Translations under genes and position numbers: made by a program
From: Raja brachyura
Taxonomy: Eukaryota
Assembly (NCBI GenBank): GCA_963514005.1
Contig: OY740800.1
Coordinates: 24,862,001 to 24,926,000 of the forward strand
Direction of reading: 5' to 3'
Length of the DNA: 64,000 nt
Notes under the pieces: model-generated
What the model saw: only the letters and a program-made list of their open reading frames with translations
What the model was told of the DNA's origin: nothing
The model's database searches: none
Shown: positions 1-64,000 of the stretch, in pieces
How the letters are laid out: every line of letters begins with the position of its first letter
How positions within the stretch are numbered: the stretch's first letter is position 1

Positions 1-216
1 GGACCCTTTGCTTCTTCCTGGTGCTTTCCAAGCCTGTGGCCCGACAAACCTGTTGTGAAAATAGAAATCGTCACCAAACTAAAATTAACTTTGCCATCAA
101 ATACCATAAAGGAAATATCCATAGTCAGAAATATCCAGAGTCAGAAATGCATTTTTAAATTATGATTCCAATCAACTGATAACAATAACTGATAACATCA
201 ACTAATAACTGTTAAG

Positions 217-365
217 TTAGTTGATAGAATCGCTGCCTTACAGCACCAGAGACACAGGTTCGATCCTGATTACGGGTGCTGTCTATAGGTAGTTTGTATG
301 TTCTTCCTGTGACCACGCAGGTTTTCTCCAGGTGGTCCGGTTTCCTCCCACACTCCAAACACGGA
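217..365 (+). mobile_element. HE1-like tRNA-derived V-SINE, 5' part
   Basis: tRNA-like head (gctgccttacagcaccagagacacaggttcgatcc, B-box GTTCGATCC) followed by the V-SINE core tccggtttcctcccacactccaaa; many near-identical copies in the window. Confidence 0.8.
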
Positions 366-494
366 CATCGCAAATTCAAATCAAGCGTGCCATTCGGCCC
401 ATCGTGTTCATGCCTACCAAATTGGATTCCATTTCAATTCTGCTTTCCAGCTCAAACAAGATTACAGCTATCGATGATCATCTATATTAGTTTA

Positions 495-775
495 TAAGTG
501 GAGTCAACATTGTTTTGTTGTCTATGCCCAGAAACACAACTGTGAAATTCTTATTTGCAGCAGCACAACAGAATATGTAAACACCATAATAAACAAAACA
601 TAAGTTCAGTATATTTAAAAAATAAAAAAAAACACAATGCCCCCGAGTTTATATATTTCTGAGTTTAGTTGGAGGTTGTAGTATTTAACAGCATGATGGT
701 TGTTGAGGAGAAGATGTTCCTGAACTTGAGCGTTACAGCTTTCAGGCTCCTAAATCTTCTTCCTGATCGGGAGAG
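495..775 (-). mobile_element. Rex1/Babar LINE 3' fragment
   Basis: Reverse complement matches the 3' end of the Rex/Babar copy at 28430-28740 (cctgaa..ctg.aacg....gttcagga.ca.cttct..; gctgcaaataagaatttca tail). Confidence 0.6.
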
Positions 776-1063
776 TTTGTCTCCACAACGCTGAGGCTTT
801 GAGTACCAGCAGCTCCTCATTGTATTTGGTGCTGGCTCGAAGGGCCGAATGGCCTTCTCCTGCACCTATTGTCTATTGTGAAAATATTTATTTTACTCAT
901 CTCCCTTCTGAAACCTATATCAGTTACTTTAAATCTGTGTTTCATCACTACCGTTCTATCTGCTCTGGGGAAAGCATTTCTTGCTCACCACTTCATAACG
1001 ACATTTCATCATTTGATACACCTTAGTCTCCTTTGTTCTCAACAATACAATTGCAAACTAAAA

Positions 1064-1212
1064 GAACACAAAGTGCTGGAGTAACTTAGCAGGTCAGGCA
1101 GCATCTCTGGAGAACATGGATAGGTGACGTTTTGGGTCTGGGACCCTTGGTCAGCTCCATGTTCTCCAGAGATGCTTCCTGACCTGCTGAGTTACTCCAG
1201 CACTTTGTCTCC
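1064..1212. mobile_element. Palindromic Penelope-terminal cassette (inverted repeat)
   Basis: acaaagtgctggagtaacttagcaggtcaggcagcatctctggagaacatgga is mirrored by tccatgttctccagagatgcttcctgacctgctgagttactccagcactttgt. Confidence 0.75.
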
Positions 1213-1329
1213 TTTGTCCGCAAGTATGGTCGATGGGCCTGTTGCCGAGCTTCATCACGACTACAAGTTTTCAAAATCATTTCTTCCGTTTTGTAGCTAG
1301 ATTAATCTATATTTCCAGCAACATCTGAA

Positions 1330-1570
1330 TGAACTGCAGATGCTGGTTTACACTGATGAAAGACATAAAATACTGGAGTAACTCAGCGTGTTGGGCAGCA
1401 TCTCTGGAGAAACAGTATGTTGGTGTTTTGGATCGAGACCCTTCTTCAGACGGAAGAATTTGAAGAAGTCCAAAGGCATCTGAAGAAGGGTCTCGACCTG
1501 AAATGTCACCTATTCCTTTTCTCCAGAGATGCTGCCTGACCCACTGAGTTACTCCAGTAATTTGTGTATA
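1330..1570. mobile_element. Palindromic Penelope-terminal cassette with two opposed hammerhead-like cores
   Basis: tcgagacccttcttcaga (minus-strand core) and ctgaagaagggtctcgacctgaaatgtcacct (plus-strand core) lie within inverted arms. Confidence 0.75.
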
Positions 1571-1689
1571 ACATCTGAATTTAGAAGAACTCCAGCTGTT
1601 GCAATACATAAGTTATCCCAGTTAATTCTGGCTTTATTGAGGTTCAGCAAAAAGTATAAATGTATTATTTTACTTTTTAGTTTACTTTA

Positions 1690-1882
1690 CTTTAGAGAAA
1701 CAGCATGAACACAGACTCTTCGGCCCACAAGGTTTGTGTCAACCAGCGATCACCCCGTACACTAGCACTATTGTACACACTAAGTACAATTTCCAAATTT
1801 TCACCAAAGCCAGTTAACTTGTAAACCTGTCCATGTTTGGAGTGTGGGAGGAAACCGGACCACCTGGAGAAAACCTGCGTCA
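1690..1882 (-). mobile_element. HE1-like V-SINE, 3' part
   Basis: tttggagtgtgggaggaaaccgga core and (tttag/tttac)n tail on the minus strand. Confidence 0.8.
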
Positions 1883-2269
1883 CATGACTGACAGGCTCTT
1901 GCTTCAATAATATTGTGGATCCAACAATGGCTTTAAGAATATTTACCACATCTTCTCACCCATACATTCAAATATATTTTTTATACACCTGATACAATCT
2001 AATCACACTCGTGTAACTATTAAACATCCTCGTCTCAAATTCAGGATTCCCTCGAGATGACCTTGAAAATTCCCTCACCCATCACCGTTGCTATTTCACC
2101 ACACCTACCTAGAAACTAATTACGGTGGAGTTTGTGTAAAGTACAAATGTATTTTGTGCACTTTCTTGAATTTTCTGATAAGAATGAAATGTTGCAGGTT
2201 TTGTGCACACTTACTTGTAATTCTTCTCCTAATTAACACACAAGGGTTAAAACTGAAATGTAATATAAA

Positions 2270-2472
2270 AGGACCTGCAGATGCTTGTTTATACCAAAGA
2301 TATGGACACAAACTGCTGAAGTAACTTTGCGGGTCAAACAGCATGTCTTGAGAAAATCAATAGGTGACGTTTCGAGCCGGTAGGCTTTTGTGTCCGGACC
2401 CGAAACGTCCCCTGTCCATTTTCTCCAGATATGTTGCCTGACCCGCTAAGTTACTCCAGCACTTCGTGCCTA
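2270..2472. mobile_element. Palindromic Penelope-terminal cassette
   Basis: aggtgacgtttcg...cccgaaacgtc inverted cores with inverted arms. Confidence 0.7.
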
Positions 2473-2797
2473 TTAGGGTTAATTTAGAGCATTCACAAGC
2501 TTTGTCAGGTTGTGAGTATTGACATGCCAAACCGGCTGACGCAGGCTACTCCTGGCTTAGCCGCAGGTAATGTTCTACGGCAAATGTTTCCCGTCAATCA
2601 AACTGTATTTTAATAAAAACAACCCTGTGCATTTGCTTTCAGATAACGCATATTACAAAGTACAGTATTGTCGGAAAATACCAATCTCAATTCTTAAGAA
2701 TTCGCAACTTTAGTTTGGCTAAGAATTGGGGAAATTGGCTTTTAATTTTTTTTCTTAATACAGTATCTGCTCAGGAAATTTGCAGCTCTGTAGCTAG

Positions 2798-3505
2798 AGT
2801 CATAGAACACAGAAAAAGGCCCAATGACCCAACACACCCACACCGACTAAGAGGCCCCATCTGAGCTAGATCCATTTGCCCGCGTTTGAACCATATCCCT
2901 CTGAACCTATTCTATCCATGTATGTATCCAAGTGTCTTTTAAATGCTGTTACAGAACCTGCCTCAATTACCTCCTCTGGAAGCTCGTCCATATACCAACC
3001 AAATTCTTTGTGGAAAAAGTAGCTCCTAAGTTGCTGTTAAATCTTGTCCCTCTCACCTTAAACCCATATCCTCTGGTTCTTGATTCACCTACCCTGGATA
3101 AAAGTGTGCATTCACCCGATCTATTGCCCTCATTATTTTATTCACCTCTTTAAAAAAAAAATCACCCCTTTGCCAGCTGTACTCCAAGGAATATAGTCCT
3201 AGCCTGCCCAACCTCTCCCTATAGCGTGTTCTTGCAACATCTTCGTAAATCCACTCTGCACTCTTTCCAGTTTATTAATAATAAAAAATTCTATAACAGG
3301 GTGACCAACCGGGTAAACACAGTACTCCAAATGTGACCTCGCCAATGTCTTACACAACTGTAGCGTAACGTCCCAACTTCTATGTTCAATACCCTGACTT
3401 ATGAAGGACAAAGTAACAAAATCTTTTTTTACCACCCTATCTTGTGTGATTACACTTTTAGGGAACTACAGTATGGACCTGCACTCCTAAATCACTCTGC
3501 TAGAC
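2798..3505 (-). mobile_element. CR1 LINE 3' fragment (decayed RT C-terminus)
   Basis: ORF 3199-3435 reads FISQGIEHRSWDVTLQLCKTLARSHLEYCV..LERVQ, the typical CR1 post-RT region. Confidence 0.85.
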
Positions 3506-5024
3506 ACAGCGATATGGTACAAGTTATCTAGAGGGCTTTTAGAGGTAAAAAGGACTCAGGTTTCACGTGTTTGTTTTGTGCTGAGAGTTCGTACAGCAAC
3601 TTAACTGTTTTGATTCCAAAAACATTGGTTCAAACTTGCTATAATTAGTTTTGTGCTCAAGATGACGCATTTAACCATCTGGCTATTGCTAGGTTAACAA
3701 TATCATGCATCTTCCTACCTCCTCAAGACAAGAAAACATTGCGACACAAAAAAGATTCACAACTAAATGTTATTCAAAATGTGCGCTGGCCACCATGGTG
3801 TTTAACAGGTTTTTAACTTTCAAAACCATAACAAATCAGATTTTGAGATGGACATTATCAGAGCTTTTAAATGTCACAACTCGGTTGATTTACTTGCAAT
3901 TGCTGATAATGTTAGAATTTATTTTACAAAGTTCTGCCAGTTGGCACTAATGTAGTTTATATTTGCAAAAGATTTGTAGCTTTCTACCTATAATCTGAGC
4001 CATGAGTTGGTTATTGAAAGAAACTGATTTTTTTTTACTAAGGCTGTTTCTTAGCTTTTCCTGGGCTAATCTGAGTTGGTTCATTGCTCAGTTACGGCCT
4101 AATGTTAATAGCCAAGTCATTTAATGAATAAAGTGTTTTCTTAAAATCAATCATGTAATTAAAAAGTAGTTTAGAATCATACCACAAAAATAAAATACCA
4201 ATTATCTATATTTTTTGGGTTAAATTAAGTGCCCTCTTTTAGTTGTTTGTGGTTTTTCCCTTATTTTTTCAAAATATATTTTCATTGTTTTGCAATCATT
4301 CAGAAACATTCTGTTTTTTTCAAAGGCTTTATAATTGGCTATGCCTATCTGCATGGCAAAGCATTTTCAAATATGATTTATCGCAGCACCGCCTTGCCTC
4401 CTGCTACCCCTTCACAATTGAGGAACATCAACAGGGACTTGCTGCTGAGACCATGGATGGCAGTGAGGGAGTTTCAGGGGAGGAGGGGTGTGTGGGAGGA
4501 GGGGTGCATGGGGGAGGGAGGTGTTGGGGGTGGGTTGTGGTGAGGGAAAGAAAGATTTTGCTTGGGGATAATTACGTGCAAGCACATCGATCAACAGTGA
4601 ATGCAGTCAGCTCCTCGCAAACCAGAAAATCCATGGTAGAGCTTTCTTTAATTTTGATGGTTAACTTTTGATTAAAGATAGCGAAAATTGAACTTGTCTT
4701 CTGTTTGTCCCACACATTAACTGTAATTGATTGACAGACCTCATTGAAACAAAAATTGCATGATATTTTTAATATCATGATTTAATGTCAGGATTTTTTT
4801 TAAAAGCTGGAAAAAATACATTAACAATTACACTGGGGTCCCACATTATGTGAAAAGAAAAAATATGTGTTTAACATATGCAATTTAGAACATTTTCAAT
4901 ATAACCCATGATATTTGCAGCAAACCTCTAATGCAATAATTCTAATAAGAGTCTACAGCTGATTATGAAGTTTTGTATTAGACAATCATTCATTTTTTTA
5001 GTACACAAAAAAATCAATACTTAC

Positions 5025-5126
5025 ACTTGATTTCTGTGGTAGATAATTCCGATTACTAAAATCAGAAGTGTATTTTGTCATGCAAAAGATTGTATAAAGA
5101 GGCAGGCGGCAGTCTGCTGCGTTCAT
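5025..5126 (-). CDS. Candidate first coding exon (34 aa, MNAADCRLPLYTIFCMTKYTSDFSNRNYLPQKSS); possibly an N-terminal exon of the divergent neighbour gene
   Basis: ATG at 5126, 102 nt open frame ending in phase 0 at a perfect GTAAGT donor (5024-5019), in repeat-free sequence. The peptide is not recognised; OSBPL8 is suggested only by human synteny with ZDHHC17. Confidence 0.4.
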
Positions 5127-6115
5127 AGCGCTTTCTCAATCTCTCCTGTCCTCACAGGAGCCAACAGTAAAATGGAATGAGGAAATAATCAGGCAGAATC
5201 ATCAGAATTGCTTAAGCATTTGCTCACTCAAAAAGGCGGGGAATACACCAGACAACCTGCATCTTACGCTAGCAACGATCAAAGGTAAATTTGTGTGCCA
5301 ACAGTGTCCACAAATGAGGCTATTTATTACAGCAAAGAAATTTCAGCCATTATTTTCAAACGGTGTCAATAAAACTGAATCGCAATATCAGCTCATGCAA
5401 CAGATGTGCATACATATTAATGCCAAAAAGCACAAGATTAATGATCTTTTTTATTTAAAATGGCAAGGTTTTCCAGAAGATTAAATCATACAGCAAAAGA
5501 TATAAATTAAAAAGCCACGGTGATGTACACCTGTAAACTCAACACAATGATGCCTACATTTTGAAATTCAATAAACAAAGCACATGATCAAGGCATAGCA
5601 TAACAAAATACATCAGATGAAAGTTAAAGGCTTGCCAAGGAGAAAATGAATAAGGGAGTTGCCAATATGTGAAAATCACCAGTCCACTCCCCATTTTGGC
5701 CTATTTGTGATTTTGTAGCTACGTCGTTAGCTTTAACCTCCCTCTTCACTGACAAAACCAAACACTCAGTTTACAGGATAAACAGAGATTGGCACTTTCA
5801 AGCCAACCTTCAGGATCCCCCAATTTTTAAAGGTTAAAAGAAAAATGAAACAACAGTGAATTACATCAACTCACGATTCCGCAAAGACAGGGAGAAAGTA
5901 CAACTCTGTACAAACAGCACTCATAGTCAGGATCGAACCAGGGTCTCTGGCGCTGTAAGGCAGCAGCAAGTCTACCTCTGTGCCATAAGGTAATAAGTGA
6001 TAGGAGCAGAATTAGACCATTCGGCCCATTCAATCGGCTGATCTATCTGTCCCTCCTAACCCCATTCTCCAACCTTCTCCCCATGTTTTGAAAGCATTTG
6101 CATGCTCGAGGCACA

Positions 6116-6530
6116 ATAAACTGCTAGAATCTTGAGGGGGGATCTTATAGAAACTTACAAAATTCTTAAGGGATTGGACAGGCTAGATGCAGGAAGATTG
6201 TTCCCGATGTTGGGGAAGTCCAGAACAAGGGGTCACAGTTTAACGATAAGGGTGAAATCTTTTAGGACCAAGATGAGAAAAACATTTTTCACACAGAGAG
6301 TGGTGAATCTCTGGAATTCTCTGCCGCAGAAGGTATTTGAGGCCACTTCATTGGCTATATTTAAGAGGGAGTTAGATGTGGCCCTTGTGGCTAAAGGCAT
6401 CAGGGGGTATGGAGAGAAGGCAGGTACAGGATACTGAGTTGGATGATAAGCCATGATCATATTGAATGGCGGTGCAGGTTCGAAGGGCCGAATGGCCTAC
6501 TCCTGCACCTAGTTTCTATGTTATTATGTT
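6116..6530 (+). mobile_element. Young CR1 (HER1-like) 3' end
   Basis: RGDLIETYKILKGLDRLDAGRLFP..RTRGHSL..FFTQRVVNLWNSLP peptide and 3' tail ggccgaatggcctactcctgcaccta; very similar to 27585-27993 and 20655-21020. Confidence 0.92.
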
Positions 6531-7262
6531 TCAGACTAGTCAGGGGAAAGGGAAACGAGACGATAATGTAGAGAGATAAAGAATAATGAATGAAAGATAT
6601 GCAAAAAAGTAACGACGATAAAGGAAACAAGCCATTGTTAGCTGTTTGATGGGTGGAAACAAGAAGCTGGTGCAGGAGGGATGGAGAGAGAGAAAATCCC
6701 GGGGTTACTTGAAGTTAGATAAATCAATGTACATACATACCGCTGGGCTGTAAGCTGCCCAAGCGAAATACAAAATGCTGTTCTTCTAATTTGTGTTCAA
6801 CCTCACTGACAATGGAGGAGACCTGAGACAGAAAGGTCAGTGTGGGAATGGGAAGGAGAATTAAAGTGTTTAGCAACCGGGAGGGAGATCAGTGAGGTAG
6901 GCTGAGCGAAGGTGTTCAGCGAAACAATCGCCCAGTCCACGTTTAGTCTCGCTGATGTACAAGAGTCCATATCTTGAACAACAGATACAGTAGATGAGGT
7001 TGGAGGAGGTGCAAGGGAACCTCTGCCTAACCTGTAAGGACTTTAGTAGTCCTTAGACAGAGTCGAGGGAGGAGGTAGAGGCATCCTATACTACAGGCAT
7101 CTCCTGTGGTTGCATGGGAAGATACCTAGGGAGGGGATGGTTTGGGATGGGAAGGGATGAGTGCACCAGGGAGTTGCAGAGGAACGGTCTCTGGAAAGTG
7201 GAAAAGGGGTGGAGATGGGAAGATATAACTGGTTTAAACCAGCATCTGCAGTTCCTTGCTAC
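6531..7262 (-). mobile_element. Penelope-like element 3' fragment (decayed GIY-YIG region plus terminal repeat)
   Basis: Colinear with 37370-38120 (cagtagatgaggttggaggaggtgca, gctgcccaagcgaaata, aaggtcagtgtgggaatggga). Confidence 0.8.
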
Positions 7263-7683
7263 GCATATGTACTTCAGCCATCTTCTAAAGCGACATACTA
7301 ACTTGATCAGATCAAGGCACAGATTGTAAATCAACACACCTATTCATCAAACAAACAGATAACATTAGGACAATCACTACAAACCATGTAGACACAACGG
7401 ATAAATTCTAATCTATTTGGAACATCAGCACGATATCTCTCCAGTATCACATTTTAAAATAAACCTGATTCTTTCTATACTTTTATTACATGAAAGTTCA
7501 TTACCATGCAGCTAGAAACAGCTGCGTTTTTCAACTGGCTACACTGCATGACTCACCGCTGCGACTTTACGCTAATTATATTATGAAAATATACAGAACC
7601 AAAATGTACAAGTCAATGGTTCAATGGTATTTTATTATCACATGTACCTGGATACAGTTAAATTCTTTGTTTTGCATACAATT

Positions 7684-8494
7684 TTGGTGTGGTCTGGCGG
7701 CGCCTATCGGCAGCAGCTCGACTACAGTCAGTCTGTCTTTTTTTTAATTTCTCTTGTTAAATGTATGTCTTGACTCTAGTTTTTATTATTTTTCTTTAGC
7801 TGTGTATATGTGGGGGGAGGGGGTGGGGGGGATACCGTTAGTCTCTTACCTGTATGGGGACCCGAGTTTTTCCCTGTCGGGTCTCCAATGTCGTTGGGCC
7901 TAACATCGTGGAACCGGCGGCGGCCTCAGGCCGGAACCAACCTGAGGGCTCCAGTCGCGGAGCCTGCAGACCTGACATCGCAGAGCTGGCCGTCTTCGGA
8001 ATGGGAAGAGCTGTGGTGGTGCGCAGCTGCGACTCGACCTCGGAGGCTCTGGCCGTTGGCCCGGTGGACAGGAACATAGGGAGCTCGCAGGACCCTGGTG
8101 GGAGAGCACTTTTCGGAGCTCCCGCAACGGCAACTTCTCCCGCTGGAGTCGCGGGGTTTAAAGGACTCTGAGCGGGGCCGAACATCGCCTGGCTGGTTTA
8201 AACGGCCACGGGACTTACCATCGCCCGCCGAGGGCCGATGGTAACATAACACTTTAACATCGGGAGCCCCAGTCGCCTCGATGCTGCAGTTGGACTGCTG
8301 GACCGCGGGAGAAGAACAAAGGGAAGAGATAAGACTTTTGCCTTCCATCACAGTGAGGTGGTGTTGGAGATTCACTGTGATGGATGTTTGTGTAAACTGT
8401 GTTCAGTGTGGGTCTTGGGTTTTTTGGTAATGTAAGTGTAGAAAATGCAATTTCGTTCAAACCAAGCTGTTTGAATGACAATAAAAAGGCATTC
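7684..8494 (+). mobile_element. GC-rich non-autonomous retroposon with Rex/Babar-like 3' tail
   Basis: Flanked by a TACAATT duplication (7677-7683 / 8495-8501), ends aatttcgttc...gaatgacaataaa, interrupts another repeat and has no credible protein. Confidence 0.6.
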
Positions 8495-10145
8495 TACAAT
8501 TCAGTAAAATTATGCTATACATAACTACAATCATAAAACAAGTACAAGAATGCGACGATTGTTGTGTAAAAATTATAAGCCTTCACTGAGGCAGTACACA
8601 AAGAGTCGCCACATTTCCAGCATCAACTTGCGCCCTTCATGTTCCAAGTTCTGCGGAGGCACTGGGTCGGTGATGCTGTTGATATCCTCTCCATGCCGTT
8701 GCAGGTCCTGTCCGATGTGCGCCCTCATCCGACCTTTGTGGGGCCTGGTTCTGAGCCCTGGACCCCACGCTCCATCACAGACGTCCAGAGCATCCTTCGT
8801 CGTCAGAACAACAGTGCACAGCATTTTGCAATTGGCTGAATATTGCATAAGCTGATAACACTTATAAAGAAAATATACCAGATACCAAAATTATTGTGAA
8901 GCATCAGTTGTGATTATGAACGGCATTTAGGACCAAGCAAGATATGCACAGCAGTGCAATAAACGGCAGTGAAACAGATGGTATGATTTAGCAGCAGATT
9001 GAAGCAATTTTCTTTAGTGTATTTTTGCAGCTATCTAGTTCATAAGCTCTGAATTTCTACTCCCAAAATGCTTTGTTTTTCCATTTTTCTGAAAAATGTC
9101 ACCTATCCATTCTCTCCAGGGATGCTGCCTGACTCGCTGTTACTCCAGCATTTTGTGTCTTGTATCTTGAGGGTATTTTCTCTTTTTTCCCCCCCATAGT
9201 TACAGAGTTGCACTACAGAGAGAGCTCCCTCATCCCACTACGCCCATGCCAACATTTATGGCCACCTACACTAATCATTTGGCAGTATTCGGGCCGCATC
9301 CTTCTTTCCCTTGCTTATTTAAGTGCCTGTCTAAGTACCCCATAACTGTCACTGCAAGAATTCCCCTGCTCACAATGAGCACAAGTCTCCTAGCCCTTGC
9401 TACAAAGCAAGAGAAGCTTTTTTATGTGATTGGCAGACTTCCCACATTAATAAGATGTGAAGAAATTAAAAATGAAAGAAAAAGTGCCCAAGTTTTATTT
9501 CCATACAGATGTGGAAGCTAAATGTATCAACCACAGTTGGACGGCAGTGATGATCAACAGCAGTCACTGTAAACTTGGCTTTTACTGTAAAAAGATTGCA
9601 ATGGAAAATAAAGATAATTTCAGGAAATGTATTGGTTATTATTTTGAAAAAATCTCAGTTTTTACAAGTTCACAGACCTTTACAAGATTAATAAAATATT
9701 TGCATGCATATGGTTGAAGATTTAGTTAAGTATGTGACAAGAGAGATCCAACAGAATGCCTTGACGACACTTGTACATTGTAAACACTCCATTAATCCAA
9801 ATTATCTGTCCTTGTTGCAATTGCCTTCACATCAGAACAATGTCCATTCCCCACATCTGAAGATGTCTCTCCACCATAGCTGGCAGGAGTTCTGGCCATC
9901 TGTTACATTTCATGCACGTTGGATTCCCTGCCTCTCCTCCCTTCCAGAAGCCGGATAGAGCCAAGGAACAGCGACTTCAGCTTGGCACATGACATACTTC
10001 CAGACTCAACAAGGAGTTCAACAATTCCAGTTAATGAGATTTTCAGTATTTTGGTTTTGTTTCAGATTTCTAGCATCCGCACCATTATCCTTTTCAGATT
10101 TCAGTCTGCTTCTTTCAAATGCATCTTTGCGATACCATCTGCTTT

Positions 10146-11205
10146 CACAATAGACAATAAGTGCAGGAGTAGGCCATTCGGCCCTTCGAGCCAGCACCAC
10201 CATTTACTGTGATCATGACTCATCATCCACAATCACTACCCTGTTTCTGCCTTCTCCCCATATCCCTTGACTCCGCTATCGTTAAGAGCTCTATCTATGT
10301 CTCTCTTGAAAGCATCCAGAGAATTGTCCTCCACTGTCTTCTGAGGCAGAGAATTCCACAGATTCACAACTCTTTGGGTGAAAACGGTTTTCCTCATCTC
10401 CGTTCTAAATGGCCGACCCCTTATTCTTACACTGTGGCCCCTGGTTCTGGGCTCCCTCAATATTGGGAACACGTTTCCTGCCTTAATAATCTTATATGTT
10501 TCAATAAGATCGCCTCTCATCCTTCTAAATTCCAGAGTATACAAGCCCAGTCGCTCCTTTCTGTCAGCATAAGACAGTCCCGCCAACCCGAGAATTAACC
10601 TTGTGAACCTACGCTGCACTCCCTCAATAGCAAGAATGTCCTTCCTCAAATTTGGAGACCAAAACTGCACACAATAGTCCAGGTGTGGTCTCTTCACAGC
10701 CTGCTGTACCTGCATGCTTACTTTCAGTGACTGATGAACAAGGACCCCCAGATCTCGTTGTACTTTGCCTTTTCCCAATTTGACACCATTCAGATAATAA
10801 TCTGCCTTCCTGTTTTTGCCACCAAAGTGGATAACCTCACATTTATCCACATTAAACTGCATCTGCCATGCATCTGCCCACTCACCCAACCTGTCCAAGT
10901 CACCCTGCATCCTCAAGGCAGCCTCCTCACAGTTCACACTACCACCCAGCTTTGTGTCATCTGTAAATTTGCTGTTACTTTTAATCCCTTCATCTAAATC
11001 ATTAATGTATATTGTAAATAGCTGCGTTCCCAGCACGAGCCTTGCGGCACCCCACTAGTCACTGCTTGCCATTCTGAAAGGGACCTGGTAATCCCTACTC
11101 TTTGTTTCCTGTCTGCCAACCAATTTTCTATCCATGTCAGTACCCTACCCCCAATACCATGTGCTCTAATTTCGCCCACTAATCTCCTATGTGGGGCCTT
11201 ATCAC
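10146..11205 (-). mobile_element. CR1 LINE 3' kilobase (RT domain, decayed)
   Basis: VTSGVPQGS / LFTIYINDLDEGI..KFTDDTKLGG...WQMQFNVDKCEVIHFG peptides with frameshifts and the CR1 3' tail at about 10150. Confidence 0.93.
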
Positions 11206-11344
11206 CATTTCGTGACCACCTGTTTCACCATGCACTTGTGTCTTTTAGCATCCGCCATTTACAGTTTCACAGTCCTACCCTTGTGATCTCCTCTCCCCTC
11301 TATGCATTGCAGGACCGGTTTAACCTCTCATCTTCCCTAGCTCT

Positions 11345-11860
11345 GAAGTCATAGAGTCATACACCATGAAAACAGGCTCTTTGGCCCAACTTGCCCATGC
11401 CAACCACAATGTCCCTTCTACACTAGTTGCACTTGCCTGCGTTTGGCCCGTATCCCTCTAAACCCATCCTTTTCATATACCTGTCTAAATGCTCTTTAAA
11501 TAATGCAATAGTACGTCCTCCGGCAGCTCTTTCCATACACTCATCAGCCTTTGTATAAAAAGGTTACCCCTCAACTTCCTATTAAATCTCCCCCCCCCCG
11601 CCCCCTTCATCTTAAACCTATGTTGTTGGGTTCCTGATTCAACAAAGTCCTAGCCTGCTCAACCTCTCCCCATAGCTCAGGTAACAGCCTTGTAAATCCT
11701 GGTAACAGCCTTGTAAATCTTCTCTGCACCCTTTCCAGCTTGACAACATCTTTCCTATAAAACAGTGACCAAAACGGAACGCAATACTCTAAATGTCGCC
11801 TCACCAACATCGTATGTAACTGAAGCATGACCTCCTATACCCAATACTCTGACTGAAGAC
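11345..11860 (-). mobile_element. CR1 LINE 3' fragment, older subfamily
   Basis: LVRRHLEYCVPFWS..KDVVKLERVQRRFTRLLPG peptide plus 3' tail. Confidence 0.85.
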
Positions 11861-14800
11861 AAATTATTGATTGAAACATTAATATCCCCTCCACAGATCC
11901 GGTACTGCATGACCTGATGTGCAGTTCCACCATTTTATTTTTATTCTGATTTACAGCATCCTCCATATTTTGTTTCTCAAGTATCAAAGACAATTTCTGT
12001 TATTTTGTCCAGTGGGACCATATAATATGAAGACAACATGGAAACCTGTTATTAACATCAAAATAAATAAGTAACATGCATTTAGGTAAGAATTGTATTA
12101 CATTTGTGAGGATCCCAGGTGATATTACAATGAATATAGAACTTATCAATGCCATGATGAAATAAATCATAGCTGTAAAAGTTGAATTACTTTTCAGTTA
12201 AGTGATTACAAGATACACAATTGTGCAATGGTGCAGAACACAAGTGATTAATTACCCTGAGCTCAAGTTAATTAGGCATTACTAATAGAAGCAGATAAGC
12301 ATAGCGATTGATTGAGTTTTATTCATTTGCGGTGAGCTAAATTACATCCTGTAGAGCGGAGAATTATTTGAAGTGGAAAGTTGGTGAATAGACGGAAAAT
12401 CATTCAACAGGAAGTAATCTCTGTTGGTGGTCCTTTAAGGTCAAGGGTGACTTGCTTTCACTTGTTCTGTGGGCTTGAAGATAGCTGAAGGATCTTCTAT
12501 GGCATTTTCAGATTCTTGTTTCAAGTAGGGCAGACGATCTCCTTGACAGGTCGGGTGGGTAGATAATTTGGGATGTTGTGTGCTCATTCCACTGTGTGTG
12601 AATGGTTCTCAAGGTGCCCAATATCTTCCCAGAAGCTCCTTCTATTCCTGGCTGGTTGCTGGATCTCCTGTGCTCCTTCCATTCCCGTGTGGCTTCAGAT
12701 GCCTGCCTATCGGTTCCTTTTTCCCCTTGGAACAATGTTATGTTTGCAAGTTAAAAACACCTTGCATTAACAATTAATTTATTTAAAGATCTCCTGGTCA
12801 TTCTCAACAAATCGATATTGGTTTATCTGGTAAATGAGCAAAAGATCTCTTCAGAAGTGATAATTATGGAAGAGACAAACATTTCATTCTTGACACCTTC
12901 AACATCAGAGTATCAAATACATGAACGTGTGGAAATGTAAGAAAGGAGTAAGGAAGCTTAATTCCAAAATTTTGAACCAGGTGATGTCCATCACTCTTTG
13001 TAATCCCCTTCATCCTAGCACGGGATCAAAGGGACATGTGGATCAATTGGATCATATTAAGTGGCAATGGCCATGAATCCTTTGCGCTCACCCTGGCTGT
13101 CATCTCCATAAATGCTACCGGTCCATTATTCTTGAAGGAAAGATTAATGCTCTATGACAGAATTCCAACTTTAAAATTATGCAAAGTAGCATAATTAATG
13201 GAAATTTGGGCATAATAAGAAACAAGGACTTGTCCGAAAGTCAAAGATGCACCGAAACCATTTTGCGGAAAAAGTTGATTTTAGACAAAGTGACAAAGGA
13301 TTAGTGGAATCAGAGGATTATCAAAAGTTAATCTCATTTTGCATGAGGAAAGTAAATTCAATTTAGATAGAAATCTGTAACACCAGGAAGGAAATTAAAT
13401 GCCAGGAGTCAGCATGCAGAACCAGGAAAACAGGAAATTAACATGGAATTATTGAAAAAGTGGACTGACAGAAAAACAGCCAAGATTCACAGTAATTTTA
13501 GTTATTCTGAACAGAGTAAATCATTTAAAGAATAAACCTGTTTCTTGCTATAGTTTATTGCAAGGTTATTTTCCTTACTAAAAGTTACGGAGCAATACAT
13601 TTATTAATTTGGAAACAAGTTCCTTCCTATTTTAATGAAGATGGGAGGCTGCAGCTCTAAAGTCTAAAGAGAGGTTCAGCAGCAATGGAACGACTCGGGC
13701 AATGCTGCAGAAATGGCAACAAGCCATGAGATGGCACCAATTCTGCAGTTAAAAGATCATCTGAACCTTAAAAATGAAACCAGGCTTGTGATCCATCTGG
13801 TTTTATAATACAGTCAGCCTGCATGTGGATTACAGCAACGTACAACTCACAATAATGCACATTATCAGAATTGCAAGAGAAAGCCAGCAATTTCCTTCTA
13901 TTATTCTTAAACGGCCACTCAATTCCACATAGGATATCAGGGCTAATCTTATTTACCCCATACCATTTGATATATTTTTCCTTCCTAATTCAGAACAGGA
14001 TTTGGCTGAACTGGTGGAGCACCCACTCAATCATCAAACTCACCATCCAAGCTTACACATGATGAATGGCCACCTGGGCGAACTACCGTAGAATGACCAA
14101 CATCCATGGAATTATTTCTTAACGCAAATCAGTATCTGCAAAATAAAAGAGGAGAACATCAGCAGGAGTAAAAAATAAGAATGTTTTCAATAATTTATGT
14201 ACAGAATAGCGTTTATTCCAATGGAGTCATGTCTAAATTATAACAAAAATGCCACATGGGCAGGACTTACAAAACCAGGGCAGGACTAACATGGTGGGAC
14301 CCAGGGAAGTGTTATAGAACAGAGAGACTGAGGGATCCAGGTACATAGAATCCTGAAAGTGGTGGAACTGGTGGACAGGGTGGCGAAGAAGGAATTTGGC
14401 ACACTTGTGCTCAGTGATCAGGATAACGAGTACAGGAATTGCGAACAAACACTGCAAGCTGAATGGCCAACACCCGCTTATATTTTTATGGTCTCATAAT
14501 CACTGGAACGGATTATTTAGTCATTGCAAACTCAAGCCACAGTCATGCAATTTGCAGTGCATTTGGAATTGGGTAAGGAAAGAAATTACTTTTTTGGTAA
14601 AGCTATTAGTTGTTAATTAAGAATTTAATAGGCCGGAGGAGCATAGGAGTCTGGGATTGTGTATGCACAAACCAAGGCCAAACCAAACACTGGTTTACTT
14701 CTTGAAGGAGAGAGCTGAAATAGCGAGAGACTATAGCAATCGTGTACTGGCCCTCAATTAGCCCACGTGGCATCCCACTGGTATGATATAAAGAATATAA

Positions 14801-15626
14801 AGCATAAAGTGTGAAGATGATTTGTGAAGATGTCCTCAGACCCAGAAGTTCATCAGGAATAAAAATAAAAACACCAAGCTCGACTTTATTGATTTTTTTT
14901 TTATAATCCCAACCTGACAGGCCTTGCATAATATCACATTCCTACAATCGAGTCAAATTGGACACCATACTAGGATCAGCTAGGTGAAGCCTTTGTCTGC
15001 CCATCGCTGCCTGATGTCACTGCCTCATTGCATCATCAAGGCAAACTTACGAGCGGAGTCTAAGACACCCCCGCCAAGCGTGGGTTCTGTTCTCGGTCCT
15101 CTCCCTTCTGCCCTCACACCCTTCCAAGGGCACAGCGCTAGACTTGAACATAACTCCTGCAAATCACGTCACCATCCTGGGTCCAGTCCCTTGTCCGCTC
15201 TGTGACTTTGTGTCACTGTGCAGGCCTATCTGTCCCACACCCAGCACACTGGCCTGGAGAAAGCACTGAGTTTGGGTAGCTGAGCACAGTACAACCCGAC
15301 CCAAACCCGCTGATTAGGCAGAAAATGGACATTAACATACCCTAGCACACATAGTTGCCTCCCATTAACCTTGTGTTAGGCAGCTGGCACACTGTTAGAA
15401 AATCATAGTGCTATACAGCACTGAAATGGACCCTTTGGCCTAACTGATCCACGCCAACCAAGTTACCTACAGCAGCAGACCCCATCGGCCCATCACTTTT
15501 TCTGTGCCCCTCGTGATTTTACAACCCCCTACGTTTCCCTCTCAGCCTCCTTTACTACCAGTGATAAAAATGGGTTTTAGGAACTAGGGGTACTCTAAGG
15601 TCCGTGAGGCTGAGGTTGGGAAGGAA

Positions 15627-15690
15627 GGGGGGGGGGGGGGGGGGGGTGGGGGGGGGGGGGGGGGGGGGGCGGGGGGGGGGGGGGAGGGGG
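15627..15690 (+). repeat. About 60-nt poly-G tract inside the hAT terminus
   Basis: Near-uninterrupted G run; the length may be inflated by sequencing or assembly. Confidence 0.85.
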
Positions 15691-15826
15691 ATTTTTTTAA
15701 ATGTGCAGTCATATCCTTGTAAGAGTACAAGAATGCATAACTTGTTTATTGTGTATTTATAATATAGTTTATCGTGTATTATATGCCATCGCTGCTTTCT
15801 TGCATCTCTCTCTCTCTCTGTTTACA

Positions 15827-17990
15827 TTACAAAATGTTCCATAATGGTATATAATCTCCATTTTTTTCTGTCTCATCCTCTTTCTTTCTGCATGGCTTTT
15901 CTTCAGCACACCTTCTGCCACTAAGAAGCCATGTCCTCACATATTCTTTGGGGTTTAATTTTGACAGAGGAGGTCTCACCAACTTAATAAATCGAAGAAT
16001 TGAGAGATGATCAGTTTGAAGTCTTGCACGTTGTGGTGACATGCAGACATTCATGCCACTGAAGCTTCTTTCACATTCTGCTGTTGATACCGGAATTGTA
16101 ATTACAGCCATTAGCAGCTGCTGAAAATCTGCAGAAACTATCTTCCCTTTAGATTCCTTGAATTCTCTGAAGGCTCGGATACAAAGCCGACCATTTAAGT
16201 CAAATTGTTCTGCCATTTCTTCTACATCATTATCCCCAAAGGTAAAAAGTGAATCTTCTGGAATATTGACAATATCTAAATATTTCGACTTGTTAATTAA
16301 CTTTTTACATTTACTGTTGTAGATACAAGCAGCCTGGATTTCATATTATTGACCAAACTCCTCAAAAACTGTTGCCTATGTATAGTAGGTACTTTACCAG
16401 CTCCCAAATTTATCCCATTAAATATCATCTGGCTTGTTGCTTTCTCCACTCGAGTATAAAATGTTCCTGGCTTCTCTATTTGACATTCAAGAACCTTGAT
16501 AGTTTGTTTAATTTCCTCATGTGCTTTACGAAGTGTACAATTTCGGTTCTGCAGTTCAAGTGACAGTTCAGACAACTCTAGCAAACTGTCCATCAACAAG
16601 CCCAAATTATTTACTAAATTACCAAATAATTCACTGAAAACTTTTTTCAGCCCCTCGTACTTTGCTCTCTCTGCACTAGATCTTGCTTGTCCAAATGCTC
16701 CCAAATAGCTTTATAAGAAGGCCACGTTGCCTTTAAAGCTCGGTAAGACGAAGCAACCCATCTCACACTGAAAACACGACCAATTTTCAACAGTTGACAG
16801 TGAAGAGCCTCAGCGCATGCAGTTAACTCATCCTGATTCTTCGGAGACCCATGATATAAGGAATACAATTTATCACAAAATATCTGAAAATGATTGAAAC
16901 CTGCAACTTCATTTATAGCATCACCTACACCGAGTTCAAGCCTGTGACTGGCACAGCGCCAAACAGTTGCATTAGGGAAATCATCAAGAAATAGAAGAGT
17001 TTAGCAACCCCTGCATTTTGGCCTAACATTACTGATGCACCATCAGTTACAAGTGATATCACATTTTTTTTTAGGTACTGTATTGAAAGACCACCTCTTT
17101 GTAAGCAACTTAGAAGCCCATCATATATAGATTTTGCATTTGCACCAAGTTTCATATGTTCTAAGTCCAAATAGAATGATATAGGTTGGAAAGATTCACC
17201 AACTGCTGCTCTCAAGAACTGTTTTCCCATTAATAGTAGTAGATTCATCAATCATAATAGACATTTTAGATTGTTTTGAAATTATATTTTCCACCACTGT
17301 CTTTCACATCTGGTTCCCTATGTGGTGAGAAACATCTGCACATGACTTACGAGAGTGTAGAACGTACCCTCAGTCAATGCAGTTTCTTTCTTGCAGTTCA
17401 ATATCAGAAGACATATCTGTGTATGGCCTATCTTTGTGTACAATATTATACACAGTTCTAAAAACTCGACTTGTTTTTGCTTCGTCCTTTATCAGTGACA
17501 TACACACTACGTTTTCGATTGCTTTTCTTTCAGCTGTTTCATTGATTTATTGGCATCTGATGTGAGCTTCACTACTTTTGTGCTTAAAAATCTTTTTTCT
17601 TAAACTCATTAACTGTTTTGCTTGGTCATCACTCACTCCTACTACATTAACACTGCACCACTCACGAGACAAATTATTTCCTTGTGTTTGTTCAAGTCCA
17701 AGATGACCACACTTGCTGCATACACTACATCCTAGTTTTCTGTTTTTAACAATTAGCCAGGGATATTCTTTCTATTTGTTTAAGTACATTTCATGTGTCC
17801 AACTGTCTGGAAGACCACATTTTTCAATATCTTTCGAAATGTCTTCATATGCAGCATCAGGCAAAACAGCTGCATCAGTTACATTATTTTCAAGTAATTT
17901 TGCCTTCTTTTCTGGCTGAGTGTTTTCATTATCATGTATTTCTTCATCGATCTGAAGACACTGTCTTTTAAAGTATCTCAGTATGCTCAT
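15827..17990 (-). pseudogene. hAT transposase pseudogene (KIAA1586/ZNF862-like)
   Basis: Starts MSILRYFKR, has a CxxC zinc-finger region, SLVTDGASVMLG (catalytic D), FSVRWVASSYRAL, and hATC motif IPVSTAECERSFSGMN; broken into at least 5 frames by frameshifts and stops. Confidence 0.9.
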
Positions 17991-18146
17991 TTTCACAGGG
18001 GTACACAAATCTGAAATGTATAGATTTTGATAGTGATATATAATAAAATATTTCCACTTGCACTATTGTGTTGCTAAATAAAACCACCCAAACTAAAATA
18101 TTCACCACTCACGATTTCGGCTGGAAAACATTATTGGTACTACTTA

Positions 18147-18266
18147 GGGTACACAAAAGGCTGGAGAAACTCAGCGGGTGTAGCAGCATCTAAGGAGCGA
18201 AGGAGATAGGCGACGTTTCGGGTCGAGACCCTTCTTCAGGATAGGCGACTTTTCGGGTCGAGACCC
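18147..18266 (-). mobile_element. Short Penelope-terminal hammerhead unit with 13-bp TSD
   Basis: TTGGTACTACTTA (18134-18146) / TTGGTGCTACTTA (18267-18279); the core gacgtttcgggtcgagacccttcttcag is partly duplicated in tandem. Confidence 0.8.
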
Positions 18267-18379
18267 TTGGTGCTACTTATTTAGTTTTCTCCCCACCCAT
18301 TCTAATTTAACTGAAGCACTTAATCTGAAAATGCAGTTTCTTATTGGGGGCAGATAATAGAAAAAGTAATGCCCTTGGA

Positions 18380-18495
18380 GACAGCGGCTGATTGGACGGG
18401 AGGCGGCCGATTTGTTGACTGGATGGTAATTTTAAGGGAAGCTCGTCGGTGATTGGACGCAACCCCCTCAGAGACAGCGGTTGATTGGCCGCCAA
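18380..18495 (-). promoter_or_regulatory. Probable transposase promoter with three CCAAT boxes
   Basis: ATTGG at 18391, 18452 and 18484 (CCAAT on the minus strand) in a GC-richer patch about 400-500 bp upstream of the ATG; a TTTCAG acceptor at 18011 lies 20 nt before the ATG. Confidence 0.5.
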
Positions 18496-19869
18496 ATAGT
18501 CAGGCACAAAACAATCGACAAATAGGGAAACAAAACAAAAAATCGGAATTCCGATTTAAATCTGATGTAAGGTACATAGGGTGGGTATCGATTAATTCTA
18601 GACAACAGATTTAAAAAAATCTAACCCCATTAAATCACTCAGGGTGTATTATATGTTCAACAGTATGAAGTGCACAGGAAAACTTGCACTTCCAGAGTGG
18701 TCTATAGTGTTGTTTCTTCTGCGGACCACGGATTTATTTTAAGAGCAAAACATAAAATGCAGGGGAACTCAGCAGGTCAGGCTGGATCTATGGAGGGTCC
18801 GAAGAAGGGTCTCGACCCAAAACGTCTCCTATTCCTTCTCTCCAGAGATGCTGCCGGACCCGCTGAGTTACTCCAGCATTTTGTGTCTATCTATGGAGGG
18901 AATGGCTAGGCGACGTTTAGGGTCGGGTCCCTTCTTCAGGCATTTTTTAAGGGGTTGGGAAGGAACGAAAATTTAATGTATTTAAATATGTTGTTACGAA
19001 TATAACCAGTAATGTGGGAAAAAAATTCTGTGATCCATAATTGCCACATACATACCCAAAAGTAGAAATGTAGAAAGTTACAGTGTGCCCAAAAAAATAG
19101 ATATTAGGAGCTTTGTAGTCTCCTTGTACCAATCATACGCCAAATTCAAAATTCTATATTTTGAAAATGGGCGATGGAAAAAGTAGCATGTTCTCTGGAA
19201 AGGCTTATCCTAAAATAATTGATCGGAAGGGTGTGACTTTCAGTCAGGACGTCTGTATCATTCAGTCAACGAGCTCGCGGTCCGGAGCCCTTCTCTATTA
19301 CCCCCCTACATAAAAACAACGTGTCAATGCCTCTTCAAGGTCTACTAATCCACCAGTAGCTTCAGTTGCAGGTACAGCTGAAGGGATTTGTCGCTCGGGC
19401 GACACTATGAATTTATATGAATTTTAAAAATCCGATACGTTTAAATCGTTCAAAAGCTACAAACACAATGTGATAAATAACACTAAATAAAACTGAAGCA
19501 AATAAAGGCAAACAGAAGAACTAACCTTGAAGGTGAGAGAGAAAACAAAACACATAAACCTTTTAAAAAAAGATTCATATAACATCCCTAAATGACGGGT
19601 ACAAATGATTAAATAACTTGGGTGGACAAAAATGCTGGAGAAACTCAGCGGGTGAAATGATGCCTCAACCGCTGAGTTTCTCCAGCATTTTTATCTACCT
19701 TCGATTGTTCCAGCATTTGCAGTTCAGCGGGCTAGGCGGCACCCGCGGATGGAACAGGCCAGGAGCCGTCACGGGCCAGGGCTCCCCCCCGGGCCCCCAC
19801 CCCCAACAGGAAGGAACTGCAGATGCAGCCGTCCCCTCAAAACGCCAATTGATTCCGGGAATGCCGAGG

Positions 19870-20090
19870 CGAGAGGGTGAGAGAGAGAGGGAGAGAGCGA
19901 GAAAGACGAGATGGGGAGCAGGACAGAGCGAGAGAGGGAAGGAGAGAGCGAAAGACAGATAGACACAGCGAAAGAGGGAGAGAGAACAAGGGATGGAGGG
20001 AGAGAGGGAGGAAAGGAGAGAGTGAAAGACAGAGAGACACACCGAGAGAGGGAGAGAGGACGAGGGAGAGAGGGCGAGGACGAGAGAATA
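19870..20090 (+). repeat. (GA)n-rich low-complexity tract
   Basis: gagagagg/gagaca repeats, which explain the spurious ER/SL-rich ORFs. Confidence 0.9.
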
Positions 20091-20654
20091 AAATAACGTG
20101 GAATAATAAAATAACGTGACTACCTGCACACCAGAAGAAGTCCATGCTCACGGTCCAGAACAATGACAGTGAGTTTTAAGAAATTCCCCCATCAATTTTA
20201 TTCAAAGGAACGCGGCATCATGAGTACATGGTCACAAAAACAATTACATTTACTGAGGAATGTGGATCGATGCATTGGTGACACATTGTATAACTTTGTG
20301 TTAAATACTGGCTGTTAACAAGTGCTAACAGTGGTAGTTAACAAATTGTTTTCGTCTCATGGCCGGTGCAGCGATGTTTCGTTGTAACGATTATCCATGG
20401 TCGTTTTAAAAAAAAATCCGTATTTAACAACTCCCTTCTTATACAGAAATTAGACATGAACTGGTAACTGAAAAGTTGTGGAACACCGTCCCCCTGCATA
20501 CCCCCCGATTGCCATCACTGTTTACGACAGGGAAAAAAAACCCAACCCAGCCATTCCTTACCACTCAAACCTCTCAGACCCGGTAATCGCCCTGTAAATT
20601 ATTTTTGCTCTCTTTCCAATTTAACAACACCCTTCTACAGCGGGGCAAACAGAA

Positions 20655-21020
20655 GATAGAAACATAGAAAATAGGCGCAGGAGTAGGCCATTCGGCCCTT
20701 CGAGCCTGCACTGCCATTCAATATGATCATGGCTGATCATCCAACTCAGTATCCTGTACCTGCCTTCTCTCCATACCCCCTGATCCCTCTAGCCACAAGG
20801 GCCACATCTAACTCCCTCTTAAATATAACCAATGAACTGGCCTCAACTACCTTCTGTGGCAGAGAATTCCAGAGACTCACCACTCCCTGTGTAAAAAATG
20901 TTTTTCTCATCTCGGTCCTAAAAGACTTCCCCCTTATCCTTAAACTGTAACCCCTTGTTCTGGACTTCCACAACATCGGGAACAATCTTCCTGCATCTAG
21001 CCTGTCCAACCCCTTAAGAA
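20655..21020 (-). mobile_element. Young CR1 3' end
   Basis: LKGLDRLDAGRLFPML..FFTQGVVSLWNSLPQK peptide plus 3' tail. Confidence 0.92.
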
Positions 21021-21289
21021 CAGTACACATTGGTCTAAATGTGGACTTTCCAGCATCTTGTACTGTTGTAAAATAAGAACTAATTTCCAATATTATGACA
21101 GATGAAAGCAGGTGTGCCAAATAAGTTAAATAGACACAAAGTGCTGGAGCAATTCAGCGGGTCAGGCAGCATCTCTGGAGAAAATGGATGGGTGGCGTTT
21201 CAGGTTTGGGCGGGTGAAGAGCTGGTGGTGAGAAAAGATCAGGACCAATCAAGACTGGCCACAAATGACCTCAGGCAGGACAGCGCCTG

Positions 21290-21640
21290 GTAAGAAATAA
21301 CTTCTTCACCATCACCCTATCTACCCATGTCGCCACTTTTACAAAACTATGTACCCATGTCCTTCGGTCTCCCTGTCCTACAACACTTCCCAGGGACGTA
21401 CCATTCACTGCAAGTCCCACCCTGGGTTCTCCTACCAAAATGCAACATCGGCCATTCCTCATCCCATTGACCCAGTTGATCACGATCCCGTTGTAATCTT
21501 AGATAACCTTCTTCACTGTTCATGATACCATCAATTTTAGTATCATCCACAAACTTCGTAATCGTTAATATAGATAACAAACAGCGAATCTATTATCCCA
21601 TGACACACCACCACCAGTCGGAGGCCGCCTGTCTGAAATA
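21290..21640 (-). mobile_element. CR1 RT fragment, old
   Basis: ITKFVDDTKIDGIMNSEEGYLRLQRDRDQLGQW peptide. Confidence 0.8.
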
Positions 21641-22104
21641 CTAGAAATCTGAAAACTCAGTGATGGCTTAAGAGTGGTTTTCAAAATTATTTAGGGGTTT
21701 GACAGAGTAAAGAAATACCTTGTTTCTGTTTACGAGATAGTAAGCTGAAAGCACATCAGAACAGGAAAATCACCAGAGAGTTCAGGAAAAAATATTAATT
21801 ACTGTGCCGAACTCGTGAAATACAATAACCCCTAGGAGATGTTAAAGGGATAAGCATTTAAAGGAAGTTGCTTAAGCATGAGGGGGAAGGGGTGGAGCCA
21901 ATGCGACGCTTTTATTTTGGTGAAGCATTAATGTTCACATTACAAAACAACATTTTTCTCTCTTGTGTATTTTGTGCAATTGCTTTAAGAATATTATGAT
22001 AGTTTATAGGGCCGCAAGCTGACCACCTTCTATTAGGAAGAACAGTGCTTACAAATGAAAAAAATGTAATCACAAGGAACTACAGATGCTGATTTACATA
22101 AAAG

Positions 22105-22400
22105 GACACAGTAGCGCAGCGGTAGAGTTGCTGCCTTTGAGCGATAGAGACACTGGTTCACTCTTGACTATGGTGTTGTCTGTCGGGCGTTTGTACGTTC
22201 TCCCTGTGATCGCATAGATTTTCTCTTTGTGCTCCGGTTTTCTCCCACACTCCAAAGAGGTACAGGCTTGTTGGTTAACTGGCTTCGGTAAATTGTAATT
22301 TGTCCCTAGTGTGTAGGATAGTGTTAGTGTGTGAGGTGATCGTCGGTTGGTGCAGACTTGGTGGACTGAAGTACTCTAAAATAAAGTAAAACTAAAGTAA
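22105..22400 (+). mobile_element. HE1-like V-SINE, near full length
   Basis: gcgcagcggtagagttgctgcc head, ctccggttttctcccacactccaaag core and (taaag)n tail. Confidence 0.85.
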
Positions 22401-24299
22401 ACCAAAGACACAAAGTGACATATATGGACCTGATTCTGCTGTGAGGGGGGGGGGGGGGGGGTGAAGAAAGCTGAGGGAGAGGAGAGGCAGGACTACACGT
22501 GACAGGTAATCGGTAGATGCAGGCAAAGGGTGGTTTTGATGGGCAGATGGTTGGAACAAAGGCCAGAGATTAAAATGGAAGGGGAAAATAGTACATCATC
22601 TTTCAAGAGGAATCGCCAGAAATCGAATTCCTTCTCACAGAGATGCTGCCTGTCCCACTGAGTTACTCCAGCATTTTGTGTCCTTCTTCAAAAATAATTC
22701 CATATTTCTGAGATATTGGAAAATGTTTGCCCTTGTTGCTACTGTAGTATTGTGGTTCCAGATTTTTTCTGTGACGTTTGTGTATGGAGGGGGAGGGAGA
22801 GTGGTGAGAGTTCTACCTTGCACATGGAGCAATGGGGGAAGGCTGTGCTACATCTCCAGTTGTGTTTGGTTGCATCGAAAAGACATACGACAGAAGACAG
22901 ACATACGACAGCAGAAGAAGAAGTTGTGTTTGGTTCCATCGAAAATTGCTTTAATACTTGCTAAGGATGTGGGAGACCCATCGTAAACTTTGGACACATT
23001 TCAATTCACTGGAATTTCATTGCATAAATTGTGGTTAAAATGATTACTAATTAAATTATGTATGACATTGCATGACGTTACAAGCTAATAAATTCAAAAA
23101 ATGATATTTGTTTAATCAGTTCTATTCTCCAATTTAGAGAAAGTTTCTCTTAAAATACTTTCGACCTCCAATCAAACAACATTTCCAAATTCCAATTAGA
23201 ACACAGCATAAATTTTAATCCTTGTGGGATGTGAAAGATTTCTGCTTTTTTACTTCTTTCATTTTCATAGTTCTTCAGACCTCTCATGCAGACACTTTTT
23301 ATCTTATTCTTTTTTAATGTTTTTTCCCCACTACAGACAAGGATCATTTGTCACATCACCTCACTGCTCTAGATTAATTGTTTTTAGATATCGATCACTC
23401 CTGGGATGTCGCTGTAATGCCCGTCTAATTGCCCTTGATAACATACTGGGAGGCCATCTTCTTAAACTGTTGAACTCCATGTGTTGAAAGAGCTCCCGCA
23501 ATGCTGTGAGGTAGGGATTGCAGTATTTATACACAGCAGTAACTAAAACAAAACATTCTGCCATAATGCGTGTTTCCAGAATGTGAATTGGATAGAAAGT
23601 GAAAATGAATTAAGGGAACACTATTTGTATTGCCTGGGACGAATTGGTTATAGCGCGATTGGGATCGGGAACTAACCCATGGCAATCAGCAACCGTCGTC
23701 TCTAAAGAACATGTGCTGAGGGACACAATGTGCAGAAGTAACTCAGCGGGTCAGGCAGCATCTCAAAAGAATGTGAATAGGTGATGTTTCAGGTCAGGAC
23801 CCTTCTTCAGACCTGCCAGTTTAACTGCAGGAGGCACTTGAAGATGCTTGCTTTGGAAATTGACAAATAATCGCTTCTGTTGACATTGGTGCAACAATGC
23901 AACACACTGACCTCAGTATTTTCAGTTTGCAATAATAACATAAACGTATAACTAATCAAAAACCTTTATTCTTGAAAACCTGTGAGTCTGAAACTCTCTA
24001 GTCCCTAACCCACATTTTCCCACTGACAGAATGTTTTTATAACACGATTTTCTGTATCTTCTTCAGGAAAACAACTACCACATTTAGAAGAACTACCCAT
24101 AGCTATAAAGTGAGAGGTGGAAAGTTTAATGGAAATGTGCAGGGCAAGATTTCTTTACACAAAGTGTGGTGGTAGGCTAAAACACATCGCCAGGGGTGGT
24201 GTGGGGGCAAATATGATTGTGGCATTTAAGAGGCTTTTAGATAGGCACATGGAAATGCAAGGAATAGAGGGATATGGATCATGTATAGGCATTGTAAAG

Positions 24300-24685
24300 G
24301 ATGGCACAGTGGCGTAGTGGTAGAGTTGCTGCCTTGCAATTCAAACTACTGTTACTGTCTGTACAAAGTTTGCACACTCTCTCTGTGACTGCGTAGGTTT
24401 CCTCCGGGTACTTCAGTTCCTTCCCACATTCCAAAGCGGATTTGTAGGTTAATTCGCTTCTGTAAATTGTCCCTATTGTGTAGGTTAGAACAAGAGTTAG
24501 GGTGATGATTGGTCCGTGCGGGCCTGTTTCCACATTGCATCTCGAAACTGAACTAAACAACTGGCACATCTTTGGAATGTGGGAAGAAACTGGAGCACCC
24601 AGGAGAATCCCATGTGGTCACAGGGGTGGGGAGTGGGTGCAAATTGTTTGCAAAAGTACAGCATCAAACCACTGCTCTATCGTGC
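24300..24685. mobile_element. Two HE1-like SINEs, tail to tail
   Basis: Plus copy 24300-24555 and minus copy 24560-24685. Confidence 0.75.
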
Positions 24686-25099
24686 TACAGATCCTCAATT
24701 CTGTCCTAATTATTAACTACTAAAATGTGAAAAAACAAATCGAAGAGGAACTTCAGTACTAAAGTTCAAAGCTTATTTACTTGAGTTGCTCAACTGAAGG
24801 CCTACTGCCCAAAATCTCAAATATAAAAATTAAGTTATTATTTTAAGCTAAAAGCACGTTGTAATTAGAGTAAGTAATTCAGCTGGCTAGGCAGCATATG
24901 TGGAGTGAAATGGACAAACAGCGTTTTGGGTTTGGACCCTTCTTCAGAATGTCAACGCCTGCAGTACCTTGTGCCTTATTTTAACTTGAAGGTCCATTTA
25001 TCATGTGCTAACAGCCACATAAAAAAAATTTCAATGAATATTATTCCTACAACATAAAAATTGCCACTGGTAAAATAAAACTCAGATGATATTTATCCA

Positions 25100-25145
25100 T
25101 ATGACCAAATGGTGCCTGCGCAATAACCTGGCCCTGAACACCAGT
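25100..25145 (+). mobile_element. Rex1/Babar fragment, 5' part of the element split by CR1
   Basis: KWCLRNNLALNTS matches the Rex/Babar motif WCxxNNLxLNxxKTKELIVDF, which resumes as ELIVDF at about 27994. Confidence 0.7.
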
Positions 25146-27993
25146 GTTGTAAAAACAAGCCTGAAGGCTTTGTGTCACAATGCAAGGAGCATTCGTAATA
25201 AGGTGGATGAGTTGAAGGTGCAGATAGCTATTAATGACTATGATATAGTTGGGATCACGGTGACATGGCTCCAGGGTGACCAAGGCTGGGAGCTGAACAT
25301 CCAGGGATACTCAATATTCAGGATGGATAGACAGAAAGGTAAAGGAGGTGGGGTAGCGTTGCTGGTTAGAGAGGAGATTAACGCAATAGAAAGGAAGGAC
25401 ATTAGCTTGGAGGAGTGGAATCGATATGGGTGGAGCTGCGAAACGCTAAGGGGCAGAAAACACTAGTGGGAGTTGTGTACAGGCCACCTAACAGTAGTAG
25501 TGGAGTTGGGGATGGCATCAAACAGGAAATGGGTGAATTCAATCTACATATAGATTGGGTGAATCAAATTGGCAGGGGTGCCGAGGAAGAGGATTTCTTG
25601 GAATGTATGCCGGATAGTTTTCTAAACCAACATGTAGAGGAACCAACGAGAGAGCAGGCTATTTTAGACTGGGTATTGAGTAATGAGGAAGGGTTAGTTA
25701 GCAGTCTTGTTGTGTGTGGCCCCTTGGGCAAGAGTGACCATGATATGGTTGAGTTCTTCATTAGGATGGAGAGCGACATAATTAATTCAGAAACAAGGGT
25801 TCTGAATTTAAAGAAAGTTTAGCCAAGATAGACTGGCAATTCATTCTTAAAGAGTTGACAGTGGATGTCCAATGGAAGGCATTTAAAGACTGCATGGATG
25901 AACTACAACAATTGTTCATCCCAGTTTGGCAAAATAATAAATCAGGGAAGGTAGTGCATCTGTGGATAACAAGGGAAATCAGGGATAGTATCAAAACAAA
26001 AGATGAAGCATACAAATTAGCCAGTAAAGGCAACCTACCAGAGGACTGGGAGAAATTCAGAGTCCAGCAGAGGAGGACAAAGGGCTTAATTAGGAAAGGG
26101 AAAATAGATTATGAAAGAAAACTGGCAGGGAACACGAAGACTGACTTAAAAGTTTTTATAGATATGTGAAGAGAAAAAGATTAGTTAAAACAAATCTAGG
26201 TCCCTTGCAGTCAGAAGCAGGTGGATTGATCATGGGGAACAAGGACAATGCAGACTAATTGAATAACTACTTTGGTTCTGTCTTCACTAAGGAAGACATA
26301 AATAATCTGCCGGAAATAGCAGGGGACCGGGGGTCAAATAAGATGGAGGAACTGAGTGAAATCCAGGTTAGCCGGGAAGTAGTCTTGGGTAAATTGAATG
26401 GATTAAAGGCCAATAAATCCCCAGGGCCAGATAGGCTGCATCCCAGAGTACTCAAGGAAATAGCCACAGAAATAGTGGATGCATTAGTGATAATTTTTCA
26501 AAACTCTTTAGATTCTGGAGTAGTTCCTGAGCATTGGAGGGTAGCTAATGTAACCACACTTTTAAAAAAAGGAGGGAGAGAGAAAACGGGGAATTACAGA
26601 CCAATTCGTCTAACATCGGTAGTGGGGAACTGCTAGAGTCAGTTATTAAAGATGGGATAGCAGCGCATTGGGAAAGTGGTGAAATCATTGGACAAAGTCA
26701 ACATGGATTTACGAAAGGTAAATCATGTCCGACGAATCTTATAGAATTTTTCGAGGATGTAACTAGTAGAGTGGATAAGGGAGAACCAGTGGATGTGTTA
26801 TATCTGGACTTTCAGAAGGCTTTCGACAAGGTCCCACAAAACAGATTAGTATACAAACTTAAAGCACAACGTATTGGGGGTTCAGTATTGATGTGGATAG
26901 AGAATTGGCTGGCAGACAGGAAGCAATGGTTAGGAGTAAAGGGGTCCTTTTCAGAATGGCAGGCAGTGACTAGTGGGGTACCGCAAGGCTCAGTGCTGGG
27001 ACCCCAGCTATGTACAATATATATTAATGATTTGGACGAGGGAATTGAATGCAACATCTCCAAGTTTGCGGATGACCCGAAGCTGGGGGCAGTGTTAGGT
27101 GTGAGGAGGATGCTAGGAGGCTGCAAAGCAACTTGGATAGGCTGGGTGAGTGGGGCAAATGCATGGCAGATGCAGCATAATGTGGATAAATGTGAGGTTA
27201 TTCACTTTGGTGGCAAAAACAGGAGAGTAGATTATTATCTGAATGGTGGCCGATTAGGAAAAGGGGAGATGCAACAAGACCTGGGTGTCATGGTACACCA
27301 GTCATTGAACGTAGGCATGCAGGTGCAGCAGGCAGTGATGAAAGCGAATGGTATGTTAGCATTCATCGCAAAAGGATTTGAGTATAGGAGCAGGGAGGTT
27401 CTACTGCAGTTGTACAGGGTTTTGGTGAGACCACACCGGGAGTATTGCGTACAGTTTTGGTCTCCAAACCGGAGGAAAGACATTCTTGCCATAGAGGGGG
27501 TACAGAGAAGGTTCACCCGACTGATTCCTGGGATGTCAGGACTTTCATATGAGGAAAGACTGGATAGACTCAGCTTGTACTCGCTAGAATTTAGAAGTTT
27601 GAGGGGGGATCTTATAGAAACGTACAATGTTCTTGAGGGGTTGGACAGGCTAGATGCAGGAAGATTGTTCCCGATGTTGGGGAGGTCCAGAACAAGGGGT
27701 CACAGTTTAAGGATAAGGGGGAATTCCTTTAGGACCGAGATGAAGAAAACATTTTTCACATAGGGAGTGGTGAGTCTCTGGAATTCTCTGCCACAGAAGG
27801 TACTTGAGGCCAGTTCATTGGCTATATTTAAGAGGGAGTTAGATGTGGCCCTTGTGGCTAAAGGGATCAGGGGGTATGGAGAGAAGGCAGGTACAGGACA
27901 CCGAGTTGAATGATCAGCCATGATCATATTGAATGGCGGTGCAGGCTCGAAGGGCCGAATGGCCTACTCCTGCACCTATTTTCTATGTTTGTA
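25146..27993 (+). mobile_element. CR1 LINE with near-complete ORF2 (APE endonuclease plus RT), inactivated
   Basis: NARSIRNK..GITVTWL..GGGVAL, SDH, KSPGPD..HPRVLKE, NYRPI, LDFQKAFDKV, SGVPQGSVLGP and FADD motifs across 5 frames; premature TAG at 27761; intact 3' tail. Confidence 0.96.
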
Positions 27994-28742
27994 TGAACTG
28001 ATTGTGGACTTTGGAATGGGGAGGATGGGGACCCACAGTCCCGTTCATATCAACGGGTTGATGGTGGAAAGGGTCAAGAGCTTCAAATTCCTGGGCGTGC
28101 ATATCTCTGAAGATCTTTCCTGGTCCGAGACCACTGATGCATCATAATCAGCGCCTCTACTTCCTGAGAAGATTATGGCGTGTCAGTGTGTCAAGGAGGA
28201 TTCTCTCTAACTTCTACAGGCACACAGTGGAGAGCATGCTGACTGGTTGAATCGTGGCTTGGTTAGGAAACTTGAGCGCCTTAGTGCGGAAAAGACTACA
28301 AAAAGTGGTAAACACTGCCCAGTCCATCAAAGGCTCTGACCTCCCATCCATCGAGGGGATTTATCGCAGTCGCTGCCTCAAAAAAGCTGGCAGTGTCATC
28401 AAGGACCCACACCATCTGGACCACTCATCTCCCCACTACCTTCAGGTAGAAGGTACGGGAGCCTGAAGACTGCAACGAGGAGGTTCAGGATCAGCTTCTT
28501 CCCCACAGCCATCAGGCTACTAAACTCGGCTCGGGCAAAACTCTGAACATTAATAGTGCATTATCTGTTTATTTGCACTTTATCAGTTTAATTATTCATG
28601 CGTGTATATATTTATGCAATGGTATATGGACACACTGATCTGTTCAGTATTTGTGCCTACTATGTTCTGGTCTGCTAAAGCAAGGCAAGAATTTCATTGT
28701 CCTATCAGGGACACATGACAATAAAACTCACTTGATCTTGAG
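27994..28742 (+). mobile_element. Rex1/Babar LINE 3' part
   Basis: ELIVDF..VERVKSFKFLGVHISEDLSW, RKRLQKVVNTAQSI..LPSIE..RCLKKA..IKDP and FFPTAIRLLN peptides; tail aatttcattgtc...catgacaataaa. Confidence 0.9.
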
Positions 28743-30462
28743 ATACAAAAACGAGAAAGTACAACAAAAATGCTGCGATATTAGAATTTAAAAAACCGTG
28801 TCAAGGAGGATGAATAATCTTGGGCTCTTTAGAAAATGAAATGGTGACCTAATAAAGGCTACTAAGAATAAGAAGGGGTTGACAGGGTAGATGTAGGAAT
28901 GTTTCTACTCAACCACAAACATAAGCGTATCAAAGTTTGAAGAAGGGTCCTGACCTGATGTGTTGTCCGTCCATTTGTTACCCTCCCTCCCCCCCCCCCC
29001 CCCCCCCCCCCCCCCCCACCCAGATGCTGCCTGACCCACTGTGTTCCTCCAACATTTTGGCTTTTGCACAAGATCCCAGCATCTGCAGACTCTTGTACCT
29101 CCATATAAACAACCAAGTAATCCATGAATCCAACGTCTTTACCTGGATAACCATTGTGAGGTGGAACTTGATGTTATGTGGACAACTAGTGGCAAAATAA
29201 ATGAAGAAGTATTTCAAAGAAAGCTTGACGGTGCAAGTAATGAAGAATGCGCCGAGGAACTGTGAAGTAGGTCGAGGGAGATTTCTGTGGTGAACAAATA
29301 TAAGTACTGAACAGTTAGGCTGAACAACCTGTTTAGGTGCTGTTAATTCCAAGCAATTCTCCCCTATATTTAACAAAACATATTTTTAACTCTATGACCC
29401 TTCCTTCTTTCAATCGATGTCAACACATAACACAGAATTTGAAAGATCATTACTTTTTACTCGCATGGGGGCATCAATACGGGTCTTTGGTGGAATTGTT
29501 CTTTACAAACATCACTTGAATGGCAGCATTCTTGGCTTCGACTCAAGAGGTCATGCCTTCAAGTGTAACTACACAAGTTAAAAACGTAACCTCCACAATG
29601 TTAATGCAGTAGCCAAATGTCAACTTTTGAATGTGACTGAAGCATGAGAAAGCCTGCCAATGAGAACATAATATTAAGGCAGTACATTTTGCCCAAATAA
29701 AAGCTATTAATCTCCAAGAAACCCAGTGCACACAAAATGCTTCAAGGCATTTTAGACAAATGATGGAGCATTTTTATAAGTCTTTCTTTCATTAGGTTTG
29801 TGAGATTGAAAGGCAGCCAACAGTGAAAGCACCCAGATGCTATTTCAATGGCTGCCTTTATACTGCAGATCAGATCAGAGCAGCAAGCTGACAGAACCAC
29901 CCTTATACAATTGTTCCATAAATTGGTCTTCTATTCCACAACAGCCATCTAAAACAATGGCGTTGGTGTGACTGCCGTGGACAAGAAATGCCTGTGACAT
30001 TCGAGGACTAATATGCAAACGGGAATTACACAACACAAGAGAACATCTTCAGGATAAACATTGCACATGTGAGAGATGATGGCTCAGTGAAATCGCTGGG
30101 GGGGGGGGGGGGGGGGAGAATTCCATCAAGACTCCGAGAGAATGATCTCCCGATCTGTTCACCAGCTGGACCTGCGGTGGGAAACCTATCAGTCATTTGC
30201 AGCCATTGCCTGTTAATTCAGAAAACACCAACCCTTACAGACTCCGCTTCCTAGCAAGATGCTTGAAGCCCAATCTTGTCATGGCCAACATTTTGTTTCA
30301 CCAGATTGACAAACAAAAGCAATAAACCCAATAAGTTTCCAGCTTTTGCTCTTCCTTCCATCTTGAACATGGGACAAGTGAAATCCATTTTATACTACTG
30401 CTATCTTGTACCTTCTAGATCGCTTTAAGTCAGCAGGTGAATTACTTGCCACAGAATACCAA

Positions 30463-30662
30463 NNNNNNNNNNNNNNNNNNNNNNNNNNNNNNNNNNNNNN
30501 NNNNNNNNNNNNNNNNNNNNNNNNNNNNNNNNNNNNNNNNNNNNNNNNNNNNNNNNNNNNNNNNNNNNNNNNNNNNNNNNNNNNNNNNNNNNNNNNNNNN
30601 NNNNNNNNNNNNNNNNNNNNNNNNNNNNNNNNNNNNNNNNNNNNNNNNNNNNNNNNNNNNNN
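30463..30662. other. Assembly gap (200 N)
   Basis: Run of exactly 200 N; the true distance and orientation across it are unknown. Confidence 1.
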
Positions 30663-30731
30663 GCAAATCCACCTACATACCCTCTCCCCCATATACTCCC
30701 TCTCCAGGCACCCCATCCTTATGTACCAGCT

Positions 30732-30884
30732 GTTTAAGAAGGGCTGCAGATGCTGGAAATCGAAGGTAGACAAAAGTGCTGGAGAAACCCAGCGGGTGAG
30801 GCAGCATCTATGGAGCGAAGGAAATATTTCCTTCGCTCCATAGATGCTGCCTCACCCGCTGAGTTTCTCCAGCATTTTTGTCTA
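30732..30884. mobile_element. Palindromic Penelope-terminal cassette with about 15-bp TSD
   Basis: aggtagacaaaagtgctggagaaacccagcgggtgaggcagcatctatggagcgaaggaaat is mirrored almost perfectly; flanks ccttatgtaccagct / ccttgtgtaccatct. Confidence 0.8.
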
Positions 30885-31235
30885 CCTTGTGTACCATCTC
30901 CTCACTTACCACCCTCCCCACTTACTCCCCTCTCCATGTACCCCCCTCTCTCCCACAACACTCCCCACGCATCCCTTCCCTCCGTACCTCCTCCCCATCC
31001 CTCCACAGTTAGGGTTGAACCCGGGTCTCTGACTCTGTAAGGCAGCATCACTACCACTGTGCCATTCTCGTTCCCCCAGTCCCCAAAGTACCCGCCCCTG
31101 CCAAATACCCTCTCAACATCCATTCTCATCCGCCCCCCAATTACTTCATTGGTTTTATAGCCCCATTGGACATCTGAAGATTATGCAAAATACAACGGAA
31201 ATGTCTATTTGTTGCTTGTTTTGCTGTGCTTCCTC

Positions 31236-31249
31236 CTGCCCTCTGGTGG
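31236..31249 (-). promoter_or_regulatory. Candidate CTCF site
   Basis: CCACCAGAGGGCAG on the minus strand, close to the CTCF core consensus, in non-repeat sequence. Confidence 0.5.
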
Positions 31250-31309
31250 ACTATATAATGCTGCTGAAATGGAAGTCAATATCTGTAACTCATTACCCAA
31301 ATATAGAAC

Positions 31310-31890
31310 TTTGGGTTCGGTGGCACTTGGAGTATTGTGTGCAAATCTGGTTTTCCCATTAGAGGAAGGATGTGGAGAAGGATGTAGACATCAAATAAAG
31401 GTGTTCTTGAAGAAGAAGGTTCCAGAGAATGATCACTGCTTTGGAGGGTGCCTTCTGAGAAAATATTCGTGAAAAGGCTGGGACTCTAATCTTTGGAGCG
31501 CAGGAGGATGAGGGGAATCTTATAGAGGTGTATAAAATCATGAGAGGAATAGATCAGGTGGATGCACAGAGGTCTCTTTCCCAGAGTAGGGAATCGAGAA
31601 CCAGTGGACAAAGGTTTAAGGTGACGGGGGAAAGATTTAATAGGAATCTGAGGGGTAACATTTTCACACTAAAGGGGTGGTGGGTGTATGGAGCGAGCTG
31701 GCCAGAGGAGATAGATGAGACATGGACTATCGCAACATTTAAGAAACAATTAGACAGGTACTGTACGTGGATAGGACAGGCTTCGAGGGATATGGGCCAA
31801 ATGTAGGCAGGTGAGACTAGTGTAGATGGGATGTGGTTGGTGTGGGTAAGTTGAGCTGAAGGGCCTGATCCACGCTGTATGACTCGATAA
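31310..31890 (+). mobile_element. CR1 3' fragment
   Basis: LEYCVQIW and YKIMRGIDQVDAQ peptides plus 3' tail. Confidence 0.85.
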
Positions 31891-31924
31891 AATTGGACAT
31901 GCTCACTGCAGTTTACAGTAGTGT

Positions 31925-32250
31925 GTCGACACAGTGGCGTAGCTGGTACAGCAGCTGCCTCACAGCACCAGACACCTAGGTTACTTCCTGACATCGGGTG
32001 ATCTCTGTGTGGAGTTTGCACGTTCTCCCCTTGACCGCATGAGTTTCCTACTGGTGCTCAGTTTTCTCCCAGGTCCCAAAGATGTGTGGGTTTGGCCCTC
32101 TCCAAATTGCCCCTCGTGTGTATGGAATGGATGAGAAAGTGGGATAACATAGAACTTATATAAACGGGTAATCGATGATCGCTGTGGACTCTGTGGGCAG
32201 AAGGGCCAGTTTCCATGCTGTACCCATGCTGTATCTCTGAACTAATACCT
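31925..32250 (+). mobile_element. HE1-like V-SINE
   Basis: Head, core gtgtggagtttgcacgttctcccc and CR1-derived tail. Confidence 0.8.
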
Positions 32251-32574
32251 AAACTACAGGCGAGGGATTATTGCATCAAATCATTCATAATTCCGAGGAA
32301 GATTGACAGAATAGAGGCTATGGAGATATGGCCACTGATAAAGGTATCTAAAAACAAGGAGGCAAAATCTTAAAACGATGGGATTTCCATTGTAGCCATA
32401 GTCGTACAGCACGGAAACAGTCCGGACTTTTCTGGACTTTATCTTCTACTAAACATTATTCGCTTTATCCTGTATCTGTACACTATGGGCGGCTTGAGTG
32501 TAATCATGTGTAACACACAGCAAAAATCTTTTCACTGTACCTCCATACACGTGACAATAAACTAATCTAAAAGA

Positions 32575-32982
32575 CAATAACCAATCTTGTCTCCCTGTGG
32601 CTCAGCACTTCAACTCCCCCTCCCATTCCGAATCCAACCTTTCTGTCCTGGGCCTCCTCCATGGCCAGTGTGAGGACCACCGTAAATTGGAGGAGCAGCA
32701 CCTCATATTCCGCTTGGGCAGTTTGCACCCCAGCGGTATGAACATCTCTAATTTCAGGTAGTCCCTACTTTCTCCTCCCCTTCTCGGCTCTCCCTCAGCC
32801 CATTGTTTCTGCCTCTTCCTTTCTTCTTCCCGCTCCCCCCACCCTCACATCAGTCTGAAGAAGGGTCTCGACCCGAAACGTTGACTATTTCCTTCGCTCC
32901 ATAGATGCTGCCTCACCCACTGAGTTTCTCCAGCATTTTTGTCTACCTTCAATTTTCCAGCATCTGCAGTTCCTTCTTAAAC
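32575..32982 (+). mobile_element. Penelope-like 3' end (GIY-YIG C-terminus plus terminal repeat)
   Basis: PVAQHFNSPSHS..LSVLGLLHGQ..HRKLEEQHLIFRLGSLHPSGMNI, followed by the hammerhead-bearing repeat. Confidence 0.88.
32852..32886 (+). ncRNA. Minimal type I hammerhead-ribozyme-like motif (representative copy)
   Basis: AGT-CTGAAGA-A-GGGT(CTCG)ACCC-GAAA-CG-TT-GACT: CUGANGA and GAAA core boxes, 4-bp stem II with tetraloop and palindromic stem III, as known for Penelope-associated hammerheads; stem I is weak. Confidence 0.6.
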
Positions 32983-33564
32983 ATAAAAGATGCCCCATAT
33001 ATGTTAGTCCCATGAGTGTTTGGCTCATATCCCTCCAAACCTTTCCTATCCATGTCCAAATGTCTTTTATTGTTTCAAGATGGAGGTGGTGTACTGTAAG
33101 GGTTAAACAGACCGTAGCAACTAAAATGGAGTTGTCAGCTAACAACCATATGCAAGCTTTTCAGCTGAATTAGCAGCACCATTTGTTACGGAAGCAAGCT
33201 CACTTAAAAATAACAATAAGACGTTTGAGAAACTGCTTGGGCTAACTCAGAAGAACTAGTACATCATGCGGCCACCGACAAGGTCACAGAGATAAACGTA
33301 CCTCTCAGAGACATCTGAGACTAGCTCTGTGCCAGATGAGAGAACTAACTTGTTTTCGACACTAAGGAGGATACATAGTTTTAAACATAGCTCATTGGTA
33401 TTATTAGATTTGGGAAGAAACTCTGGCTTTTAAGATCAAAAATGCCTGCTACACATGCACTATCACATCTTTTAAGACACATTTAGACAGGTACATGGAT
33501 AGGATAGACCATTGTGGGCTCCACGTTTCCTTGGTCATCGATTTGTTCTGAAGCTCATCATGCC

Positions 33565-33845
33565 TCCAGCATGGAAACAGGCCCTTTGGCTCACAAAGTC
33601 CGTGCCAATCAGCAATCACCGATGGACTAGTTCTAACCTACACACTAGGAACAATGTACAGAAGTCACTTACCTGTAAACGTGTACGTCTTTGGAACATA
33701 GGAGGAAACTGGACCACCTGGAGAAAACCCGCGCGGTCACAGAGAGAACGTTCAAACTCCGTACAGACAGCACCCGTAGTCAGGATCGAACCTGGGTCTC
33801 TGGCGCTGTGAGGCAACAACTCTACCAGCTGTGCCACTGTGCCGC
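33565..33845 (-). mobile_element. HE1-like V-SINE
   Basis: ggatcgaacctgggtctctggcgctgtgaggcaacaactctacc head on the minus strand. Confidence 0.85.
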
Positions 33846-34114
33846 TCCATAGGCTACAATATGAGGAGTTGGGGCGTGTTGGTCGGTGGGGGCAAGTTGG
33901 GCCGAAGAGCCTGTTTCCACGCTCTACACGCTCACGGGACTTCAACTCAGTCTGATGTTACGGAGTGGCACCAGGACGCACAGCTTTATGAAAAATCTCC
34001 AGCCCCAACAGTTACATTGAGATTCTGACAAGGATTTGAAGTTGCAACTTTTGGAGTTGAAGGACGTGTGAGACTCGTTGTTTATTTGCCATTTGCCAGA
34101 AGAGGCATAGCTCT

Positions 34115-34445
34115 TCTTCTCCCCTCTCCCATCTGACAAGAGGTACAGAAGTGTGAAAATACACACACCTCCAGATTCAGGGACAGTTTTTTCCCCAGCA
34201 GTTATCAGGCAATGGAACCATTCTATCACCAACTAGAGAGCGAGCGGTCCTGATCTTCCATCTACCCCATTGGAGACCCTCAGACTACCTTTAATCTGAC
34301 TTTACTGGACTTTATCCTGCATCTGTGCACTGTGGACGGCTTGATTATAATCATGCGTAGTCTTTTCACTGACTGGATAGCATGCAACAAAAAAGCTTTT
34401 CGCTGTGCCTCTCTACACAAAACAATAATAAACTAAACTATCTCT
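34115..34445 (+). mobile_element. Rex1/Babar 3' tail
   Basis: PLPSDKRYRSVK..RFRDSF..AVIRQ remnant and aaaagcttttcgctgt...aataaa tail. Confidence 0.7.
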
Positions 34446-34924
34446 AAACTAACCTCAAAGTTGTAATTGTGCAGTGGACAGTGTAATATTGGGCTGTTCA
34501 GTAACTTTAGAGCATGGAGTGAGTTTTTAAGTTTCAGACTGCAGTTTAGAACGATCAAGGTATATGCCAACAGCTTTCTTGCTCCTTTTCAGATTGATCA
34601 TGAAGGTTATTTGGAGGTTACTGGCTTCTGTGTCAAGTACTTACTGTTCTGTGTCCGACACGCTGCAAATGATGCATATTCTGTTTGAAAAGTCATGGGA
34701 TGTGGACCAACATCGTGAACCTCCCTGGTTTTCCCAGAGAAACTGGCAATGAGTCATAACAACCCTGCTCCCATGATGAGAAACAAAAGTTTTTGTTACT
34801 TTGGCATTCATAAATCAGGGTATTACGTATAAGTCATGGTATTTGGTCTAAAGAAGGGTCCCGAAAGAGATGCTGCCTGAATCGCTGAGTTACTCCAGCA
34901 TTTTTTGTCTATATTAAGTATAGA

Positions 34925-35480
34925 TGTTACAATACAGTTGTACAAGACATTTGGAGTACTGTGTTCAATTTTGGTCACCCTACTGTCAGAAAGATGCCGT
35001 TAAGCTGGAAAGAATGCTGAGAAGATTTATGAGGATGTTGCCAGGACTCGAGGGCCCGAGCTATAGGGAGAAGTTAGGCAGGTTAGGACTTTATTCCTTG
35101 GAGCACAAGAGGATGAGGGGTGATCTTACAGAAGTGTACAAAATCATGAGAGGGATAGGGTGAATGCACAGAGTCTTTTGCCCAGAGAAGAGGGATCAAA
35201 AACCAGAATTTGATTTAAGGTGAGAGGGGCAAGATTCAATAGGAACATGCGTGGCAACGTTTTCACTCAGAGGGTGGTGGGTGTATGGAACAACGTGCCA
35301 GAGGAGGTAGTTGTGGCAGGTACTATAACAATATTTTAAAAAAACATTTGGATAGGTGCATGGATAGGAGAGGTTTGGGGTATATGGACCTGCTGTGGGC
35401 AAATACGATTAACTTTGATGGTACATCTTGGTCGGCAAGTACGAGTTGGGCAGAAGGACTTGTTTTCATCCTGTATGACT
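34925..35480 (+). mobile_element. CR1 3' fragment
   Basis: HLEYCVQFWSPY..KLER..RRFMRMLPGLEGPSYREKLGRLGLYSLE peptide. Confidence 0.88.
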
Positions 35481-35584
35481 ATAACCGAGTGCCTGATTGA
35501 GGTAGTTAGGAATCACCCACATTGTTGCAGTTCTGCAGACAAGTTCAGAGAGGGATTGGAGAACTATCGGTCAACCATGGGGAT

Positions 35585-35885
35585 CATAGTGATGCCGTGG
35601 TAGAGTTGCTGCCTTACAACGCCAGAGACCCCGGTTCGATCCTGACTCTGGGTGCTGTTTGTACGGAGTTTGTAAGTTCTCCCTGTGACCACATGGGTTT
35701 TTCTAGGTTCTCCGGTTTCCTCCCACATTCCAAAGAAGTACAGGTTTGAAGGTCAATAGGCTTCGGGAAAATTGTAAATTTTCTCCAGTGTGTAGGATAG
35801 TGCTAATGTACGGGATGATCGTTGGTCGGCACGGACTCAGTGGGCCGAAGGGCCTGTTTCCACACTTTATCTCTAAAGTCTAAAG
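35585..35885 (+). mobile_element. HE1-like V-SINE, full length
   Basis: ggtagagttgctgccttacaacgccagagaccccggttcgatcc...gggccgaagggcctgtttcc. Confidence 0.88.
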
Positions 35886-36209
35886 TTTTAATGACAAAAC
35901 TTTTAAAATGTCCTTCTACAAACATTACCAGACTTGTTCCATAAACAAACAAATCAAAATGCCATTGGTCGTTTGTGTTATAAAGATAGACTCTTGGTGT
36001 TTATTTTGAGAAAATGACAAATTCAAGGTGATCTCAGCAGTGAGCAGAACCCGCAGCACAACTTGAACCTTTTATAAATATTTGGCATTACTACAACCCT
36101 AACAGTAAGTTATGTTATTGTTGACTCTGGCTGACTCTCTGCTGGGGAGTGTTTCTTCTTGACATATGGGTATTGGTTTATTAGTCATGTTTAAATTTAG
36201 TTTTCTTTA

Positions 36210-36510
36210 ATTTGGAGATACAGCATGGAAACAGGCCCTTCGGCCCACCAAGGCCACGCCAACCATTGATCACCAGTTCACACCAGATCTGTTATCCCAC
36301 TTTCAACCACTTGCTGCACACTTGGGGTAATTTACAGAGGGCCAATTAACCTACAAACTCGCATGTGGGAGGAAACCGGAGCACCCGGAGGAAACTGACG
36401 CAGTCTTGTGAAGAATGTGCAAACTTCACACACAGGCAGCTCAGTAGGGCAGGATTGAACCGGGGTCGCTGGTGCTGTGCGGCAGCAGCTCTACCAGCTG
36501 TGCCACCCTT
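36210..36510 (-). mobile_element. HE1-like V-SINE
   Basis: Same head, core and tail on the minus strand. Confidence 0.85.
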
Positions 36511-36934
36511 GCTGCGTGTTGAGTTTGCTGCCATCTGGTGTAGGTCTAACTATGTTCAATTTATTGTCGAATAGAGTTTATTGCCATTCGTTCAAGTACA
36601 GTGAGATACAGGTACAATGAAAATCTTGCTTGCAGCAGCAGCACAGACACACACACACACACAAATGCATATACTACACGCCTAAAATTCTGAAAGAAAT
36701 AAGTCTGTATCAAAAATACATTTGTGTAAAAACATAATTAGAAAATAAAACAAGTCCGTGGAAGTGCAAGAGGTGGTCCACAGTGTTTTGTTGTTGAGGT
36801 AAGTTTGGTTCAAGAAGCTGTAGGAAAGTAAGAAAGAGGATTTTATTTCTGACAAAAATAGAACTGCAATGTAAATAGAATATTTCCTTCAATGTGTTGA
36901 CGACATTGAAAATTTGAATTTTTAGGAGCCAGGA

Positions 36935-37215
36935 CATGGTACTGTTAACATATCGACAGAGCCAGAGACCCGGGTCTGATCCTGACCTTGGGTGCTGTCT
37001 GTGTGGAGTTTGTATGTTTCTCCCTCTGACCGCGTGGCTTTCCTCTGGGTGCTCCAGTTCCCTCCCACATCCCAAAGACGTGTGTGTTTGTCGGTTAATT
37101 GGCCCTTTATAAATTGGCCCGAGTGTGCAGGGAGCGGATGCAAAAGTGGGATAACATCGAACTAGTGTGAACGGGTGATCGATGGTCGGCAGGGATTTGG
37201 TTCCATGCTCCTGCA
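36935..37215 (+). mobile_element. HE1-like V-SINE
   Basis: gccagagacccgggtctgatcc head and V core. Confidence 0.82.
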
Positions 37216-37281
37216 CTAAAAAAAATTGGCAATGGTAAAACATGGAACTGAGAGAAATGCCAGGACTGAAACATATCCTCG

Positions 37282-38185
37282 GTTACACAAAAAGCTGGAG
37301 AAACTCAGCGGGTGCAGCAGCATCTAAAGAGCGAAGGAGATAGGCGACGTTTCGGGTCGAGACCCTTCTTCAGACTGGTCAGGGATCAGGGAAACGAGAG
37401 ATATAAACAGTGATGTGGAGAGATAAGGAACAATGAGTGAAAGATATGCAAAAAAGTATTGGTGACAAAGGAAGCAGGCCATTGTAAGCTGTTTGTGGTG
37501 TGAAAATGAGAAGCTAGTGCGACTGGGGAGGGGGGGGGGGGGGGAGATGGAGAAGGAATGTCAGGGCCAGAGGGCTGAGGGAGAGGTGGGGGGGAGGCAG
37601 TCTGGGTTAACAGAATTGAGAAAATTCAATGTTTAAGCCCAGAGGATGCAGACTCCCCAAGCGGAATATGAGGTGCTGTTCCTCCAACTTGCGGTGTTGA
37701 TCACTCTGGCCGTGGAGGAGGCCCAGGACCGAGAGGTCGGATACGCAGTGGGAGGGGGAGTTGAAGTGCTGAGCCACCGGGAGGTCGGGTTGGTTATTGC
37801 GGACCGAGCGGAGGTGTTCGGCGAAACGATTGCCCAGCCTCCGCTTGGTCTCACCGATGTAGATCAGCTGGCATCTGGAGCAACGGATGCAGTAGATGAG
37901 GTTGGAGGAGGTGCAGGTGAACTTCTGTCGGACTTGGAATGACTGCTTGGGTCCCTGAAAGGAGTGGATGGGGGAGGTGAAGGGACAAGTGTAGCATCTC
38001 TTGCGGTTGCAAGGGAAAGTGCCCGGGGAAGGAGTGGAGCGGGAAGGGAAGAATTGACGAGGGAGTTGCGGAGGGAGCGGTCTTTGCGGAAGGCAGACGG
38101 GGGGAGATGGGAAGATGTGGCGAGTGGAGGGGTCACGTTGGAGGTGACGAAACTGGCGGAGGACTATCTGTTGTATGCGCTGGCT
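37282..38185 (-). mobile_element. 5'-truncated Neptune-like Penelope retroelement (young)
   Basis: Endonuclease-coding region followed by 3' UTR and terminal repeat with an intact core ctgaagaagggtctcgacccgaaacgtcgcct (37342-37373). Confidence 0.9.
37607..38040 (-). pseudogene. GIY-YIG endonuclease domain of a Penelope-like element (frame intact, RT missing)
   Basis: PGTFPCNRKRCYTC linker, NLIYCIRCSRCQLIYIGETKRRLGNRFAEH, VAQHF and KLEEQHLIFRLGSLHPLGLN motifs. Confidence 0.92.
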
Positions 38186-38309
38186 GGTAACTGCTTGGGT
38201 CACCTCCTCGTTACAGCAGGGGGCAGTGGTGAGGCAAGTTAGAGCTGCAGTATGAAAAACAATGCCTGCTACGAGAGGGAGTATCATAGACAGAAAGACA
38301 CACCAAGTA

Positions 38310-38680
38310 AACAAGCCCTTTTTCTCCCATCTGTCTCCACCACTCCCCCCGCCTTTGTTCCCTTCCACCCATACCCTTCCCTCAACTTTACATTTTACTT
38401 CTCTCCTTATCTGACACCCTTTGTCTCTTTTTCACCTCCAGCCTTTGCCACTTGCTTCACCCATCTGCCAATCACCCCCTCCCCCCACTCACCTGTATCC
38501 ACCTATCACTTGCAGGCTTTTCCCCACATCACCTCTATTTTCCGGCTTTCTCCCCCCTACTCCATCAGTCTGAAGAAGGATCCCAACCCAAAATGTCACC
38601 TGTCCATTCCCTCCAAAGACACTGTCTGACCCGCTGAGTTCCCCCAGCACTTTGTGCTTTGCTCAGGATTCCAGCATCTC
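38310..38680 (+). mobile_element. Penelope terminal repeat, inverted relative to 37282-38185
   Basis: Pyrimidine-rich 3' UTR then cagtctgaagaaggatcccaacccaaaatgtcacct...ctgagttcccccagcactttgtg. Confidence 0.7.
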
Positions 38681-39611
38681 CTTTGGCCTATTGAGTCCGT
38701 GCTGACCTCACACACCCATTTACACTAAACCTAATTAATCTCACTTATTTTATTCTACCACGTTCCCATCAACTCCCCCCAGATTCCACCATTCACCAGT
38801 TAGAAGTCTGAAGAAGGATCTCAACCCAAATTATTCTCTAGAGATGTTACCTGACCCCGCCGAGTTACTCCAGCACTTTGTGTCATAGAACAGTACATCA
38901 GAGGAATAGGCCCTTTGGCCCACAATGTTTGTGCCAAACATGATGCCAAGTAAAACTAATTTCCTCTGCCTACACGTGATCCATTCCCTGCATATAAATG
39001 TGCCCATCCAAAAGAGTCTTTAATGCCTCTTTTGTGAGTGCGTTGGCAAAGGGAAGGTTGGCAGAATAAAATAGGTCGAGTGTAAGGGTGCAAGGTCAGT
39101 GCAGACTTGGTGGACTGTAAGGCCTGTTTACGGGCAGTATTGCTCTGTATCCTGATGCCGGCTACAGGACTTTTTTAGCTTGTTCCTGGCCTTCAATATC
39201 GCGACTTATAGCTAGTGATAATTTAACAATTCACTGATATATAAACGATAGAATCAAAACAGGTATGCATTTGCAAATCATGAAACCAAAAGCTAATTAT
39301 TGCACTTAAACAGGCCCTTCTGCCTAACTCGTCCATGCTGACCAAAATGCCCCATCCAAGTTAGTCCGATTCACCCACAATTGGGCCATATCTCTCTACA
39401 CCTTTCCGATCCATGTACCTGTACACCTGCATTCTAAATGTTGTTACAATACTGGCCTCAGTTACCCTCTATAGCACCAATACTTTAATGAAACTGGATG
39501 GAAACAAAATAATGTCATTGTATGTCTGCACACGTGATAATAAAGAACCATTGAACCATCATTCCAAATACCCATCACCCTCTCACCTTATCCCATGTCT
39601 CATCGTTCTTG

Positions 39612-39785
39612 GGTGGACAAAAGTGCTGGACAAACTCAGCGGGTGCAGCAGCATCTATGAAGCAAAGGAAATAGGCAACCTTTCGGGCCGAAAGCCTTCT
39701 TCAGGCTGATGCTGCCTCACCCGCCGAGTTTCTCCAGCACTTTTGCCTAACTTCGATTTTCCAGCATCTGCAGTTCATTCTTAAA
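39612..39785. mobile_element. Palindromic Penelope-terminal cassette inside a CR1 remnant
   Basis: Inverted arms; flanks tctcatcgttcttg / tctcctcgatcttg. Confidence 0.75.
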
Positions 39786-39817
39786 CATCTCCTCGATCTT
39801 GATTGCTCTGCCCTGTC

Positions 39818-39988
39818 ACAGTCAAGTCAAGTCACGTCACATTTATTTATATAACACATTTAAAAAACAACTCTCGATGGCCAAAGTGCCTCACATTTGT
39901 TATAAGAATAGTATAAACAAACAAACTACATACATATATGCATATAGCCCTCGCTCAGAGGACGTCAACAAAAGGCTTGGGAGTACAA
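39818..39988 (-). mobile_element. Probable L2 LINE 3' tail
   Basis: (caagt)n then catttatttatataacacatttaaaaaacaac...ccaaagtgc, resembling fish L2 tails. Confidence 0.5.
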
Positions 39989-39989
39989 T

Positions 39990-41237
39990 GGGTATAAGAC
40001 TGTGGGTTCTACCCTGGGTATAGGACTGTGGGTTCTACCCTGGGTATAAGACTGTGCGTTCTACCCTGGGTATAAGACTGTGGGTTCTACCCTGGGTATA
40101 AGACTGTGGGTTCTACCCTGGGTATAAGACTGTGGGTTCTACCCTGGGTATAGGACTGTGGGTTCTACCCTGGGTATAGGACTGTGGGTTCTACCCTGGG
40201 TATAGGACTGTGGGTTCTACCCTGGGTATAAGACTGTGGGTTCTACCCTGGGTATAGGACTGTGGGTTCTACCCTGGGTATAAGACTGTGGGTTCTACCC
40301 TGGGTATAAGACTGTGGGTTCTACCCTGGGTATAAGACTGTGGGTTCTACCCTGGGTATAGGACTGTGGGTTCTACCCTGGGTATAGGACTGTGGGTTCT
40401 ACCCTGGGTATAGGACTGTGGGTTCTACCCTGGGTATAAGACTGTGGGTTCTACCCTGGGTATAAGACTGTGGGTTCTACCCTGGGTATAGGACTGTGGG
40501 TTCTACCCTGGGTATAGGACTGTGGGTTCTACCCTGGGTATAGGACTGTGGGTTCTACCCTGGGTATAGGACTGTGGGTTCTACCCTGGGTATAAGACTG
40601 TGGGTTCTACCCTGGGTATAAGACTGTGGGTTCTACCCTGGGTATAGGACTGTGGGTTCTACCCTGGGTATAGGACTGTGGGTTCTACCCTGGGTATAGG
40701 ACTGTGGGTTCTACCCTGGGTATAAGACTGTGGGTTCTACCCTGGGTATAGGACTGTGGGTTCTACCCTGGGTATAAGACTGTGGGTTCTACCCTGGGTA
40801 TAGGACTGTGGGTTCTACCCTGGGTATAGGACTGTGGGTTCTACCCTGGGTATAAGACTGTGGGTTCTACCCTGGGTATAGGACTGTGGGTTCTACCCTG
40901 GGTATAGGACTGTGGGTTCTACCCTGGGTATAGGACCGTGGGTTCTACCCTGGGTATAAGACTGTGGGTTCTACCCTGGGTATAAGACCGTGGGTTCTAC
41001 CCTGGGTATAGGACCGTGGGTTCTACCCTGGGTATAAGACTGTGGGTTCTACCCTGGGTATAAGACTGTGGGTTCTACCCTGGGTATAAGACTGTGGGTT
41101 CTATCCTGGGTATAGGACTGTGGGTTCTACCCTGGGTATAGGACCGTGGGTTCTACCCTGGGTATAAGACTGTGGGTTCTACCCTGGGTATAAGACTGTG
41201 GGTTCTACCCTGGGTATAAGACTGTGGGTTCTACCCT
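39990..41237 (+). repeat. Minisatellite, 48 x 26 bp (GGGTATARGACTGTGGGTTCTACCCT)
   Basis: 1248 bp equals 48 units; A/G variant at unit position 8 and a few GACCG variants near the right end. Confidence 0.98.
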
Positions 41238-41239
41238 GT

Positions 41240-41378
41240 GCATTATTCCCCCAGTCTGTTCCTCTATCAGATCACCCCATCATCCTCCTGCGCTCCAAGT
41301 AACAAAGTCCTAGCCTCCACAAGCTCAGGCCCTCGAGTCCTGGCAACATCCTCGTGAATCTTCTCTGCCCCCTTTCCA
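41240..41378 (-). mobile_element. CR1 fragment abutting the promoter
   Basis: atcctcctgcgctccaag...gctcaggccctcgagtcctggcaacatcctcgtgaatcttctctgc, as in other CR1 copies. Confidence 0.85.
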
Positions 41379-41528
41379 CACGAAGGCGTCAAACCTGGCA
41401 ACCAGCTCAGCCGATGCAGCTGTCGGGGATCGACTGTGCGTGCCGGCGTGGGTGGATGGCGCCGGGGCTCGGGGATGGACTGGTCGCGCCTGGAGTGCGG
41501 CGGCCGGAGCTCCCCCCCGCGGCCCACA

Positions 41529-41546
41529 ATGCAGCGCGGCGGCTGA
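41529..41546 (+). promoter_or_regulatory. Upstream ORF MQRGG*, out of frame with the main CDS
   Basis: ACA ATG CAG CGC GGC GGC TGA ends 2 nt before the main ATG at 41549. Confidence 0.55.
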
Positions 41547-41548
41547 AG

Positions 41549-41614
41549 ATGGCGGAGCGTCACCGGGAGGAGCTGGACAAGGAGGCGGGCTGCGGCCCGT
41601 TGCTGCACACCGAG
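41549..41614 (+). CDS. ZDHHC17: Palmitoyltransferase ZDHHC17 (HIP14), coding exon 1
   Basis: MAERHREELDKEAGCGPLLHTE aligns with the human N-terminus as recalled (K-MADGPDEYDTEAGCVPLLHPE); strong Kozak AAGATGG and phase-0 donor GAG/GTGAGG; exon 2 not seen in the window. Confidence 0.88.
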
Positions 41615-41744
41615 GTGAGGCCGCCCCTCTCTCCCCCCCCCCCCTGCGGGAGCTGCACCGTGCACCCTGGACAAGGAGCGGGCTGGAGGGCGACGGGGCC
41701 CGCCCCATCCTTTATGTTCCGACCTCCCGTTGGGACGGGTTCAT

Positions 41745-42380
41745 TCCCCCCTTCCCTCCATCTCTTCCTTTCTCCCTCCATCCATCAAACCCCCCCCCCT
41801 CCTCATCCCCACCCTATTGGCCTCATCCCCCTCCTCCCTCCCCCTTCCCCCCTCCTCCCTCCCCATCCCCATCCCCCTTGCTCCTCATTCTCCTCCCTCC
41901 CCCTTCCTCCTCATCCCCCCTTCTCACCCCCCCTTCTTCTCATCCCTCCTCCTCCTCATCACCCCTCCTCACCCCCATCTTCTCCCTCCTCATCCCCCCC
42001 TTCTCCCTCATCCCCCCTCCATCGCTTCCCTGGATTTTTTCATCGCCCCACTCTGTCATCCCTCCTTCATCATGCCCTCTCTTTCCTCCCCCCCAGCCCT
42101 TCGTTCTCCATCGTCATCACCCACTTTCCCCCATTCCACACCACTCACACTCACACTCTCCCTCATCCCTCCCCTTCCCATCCTCTCACCCCCCTCTGTT
42201 ATCCCCCTCCATCATGCCCTCTCTTCCTCACCCCCCTCATCCCCACCCCCGTCATCCCCTCATCCTGCAACCTCCTGATCTCTGCCTCCCTCCCTCACAC
42301 ATCATCCATCCTATTCCATACCACACACCCTCTCCAACATCCCTCCTTCACCCTCCCCTGCTCCCTCATTCCCCCTTCTG
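41745..42380 (+). repeat. C/T-rich low-complexity tract at the start of intron 1
   Basis: (cctcatccc)-type degenerate repeats, the source of long Pro/Ser ORFs. Confidence 0.9.
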
Positions 42381-42606
42381 ATGGAGGCACTCCAAAGGTG
42401 CTGTTGGTCTGGGCATTTAGGATTTTGATGTAGTGACAACGGAGAAACAGCCACATATTTTCAAGATGGTTCCTAAGTGTTGTGTTAAAATAAGAAAGCT
42501 GACTGGTGAATGAAAAAGTCTCGGTAGCTTTCAGTGAGTTCCAGATTCCCATTACCACCGTGACATGTTTCCCAACATGCTCTCAACCTGACACTCCCTG
42601 CTTTGT

Positions 42607-42809
42607 AGGCACAAAATGCTGAAGTAACTCAGCGGGACAGGCAGCATCTCTGGAGAGAAGGAATGGATGACGTTTCGGTGAGCCTGAGAAAGGGTCTCAA
42701 CACGACACGTCACGCATTCCTTCTCTCCAGAGATGCTGCCTGTCCCGCTGAGTTACTCCAGCATTTTGTGTCTACCTTCGATTTAAAACAGCATCTGCAG
42801 TTCTTTCCT
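42607..42809. mobile_element. Palindromic Penelope-terminal cassette with 16-bp TSD
   Basis: ACACTCCCTGCTTTGT at 42591-42606 and 42810-42825; inverted arms. Confidence 0.85.
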
Positions 42810-44859
42810 ACACTCCCTGCTTTGTGTTCTTTCCAGGGAAAGTTGTGATACTTTACAACTTGTGATAATGCTTGCTTAACATTTTGCATGTGATGTGCTC
42901 TCCATTTGGAAATAAGTACGTTGAAAGATTCCAGACTTAACTGTACTTTAATGTATTCAAGTTTTGACAGAATATGATGAACTGATAAGAATGTGACAAT
43001 TTATTTCCCTCTTATCTTAACCTTAAATTCTGTTTCTTAGATTGTATTACAAAATTCACCAAAAGAAAACTTGAAATTGTTAGATAAAAGTGTTATTTGG
43101 CTGCCCTCTGAAATTTGTGCAGACTAAATTTGAAATGGACGCTGGAGAATATGTTTTTAAAATTACTGGAAGATTTGGTCATACTAATAAACTCTTATGC
43201 AAATCCTGTGGGACAACTTAAACTGGTATTTAATTCTTGGCTGACAGTCAGTTTAATTTGGTGTTATTGAAGATGATGTAAGACCTCAATGATGTAATAC
43301 AGAGTTTGTGAAATACGGAGTTTGTGTAACTCCCATGATAACCTTCCTTGGTGAAATCAATTGGTGTGCAAAGCATTGTTTAAAAAAAATTAAATACTGG
43401 TTGTGGGCTCATTGACAGGGCCAATGTTTATTAAACCGTCCTTGGTTTAGAAAGGAGATGGGGAGGAATTTCTTCAGCCAGAAGACGGCGAATCTGCGGA
43501 ATTCATTGCCACGGCTGCGGAGGCCGTGTCATTGGATAAAGTAGAGATTGCTAGGTTCTTGATTAGTAAGTGGGTTTAGTAAAAGGTTACTGGGAGGAGG
43601 CAGCAGAATGGGGCTGAGAGGGAAAAATAGATCAGCCATAATCAAATGGGACAAATCACCTATTTCTGCTCCTGTGTTTTATGGTCTTGCCCATGAAGTC
43701 CAAATCTCAGAACAACTGTGCCATTAGGTGAACATATGTGAATTCTAGTTAAACATGGAAGAATCTATAGTGGACAACTGTAGCTCTCCTCGTTTGAATC
43801 TGGGCAAATTGGAAAGGGATAAATAGTGATCAGCCATTGATAATTATTGTCCTTGAATCATCTTGTCTATCATTGGTCCATTGGTTCTTTATTGTCACAT
43901 ATACCAAATTGGAGTGAAATTCTTTTTTGGCATACAGATCAGTAAGGTTATTGCCACACATAAGTAAAATCCCCAGTTAAGTCCAGATTGCGTAGAAACA
44001 GCCCACTGAGTCCATATGCAAGAGTCACCAGGTTTTGGCTCCATTTTCAAAGTCCCAGCTGCAGCTAGCCATAAAGGCCTGTTGCAGCCCTCACCTCCAT
44101 CCGGTCGTCCCGTGAACCATCGTCATTCTCCTCGCCCGGCAACCTTCACCCTTTTTGCAGTGACATTGAGGGCCGGAAGGTAAGAGCCCCGGTTCTTCTT
44201 ATCGGCCCTATGTCCAGCATCTGCCACCGTCTATTTTAATTACCAAAGGGCTGAAGTGTGGTGGGAACACAACCTTTAGTGCAAAACTGCCCAGTCAAAA
44301 AAGAAAGCAAAAATAAACTTTGAAATAGTGGCCATCAGCAATATGAAATCAAAGCACTCCTATCAGGCCCTCAGCCATGGTTACAAGTTGTTTCTTTCAC
44401 TACGTTGTCATCTGTATATGGCATTGAAGGGCTGTGTTGGAAACATTGTTTTCTTGCAGACTTTTGATCTGCACTGAAAACTGTTACTGAAGTTATCTCT
44501 GAGAGTTGTCTGAAGCAAACCCAAAATTGCACAATAAATCGGCTCAGAAATTGGATTTTAATGCAGTTTACCTTAGACTTTAAAGATACAACGTGGACCA
44601 CCAAGTCTGCGCCGACCAGCGATGACCCCATACACTAGCACTATCTTACACACTGGGAACAATTTACAATTTTTATCGAACAAATCTCTCCTTTTTAAAA
44701 TAATTTAGCAATGGTACAAGACTCAAAATTGCATTTGTAGGAGAATTTTCTAAATTGGCTCTTATCTTACACTAAATATCAAATATATCACGCAGCCTCT
44801 CTGGCCTTTCTATTGCTTGCAATGGACAGAAAGTTCATTAAGGGAATGGGAAGGGGAGT

Positions 44860-45500
44860 TAAAATGAAGCTGAAAAGTGGTATTTGAGGAGGAGGTGGCT
44901 ACGTACATGAATTGCCAAGTCAGAGAAGGCTATAGACCTACAGTGTTGATATTGATAAGTACAGCATGGACATGGTGAGCCAAAGCATCTTTTTTCACAG
45001 AAAGCATAGAAAAATAGGTGCAGGAGTAGGCCATTCGGCCCATCGAAGATCTTTCAAAGCCTTCCAAAAGATCAGTCAAATTTGATTTTTTTTACCTAAA
45101 TCCCATATTGACTCGTAATCAATTGATCTGAGGGACTTGCTCGAAGTATATAAAATTACGAGAGGCATAGATAAAGTCGACAATTAGAAACTTTTCCCCA
45201 ATGTAGAAATGTGAATGGCTAGTGAGCATGGCTTTAAGGAGAGAGGGACAACGTTTAAAAGAGACGTGCGGGATAAGTTTTCTTTAAACAGAAGTTAGTT
45301 GGTGCATGGAATGCGCTGCCAGGGGTGGTGGCGGAAGCAGATAGGATTGATAGGTTTAAGAGGCTTTTAGATAGGTACATGGGAATGCAGGGAATGGAGG
45401 GATATGGATCATGCAGGCAGGGGGATTAGTTGAATTTAGCATGTTCAGCACATACATTGAGGGCTGAAGGGCCTAGTTCTGTGCTGTACTTTTCTGTTTA
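44860..45500 (+). mobile_element. Cluster of CR1 3' fragments
   Basis: RDLLEVYKITRGIDKVD-type remnant and CR1 tails. Confidence 0.7.
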
Positions 45501-46129
45501 AATATGCTACCTTCTCAGGATCTTGTATCATCTCCTTTTTGGAAATTCCAGCTTTTCCCTTGCTAACATAATCTGCGAAAAGCTTGGTTGTTCCTTGTAT
45601 TCTCTCAACTTATTTTCTTAAATAGAGCGGTCATATTTGATACTCTAATCAGCAGGAACAAATCCGGACTTTACAGAATTTTTGCAGGATGCTAACCAGA
45701 GCAGATATTATATGTAGAGTGATTTTCAGCATTGAAAACGTACTTTATGGTATTTCTTTTGGAATCCTCTCTTCTACCGTCTCATTTTCACTTGATCCTC
45801 GGTTATCTATCATTTCTGGAAGTTTTTTTATTTCTGTGAAGTCAGATACTAAATATACATTTCATTCCTCTGCTATTTATTTATTATGCCTCATAACTAA
45901 TCTCATCTCTGTAACGGTGTGTTTGCTGCTATTAGTCATTTCTGCTTGCCCATGGAAGCTCTTACAATCTGTTTATGTCTCATTAATTTACTCGCTTATT
46001 GTGTTTCCATTTATCAATTTTCTGCTCACCCTTTGAGTTCGAAAGTGCCCCTAATTTTTGGGGCAGCCTTCCCCCATAAGTCTTTGCCTTAGATGTAATA
46101 CTACTATAAATGTAATACTACTATAAATT

Positions 46130-46595
46130 TCATTTACGAGGATGTTGCCAGGACTAGAGGATGTGAGCTATAGGGAGAGGTTGAGTAGGCTGGATCTCTA
46201 ATCCTAGGAGCGCAGGAGGTTGAGGGTTGATCTTATAGAGGTGTACAAAATCATGAGAGGGATAGATCGGGTAGATGCACAGAGTCTCTTGCCCAGAGTA
46301 GGGGAATCGAGGATCAGAGGACATGGGTTCATGGTGAAGGGGAAAAGATTTTACAGGAATCCGGGGTAACGTTTTCACACAAAGGGTGGTGTGTGTATGG
46401 AACAAGCTGCCGGAGGAGTTAGTTGAGGCTGGGACTATCCCATCATTTAAGAAACAGTTAGACAGGTACATGGATCGTACAGGTTTTGAGGGACATTGGA
46501 CCAAGCGCAGGCAGGTGGGACAAGTGTAGCTGGGCATTGTTGGCCGGCGTTGGGCTGATGGGCCTATATCCACACTATATCACTCAATGACTCTA
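46130..46595 (+). mobile_element. CR1 3' end
   Basis: tttacgaggatgttgccaggactagagg...atcttatagaggtgtacaaaatcatgagagg...tail. Confidence 0.9.
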
Positions 46596-47049
46596 TCTGC
46601 AATCCATTGTAGAACAACTTTTCCTGGTGTGTTTTTGTGCTTTAAAATAATTTATATTGATTAATAAGTATATATTAATTTGTCAAATAATCACTGTCGG
46701 CTGCCCTCTTAGACTTTTATGTAATTTTCCATAATTATTGCTTAAACCTTTGTTTAAATTGAAAATATGTTTCATACTTAAAGTTCTGTTATATTATGAT
46801 CTTGTTCCTTAATGACAAGATTATTAATTAATCCTTTCTGTTTTCTATTCATCATCAATGCACTAATCCACTATTTTGCCTTGGGCACATTCCAAACGTT
46901 TGTCTTCCACAATGCTCACCCTAAACTGATTTGCCCCATTCTAAACCAGATTTCCTCTTCTGGATGTCTTTGTTACCAGTGGTTAGTTGTTTTTAAAGTT
47001 CTACAAGATTTACAGAACTTCAAATTCACTGCTATCATTCATGAGATTA

Positions 47050-47255
47050 GACACAAAATGCTGGAGTAACTCAGCAGGACAGACAGCATCTCTAGTGAGA
47101 AGGAATGGGTGACATTTCAGATCGAGACCCTTTTTTTAGACTCACTGAAACGTCACCCATTCCTTCTCTCCAGAGATGATGTCTATCCCGCTGAGTTAAT
47201 TCAACATTTTGTGCCTATCTTCGGTGTTAACCAGCATCTGCAGTTCCTTCCTACG
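47050..47255. mobile_element. Palindromic Penelope-terminal cassette with 14-bp TSD
   Basis: CATTCATGAGATTA (47036-47049) / CATTCAGGAGATTA (47256-47269). Confidence 0.82.
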
Positions 47256-48299
47256 CATTCAGGAGATTATATTGTTGGTGGAAATCGCTCGATTGCTTAT
47301 CTGTTAACCACTCCTTTGTTGACTTCAATCTGGCTAGTCCCAGATGCAACAAACGCTCTTATTCCCACTTTCGATATGAATAACACTGATTTGAATTATT
47401 TCCTGGAAAAGAGTGCTGTTAAGTATTGACTTAAAACCAGCAATGACGAAAGAATAGTAAAATATTTCTACCTTGACTTGATAAGGGTCTTTATGGAAGA
47501 TGACTTTATCCATACACCTCGTGGCCTTGACTATTCATGTCATGGTTAACAGAGATTTGGAAATTACTGTTGAAGACATCTTGGTAATTTACAGGTGTGT
47601 ATCATTGACAAATGCTGAGCCCAATTCACAATGAAGCTACAATGTGCTGGTGACAGGAAATGAATGCTGGGGGGGGGGTTAGTTCATATTCAGTGTGCTT
47701 AGCATTTGTAGAAATCGTAGTTACAATGGTTCATTGGTACATTATTGTCACATTTACCCAAGTACAGTGAAATTCCTTTTTTGCATACAGTTCAGTAAAA
47801 AATCTTACAGGCACAAGGCACAATCATACTTAAGTATCAGAGTCTAATGTTGTTAACAATGTTGGGTCTTAACTTTGCCTGGCTGCTCCACTGAATTGAA
47901 ACCAGTCTATATCTGGAAGGACAAAAGTGTGGCACACATTGATAATAATAATATGTTACTACACTGTGAAGCTGCAATGTAGAACAAAGGCTGTCATCTG
48001 CGAATCAAGATGAAACATGTTGATGTAGCATTATGAGAGCTTTGACTATCTTGTCATTCTCTGAAATGTGTTGCATTTTGCTGGGATGGTTTGACGTTGG
48101 CCTGTAACGTCAGTGCTTGGAACTACACGGGCTCCTTGGTTACTAATGACCTGATTTGCAGAAATATAACTTTATGTAAATTCTACCATACATTTCCAAA
48201 GTATTTTTTAAGTTGATGATAAAATATTTCATGGTATTCATTAATAATTGCAGGATGTATATAGCTTTGTTCTCTTGACATTCTGTCTGACCTACTGCG

Positions 48300-48585
48300 A
48301 CTTTAGAGATACAGCGTGGAAACAGGCCCTTCAGCCCATCGCGTCTGCACCAAACAACGATCACTCCTGTATACTGGCACAATTCTACAAACTAGGGACA
48401 ATCATAATTTTTGCTAAAGCCAATTAACCTACAAACCTGCACGTCTTTGGAAACCAGTGCACCCAGAGAAAACCCACAGCGTCACAGGAAAAACGTACAC
48501 ACTCTGTACAGACAACACCCATAATCAGGAACGAACCCGAGTCCCTGGCGCTGTAAAGCAGCAACTTTACCGCTGCACCACTGTC
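48300..48585 (-). mobile_element. HE1-like V-SINE
   Basis: Head, core and tail on the minus strand. Confidence 0.85.
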
Positions 48586-48854
48586 TCTTCCAATGTTTAT
48601 CCAGTGCCCTCCATAATGTTTGGGACAAAGACCCATCATTTATTTATTTGCCTCTTATTCTACAATTTGAGATTTGTAATAGAAAAAATCACATGTGGTT
48701 AAAGTGCACATTGTCAGCTTTTATTAAAGGCCATTTTTATACATTTTGGTTTCACCATGTAGAAATGACAGCTGTGTCTATACATTGTCCCCCCATTTCA
48801 GGGCACCATAATGTTTGGGACATGGCAATGTCATGTAAATGAAAGTAGTCCTGT

Positions 48855-49130
48855 TTAGTATTTTGTATCCTTTGCAAACAATGATTGCTTGAAGTCTGCG
48901 ATTCTTGGACATCACCAGTTGCTGGGTGTCTTCTCTGATGATGCTCTGCCAGGCCTGTATTGCAGCCATCTTTAGCTTATGCTTGTTTTGGGGGTAGTAC
49001 CCTTCAGTTTTCTCTTCAGGATATAAAAGGCATGCTCAATTGGGTTCAGATCGGGTGATTGACTTGGCCACTCAAGAATTGACCATTTTATACCTTTGAA
49101 AAACTCCTTTGTTGTTTAGCAGTATGATGA
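48855..49130 (-). pseudogene. Tc1 transposase, C-terminal part
   Basis: LEWPSQSPDLNPIEH..LKRK and LVMSKNRRLQAIIVCKGY motifs. Confidence 0.92.
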
Positions 49131-51840
49131 CAGGGCTCCCACTGAACTTTTTTTCTCTGTTTCCAGACGGGCAACCTAGGCAGCTTTTTAGGTTGCCAAA
49201 TGACAGTTTAGGTAGTCATTTCAGACGGCTTGCATGACGCGTGCAATAATGTGCCCGGCGAAGTGCAATAATAGTTACCAGTCGGAATTATGCACAATGA
49301 AACATTCACATATCATTTCTGCTTCAAAATAAAGTCACAAACTAAACATATTCACCAATCAAGACATGATATATACCACAATGACATGATATATACCACA
49401 ATACAGCAAAATTATAATTTCAGTATCTCAACTCCTTTTACACATTGCAATAAATGCAATTTCTATTATTTCTTTCCACTTCCAAACAAAAATCTGGTTG
49501 GATTATTCAGCGTATGATCAACCTCAGTGAGACCAAGTGCAGGCTTGGCGATCGCTTCGTACAACACCTCAACTCAGTTCGCAATAACCAACCTGATCTC
49601 CCAGTGGCTCAGCACTTCAACTCCCCCTCCCATTCCGAATGCGACCTTTCTGTCCTGGGCCTCCTCCATGGCCAGAGTGATGACCACCGCAAATTGGAGG
49701 AACAGAACCTCATATTTCGCTTGGGTAGTTTACATCCGAGCGGGATGAACATTGGCTTCTCCAATTTCAGGTAGTCCATGCTTTCTCCCTCCCATTCCCA
49801 GCTCTCCCACAGCCTACTGTCTCCGCCTCTTCCTTTCTTTTTCCTCCCCCCCCCCCCCAACATCAGTCTGAAGAAGGGTCTCGACTCGAAACGTCGCCTA
49901 TTCCTTCGCTCCAGAGATGCTGCCTCACCCGCTGATTTTCTCCAGCTTTTTTGTCTACCACCCATTCACACAAGTTCTGTTATCCCACTTTCCTCACCCA
50001 CTCACCACACAGTAGAGGCAATTTTACAGAGACAAGTTAACCTATAAAACCATGCATCTTTGGGATGTGGGAGGAAACCACACGCTTGAAGGGAGAATGT
50101 GCAAATTCAACACAGACAGTGCCCGAACACAGATCTCTGGCGTGTGAGGCAGCAAATCTACAAGCTGTGCCACTATATTTTGTTTTCCAACACACACAAA
50201 AATTATACTTTGATAACTTTGTTTACTAAAAAAAAGAAACTATCCATTTTTAGTCTCAAATCTTTAAGTGACGCTTTGTCCCCCTTTACAGCTACTGTAT
50301 GTTTTAATTCAGTTCAAGACTATGGGATGGTACATTGGCCATAAAGTTGCTGCCTAAAAGTGCCAGACACCCGGAATTGATCCTGAATATGTGTGCTGTC
50401 TGTATGGAGTTTGCTCCTTTGCCTTTGATCGCATTGGGTTTCTCCGGGTGCTCTTGTTCCCTTCCACATTCCAAAGGCGTGCAGGAACCTTTTTCAGACC
50501 CAACACAAAAAGGAATATTTTCCTTTTGTCCAGAGATTCTGTCTGACCTGTTGAGTTACTCCAGCTTTTTATGTCTATCTTCAGTTTAAACCAGCGTCTG
50601 CATTTCCTTCCTACACACACAATACTATACAATAGAACTTTATTAATCCCAGGTGGGAAATTGTGTGTGTGAGTATATATAAATTATACACACACACATA
50701 TATATATATATTTATATGGTTATATATTCATATATAAATATACACCGTTTTGTTTTCTCGTTTATAACATTGTTATAACTATGTTTACATATTCTGCTGT
50801 GCTGCTGCAAGTAAGGATTTCATTGTTCTAACTGGGACATGAGAGAATAAAACGCTCTTGACTTACGTCGCTAATGTGGGATGGAACTAGTGTACGGGTG
50901 ATCGGTGGTAGGTGTGGACTCGGTGGGCCGAAGGGCATGTTTCCATGCTGTATCTTTAAATTAAACTAAAAACACTAAAATCAGAGGGAGTATAAAGAAG
51001 GGTTTCTACCCGAAACGTTACCCAATTTCTTCTATCCAGAGATGCTGGCTGCTCCATGGAGTTGTCCTGCATAATGAAAGCATGGAATAGTCTTCACCCT
51101 ACCATAGTTACCCAACCAGACGCAACTAAATTTAAGGTATCTCTTTTTTCCCCCCAAGAACCCTTTTTTGTTTAAGCCCAAGTCAAGAGTCAAGAGAGTT
51201 TTATTGTCATGTGTCCCAGATAGGACAATGAAATTCTTGCTTGCTGCAGCACAACAGAATATGTAAACATAATACAGAACAGGAGATAAAATTTCAGTGT
51301 GTTTATATACCATAGACCATATATATATATACACAATAAATAAACAGATAAAGTGCAATAGGCTGTTATTGTTCAGAGTTTGGAGTTTGGCTCCACCACC
51401 TCCAGTTTAAATTCTATTTGGAATATTTTTGGAGGACCAGGAAACCAAGAAGCAAGTTACTCCAGCTCCAGGGAGTGATTCTGCGTTGGTTTTGAGCGGT
51501 TACGGCGAGGCCGCGACCGGACAGCAATGGTGGCCAGATCTCCTGCAATGCAAAGGGAGGGAGAAAGTGCCCAGGGCCGAACTGTTTCCGTGGCAGTGTG
51601 CATGTGCAAGGCGACCGGCCGTGCCGGCGGATGAGGAGTGGCTGGAGAGTGAATGACCGGACACGGATGGCGGGCGGAGACGGAGAATGACGGAGAGAGA
51701 GAGATAGAGAGGGGAGCCCTCTCAGAGTTGAACAGCAGGTGTCCCGGGTGCTTGCCAAGCCGGGCAAAATGATACGGCTTTTAGGTTGTCCAGCGGGACC
51801 TTAGGTGGCCATTGGCACCTGTGCAACTGTTCGAGTTCTG
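49131..51840. mobile_element. Non-autonomous CAGGGCTC-ended DNA element, copy 1 (5-bp TSD, hAT5-like)
   Basis: Ends homologous to 61104-63952; flanks GATGA / GATGG; splits the Tc1 DDE domain. Confidence 0.8.
49525..49960 (+). mobile_element. Penelope-like 3' end
   Basis: ETKCRLGDRFVQHLNSVRNNQPDLPVAQHFNSPSH...GMNIGFSNFR, then core ctgaagaagggtctcgactcgaaacgtc. Confidence 0.9.
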
Positions 51841-52465
51841 GATGGGAATCATTGTCTTGCTGTAGATTGAACTGCCGGCCAATGAGTTTTGAGGCATTTG
51901 TTTGAACATAAACAGATAGTAAGTGTCTATCCACTTCAGAATTCATTATGCTACTACCATCAGCAGTTGTATCATCAATGAAGATAAGTGAGTCAGTACC
52001 TTCAGCAGCCATACATGCCCAGGCCATAACATCCCCACCACCGTGTTTCACAGATGAGGTGGTTTGCTTTGAATCTTCGGCAGTTCCTTCTCTCTTTGTC
52101 TAAGTTAATCTACATCTCATCTGTCCACAAGACCTTTTTCCAGAACTGTGGTTGCTCTTTTAAGTACTTCTTGGCAAACTGTAACCTGGCCAACTTATTG
52201 TGTTTCTGATCTGTTGGACAGGTGTTTGGGGATTTTTCTTTATTATAGAGAGAATTGTTCTGTCATCAGCTATGGAGGTCTTCCTTGGCCTCCCAGTCCC
52301 TTTGCGATTAGTAAGTTCACCAGTGCTCTCTTTCTTCTTAATGATGTTCCAAACAGTTGATTTTGGTAAGCCTAAGGTTTGGCTGATGTCTCTAACAGTT
52401 TTATTTATGGTTCTCAGTCTCATAATGGCTTTTTTGACTTTCATTGGCACAACTTTGGTCCTCAT
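51841..52465 (-). pseudogene. Tc1 transposase, N-terminal part
   Basis: Paired-like HTH (RDISQTLGLPKSTVWNIIKK), GRPRKT, VLWTDE, KHGGGDVMAWACM and QQDND motifs; stops and deletions. Confidence 0.92.
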
Positions 52466-53484
52466 GTTGATAAACAGCAATAAAAGTTTCCAAAGGTGAT
52501 GGAAAGACTGGAGGAAATACTAAGTGCTGAGAGCTCTCTTGTACCTGCATTAATGAGGCATTTAATCACACCTGAGCAATTACAAACACCTGTGATGCCA
52601 TGTGTCCCAATCATTATGGTGCCCTGAAATGTATAAACATTGCTGTAATTTATGTAGAAATCAAAATGTATAAAATGTATGAAAATACCCAATAATAAAA
52701 TCTGACATTCTGTACTTTAACCACATGTGATTTCTTTCTACACTAAATCTCAAATTGTGGATTACAGGGGCAAATAAATAAATGATGGGTTTTTGTCCCA
52801 AACATTATGGAGGGCATTGTATTCCATTTGTTTAATGATGGGTAGTGTGATTATTAAACAAAATGAAAGAAGTATAGCAAGTGTATGTAGAAGGATATGA
52901 TGTGAGTTACTATAGTACATGAATGTTTTGACTTGCAGGGAAATTGGCTTAAGGATGGTTGTCAGATACTGTCCATCCAGTATCTGTCCAGGGGCTATCA
53001 GAATTTCTATTCCTTAGGGTACATGTGAGCATGTAGAATCGCATTAATGTGGTAGACAAAATCGGAGTAAATAGTGCTTATCACTAATAATGAAAAATAT
53101 TGTGGACTTAATTTAAAAAGCAATAGGTTTGATACTAAGACCAGCCAGATCCCTGCAGGTAATTAAAAAAGAATAGCCATGAGTCATTTTGCTTGTGGGT
53201 TGTTGCTGCTGTGTAGCTCCCTGTAATGAACTGTCAAAATGTATCCAATAATGTTGGGAAGAAAGGAAGTGAATTGTCATAGATTTTTGTTAGTATTTAT
53301 CATGTCATTTATTTTTGTCTCTGCTGAAATCTTGCAATTGAAATTGTAAATCCTATAAGGTAAAGTGAAATCTGGTGAGGGAGAAACAGTGGGAACAGGG
53401 GATGTTAATATTTATTTACAAAATATATGTCAACTGTGCTGGTTTAGGAGCTGGGAGATGGAAAACAGCATAACACTGAGCGAA

Positions 53485-54200
53485 GATGGGCACAAAATGC
53501 TGGAGTAACTCAGCGGGACAGGCAGCATCTCTGGATAGAAAGAATGCGTGATGTTTTGGGTCGAGATCCTTCTTCAGACTGAGTCGGGAGAGGGAGATAC
53601 AGAGATAAGGAAATGTAAGGTGTGAAAATGAGACAAGGGGGATGGGGATCAAGGGACATGTAGAATAGATTATTGGGTGTACACAAAAGGCTGGAGAAAC
53701 TCAGCAGGTGCAGCAGCATCTAAGGAGCGAAGGAGATAGGCGATGTTTCGGGTCGAGACCCTTCTTCAGACTGGTTAGGGATCAGGGATAGAATAGATTA
53801 TTGTTAGCTGGGAAAAGGTAACAACAAAGCAAACAGATAAACTATAAACAAGGACAGTCGGATTAGTCGGAGAAAGGGGAAGGGATGGAGAGAGAGGGAA
53901 AGCAAGGATTACTTGAAGTTAAAGGTCAATATTCATACAGCTGGGGTGTTAGCTGCCCAAGCGAAATATGATGTGTTGTTCCTCCAGTTTGTACTGGGCC
54001 CCACTCTGACGACGAGGAGGCCCAGAACAGATAGGTCAGTGTGGGAATGGGAGAGAGAGTTAAAGTCAGTCTGAAGAAGGGTCTTGACCTAAAATGTCAC
54101 CCATTACTACTATCCATAGATGCTGCCTGTCCCGCTGAGTTACTCCAGCATTTTGTGTTTATCTTTGGATTAAACCAGCATCCGCTGTTTCTTCCTACTA
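53485..54200 (-). mobile_element. Penelope-like 3' end with inverted terminal repeat and a nested younger unit
   Basis: Minus-strand terminal repeat plus GIY-YIG C-terminal remnant; plus-strand inverted repeat at 54065-54200. Confidence 0.82.
53676..53788 (-). mobile_element. 113-bp Penelope-terminal hammerhead unit with 15-bp TSD
   Basis: TAGAATAGATTATTG at 53661-53675 and 53789-53803; same subfamily as 18147-18266 and 37282-37390. Confidence 0.85.
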
Positions 54201-54564
54201 CATAACACTGAGTGATCTCTGGATTTGTTATACTACGAAGCTGGGAAACTGTCTGCACTATGGTTTTTAACTAATTTCATTAGATAGAAGGCAAACAAAA
54301 GATTTTCACCAGCTCTCAGGACGAGTGACAATAATAAACCTAAACTTAAGGATGGACTTATTTTCTTTGGCAAAGAGATTGAAGACATGGACAAAGATTG
54401 AAGGCTATTTGGGGAAAAATGTGTTGATCCAAAGTGCTATGGTGTCTCGATTTCTGTGGCATTGAAAAGGTATCTTGGAAAAACGCTTGAAGAGCCACAG
54501 TTCTCTTGAAGTTGGAGAAATCAATATTCATACCGCAGGTTTGTCTGCCCAAACTTGCAATCAA

Positions 54565-55220
54565 GCAGTATGAATATTGATATCTCTAACTGCAGCTACG
54601 CTTGCATCCCCTCTCTTCCACAAATTCACCACTCTCTGTGTGAAAAAGTTTTTCCTCATCTCAGTTCTAAATGACCTACCTCTTATTCTTAAACTGTGGC
54701 CCCTGGTTCTGGACTCCCCAACAACGGGAACATGTTTCTGCAACTAGCGTGTCCAATCCCTTAATTTTTGTGTTTCTACACCGACCAACATGCTCCATCT
54801 ACACTAGTCCCACCTGCCTGGGTTTGGTCCATATCCTACTAAACCTGTCCTATCCATGTACCGATCTAAATATTTAATAAATGTTGCGATAGTCCTACCT
54901 CAGCTACCTCCATCGGCAGCTTGTGCCATACACCCATCATCCTTTGTGTAAAAAAAAGTTGCCCCTCAGATTCCTATTATATATTTCACTCTCACCTTAA
55001 ACCTATGTCTGGTTCTGGATTCCCCTACTCTGGGCAAAAGACTGGGCAATTACCCAATCTATTTTTCTCGTGATTTTGCACACCTCTATAAGATTACCCC
55101 TCGTCCTCTCTTGCGCTCCAAGGAATAAAGTCCAGGCCTTCTCAACCTCCCCGTATAGCTCAGGCTCTTGAGTCCTGGCAACATCTTGGTAAATCTTCTC
55201 TGCACCCTATCCAGCTTATG
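54565..55220 (-). mobile_element. Two CR1 3' fragments
   Basis: GESRTRGHSLRIRGRSFRTEMRKNFFTQRVVNLW peptide and a second, older tail. Confidence 0.85.
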
Positions 55221-55447
55221 GATTTTCAACTCTCATTGCAATGGAACATGGGCTTGCTTTACACGAGGAGCCGCTGAATGGTTTATGTTGTGTGCAATAG
55301 GACGCAAGCAGTAGTTTCCTGGTTAGAGTTGGTGTTCAGTAAGGAAGCTTGCATTAACCACTGGGTTCCAAAACCACACGGCACAACTCTGACCATAACC
55401 CAGGACCCTGCCTCGAGCGTACCAACCTCCTGCAAACTTTGCATTAC

Positions 55448-55893
55448 TTTTTATTTTATTTTTAATTTATTGGAAGCAAATGTACAGAAATAGAACCAAC
55501 GGCATATAAAATTATACAGTTATTGTACAGCTTCAATTTTCACTTTGAGTTAGAGGAAAAGAAAGGAGAAAAAGTGAGATGTGCAAAAATAGAACCCCTA
55601 GACGACCAAAGTAGTGTAGCCAAAGAGTGACTGAAAGAAAGAAAGAAGAGAGGGATGGAGAAAAAAAATAAATGGTCAAAATGGCCTCTCATCCCTCCCC
55701 ACCCACCTCACCCAACCCGTAATTAGATTTAAATCCAAAGTTGTGGTGCGCCATACTATCCTTGTAATAAATCAATGAATGGTGTCCATGTCTTGGAAAA
55801 ATGATCTGTTTTTTCTGCCAAGACAAGTCTAATATTTTCAAGATGTAGTGTCTCGGACATGTTTATAATCCACAACTTTGCATTACTCTTGTT
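55448..55893 (-). mobile_element. L1 LINE 3' end
   Basis: LWIINMSETLHLENIRLVLAEKTDHFSKTWTPFIDLLQG* resembles the fish-type L1 ORF2 C-terminus; followed by a 3' UTR and aataaa/A-rich tail. Confidence 0.75.
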
Positions 55894-56119
55894 GTATGAC
55901 CGATAATTTATTGTACATTTCTAGTTGTTGTGGTCCAATGTGTCTGTAAAGCTGCAGCAAGTAAGGATTTTGTTGTGTAGGAAAGAACTGCAGATGCTGG
56001 TCTAAATGGAAGTTGGACACAGAATGCTTGAGTAACGCAGTGGGACAGGCAGCATCTCTGGAGAGAAGGAATGGGTGATATCTCGGGTCGAGACCCTTCA
56101 AGAATTCCGTTGTTCCGGT

Positions 56120-56350
56120 TCATATCCAGAGTTTGAACGTTCCCCCTGTGACTGCATCGGTTTTCTCCGGGTGCTTTGGTTTCCTCCCACACTCCAAAGA
56201 CATGCAGGTCTGTAGGTTAATTGGCTTCGGTAAAATTGTCCCTATTGTTGAAGTTAGTGTTAGTGTACGGGGTGCTCTTTGGTCGGCACGGACTTGGTGG
56301 GCCAAAGGGCCTGTTTCTGCTCTGTATCTCTAAAGTAAAAGTCGAAAGTA
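56120..56350 (+). mobile_element. HE1-like V-SINE, 3' part
   Basis: Core and tail. Confidence 0.82.
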
Positions 56351-56644
56351 AAGTCTTGAATATCTGTTATAATGTGAGCAGTGTCAATATGCTTCAGAAA
56401 ATATTGCCATCCATGTTACTTTAGTTTTGAGATGTAAATATATCAAATTCTTCAAAGCAGAAATGGATTATTATAATCTAAAAATCCCAAATGATGTCTA
56501 ATTTGTTCATTTTGCATTGTTGATGCTGTAGTTAGAATTATTTGGGAGTGCTATTTACAGGCCCCAACCACCAAAGGGCAAAGAACCTGTTGAACGCTTG
56601 AACAACAATGACAATAGAATAGATGACATGCTTATTGAAGAATT

Positions 56645-57190
56645 ACACAAAATGCTGAAGTAATTCAGCGGGACAGGCAACATCTCTGAATAGAAGGAAT
56701 GGGTGACGTATTGGGTCGAGACCCTTCTTCAGACTCAGAGTCAGAGGAGAGGGAGACACAGAGATAAGAAAGTGTAAGCTGTGACATCAAAAGAGACATC
56801 AAAGGGGATGGAGCACAAGGAAAATGAAGAATAGATCATTGTTAGCCAGGAGAAGATGACAACGAAGCAAACAGACATGAAATTTAATCAGGGGGTCAGT
56901 CAGACTGGTCGGAGAACTAGGAAGGGGGAGAGATGGAGAGAGAGGGAAAGCAAAGGTTACTTGAAGTTAGACAAGTCAATATTAATACTGCTGGGGTGTA
57001 TGCTACCCAACAAAATATGAGGTGCTGTTCCTCCAATTTGCGCTGGGCCTCACTCTGACAGTGGAGGAGGCCCAGGACAGAAAGGTCAGTGTGGGAATGG
57101 GAGGGGGAGTTGGTGTTTAGCAACTGGGAGATCAAGTAGGTTTAGGCAGACTGAGCCGAGGTGTTTAGAGAAATAATCACTGAGCCTGCA
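56645..57190 (-). mobile_element. Penelope-like 3' end
   Basis: NSPSHSHTDLSVLGLLHCQSEAQRKLEEQHLIF peptide plus terminal repeat. Confidence 0.87.
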
Positions 57191-59187
57191 CTAATTACTG
57201 AAGGTCTCCGACAAATCATGGCAGTTGATGTTGAGCCGTTCTCTTATGGTTTTATGAAGCAGAAATGTTAAATTCCCACTGGGACGGGAATTCGTCGACT
57301 GACTTAGCTCGTGGGGTCTCAATTGCTCTCTTGATGACCTTGTTAGAAACCTCTCTGCTAAGGGCCTGGAATACAATTTGACAGATTAGGAATGTCAAAT
57401 TAGGTGCATGCACCTGTGTGTGTTTTAATTTTTAATACGCACTTGCACAGCTCCCTCTTGAATGTTACAGTTGAATCTACCTTAATTGTCACACTAGGCA
57501 GTGCATTCTGACTGTAAATCACTGCTGCGCAAGAATAAAAGTGGTTCCATGTGTCACTTTTGGTTCTTCTACCAATCGCTTTTTTTTGTATCTTGGTACT
57601 TCACCCTTCCAATGGCAACTTCTTCCAATCTACTCGCAACATACTCTCCATAATCTTAAATCGTGGAGATACCAGGCAACTGAATATATAAGGCAACTGA
57701 ACCATCCCATCAACAACTAGAGAGCAGTCCTGACCTACTATCTGCCTCATTGGAGACCCTTGAACAATCTTTGATTGGACATTATTGGAGTTTTTCTTGA
57801 ACTAATAAACCTCCTTCATGTTTTTCCCTTTGATTTGTGCACTGTGGGTGGCTCGATTGCAAACTTGTACTGTCTTTCTGCTGACTGGTTAGTACGCAAC
57901 AAAAGCTTTTCGCTGTACCTCGTTAAACATGACAATAAACTAACCTCAAATACCTTTGATGTCATCCCATAACCTTTTCTGTTCTTGGGTGGATGACCCC
58001 AGCACACCCAGTCTGACATAACTGAAATCCCTCATCCTTGGAAATAATAAAAAACTTTCCTGCACCCTCTCCAAAGTCTTTGCATCTTTCCTTTAGCCTT
58101 GCAAACAAAACTAGGCACTGCTCCAGTTGTGGCCAACCCAATGTTTTATCAAAGTTCATTTCACTTCCTTCCGCTAGTGCTTGCCATTTTCACTGGTTTG
58201 GACATAATGACCTAATTGTGGCCAATTGATCCAGTACTTGGCATTCTTACATGCCGTAGAGGCTCTATTTTGCATTTCTCTCAAGTCAGAAAAAGAAACT
58301 TTCAAAGTACTGATGTCTTTATTCAATTACTAGGTCAGTTTTCTTTCCATGCATTTATACCCTTTTTTATTCTATAGTCTTCAATCTGATCTCAATCCTT
58401 TTTTATGGCGGAATATTATGTCTTTTGTGTGCCTGTGTGTGTACACGTGCACGTGTGTGTACATATATATATTTATATGTACACACACACACACACACAC
58501 ACGTTGATGTGCATCAATATTTTTGCTTCAAGACAGAAAGGACACACTTATATAGAGATTTACATGGCTTTGCGTAAATCACTATTGTAATGTGATTCAT
58601 CTTCAATTCCACAGACTGAGAGGAGAAGCAAGCTGTCCTTGTTCTCAAGGGGCTAACTAAGAAGAAGGAGAAGAAGCACCTGTGAGTTGCCACAAAATAC
58701 AGTATTGTTTTACTGATACATGGACGGGAGCATAGGAGCGCTCTTTCTCCTTCAAAAAATTGCTTTGATCTTTTGTGCCTTTTCAAAGGGCCATATGAGA
58801 TTTTAGTTTGAGCGCCATATGAGATTTTAGATTACACCCTTGAGTGTTCAGCTGAACAGTAAATGCGACACATTCCAAGTTACTTTGAGGCATATGCTCA
58901 GCGGAGCAGTTAAAAGTTTGCACAGATTTTGAAAATATACTGTTAATAGCATTTTAACTCTGATGGGGGAAACTCGATTATTCTTGAATTATTTAGCAGC
59001 TCCTTAAACAACAGATTACTTGTGGCATGATGTTGGGACTTAAGAACGATTGGATTTCTCATTCATCAGCCATGCGTTTCATATTGGGTGTCAGAGCCAA
59101 GTGTGGTCTTCACGTGAGGCACCAAAAGAACATGAAATATAACACAAGCTGATGCTGACCTTGCCAGGGATGAATTCAAAGTACAAG

Positions 59188-59435
59188 ACAAGATGGCGAT
59201 GAAACCAAGTGACTCCTTGCGTGCCGGTCCCAGAAGTGGATCTACTGTCATTCTTTACAATTGCTCCACTCTTTTCCATCTTTATTTCAACAGCAGCACC
59301 TCACTCTAACTGTGCTATCTGTGCGCTGTGGACGGCCCGATTGCATTTGTGTGGTCTTTTCACTGACTTGATAGGACGCAACAAAAAGGTTTTTCACTGT
59401 ACCTCACTACACGTGACAATGATAAACTAAACTTA
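59188..59435 (+). mobile_element. Short non-autonomous element with Rex/Babar-like tail
   Basis: Starts caagatggcg and ends ttttcactgtacctcactacacgtgacaatgataaactaaac. Confidence 0.5.
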
Positions 59436-60679
59436 GTTGTAGCATGGTAAGTTTGCAACAATTATTAGAAAAATAAATAGGACATATCAAAAAACTATAG
59501 GCATTTTTGTACCCTGTATTAACATTCGCCTGGTATTTCTCATTGCTTTTCAGCAATAATTAATTACATGTAAAAAAGTTTTTTTTTAAACTTGAAGCTG
59601 GTCATTAATAGATATTAAATGGACATCTTCTAGCTTGTAATATGTTGCCTCTTGTTTTATTGGATTTTGGTGCCAAAGTTAATTCAATCAGCGTAACGGG
59701 GAAGTTGTAATAATAAGGAACTGCAGATGCTGGTTTATACCAAATATAGATACAAAAGATAGGCAAAAATGCTTGAGTAATTAAGCGGGTCAGGCAGCAT
59801 CACTGGAAAAAACGGATAGGTGATGTTTTGGGTCGAGACTGAAGTAGGGTCCCAGCCTATCTATTTTTGCAAAGATGCTGCCCGACCCGCTGTGTCGCTC
59901 CAGTTTTTTTGTATCTGTAGCTGGAAAGTTATTGGTTTATTTTGAGCAAAATTCCATAAACTAGTTGAGAAACTTGTGACATTTCTGCATTTTTTATTCT
60001 CTTCTTGTTGGATTACCCAAGTTAAAATTGGGTAGGATATTTGTGTATTAAACATGACTCCATCAACTGAAGAGCTCATTACTTAGACTGCACCTTATTT
60101 TATTCTTGTTCCCATTAATTGACATGCTGAAATGTTTTTTGTCCTGAGCCTTCATCAGAAGAAGCCTGAGGAAGGGTCCCAACCCGAAACGTCACCTATC
60201 CAAAGATTCCCCACTGTCTGGAAGCTAAGAAATCCTCTTAAATTTTTCAATTTTTATATTAACTTGTTTCCTCCTCTTCTCAATATTTTCCCTTTTATTT
60301 ATCTGTGTTTTCTAAAAAGATCCAAAATCGCTAACCTACTCTACTACTAAACTTGCAAAATTATATGTTTTTCAACCACTTTCATACCATCCTTAAAGTT
60401 CTTTATCAGGCAAAGATGGGTCTTGACCAGAAACATCAATTACCCATGTTCGCCAGAGATGCCGCCTAACCTGCTGAATTACTCCAGCACTTTGTGTAAA
60501 CCTGCATCTGCAGTTCCTTGTTTCAACAAACTAAAAGATGATGTATCGTTTTCTTGCATTATTTCTTCCTCGTCAGAATATATTTCTGCCGAGAAATATG
60601 AAATATCTTTGTTAAAGTCTGGCATGCCTTGATCTACCATCTTACCCTTAGTCTATTTTCTCAGTCCACTTTATCCAAC

Positions 60680-60708
60680 ATCATCATCATCATCATCATC
60701 ATCATCAT
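60680..60708 (+). repeat. (CAT)n microsatellite
   Basis: About 10 CAT units. Confidence 0.95.
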
Positions 60709-61283
60709 ACCGTTGTAAGTGTCTTTAATTAAATATCAGGTGCAGGTTAAAGATCCAGCTTTCTCACAAACCAAATGTGAAATTCTACTGTACTGGGATC
60801 ACCATTTCCTAGGGGGTTCCTTTACTATGAGATCATTAACTAATCCTGCCCCATTACACAACACCACATCTAGAATAGCTTACTCCCTCGATGGTGTCTC
60901 AACAAATTGCTCTAAGAAACCAACTTGAATATATTCCTAAGACATCGTTCTCAAGGTTAGTCTTGCCGACTTGAGTCAAAACATTGGTCAGGCCACACTG
61001 GGAGTATTATGTACAGTTCTGGTTCCGACATTGTAGGATTTCTGTGATTACACTGGGATTGGGATTGAAATGGGGTGGCACAGTGGCGCAGCAGTATAGT
61101 TGCCAGGGCTCTCGCTTAACTTTTTTTCCCTGTTGCCAGCCGGGCAACCTTGACTTTTTAGGTTACCAAATGACAGTTTAGGTGGTCATTTAAGACGGTC
61201 TGCATGACGCTTGCGATAATGTGCTCGGACGAAGTGCGTAGTTACCAGTCAGAATTATGCTCAATGAAGCATTCACATATTAT

Positions 61284-61500
61284 GTTCAAGAAGGAACTGC
61301 AGATGCTGGAAAATCGAAGGTAGACAAAAGTGCTGGAGAAACTCAGTGGGTGCAGCAGCATCTATGGAGCGAAGGAAATGAGTAACGTTTCAGGCCGAAA
61401 CCCATCAGTCTGAAGAAGGGTTTTGGGCAGAAACATTGCCTATTTCCTTCACTCCATAGATGCTGCCGCATCAGCTGAGTTTCTCCAGCACTTTTGTCTA
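61284..61500. mobile_element. Palindromic Penelope-terminal cassette with perfect 14-bp TSD
   Basis: CATTCACATATTAT at 61270-61283 and 61501-61514; the paralogous empty site is visible near 49303. Confidence 0.9.
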
Positions 61501-62279
61501 CATTCACATATTATTTCTGATTCAAATAACTCAAAAACTAAACATATTCACCAATCAAGATATGGTATATACCACAATGACATGCAGCAAAATTATAATA
61601 CAATATCTCAACTCTTTTTACACATTGCAATTAATGCAATTTCTATTAGTTCTTTCCACTTCTAAACAAAAATGTGGTTGGATTATTCAGCAAATGACCA
61701 ACCTGTGTCAATAAATCCTGGACCATGCACACTACAGATATATGCAAGCATGTTTTCTGTGAAGGACCGAAAATTACCATGACATGACCATAGCATGTGT
61801 CGTTATTGCGATTGGCACAGAAACACTCTGGCTTCCCACATAATTTATCCATAACAAAATATACAGGTTGCAAGGAAATTTCTGAAGGCATTTTATGATA
61901 ATAGCTGTTAAAACTGAATATACCCATCTGACAGGTTAAACATTACACTAACTGACAAGAGATGGCCAATGGACATAACTGCAGCAAATGTTCTTTTGGA
62001 AATATGTTTATAGGTGTCAAATCAAATAATAACATTGGGAATTAAAACACATTTGATTGCATTCCATTATCAAACATAGTCAATGTTCGCTCTGAACACC
62101 ATGAATCACAATAGGGTCAGGGGGTGTGTGAATCAGTGTGGGGTGAATAGATGGCGGGCGGGCGGGGGGGGGGGGGGGGGCGGGTTGAGAAGGCAATCGG
62201 TGAGGAATGGATGGATTGAGGCAGGTGAATTAGTACGTGTTGGTTGGAGTATGTAAAATTGTGAGGGGAGAGCACGGGG

Positions 62280-62945
62280 GATGTCAGTGGTGTTGAATGG
62301 GGGATCAGTACAGGATGAATGGGGGTGCAGTACAGGATGCATGAGGTAGACAAAAATGCTGGAGAAATTCAGCGGGTGAGGCAGCATCTATGGAGCTAAG
62401 GAAATAGGCAACGTTTCGGATCGAGACCCTTCTTCAGACTGTTACCCCCATTCTTCTTGAATGGGGGGGATCAGTACAGGATGGATGGGGGGGGGGATCA
62501 GCACAAGATGAATGGGGGGGATCAGTACAGAATGAATGGGGGTTCAGGACAGTGTGGATCAGAGGGTCTGTGCAGGATGAATGGGGGGGGGGATCACTAC
62601 AGGATGAATGGGGGATCAGTACGGGATGAATGAGGGGATTAGTAAAAGATGAATTGGGAGATCACTACAGGATGGATGGGGGGTTTGGTGCAGGGTAAAT
62701 GGAAGGTGGGTCAGTACGGGATGAATGGGAGGATCAGTGCAGCGTGAATGGGGGGGAGAAGTGGGGGGAAGGGGGGTCAGTACAGGATGAATTGGGGGAC
62801 CAGTGTAGGTTTGGGGGGGGGGGGGGGGTTGGCAGGAGAATCAATGCGAGGTGGGTAGGGTAATGAATAGATGGGGAGGGGAGCACAGGGGATGTCAGTG
62901 AGGACTGAATAGAGGAGGGAATGGGGATCAGTGCGGGATGGAGAG
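62280..62945 (+). repeat. Degenerate G-rich minisatellite (GGGGGATCAGTACAGGATGAAT)n
   Basis: More than 12 imperfect units of about 22-26 bp, interrupted by a Penelope unit at about 62345-62440. Confidence 0.85.
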
Positions 62946-64000
62946 GAGGGATGCCAGGATAAGAGGTGTGGAGGGGTGCGTACAAGAGAGAGAGAGAATG
63001 AGAGAGAGAGAGAGAGAAAGGGGGGGGAAGGGGCAGAGGAGGTGGGGAGGAAAGAACGTCAGTGATCCTCGGACAACATCGCCCCGCTGCCTTGGCTGTC
63101 CCTGTCCAACACCAAAGTGCCGCCAGCAAAGGGGGAGGTGGTTGGGAACTCGTCGCCACCGCCTCCCCTCCTCCGCCAGCCGACAGCAAGGTGCGGGGCC
63201 GAGCGGTGCAGCTCAAAGATCCGATTGCCATAGGATCTTTGGTGCAGCTGCTTCAGACGGCGGAAGGAGGCCTCAGCCTCCCTCTCTCCCTCTCTCCCTC
63301 TCTCCCTCTCTCCCTCTCTCCCTCTCTCCCTCTCTCCCCCTCTCCCCCTCCTTCCCTCCTCCTGGCCTTGGTGTGCGAGAGGGGTTGTATTGAAAGCGCC
63401 GTTAACGGATTTGCAGGCAGCGGCCGTTTTGGTTATCAGGGCGATAGCGGCCGCTGCCTGCAAATCAAAAGCTACTGCTGCAAATCCACCAACTGCGCTT
63501 TCAAAACAACCCCTCTCGCACGCCGAGGAGGGAGGGAGGGAGGGAGGGAGGGTGGGTGGGAGGGAGGGGGCGATGGAGGGAGAGGGAGGGAGGGAGAGGG
63601 AGGACTCCTTCGGTCGGGCGGAGTGCGGGAGGAGGAGGCGGTAGAGCCACAGTCGCGGCCGCTGCTGCCGCTGTTCAGAGCCCGTCATTCGCTCTGACCC
63701 TTCGTCACCACGCACCTGGTATCGTTGCCCCACAATCAAAGATACTAGAGGAATACAGCCGTCAACACGAAACGTCACGCTCCTATTCTCCAGAGATGTT
63801 GCCTGACCCGCGGAGTTACGCCAGTTTTTGTGTCTATCGGTATAAGCCAGTATTTGCTTGCCAAGCCGGGCAAAATGAGTACGGCGTTTAGGTTGCCCGG
63901 CAGCACTTTGGGTGGTCATTGGCAGCCGGGCAACCGCTAATTTCGAGCCCTGGTTGCTGCCTTACAGTGCCAGTGACCCACATTTGATCCCGACTATCGG

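Follow-up and report, generated by a model that had tools for sequence, protein, structure and literature searches.

The window, i.e. the whole stretch of 64,000 nucleotides analysed here, comprises a ZDHHC17-like first coding exon and pieces of a Neptune-type Penelope retrotransposon (Table 1). The exon, which we take to resemble ZDHHC17, lies downstream of a tandem array of a 52-bp unit (39989-41238, ~97% identical) that ends 310 bp upstream of it. Two motifs expected for exon 2 were not found in the 64-kb window. Purine/pyrimidine microsatellites occur at 63000-63700, in a second stretch rich in GC and CpG. Other mobile elements are present as well: decayed LINE copies with an RVT_1 domain (25074-27995, 10150-11203, 6125-6530 and 20653-21022), which are probably CR1-like, and the remnant of a hAT-type transposase (15827-16710; Pfam Dimer_Tnp_hAT).

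Read in element sense, the Penelope copies consist of the ORF end, a pyrimidine-rich UTR, a minimal hammerhead, an element end near +97 and an optional tail up to ~+128. Positions are numbered from the C of the hammerhead core (+1), and the predicted cut is after +28. A C-terminal GIY-YIG domain is encoded upstream of the same terminal segment (Pfam GIY-YIG, 23.7 bits at a cut-off of 22.6). The nearest proteins are those of skate, ray and shark (55-72% identity among the matches named). A CX2-5CxxC linker ahead of the endonuclease ties an element to Neptune and Nematis, according to the available part of Craig et al. (PMC8557442). In P0001 this linker has the form CxxxxCxxC, and its cysteines are invariant in the alignment. 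No reverse transcriptase (RT) core was found in the 64-kb window, and tblastn matches span only residues 397-595 of P0014. A type I minimal hammerhead with intact core boxes, stem II, palindromic helix III and NUH triplet is present in six of 48 arms, three of them in ORF-bearing copies. Rfam searches at gathering thresholds gave 0 matches, and so did each of the exact-pattern scans of metagenome, viral and prokaryote genome contigs.

Table 1. Coordinates of the exon, the Penelope copies and the cassettes in the window
Feature	Position	Strand	Description
Hairpin cassette	1327..1570		arms from -5 (tail) and -1 (no tail); duplication 11/11
Cassette	18147..18266	-	same-direction partial tandem: ~+6..+35, then +1..+93; minimal hammerhead intact; duplication 12/13
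Hairpin cassette	30732..30884		both arms from +32; no hammerhead core; tail on left arm; duplication 11/12
5'-truncated Penelope copy	32575..32982	+	ORF end, pyrimidine-rich UTR, intact minimal hammerhead (core C at 32855), tail
Longest Penelope copy	37281..38188	-	GIY-YIG endonuclease with CxxxxCxxC linker (Neptune-type), UTR, intact minimal hammerhead
Hairpin cassette	39612..39785		arms from -7 (no tail) and +50 (tail); 4-nt junction microhomology; duplication 12/14
First coding exon, ZDHHC17-like	41549..41614	+	GT donor
Hairpin cassette	42607..42809		arms from +19 (no tail) and -3 (tail); duplication 16/16
Hairpin cassette	47050..47255		arms from -5 (no tail) and +22 (tail); duplication 13/14
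Paralogous host repeat with empty site of the 61284 insert	49118..49524	+	84% identity on both flanks; 231-nt gap
ORF-end-bearing control copy	53481..54200		long arm 53481-54066 (-) without tail; inverted tailed arm 54066-54200 from -5; duplication 12/12
Single-arm cassette	53676..53788	-	-19..+90; within 3' UTR of older Penelope copy; duplication 15/15
Left target-site duplication of 61284 insert	61270..61283	+	14 bp, 14/14 compared with right copy
Arm 1 of 61284 insert	61284..61406	-	~+6 to +128; ~33-nt tail; without CTGA box
Arm 2 of 61284 insert	61403..61500	+	-7 to +97; no tail; minimal hammerhead decayed
Right target-site duplication of 61284 insert	61501..61514	+	14/14

Cassettes and their target-site duplications

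An earlier note on this DNA had listed seven miniature cassettes (18147-18266, 30732-30884, 39612-39785, 42607-42809, 47050-47255, 53676-53788 and 61284-61500). All seven are present, and their sole content is the 3' terminal segment of the Penelope element. This bears out that they are protein-free and consist of the terminal repeat only. The segment, 100-135 nt in length, occurs in 48 arms in the 64-kb window, i.e. about one arm per 1.3 kb, and short arms by far outnumber long ones (41 of 48). Five of the seven cassettes are head-to-head hairpins, as had been stated for most of them; the statement does not apply to the partial tandem 18147-18266 and the single arm 53676-53788. The designation hammerhead-bearing needs correction: An intact minimal hammerhead is found only in 18147-18266, one of the seven, and 30732-30884 has no core at all. 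In the forward arm of the 61284 insert, only two of four stem II pairs are left, and the helix III palindrome is broken. The predicted fold of 61284-61500 is a hairpin of -132.2 kcal/mol (z -15), a stability reached by none of 200 shuffles; predicted folds of single arms are mostly no better than those of shuffled sequences (z -0.8, 0.0, 0.1 and -2.7). An assembly gap of 200 N (30463-30662) lies 70 bp left of the 30732 cassette. The insert at 18743-18941 has three arms (reverse, forward, reverse); a 7-bp duplication may flank it but scores below the threshold used here. A single arm from -4 at 62343-62470 is situated inside a host tandem repeat, and its 5' junction has a short inverted copy of the flanking target DNA.

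Direct repeats of 12-16 bp flank all seven listed cassettes. In the flanking-repeat test, a score of at least 8 was counted as a pass, and 393 random position pairs served as null; all seven cassettes passed compared to 6 of the 393 pairs, which confirms the long direct repeats reported before. Among all insertions tested, 9 of 33 passed with lengths of 11-16 bp: the seven listed ones, 1327-1570 and the ORF-bearing 53481-54200. The remaining 24 are older, broken or have approximate boundaries. In the case of 30732-30884, the right copy of the duplication overlaps the element end. Tabulation of the duplications, as suggested earlier, yields a length range of 11-16 bp in the nine passing inserts, and the same length is found in ORF-bearing copies. 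Since such copies both in the window and in an invertebrate family (see below) have this duplication length, it is a property of the enzyme and not of the cassettes. The cassettes bear the signature of the enzyme of the Neptune-like element, to which they had already been tied.

The cassettes are real insertions, and the Neptune-type Penelope retrotransposon contributed nothing to them but its 3' terminal segment. For 61284-61500, the empty site near 49303 that had been proposed was found: the paralogous host repeat retains a single copy of the duplicated word near 49303-49316. A second empty site, absent from the earlier note, belongs to 53676-53788 and lies in the paralogous Penelope UTR 56740-56900. 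The host repeat (49118-49524 and 61090-61704) is unclassified, and both of its copies contain Penelope inserts at different sites, the 61284 cassette and a long copy at 49527-49959.

Four of the seven cassettes are located downstream of the ZDHHC17-like exon, and three of these four are hairpins; the other three of the seven lie upstream of it. A position in ZDHHC17 intron 1, previously assumed for all cassettes, can therefore hold for only four. By prediction, the three downstream hairpins would form dsRNA in the pre-mRNA.

5' ends at the hammerhead edge

The 5' ends of the 48 arms were mapped using six UTR-bearing references. For the breakpoint analysis, seven copies (six long ones and one that has an internal deletion) were removed and one duplicated row was reset to +7, leaving 41 short arms. 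Three arms that also begin near -3 by eye were kept at their automatic values outside the peak. Of these 41 arms, 17 begin at -7..+1 (p = 1.4e-7 compared with a uniform distribution over -20..+60), and the p value is still 1e-5 after allowing for 73 windows. Breakpoints are thus non-uniform, with 17 of 41 in an 8-nt window, as opposed to the uniform distribution of ordinary 5' truncation. The peak is ~8 nt wide and not sharp. A single arm begins at the predicted cut site (+27..+31; 2.6 expected), 11 begin inside the core (+2..+28; 13.8 expected), and a minor cluster at +32..+34 comprises three arms from two insertions. The sequence ahead of the peak arms is mostly not pyrimidine-rich, and several peak arms abut their partner arm directly. 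The peak positions are therefore genuine ends rather than UTRs of an unknown kind.

Contigs of four public runs were aligned to 32500-33070, and 15 of 633 joints were listed; two possible RNA runs among those used were classed as probably DNA. Among these 15 joints, ten have an end at 32850-32855: Eight of them lead from an unrelated repeat to 32850-32855 (-5..+1), and in the other two the strand changes at 32852-32853. Joints at -5 and -4 could be explained by the UTRs of other subfamilies, those at -3..+1 could not. Contig depth, which is no copy number, is heavy over the ORF end and the terminal segment alike. Loose contig ends at 32881 and 32889 were discarded as breakpoints and put down to private mutations in the reference copy 32575-32982. 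A recurrent stutter of the hammerhead core was observed in 18147-18268 and in contigs of run X9: The sequence reads to ~+31..+35 and restarts at -4..+1, which leaves two cores ~35 nt from each other; the direction of the stutter was read from the letters in between. It could allow a dimeric hammerhead within one RNA.

Three causes of the peak were considered. The earlier note had suggested that truncation and inversion points may be set by the ribozyme structure; the ribozyme could do so by self-cleavage or by a fold that dislodges the reverse transcriptase. In its favour, the peak falls on the 5' edge of the motif (the 5' strand of helix I), a minor cluster lies at +32..+34, and contig jumps lead from +31..+35 back to -4..-2, positions facing each other across helix I, again with the direction taken from the letters between them. 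The location at the 5' edge and neither at the predicted cut, with its single arm, nor within the core, where no excess was detected, makes the ribozyme doubtful as the cause. Furthermore, an enzyme moving 3' to 5' should stall on the 3' side of the structure, single arms mostly fold no better than shuffles, and hammerhead mutants insert normally in vitro, as far as the available text of PMC11167929 reports. Breakpoints set by the ribozyme are considered very unlikely. Hardly more credible is the main rival of the RNA 5' end discussed below, a 3' splice site at the peak, with the pyrimidine-rich stretch as intron and short copies derived from spliced RNA or splicing intermediates. All seven UTR-bearing copies have a pyrimidine fraction of 0.71-0.87 over 45 nt and AG at -3/-2, as expected for a splice acceptor, and the intron of Penelope from D. 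virilis ends at hammerhead helix I (PMC4209133, in part). On the other hand, no shared upstream exon precedes the 17 peak arms, several of which abut their partner, no donor-to-acceptor joint is among the 15 listed of 633, and the invertebrate Neptune-like family has no AG there.

The third cause, the 5' end of the RNA itself, is given an even chance. If an enzyme gets through the entire motif and halts at its far edge, the simplest reason would be the end of the template. Many cDNAs would stop at ~-3 if the template RNA starts there, with a start site just upstream of the hammerhead, and short arms would have been copied off the end of the 5' repeat in the element's own transcript (run-off). 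In five of seven UTR-bearing fish copies, the core is preceded by an initiator-like YCAGT; a TATA word is present in only one of the seven, which counts against a nearby start site. Together with the TATA box and the conserved A of the invertebrate relatives, the initiator-like word may mark an RNA start near the hammerhead, but this is suggestive only. A match to the downstream promoter element near +25..+30 was dropped because the hammerhead needs those bases anyway. Against run-off speak the acceptor-like tract with AG and, in D. virilis, both the intron end mentioned above and a Penelope start site well upstream (PMC2377424, in part). No full-length element with a 5' repeat was found in 80 related loci; for the fish family, the terminal segment is therefore a putative mRNA 5' end. 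The peak would predict where the RNA of the element starts, and it speaks against an influence of hammerhead cleavage on the inserted product.

Two-arm inserts and their origin

Exactly one tail is present in 11 of the 12 two-arm inserts in the window. None has two tails and one has none; the count becomes 10 of 11 once 6530-7262 with its broken long arm is left out. This agrees with the inverted 5'-truncated copy and the one-sided tail of 30-40 bp of endonuclease-bearing Penelope-like elements. In five inserts (39612, 47050, 53481, 61284 and 6530), each arm contains sequence absent from the other. Hence, neither arm is a simple fold-back copy of its partner.

For the inverted ends and one-sided tails of Penelope, self-priming has been proposed on the basis of rotifer copies, and recent biochemistry shows priming on both strands. 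We favour the latter and consider it fairly probable that both nicked target strands prime reverse transcription and that two short cDNAs are joined head to head, the cassettes being the shortest ordinary products. That both arms are templated by RNA is likely. The GIY-YIG enzyme would nick twice, 11-16 nt apart, and each nick would prime one cDNA, one from the distal (tail) start and the other from the proximal start on the RNA. Both cDNAs would end early and be joined head to head, often through short microhomology. Subsequent repair would give the target duplication, and a single-arm insert would arise when only one cDNA is kept.

Two other origins were weighed against this one. Hairpins might form when one cDNA, or an antisense template, snaps back and primes itself, with the tail resulting from later resolution by the endonuclease. 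Such a model has been proposed from rotifer Penelope elements, as the accessible parts of PMC3846280 and PMC8557442 set out, and is in agreement with the perfect palindrome at the junction of 30732-30884 and the 4-nt fold-back microhomology in 39612. As neither arm is contained in the other in five of 11 inserts, it would need extra trimming or a second RNA-templated synthesis, and we regard it as distinctly unlikely. The other origin concerns the proposal of the earlier note, a separate non-autonomous SINE- or retrozyme-like family whose short copies are transcribed and then re-copied by the Neptune-type protein. The high share of short arms (41 of 48) would fit, and the common beginning of 17 of 41 short arms resembles that of full-length SINE copies. 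A small sub-lineage (support 0.82) made up of the 61284 and 39612 arms has no ORF-bearing copy in the window, and non-autonomous Penelope derivatives have already been described (bioRxiv 10.64898/2026.07.22.740005 and PMC8557442, both in the parts available). The evidence against such a family is of several kinds. Hairpin junctions are all different, with no junction common to two hairpins, so the hairpins were not copied as units. The ORF-bearing 53481-54200 has the same arms, the same tail and a duplication of the same length class (12/12) as the cassettes. In an arm tree, the arms of cassettes are intermingled with ORF-bearing copies from the subfamilies A, B and C; this tree took in 34 of 48 arms, its alignment is short and many of its branches are weak. 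No head-to-tail array in which two or more consecutive units have a complete hammerhead was found among the 48 arms, 18147-18266 repeating only part of the core, and just one of seven cassettes has an intact hammerhead. As for a promoter of its own within the short unit, the sole sign is an initiator-like word. Finally, insertion in Anolis needs RNA up to ORF nt 172, beyond the RT starts at 111-118, and a short copy would lack this part (PMC11167929, as far as available). On these grounds a distinct family is not supported and is regarded as unlikely; with good confidence the cassettes are not a separate replicating family. They are likely the shortest ordinary products of the Neptune-type Penelope, each formed anew. 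As a family, they are ordinary Penelope debris.

Two-strand priming can be extended to a broader scheme, in which priming is coordinated with a different RNA start at each nick, the RNA starts just before the hammerhead, and run-off seeds many promoter-bearing mini-copies, some of which re-amplify in a SINE-like manner. As a whole, this scheme is rather improbable. If the coordinated-priming reading were true, the cassettes would be a genome-scale record of how Penelope inverted ends, Penelope-derived SINEs and retrozymes arise. Within ~200 bp, the miniature inserts unite the two arms, the two start sites and the target duplication. With about one arm per 1.3 kb in the window, one assembled genome would be a large test set.

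Comparison with known Penelope elements and invertebrate relatives

Inverted truncated copies, one-sided tails, solo terminal repeats and junction palindromes have been described before in the available portions of PMC8557442, PMC3846280 and PMC8969392. According to the same portions, canonical Neptune-clade Penelope-like elements (PLEs) share with the copies studied here a GIY-YIG ORF with CX2-5CxxC linker, a hammerhead in the terminal repeat, an inverted arm, a tail at one end, a target duplication and heavy 5' truncation. In contrast to canonical PLEs, both arms are here often just the ~100-130-nt terminal segment. Duplications measure 11-16 bp compared to 8-10 bp in the rotifer examples, and the portions of these accounts that were available mention no 5'-end peak at the edge of the hammerhead. 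Inverted ends and one-sided tails themselves are known. No report of the peak, and none of a strict one-tail rule read as two-strand priming, was found in the openly accessible literature, outside Dfam and Repbase. A search for Penelope work on skates or sharks yielded mainly ecology papers.

The hammerhead itself corresponds to the minimal motifs of metazoan PLEs (Cervera and de la Pena 2014, PMC4209133, in part), with CUGAnGA and GAAA boxes, an extra base before stem II, a palindromic helix III and a short helix I. There, the motifs are mostly single and derived from truncated PLEs, and minimal hammerhead pairs on opposite strands, 100-700 bp apart, have been known from Schistosoma since 2014. 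The accessible text contains no target duplications, breakpoints, tail analysis or cartilaginous fish; in the cassettes studied here, most cores are decayed or missing. Retrozymes have been proposed to be non-autonomous Penelope derivatives (PMC7229834; bioRxiv 10.64898/2026.07.22.740005; both in part). In these sources, as far as available, non-LTR retrozymes are, like the cassettes, protein-free, hammerhead-related, derived from PLE terminal repeats and, when duplications are present, flanked by long ones. They differ in their head-to-tail repeats, a full hammerhead per unit and circular RNAs, whereas the cassettes are head-to-head or single and start just upstream of the core.

The closest biochemical parallel considered is the PAc protein of the Anolis Poseidon element (Frangieh et al. 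2024, PMC11167929), of which part of the account was available. PAc, a predicted dimer, nicks and extends both strands; its two internal RT start sites delimit the tail, and insertion does not depend on cleavage by the hammerhead. It belongs to a clade different from Neptune-type elements, and the available text makes no connection between these properties and inverted arms, the length of duplications or 5' ends. As start sites did not differ between strands in vitro, the Anolis data offer no explanation for the one-tail rule (PMC11167929, in part).

As an outgroup, 80 metagenome loci of invertebrate relatives, chosen by their endonuclease, were inspected. Inverted arms are common among them. 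Duplications of 13-16 bp were found in five of 11 inserts tested, with a sixth uncertain; the search margin was wider here and no null was used. Exactly one tail is present in eight of ten two-arm loci; the other two are unclear, since the long arm of L025 ends early and an insertion has split off the tail of L051. The 5'-end peak is weak, three of 22 unselected arms starting from -10..-6. A conserved A at -7 was found in 21 of 32 copies, and TATAAA at ~-37, 30 nt upstream of this A, in nine of 12 printed copies. The family has a ~50-nt tail and a TATA box upstream of the hammerhead (L077, L004, L019, L041, L069 and L070). A miniature hairpin also occurs in this invertebrate Neptune-like family, at L077:1848-2028.
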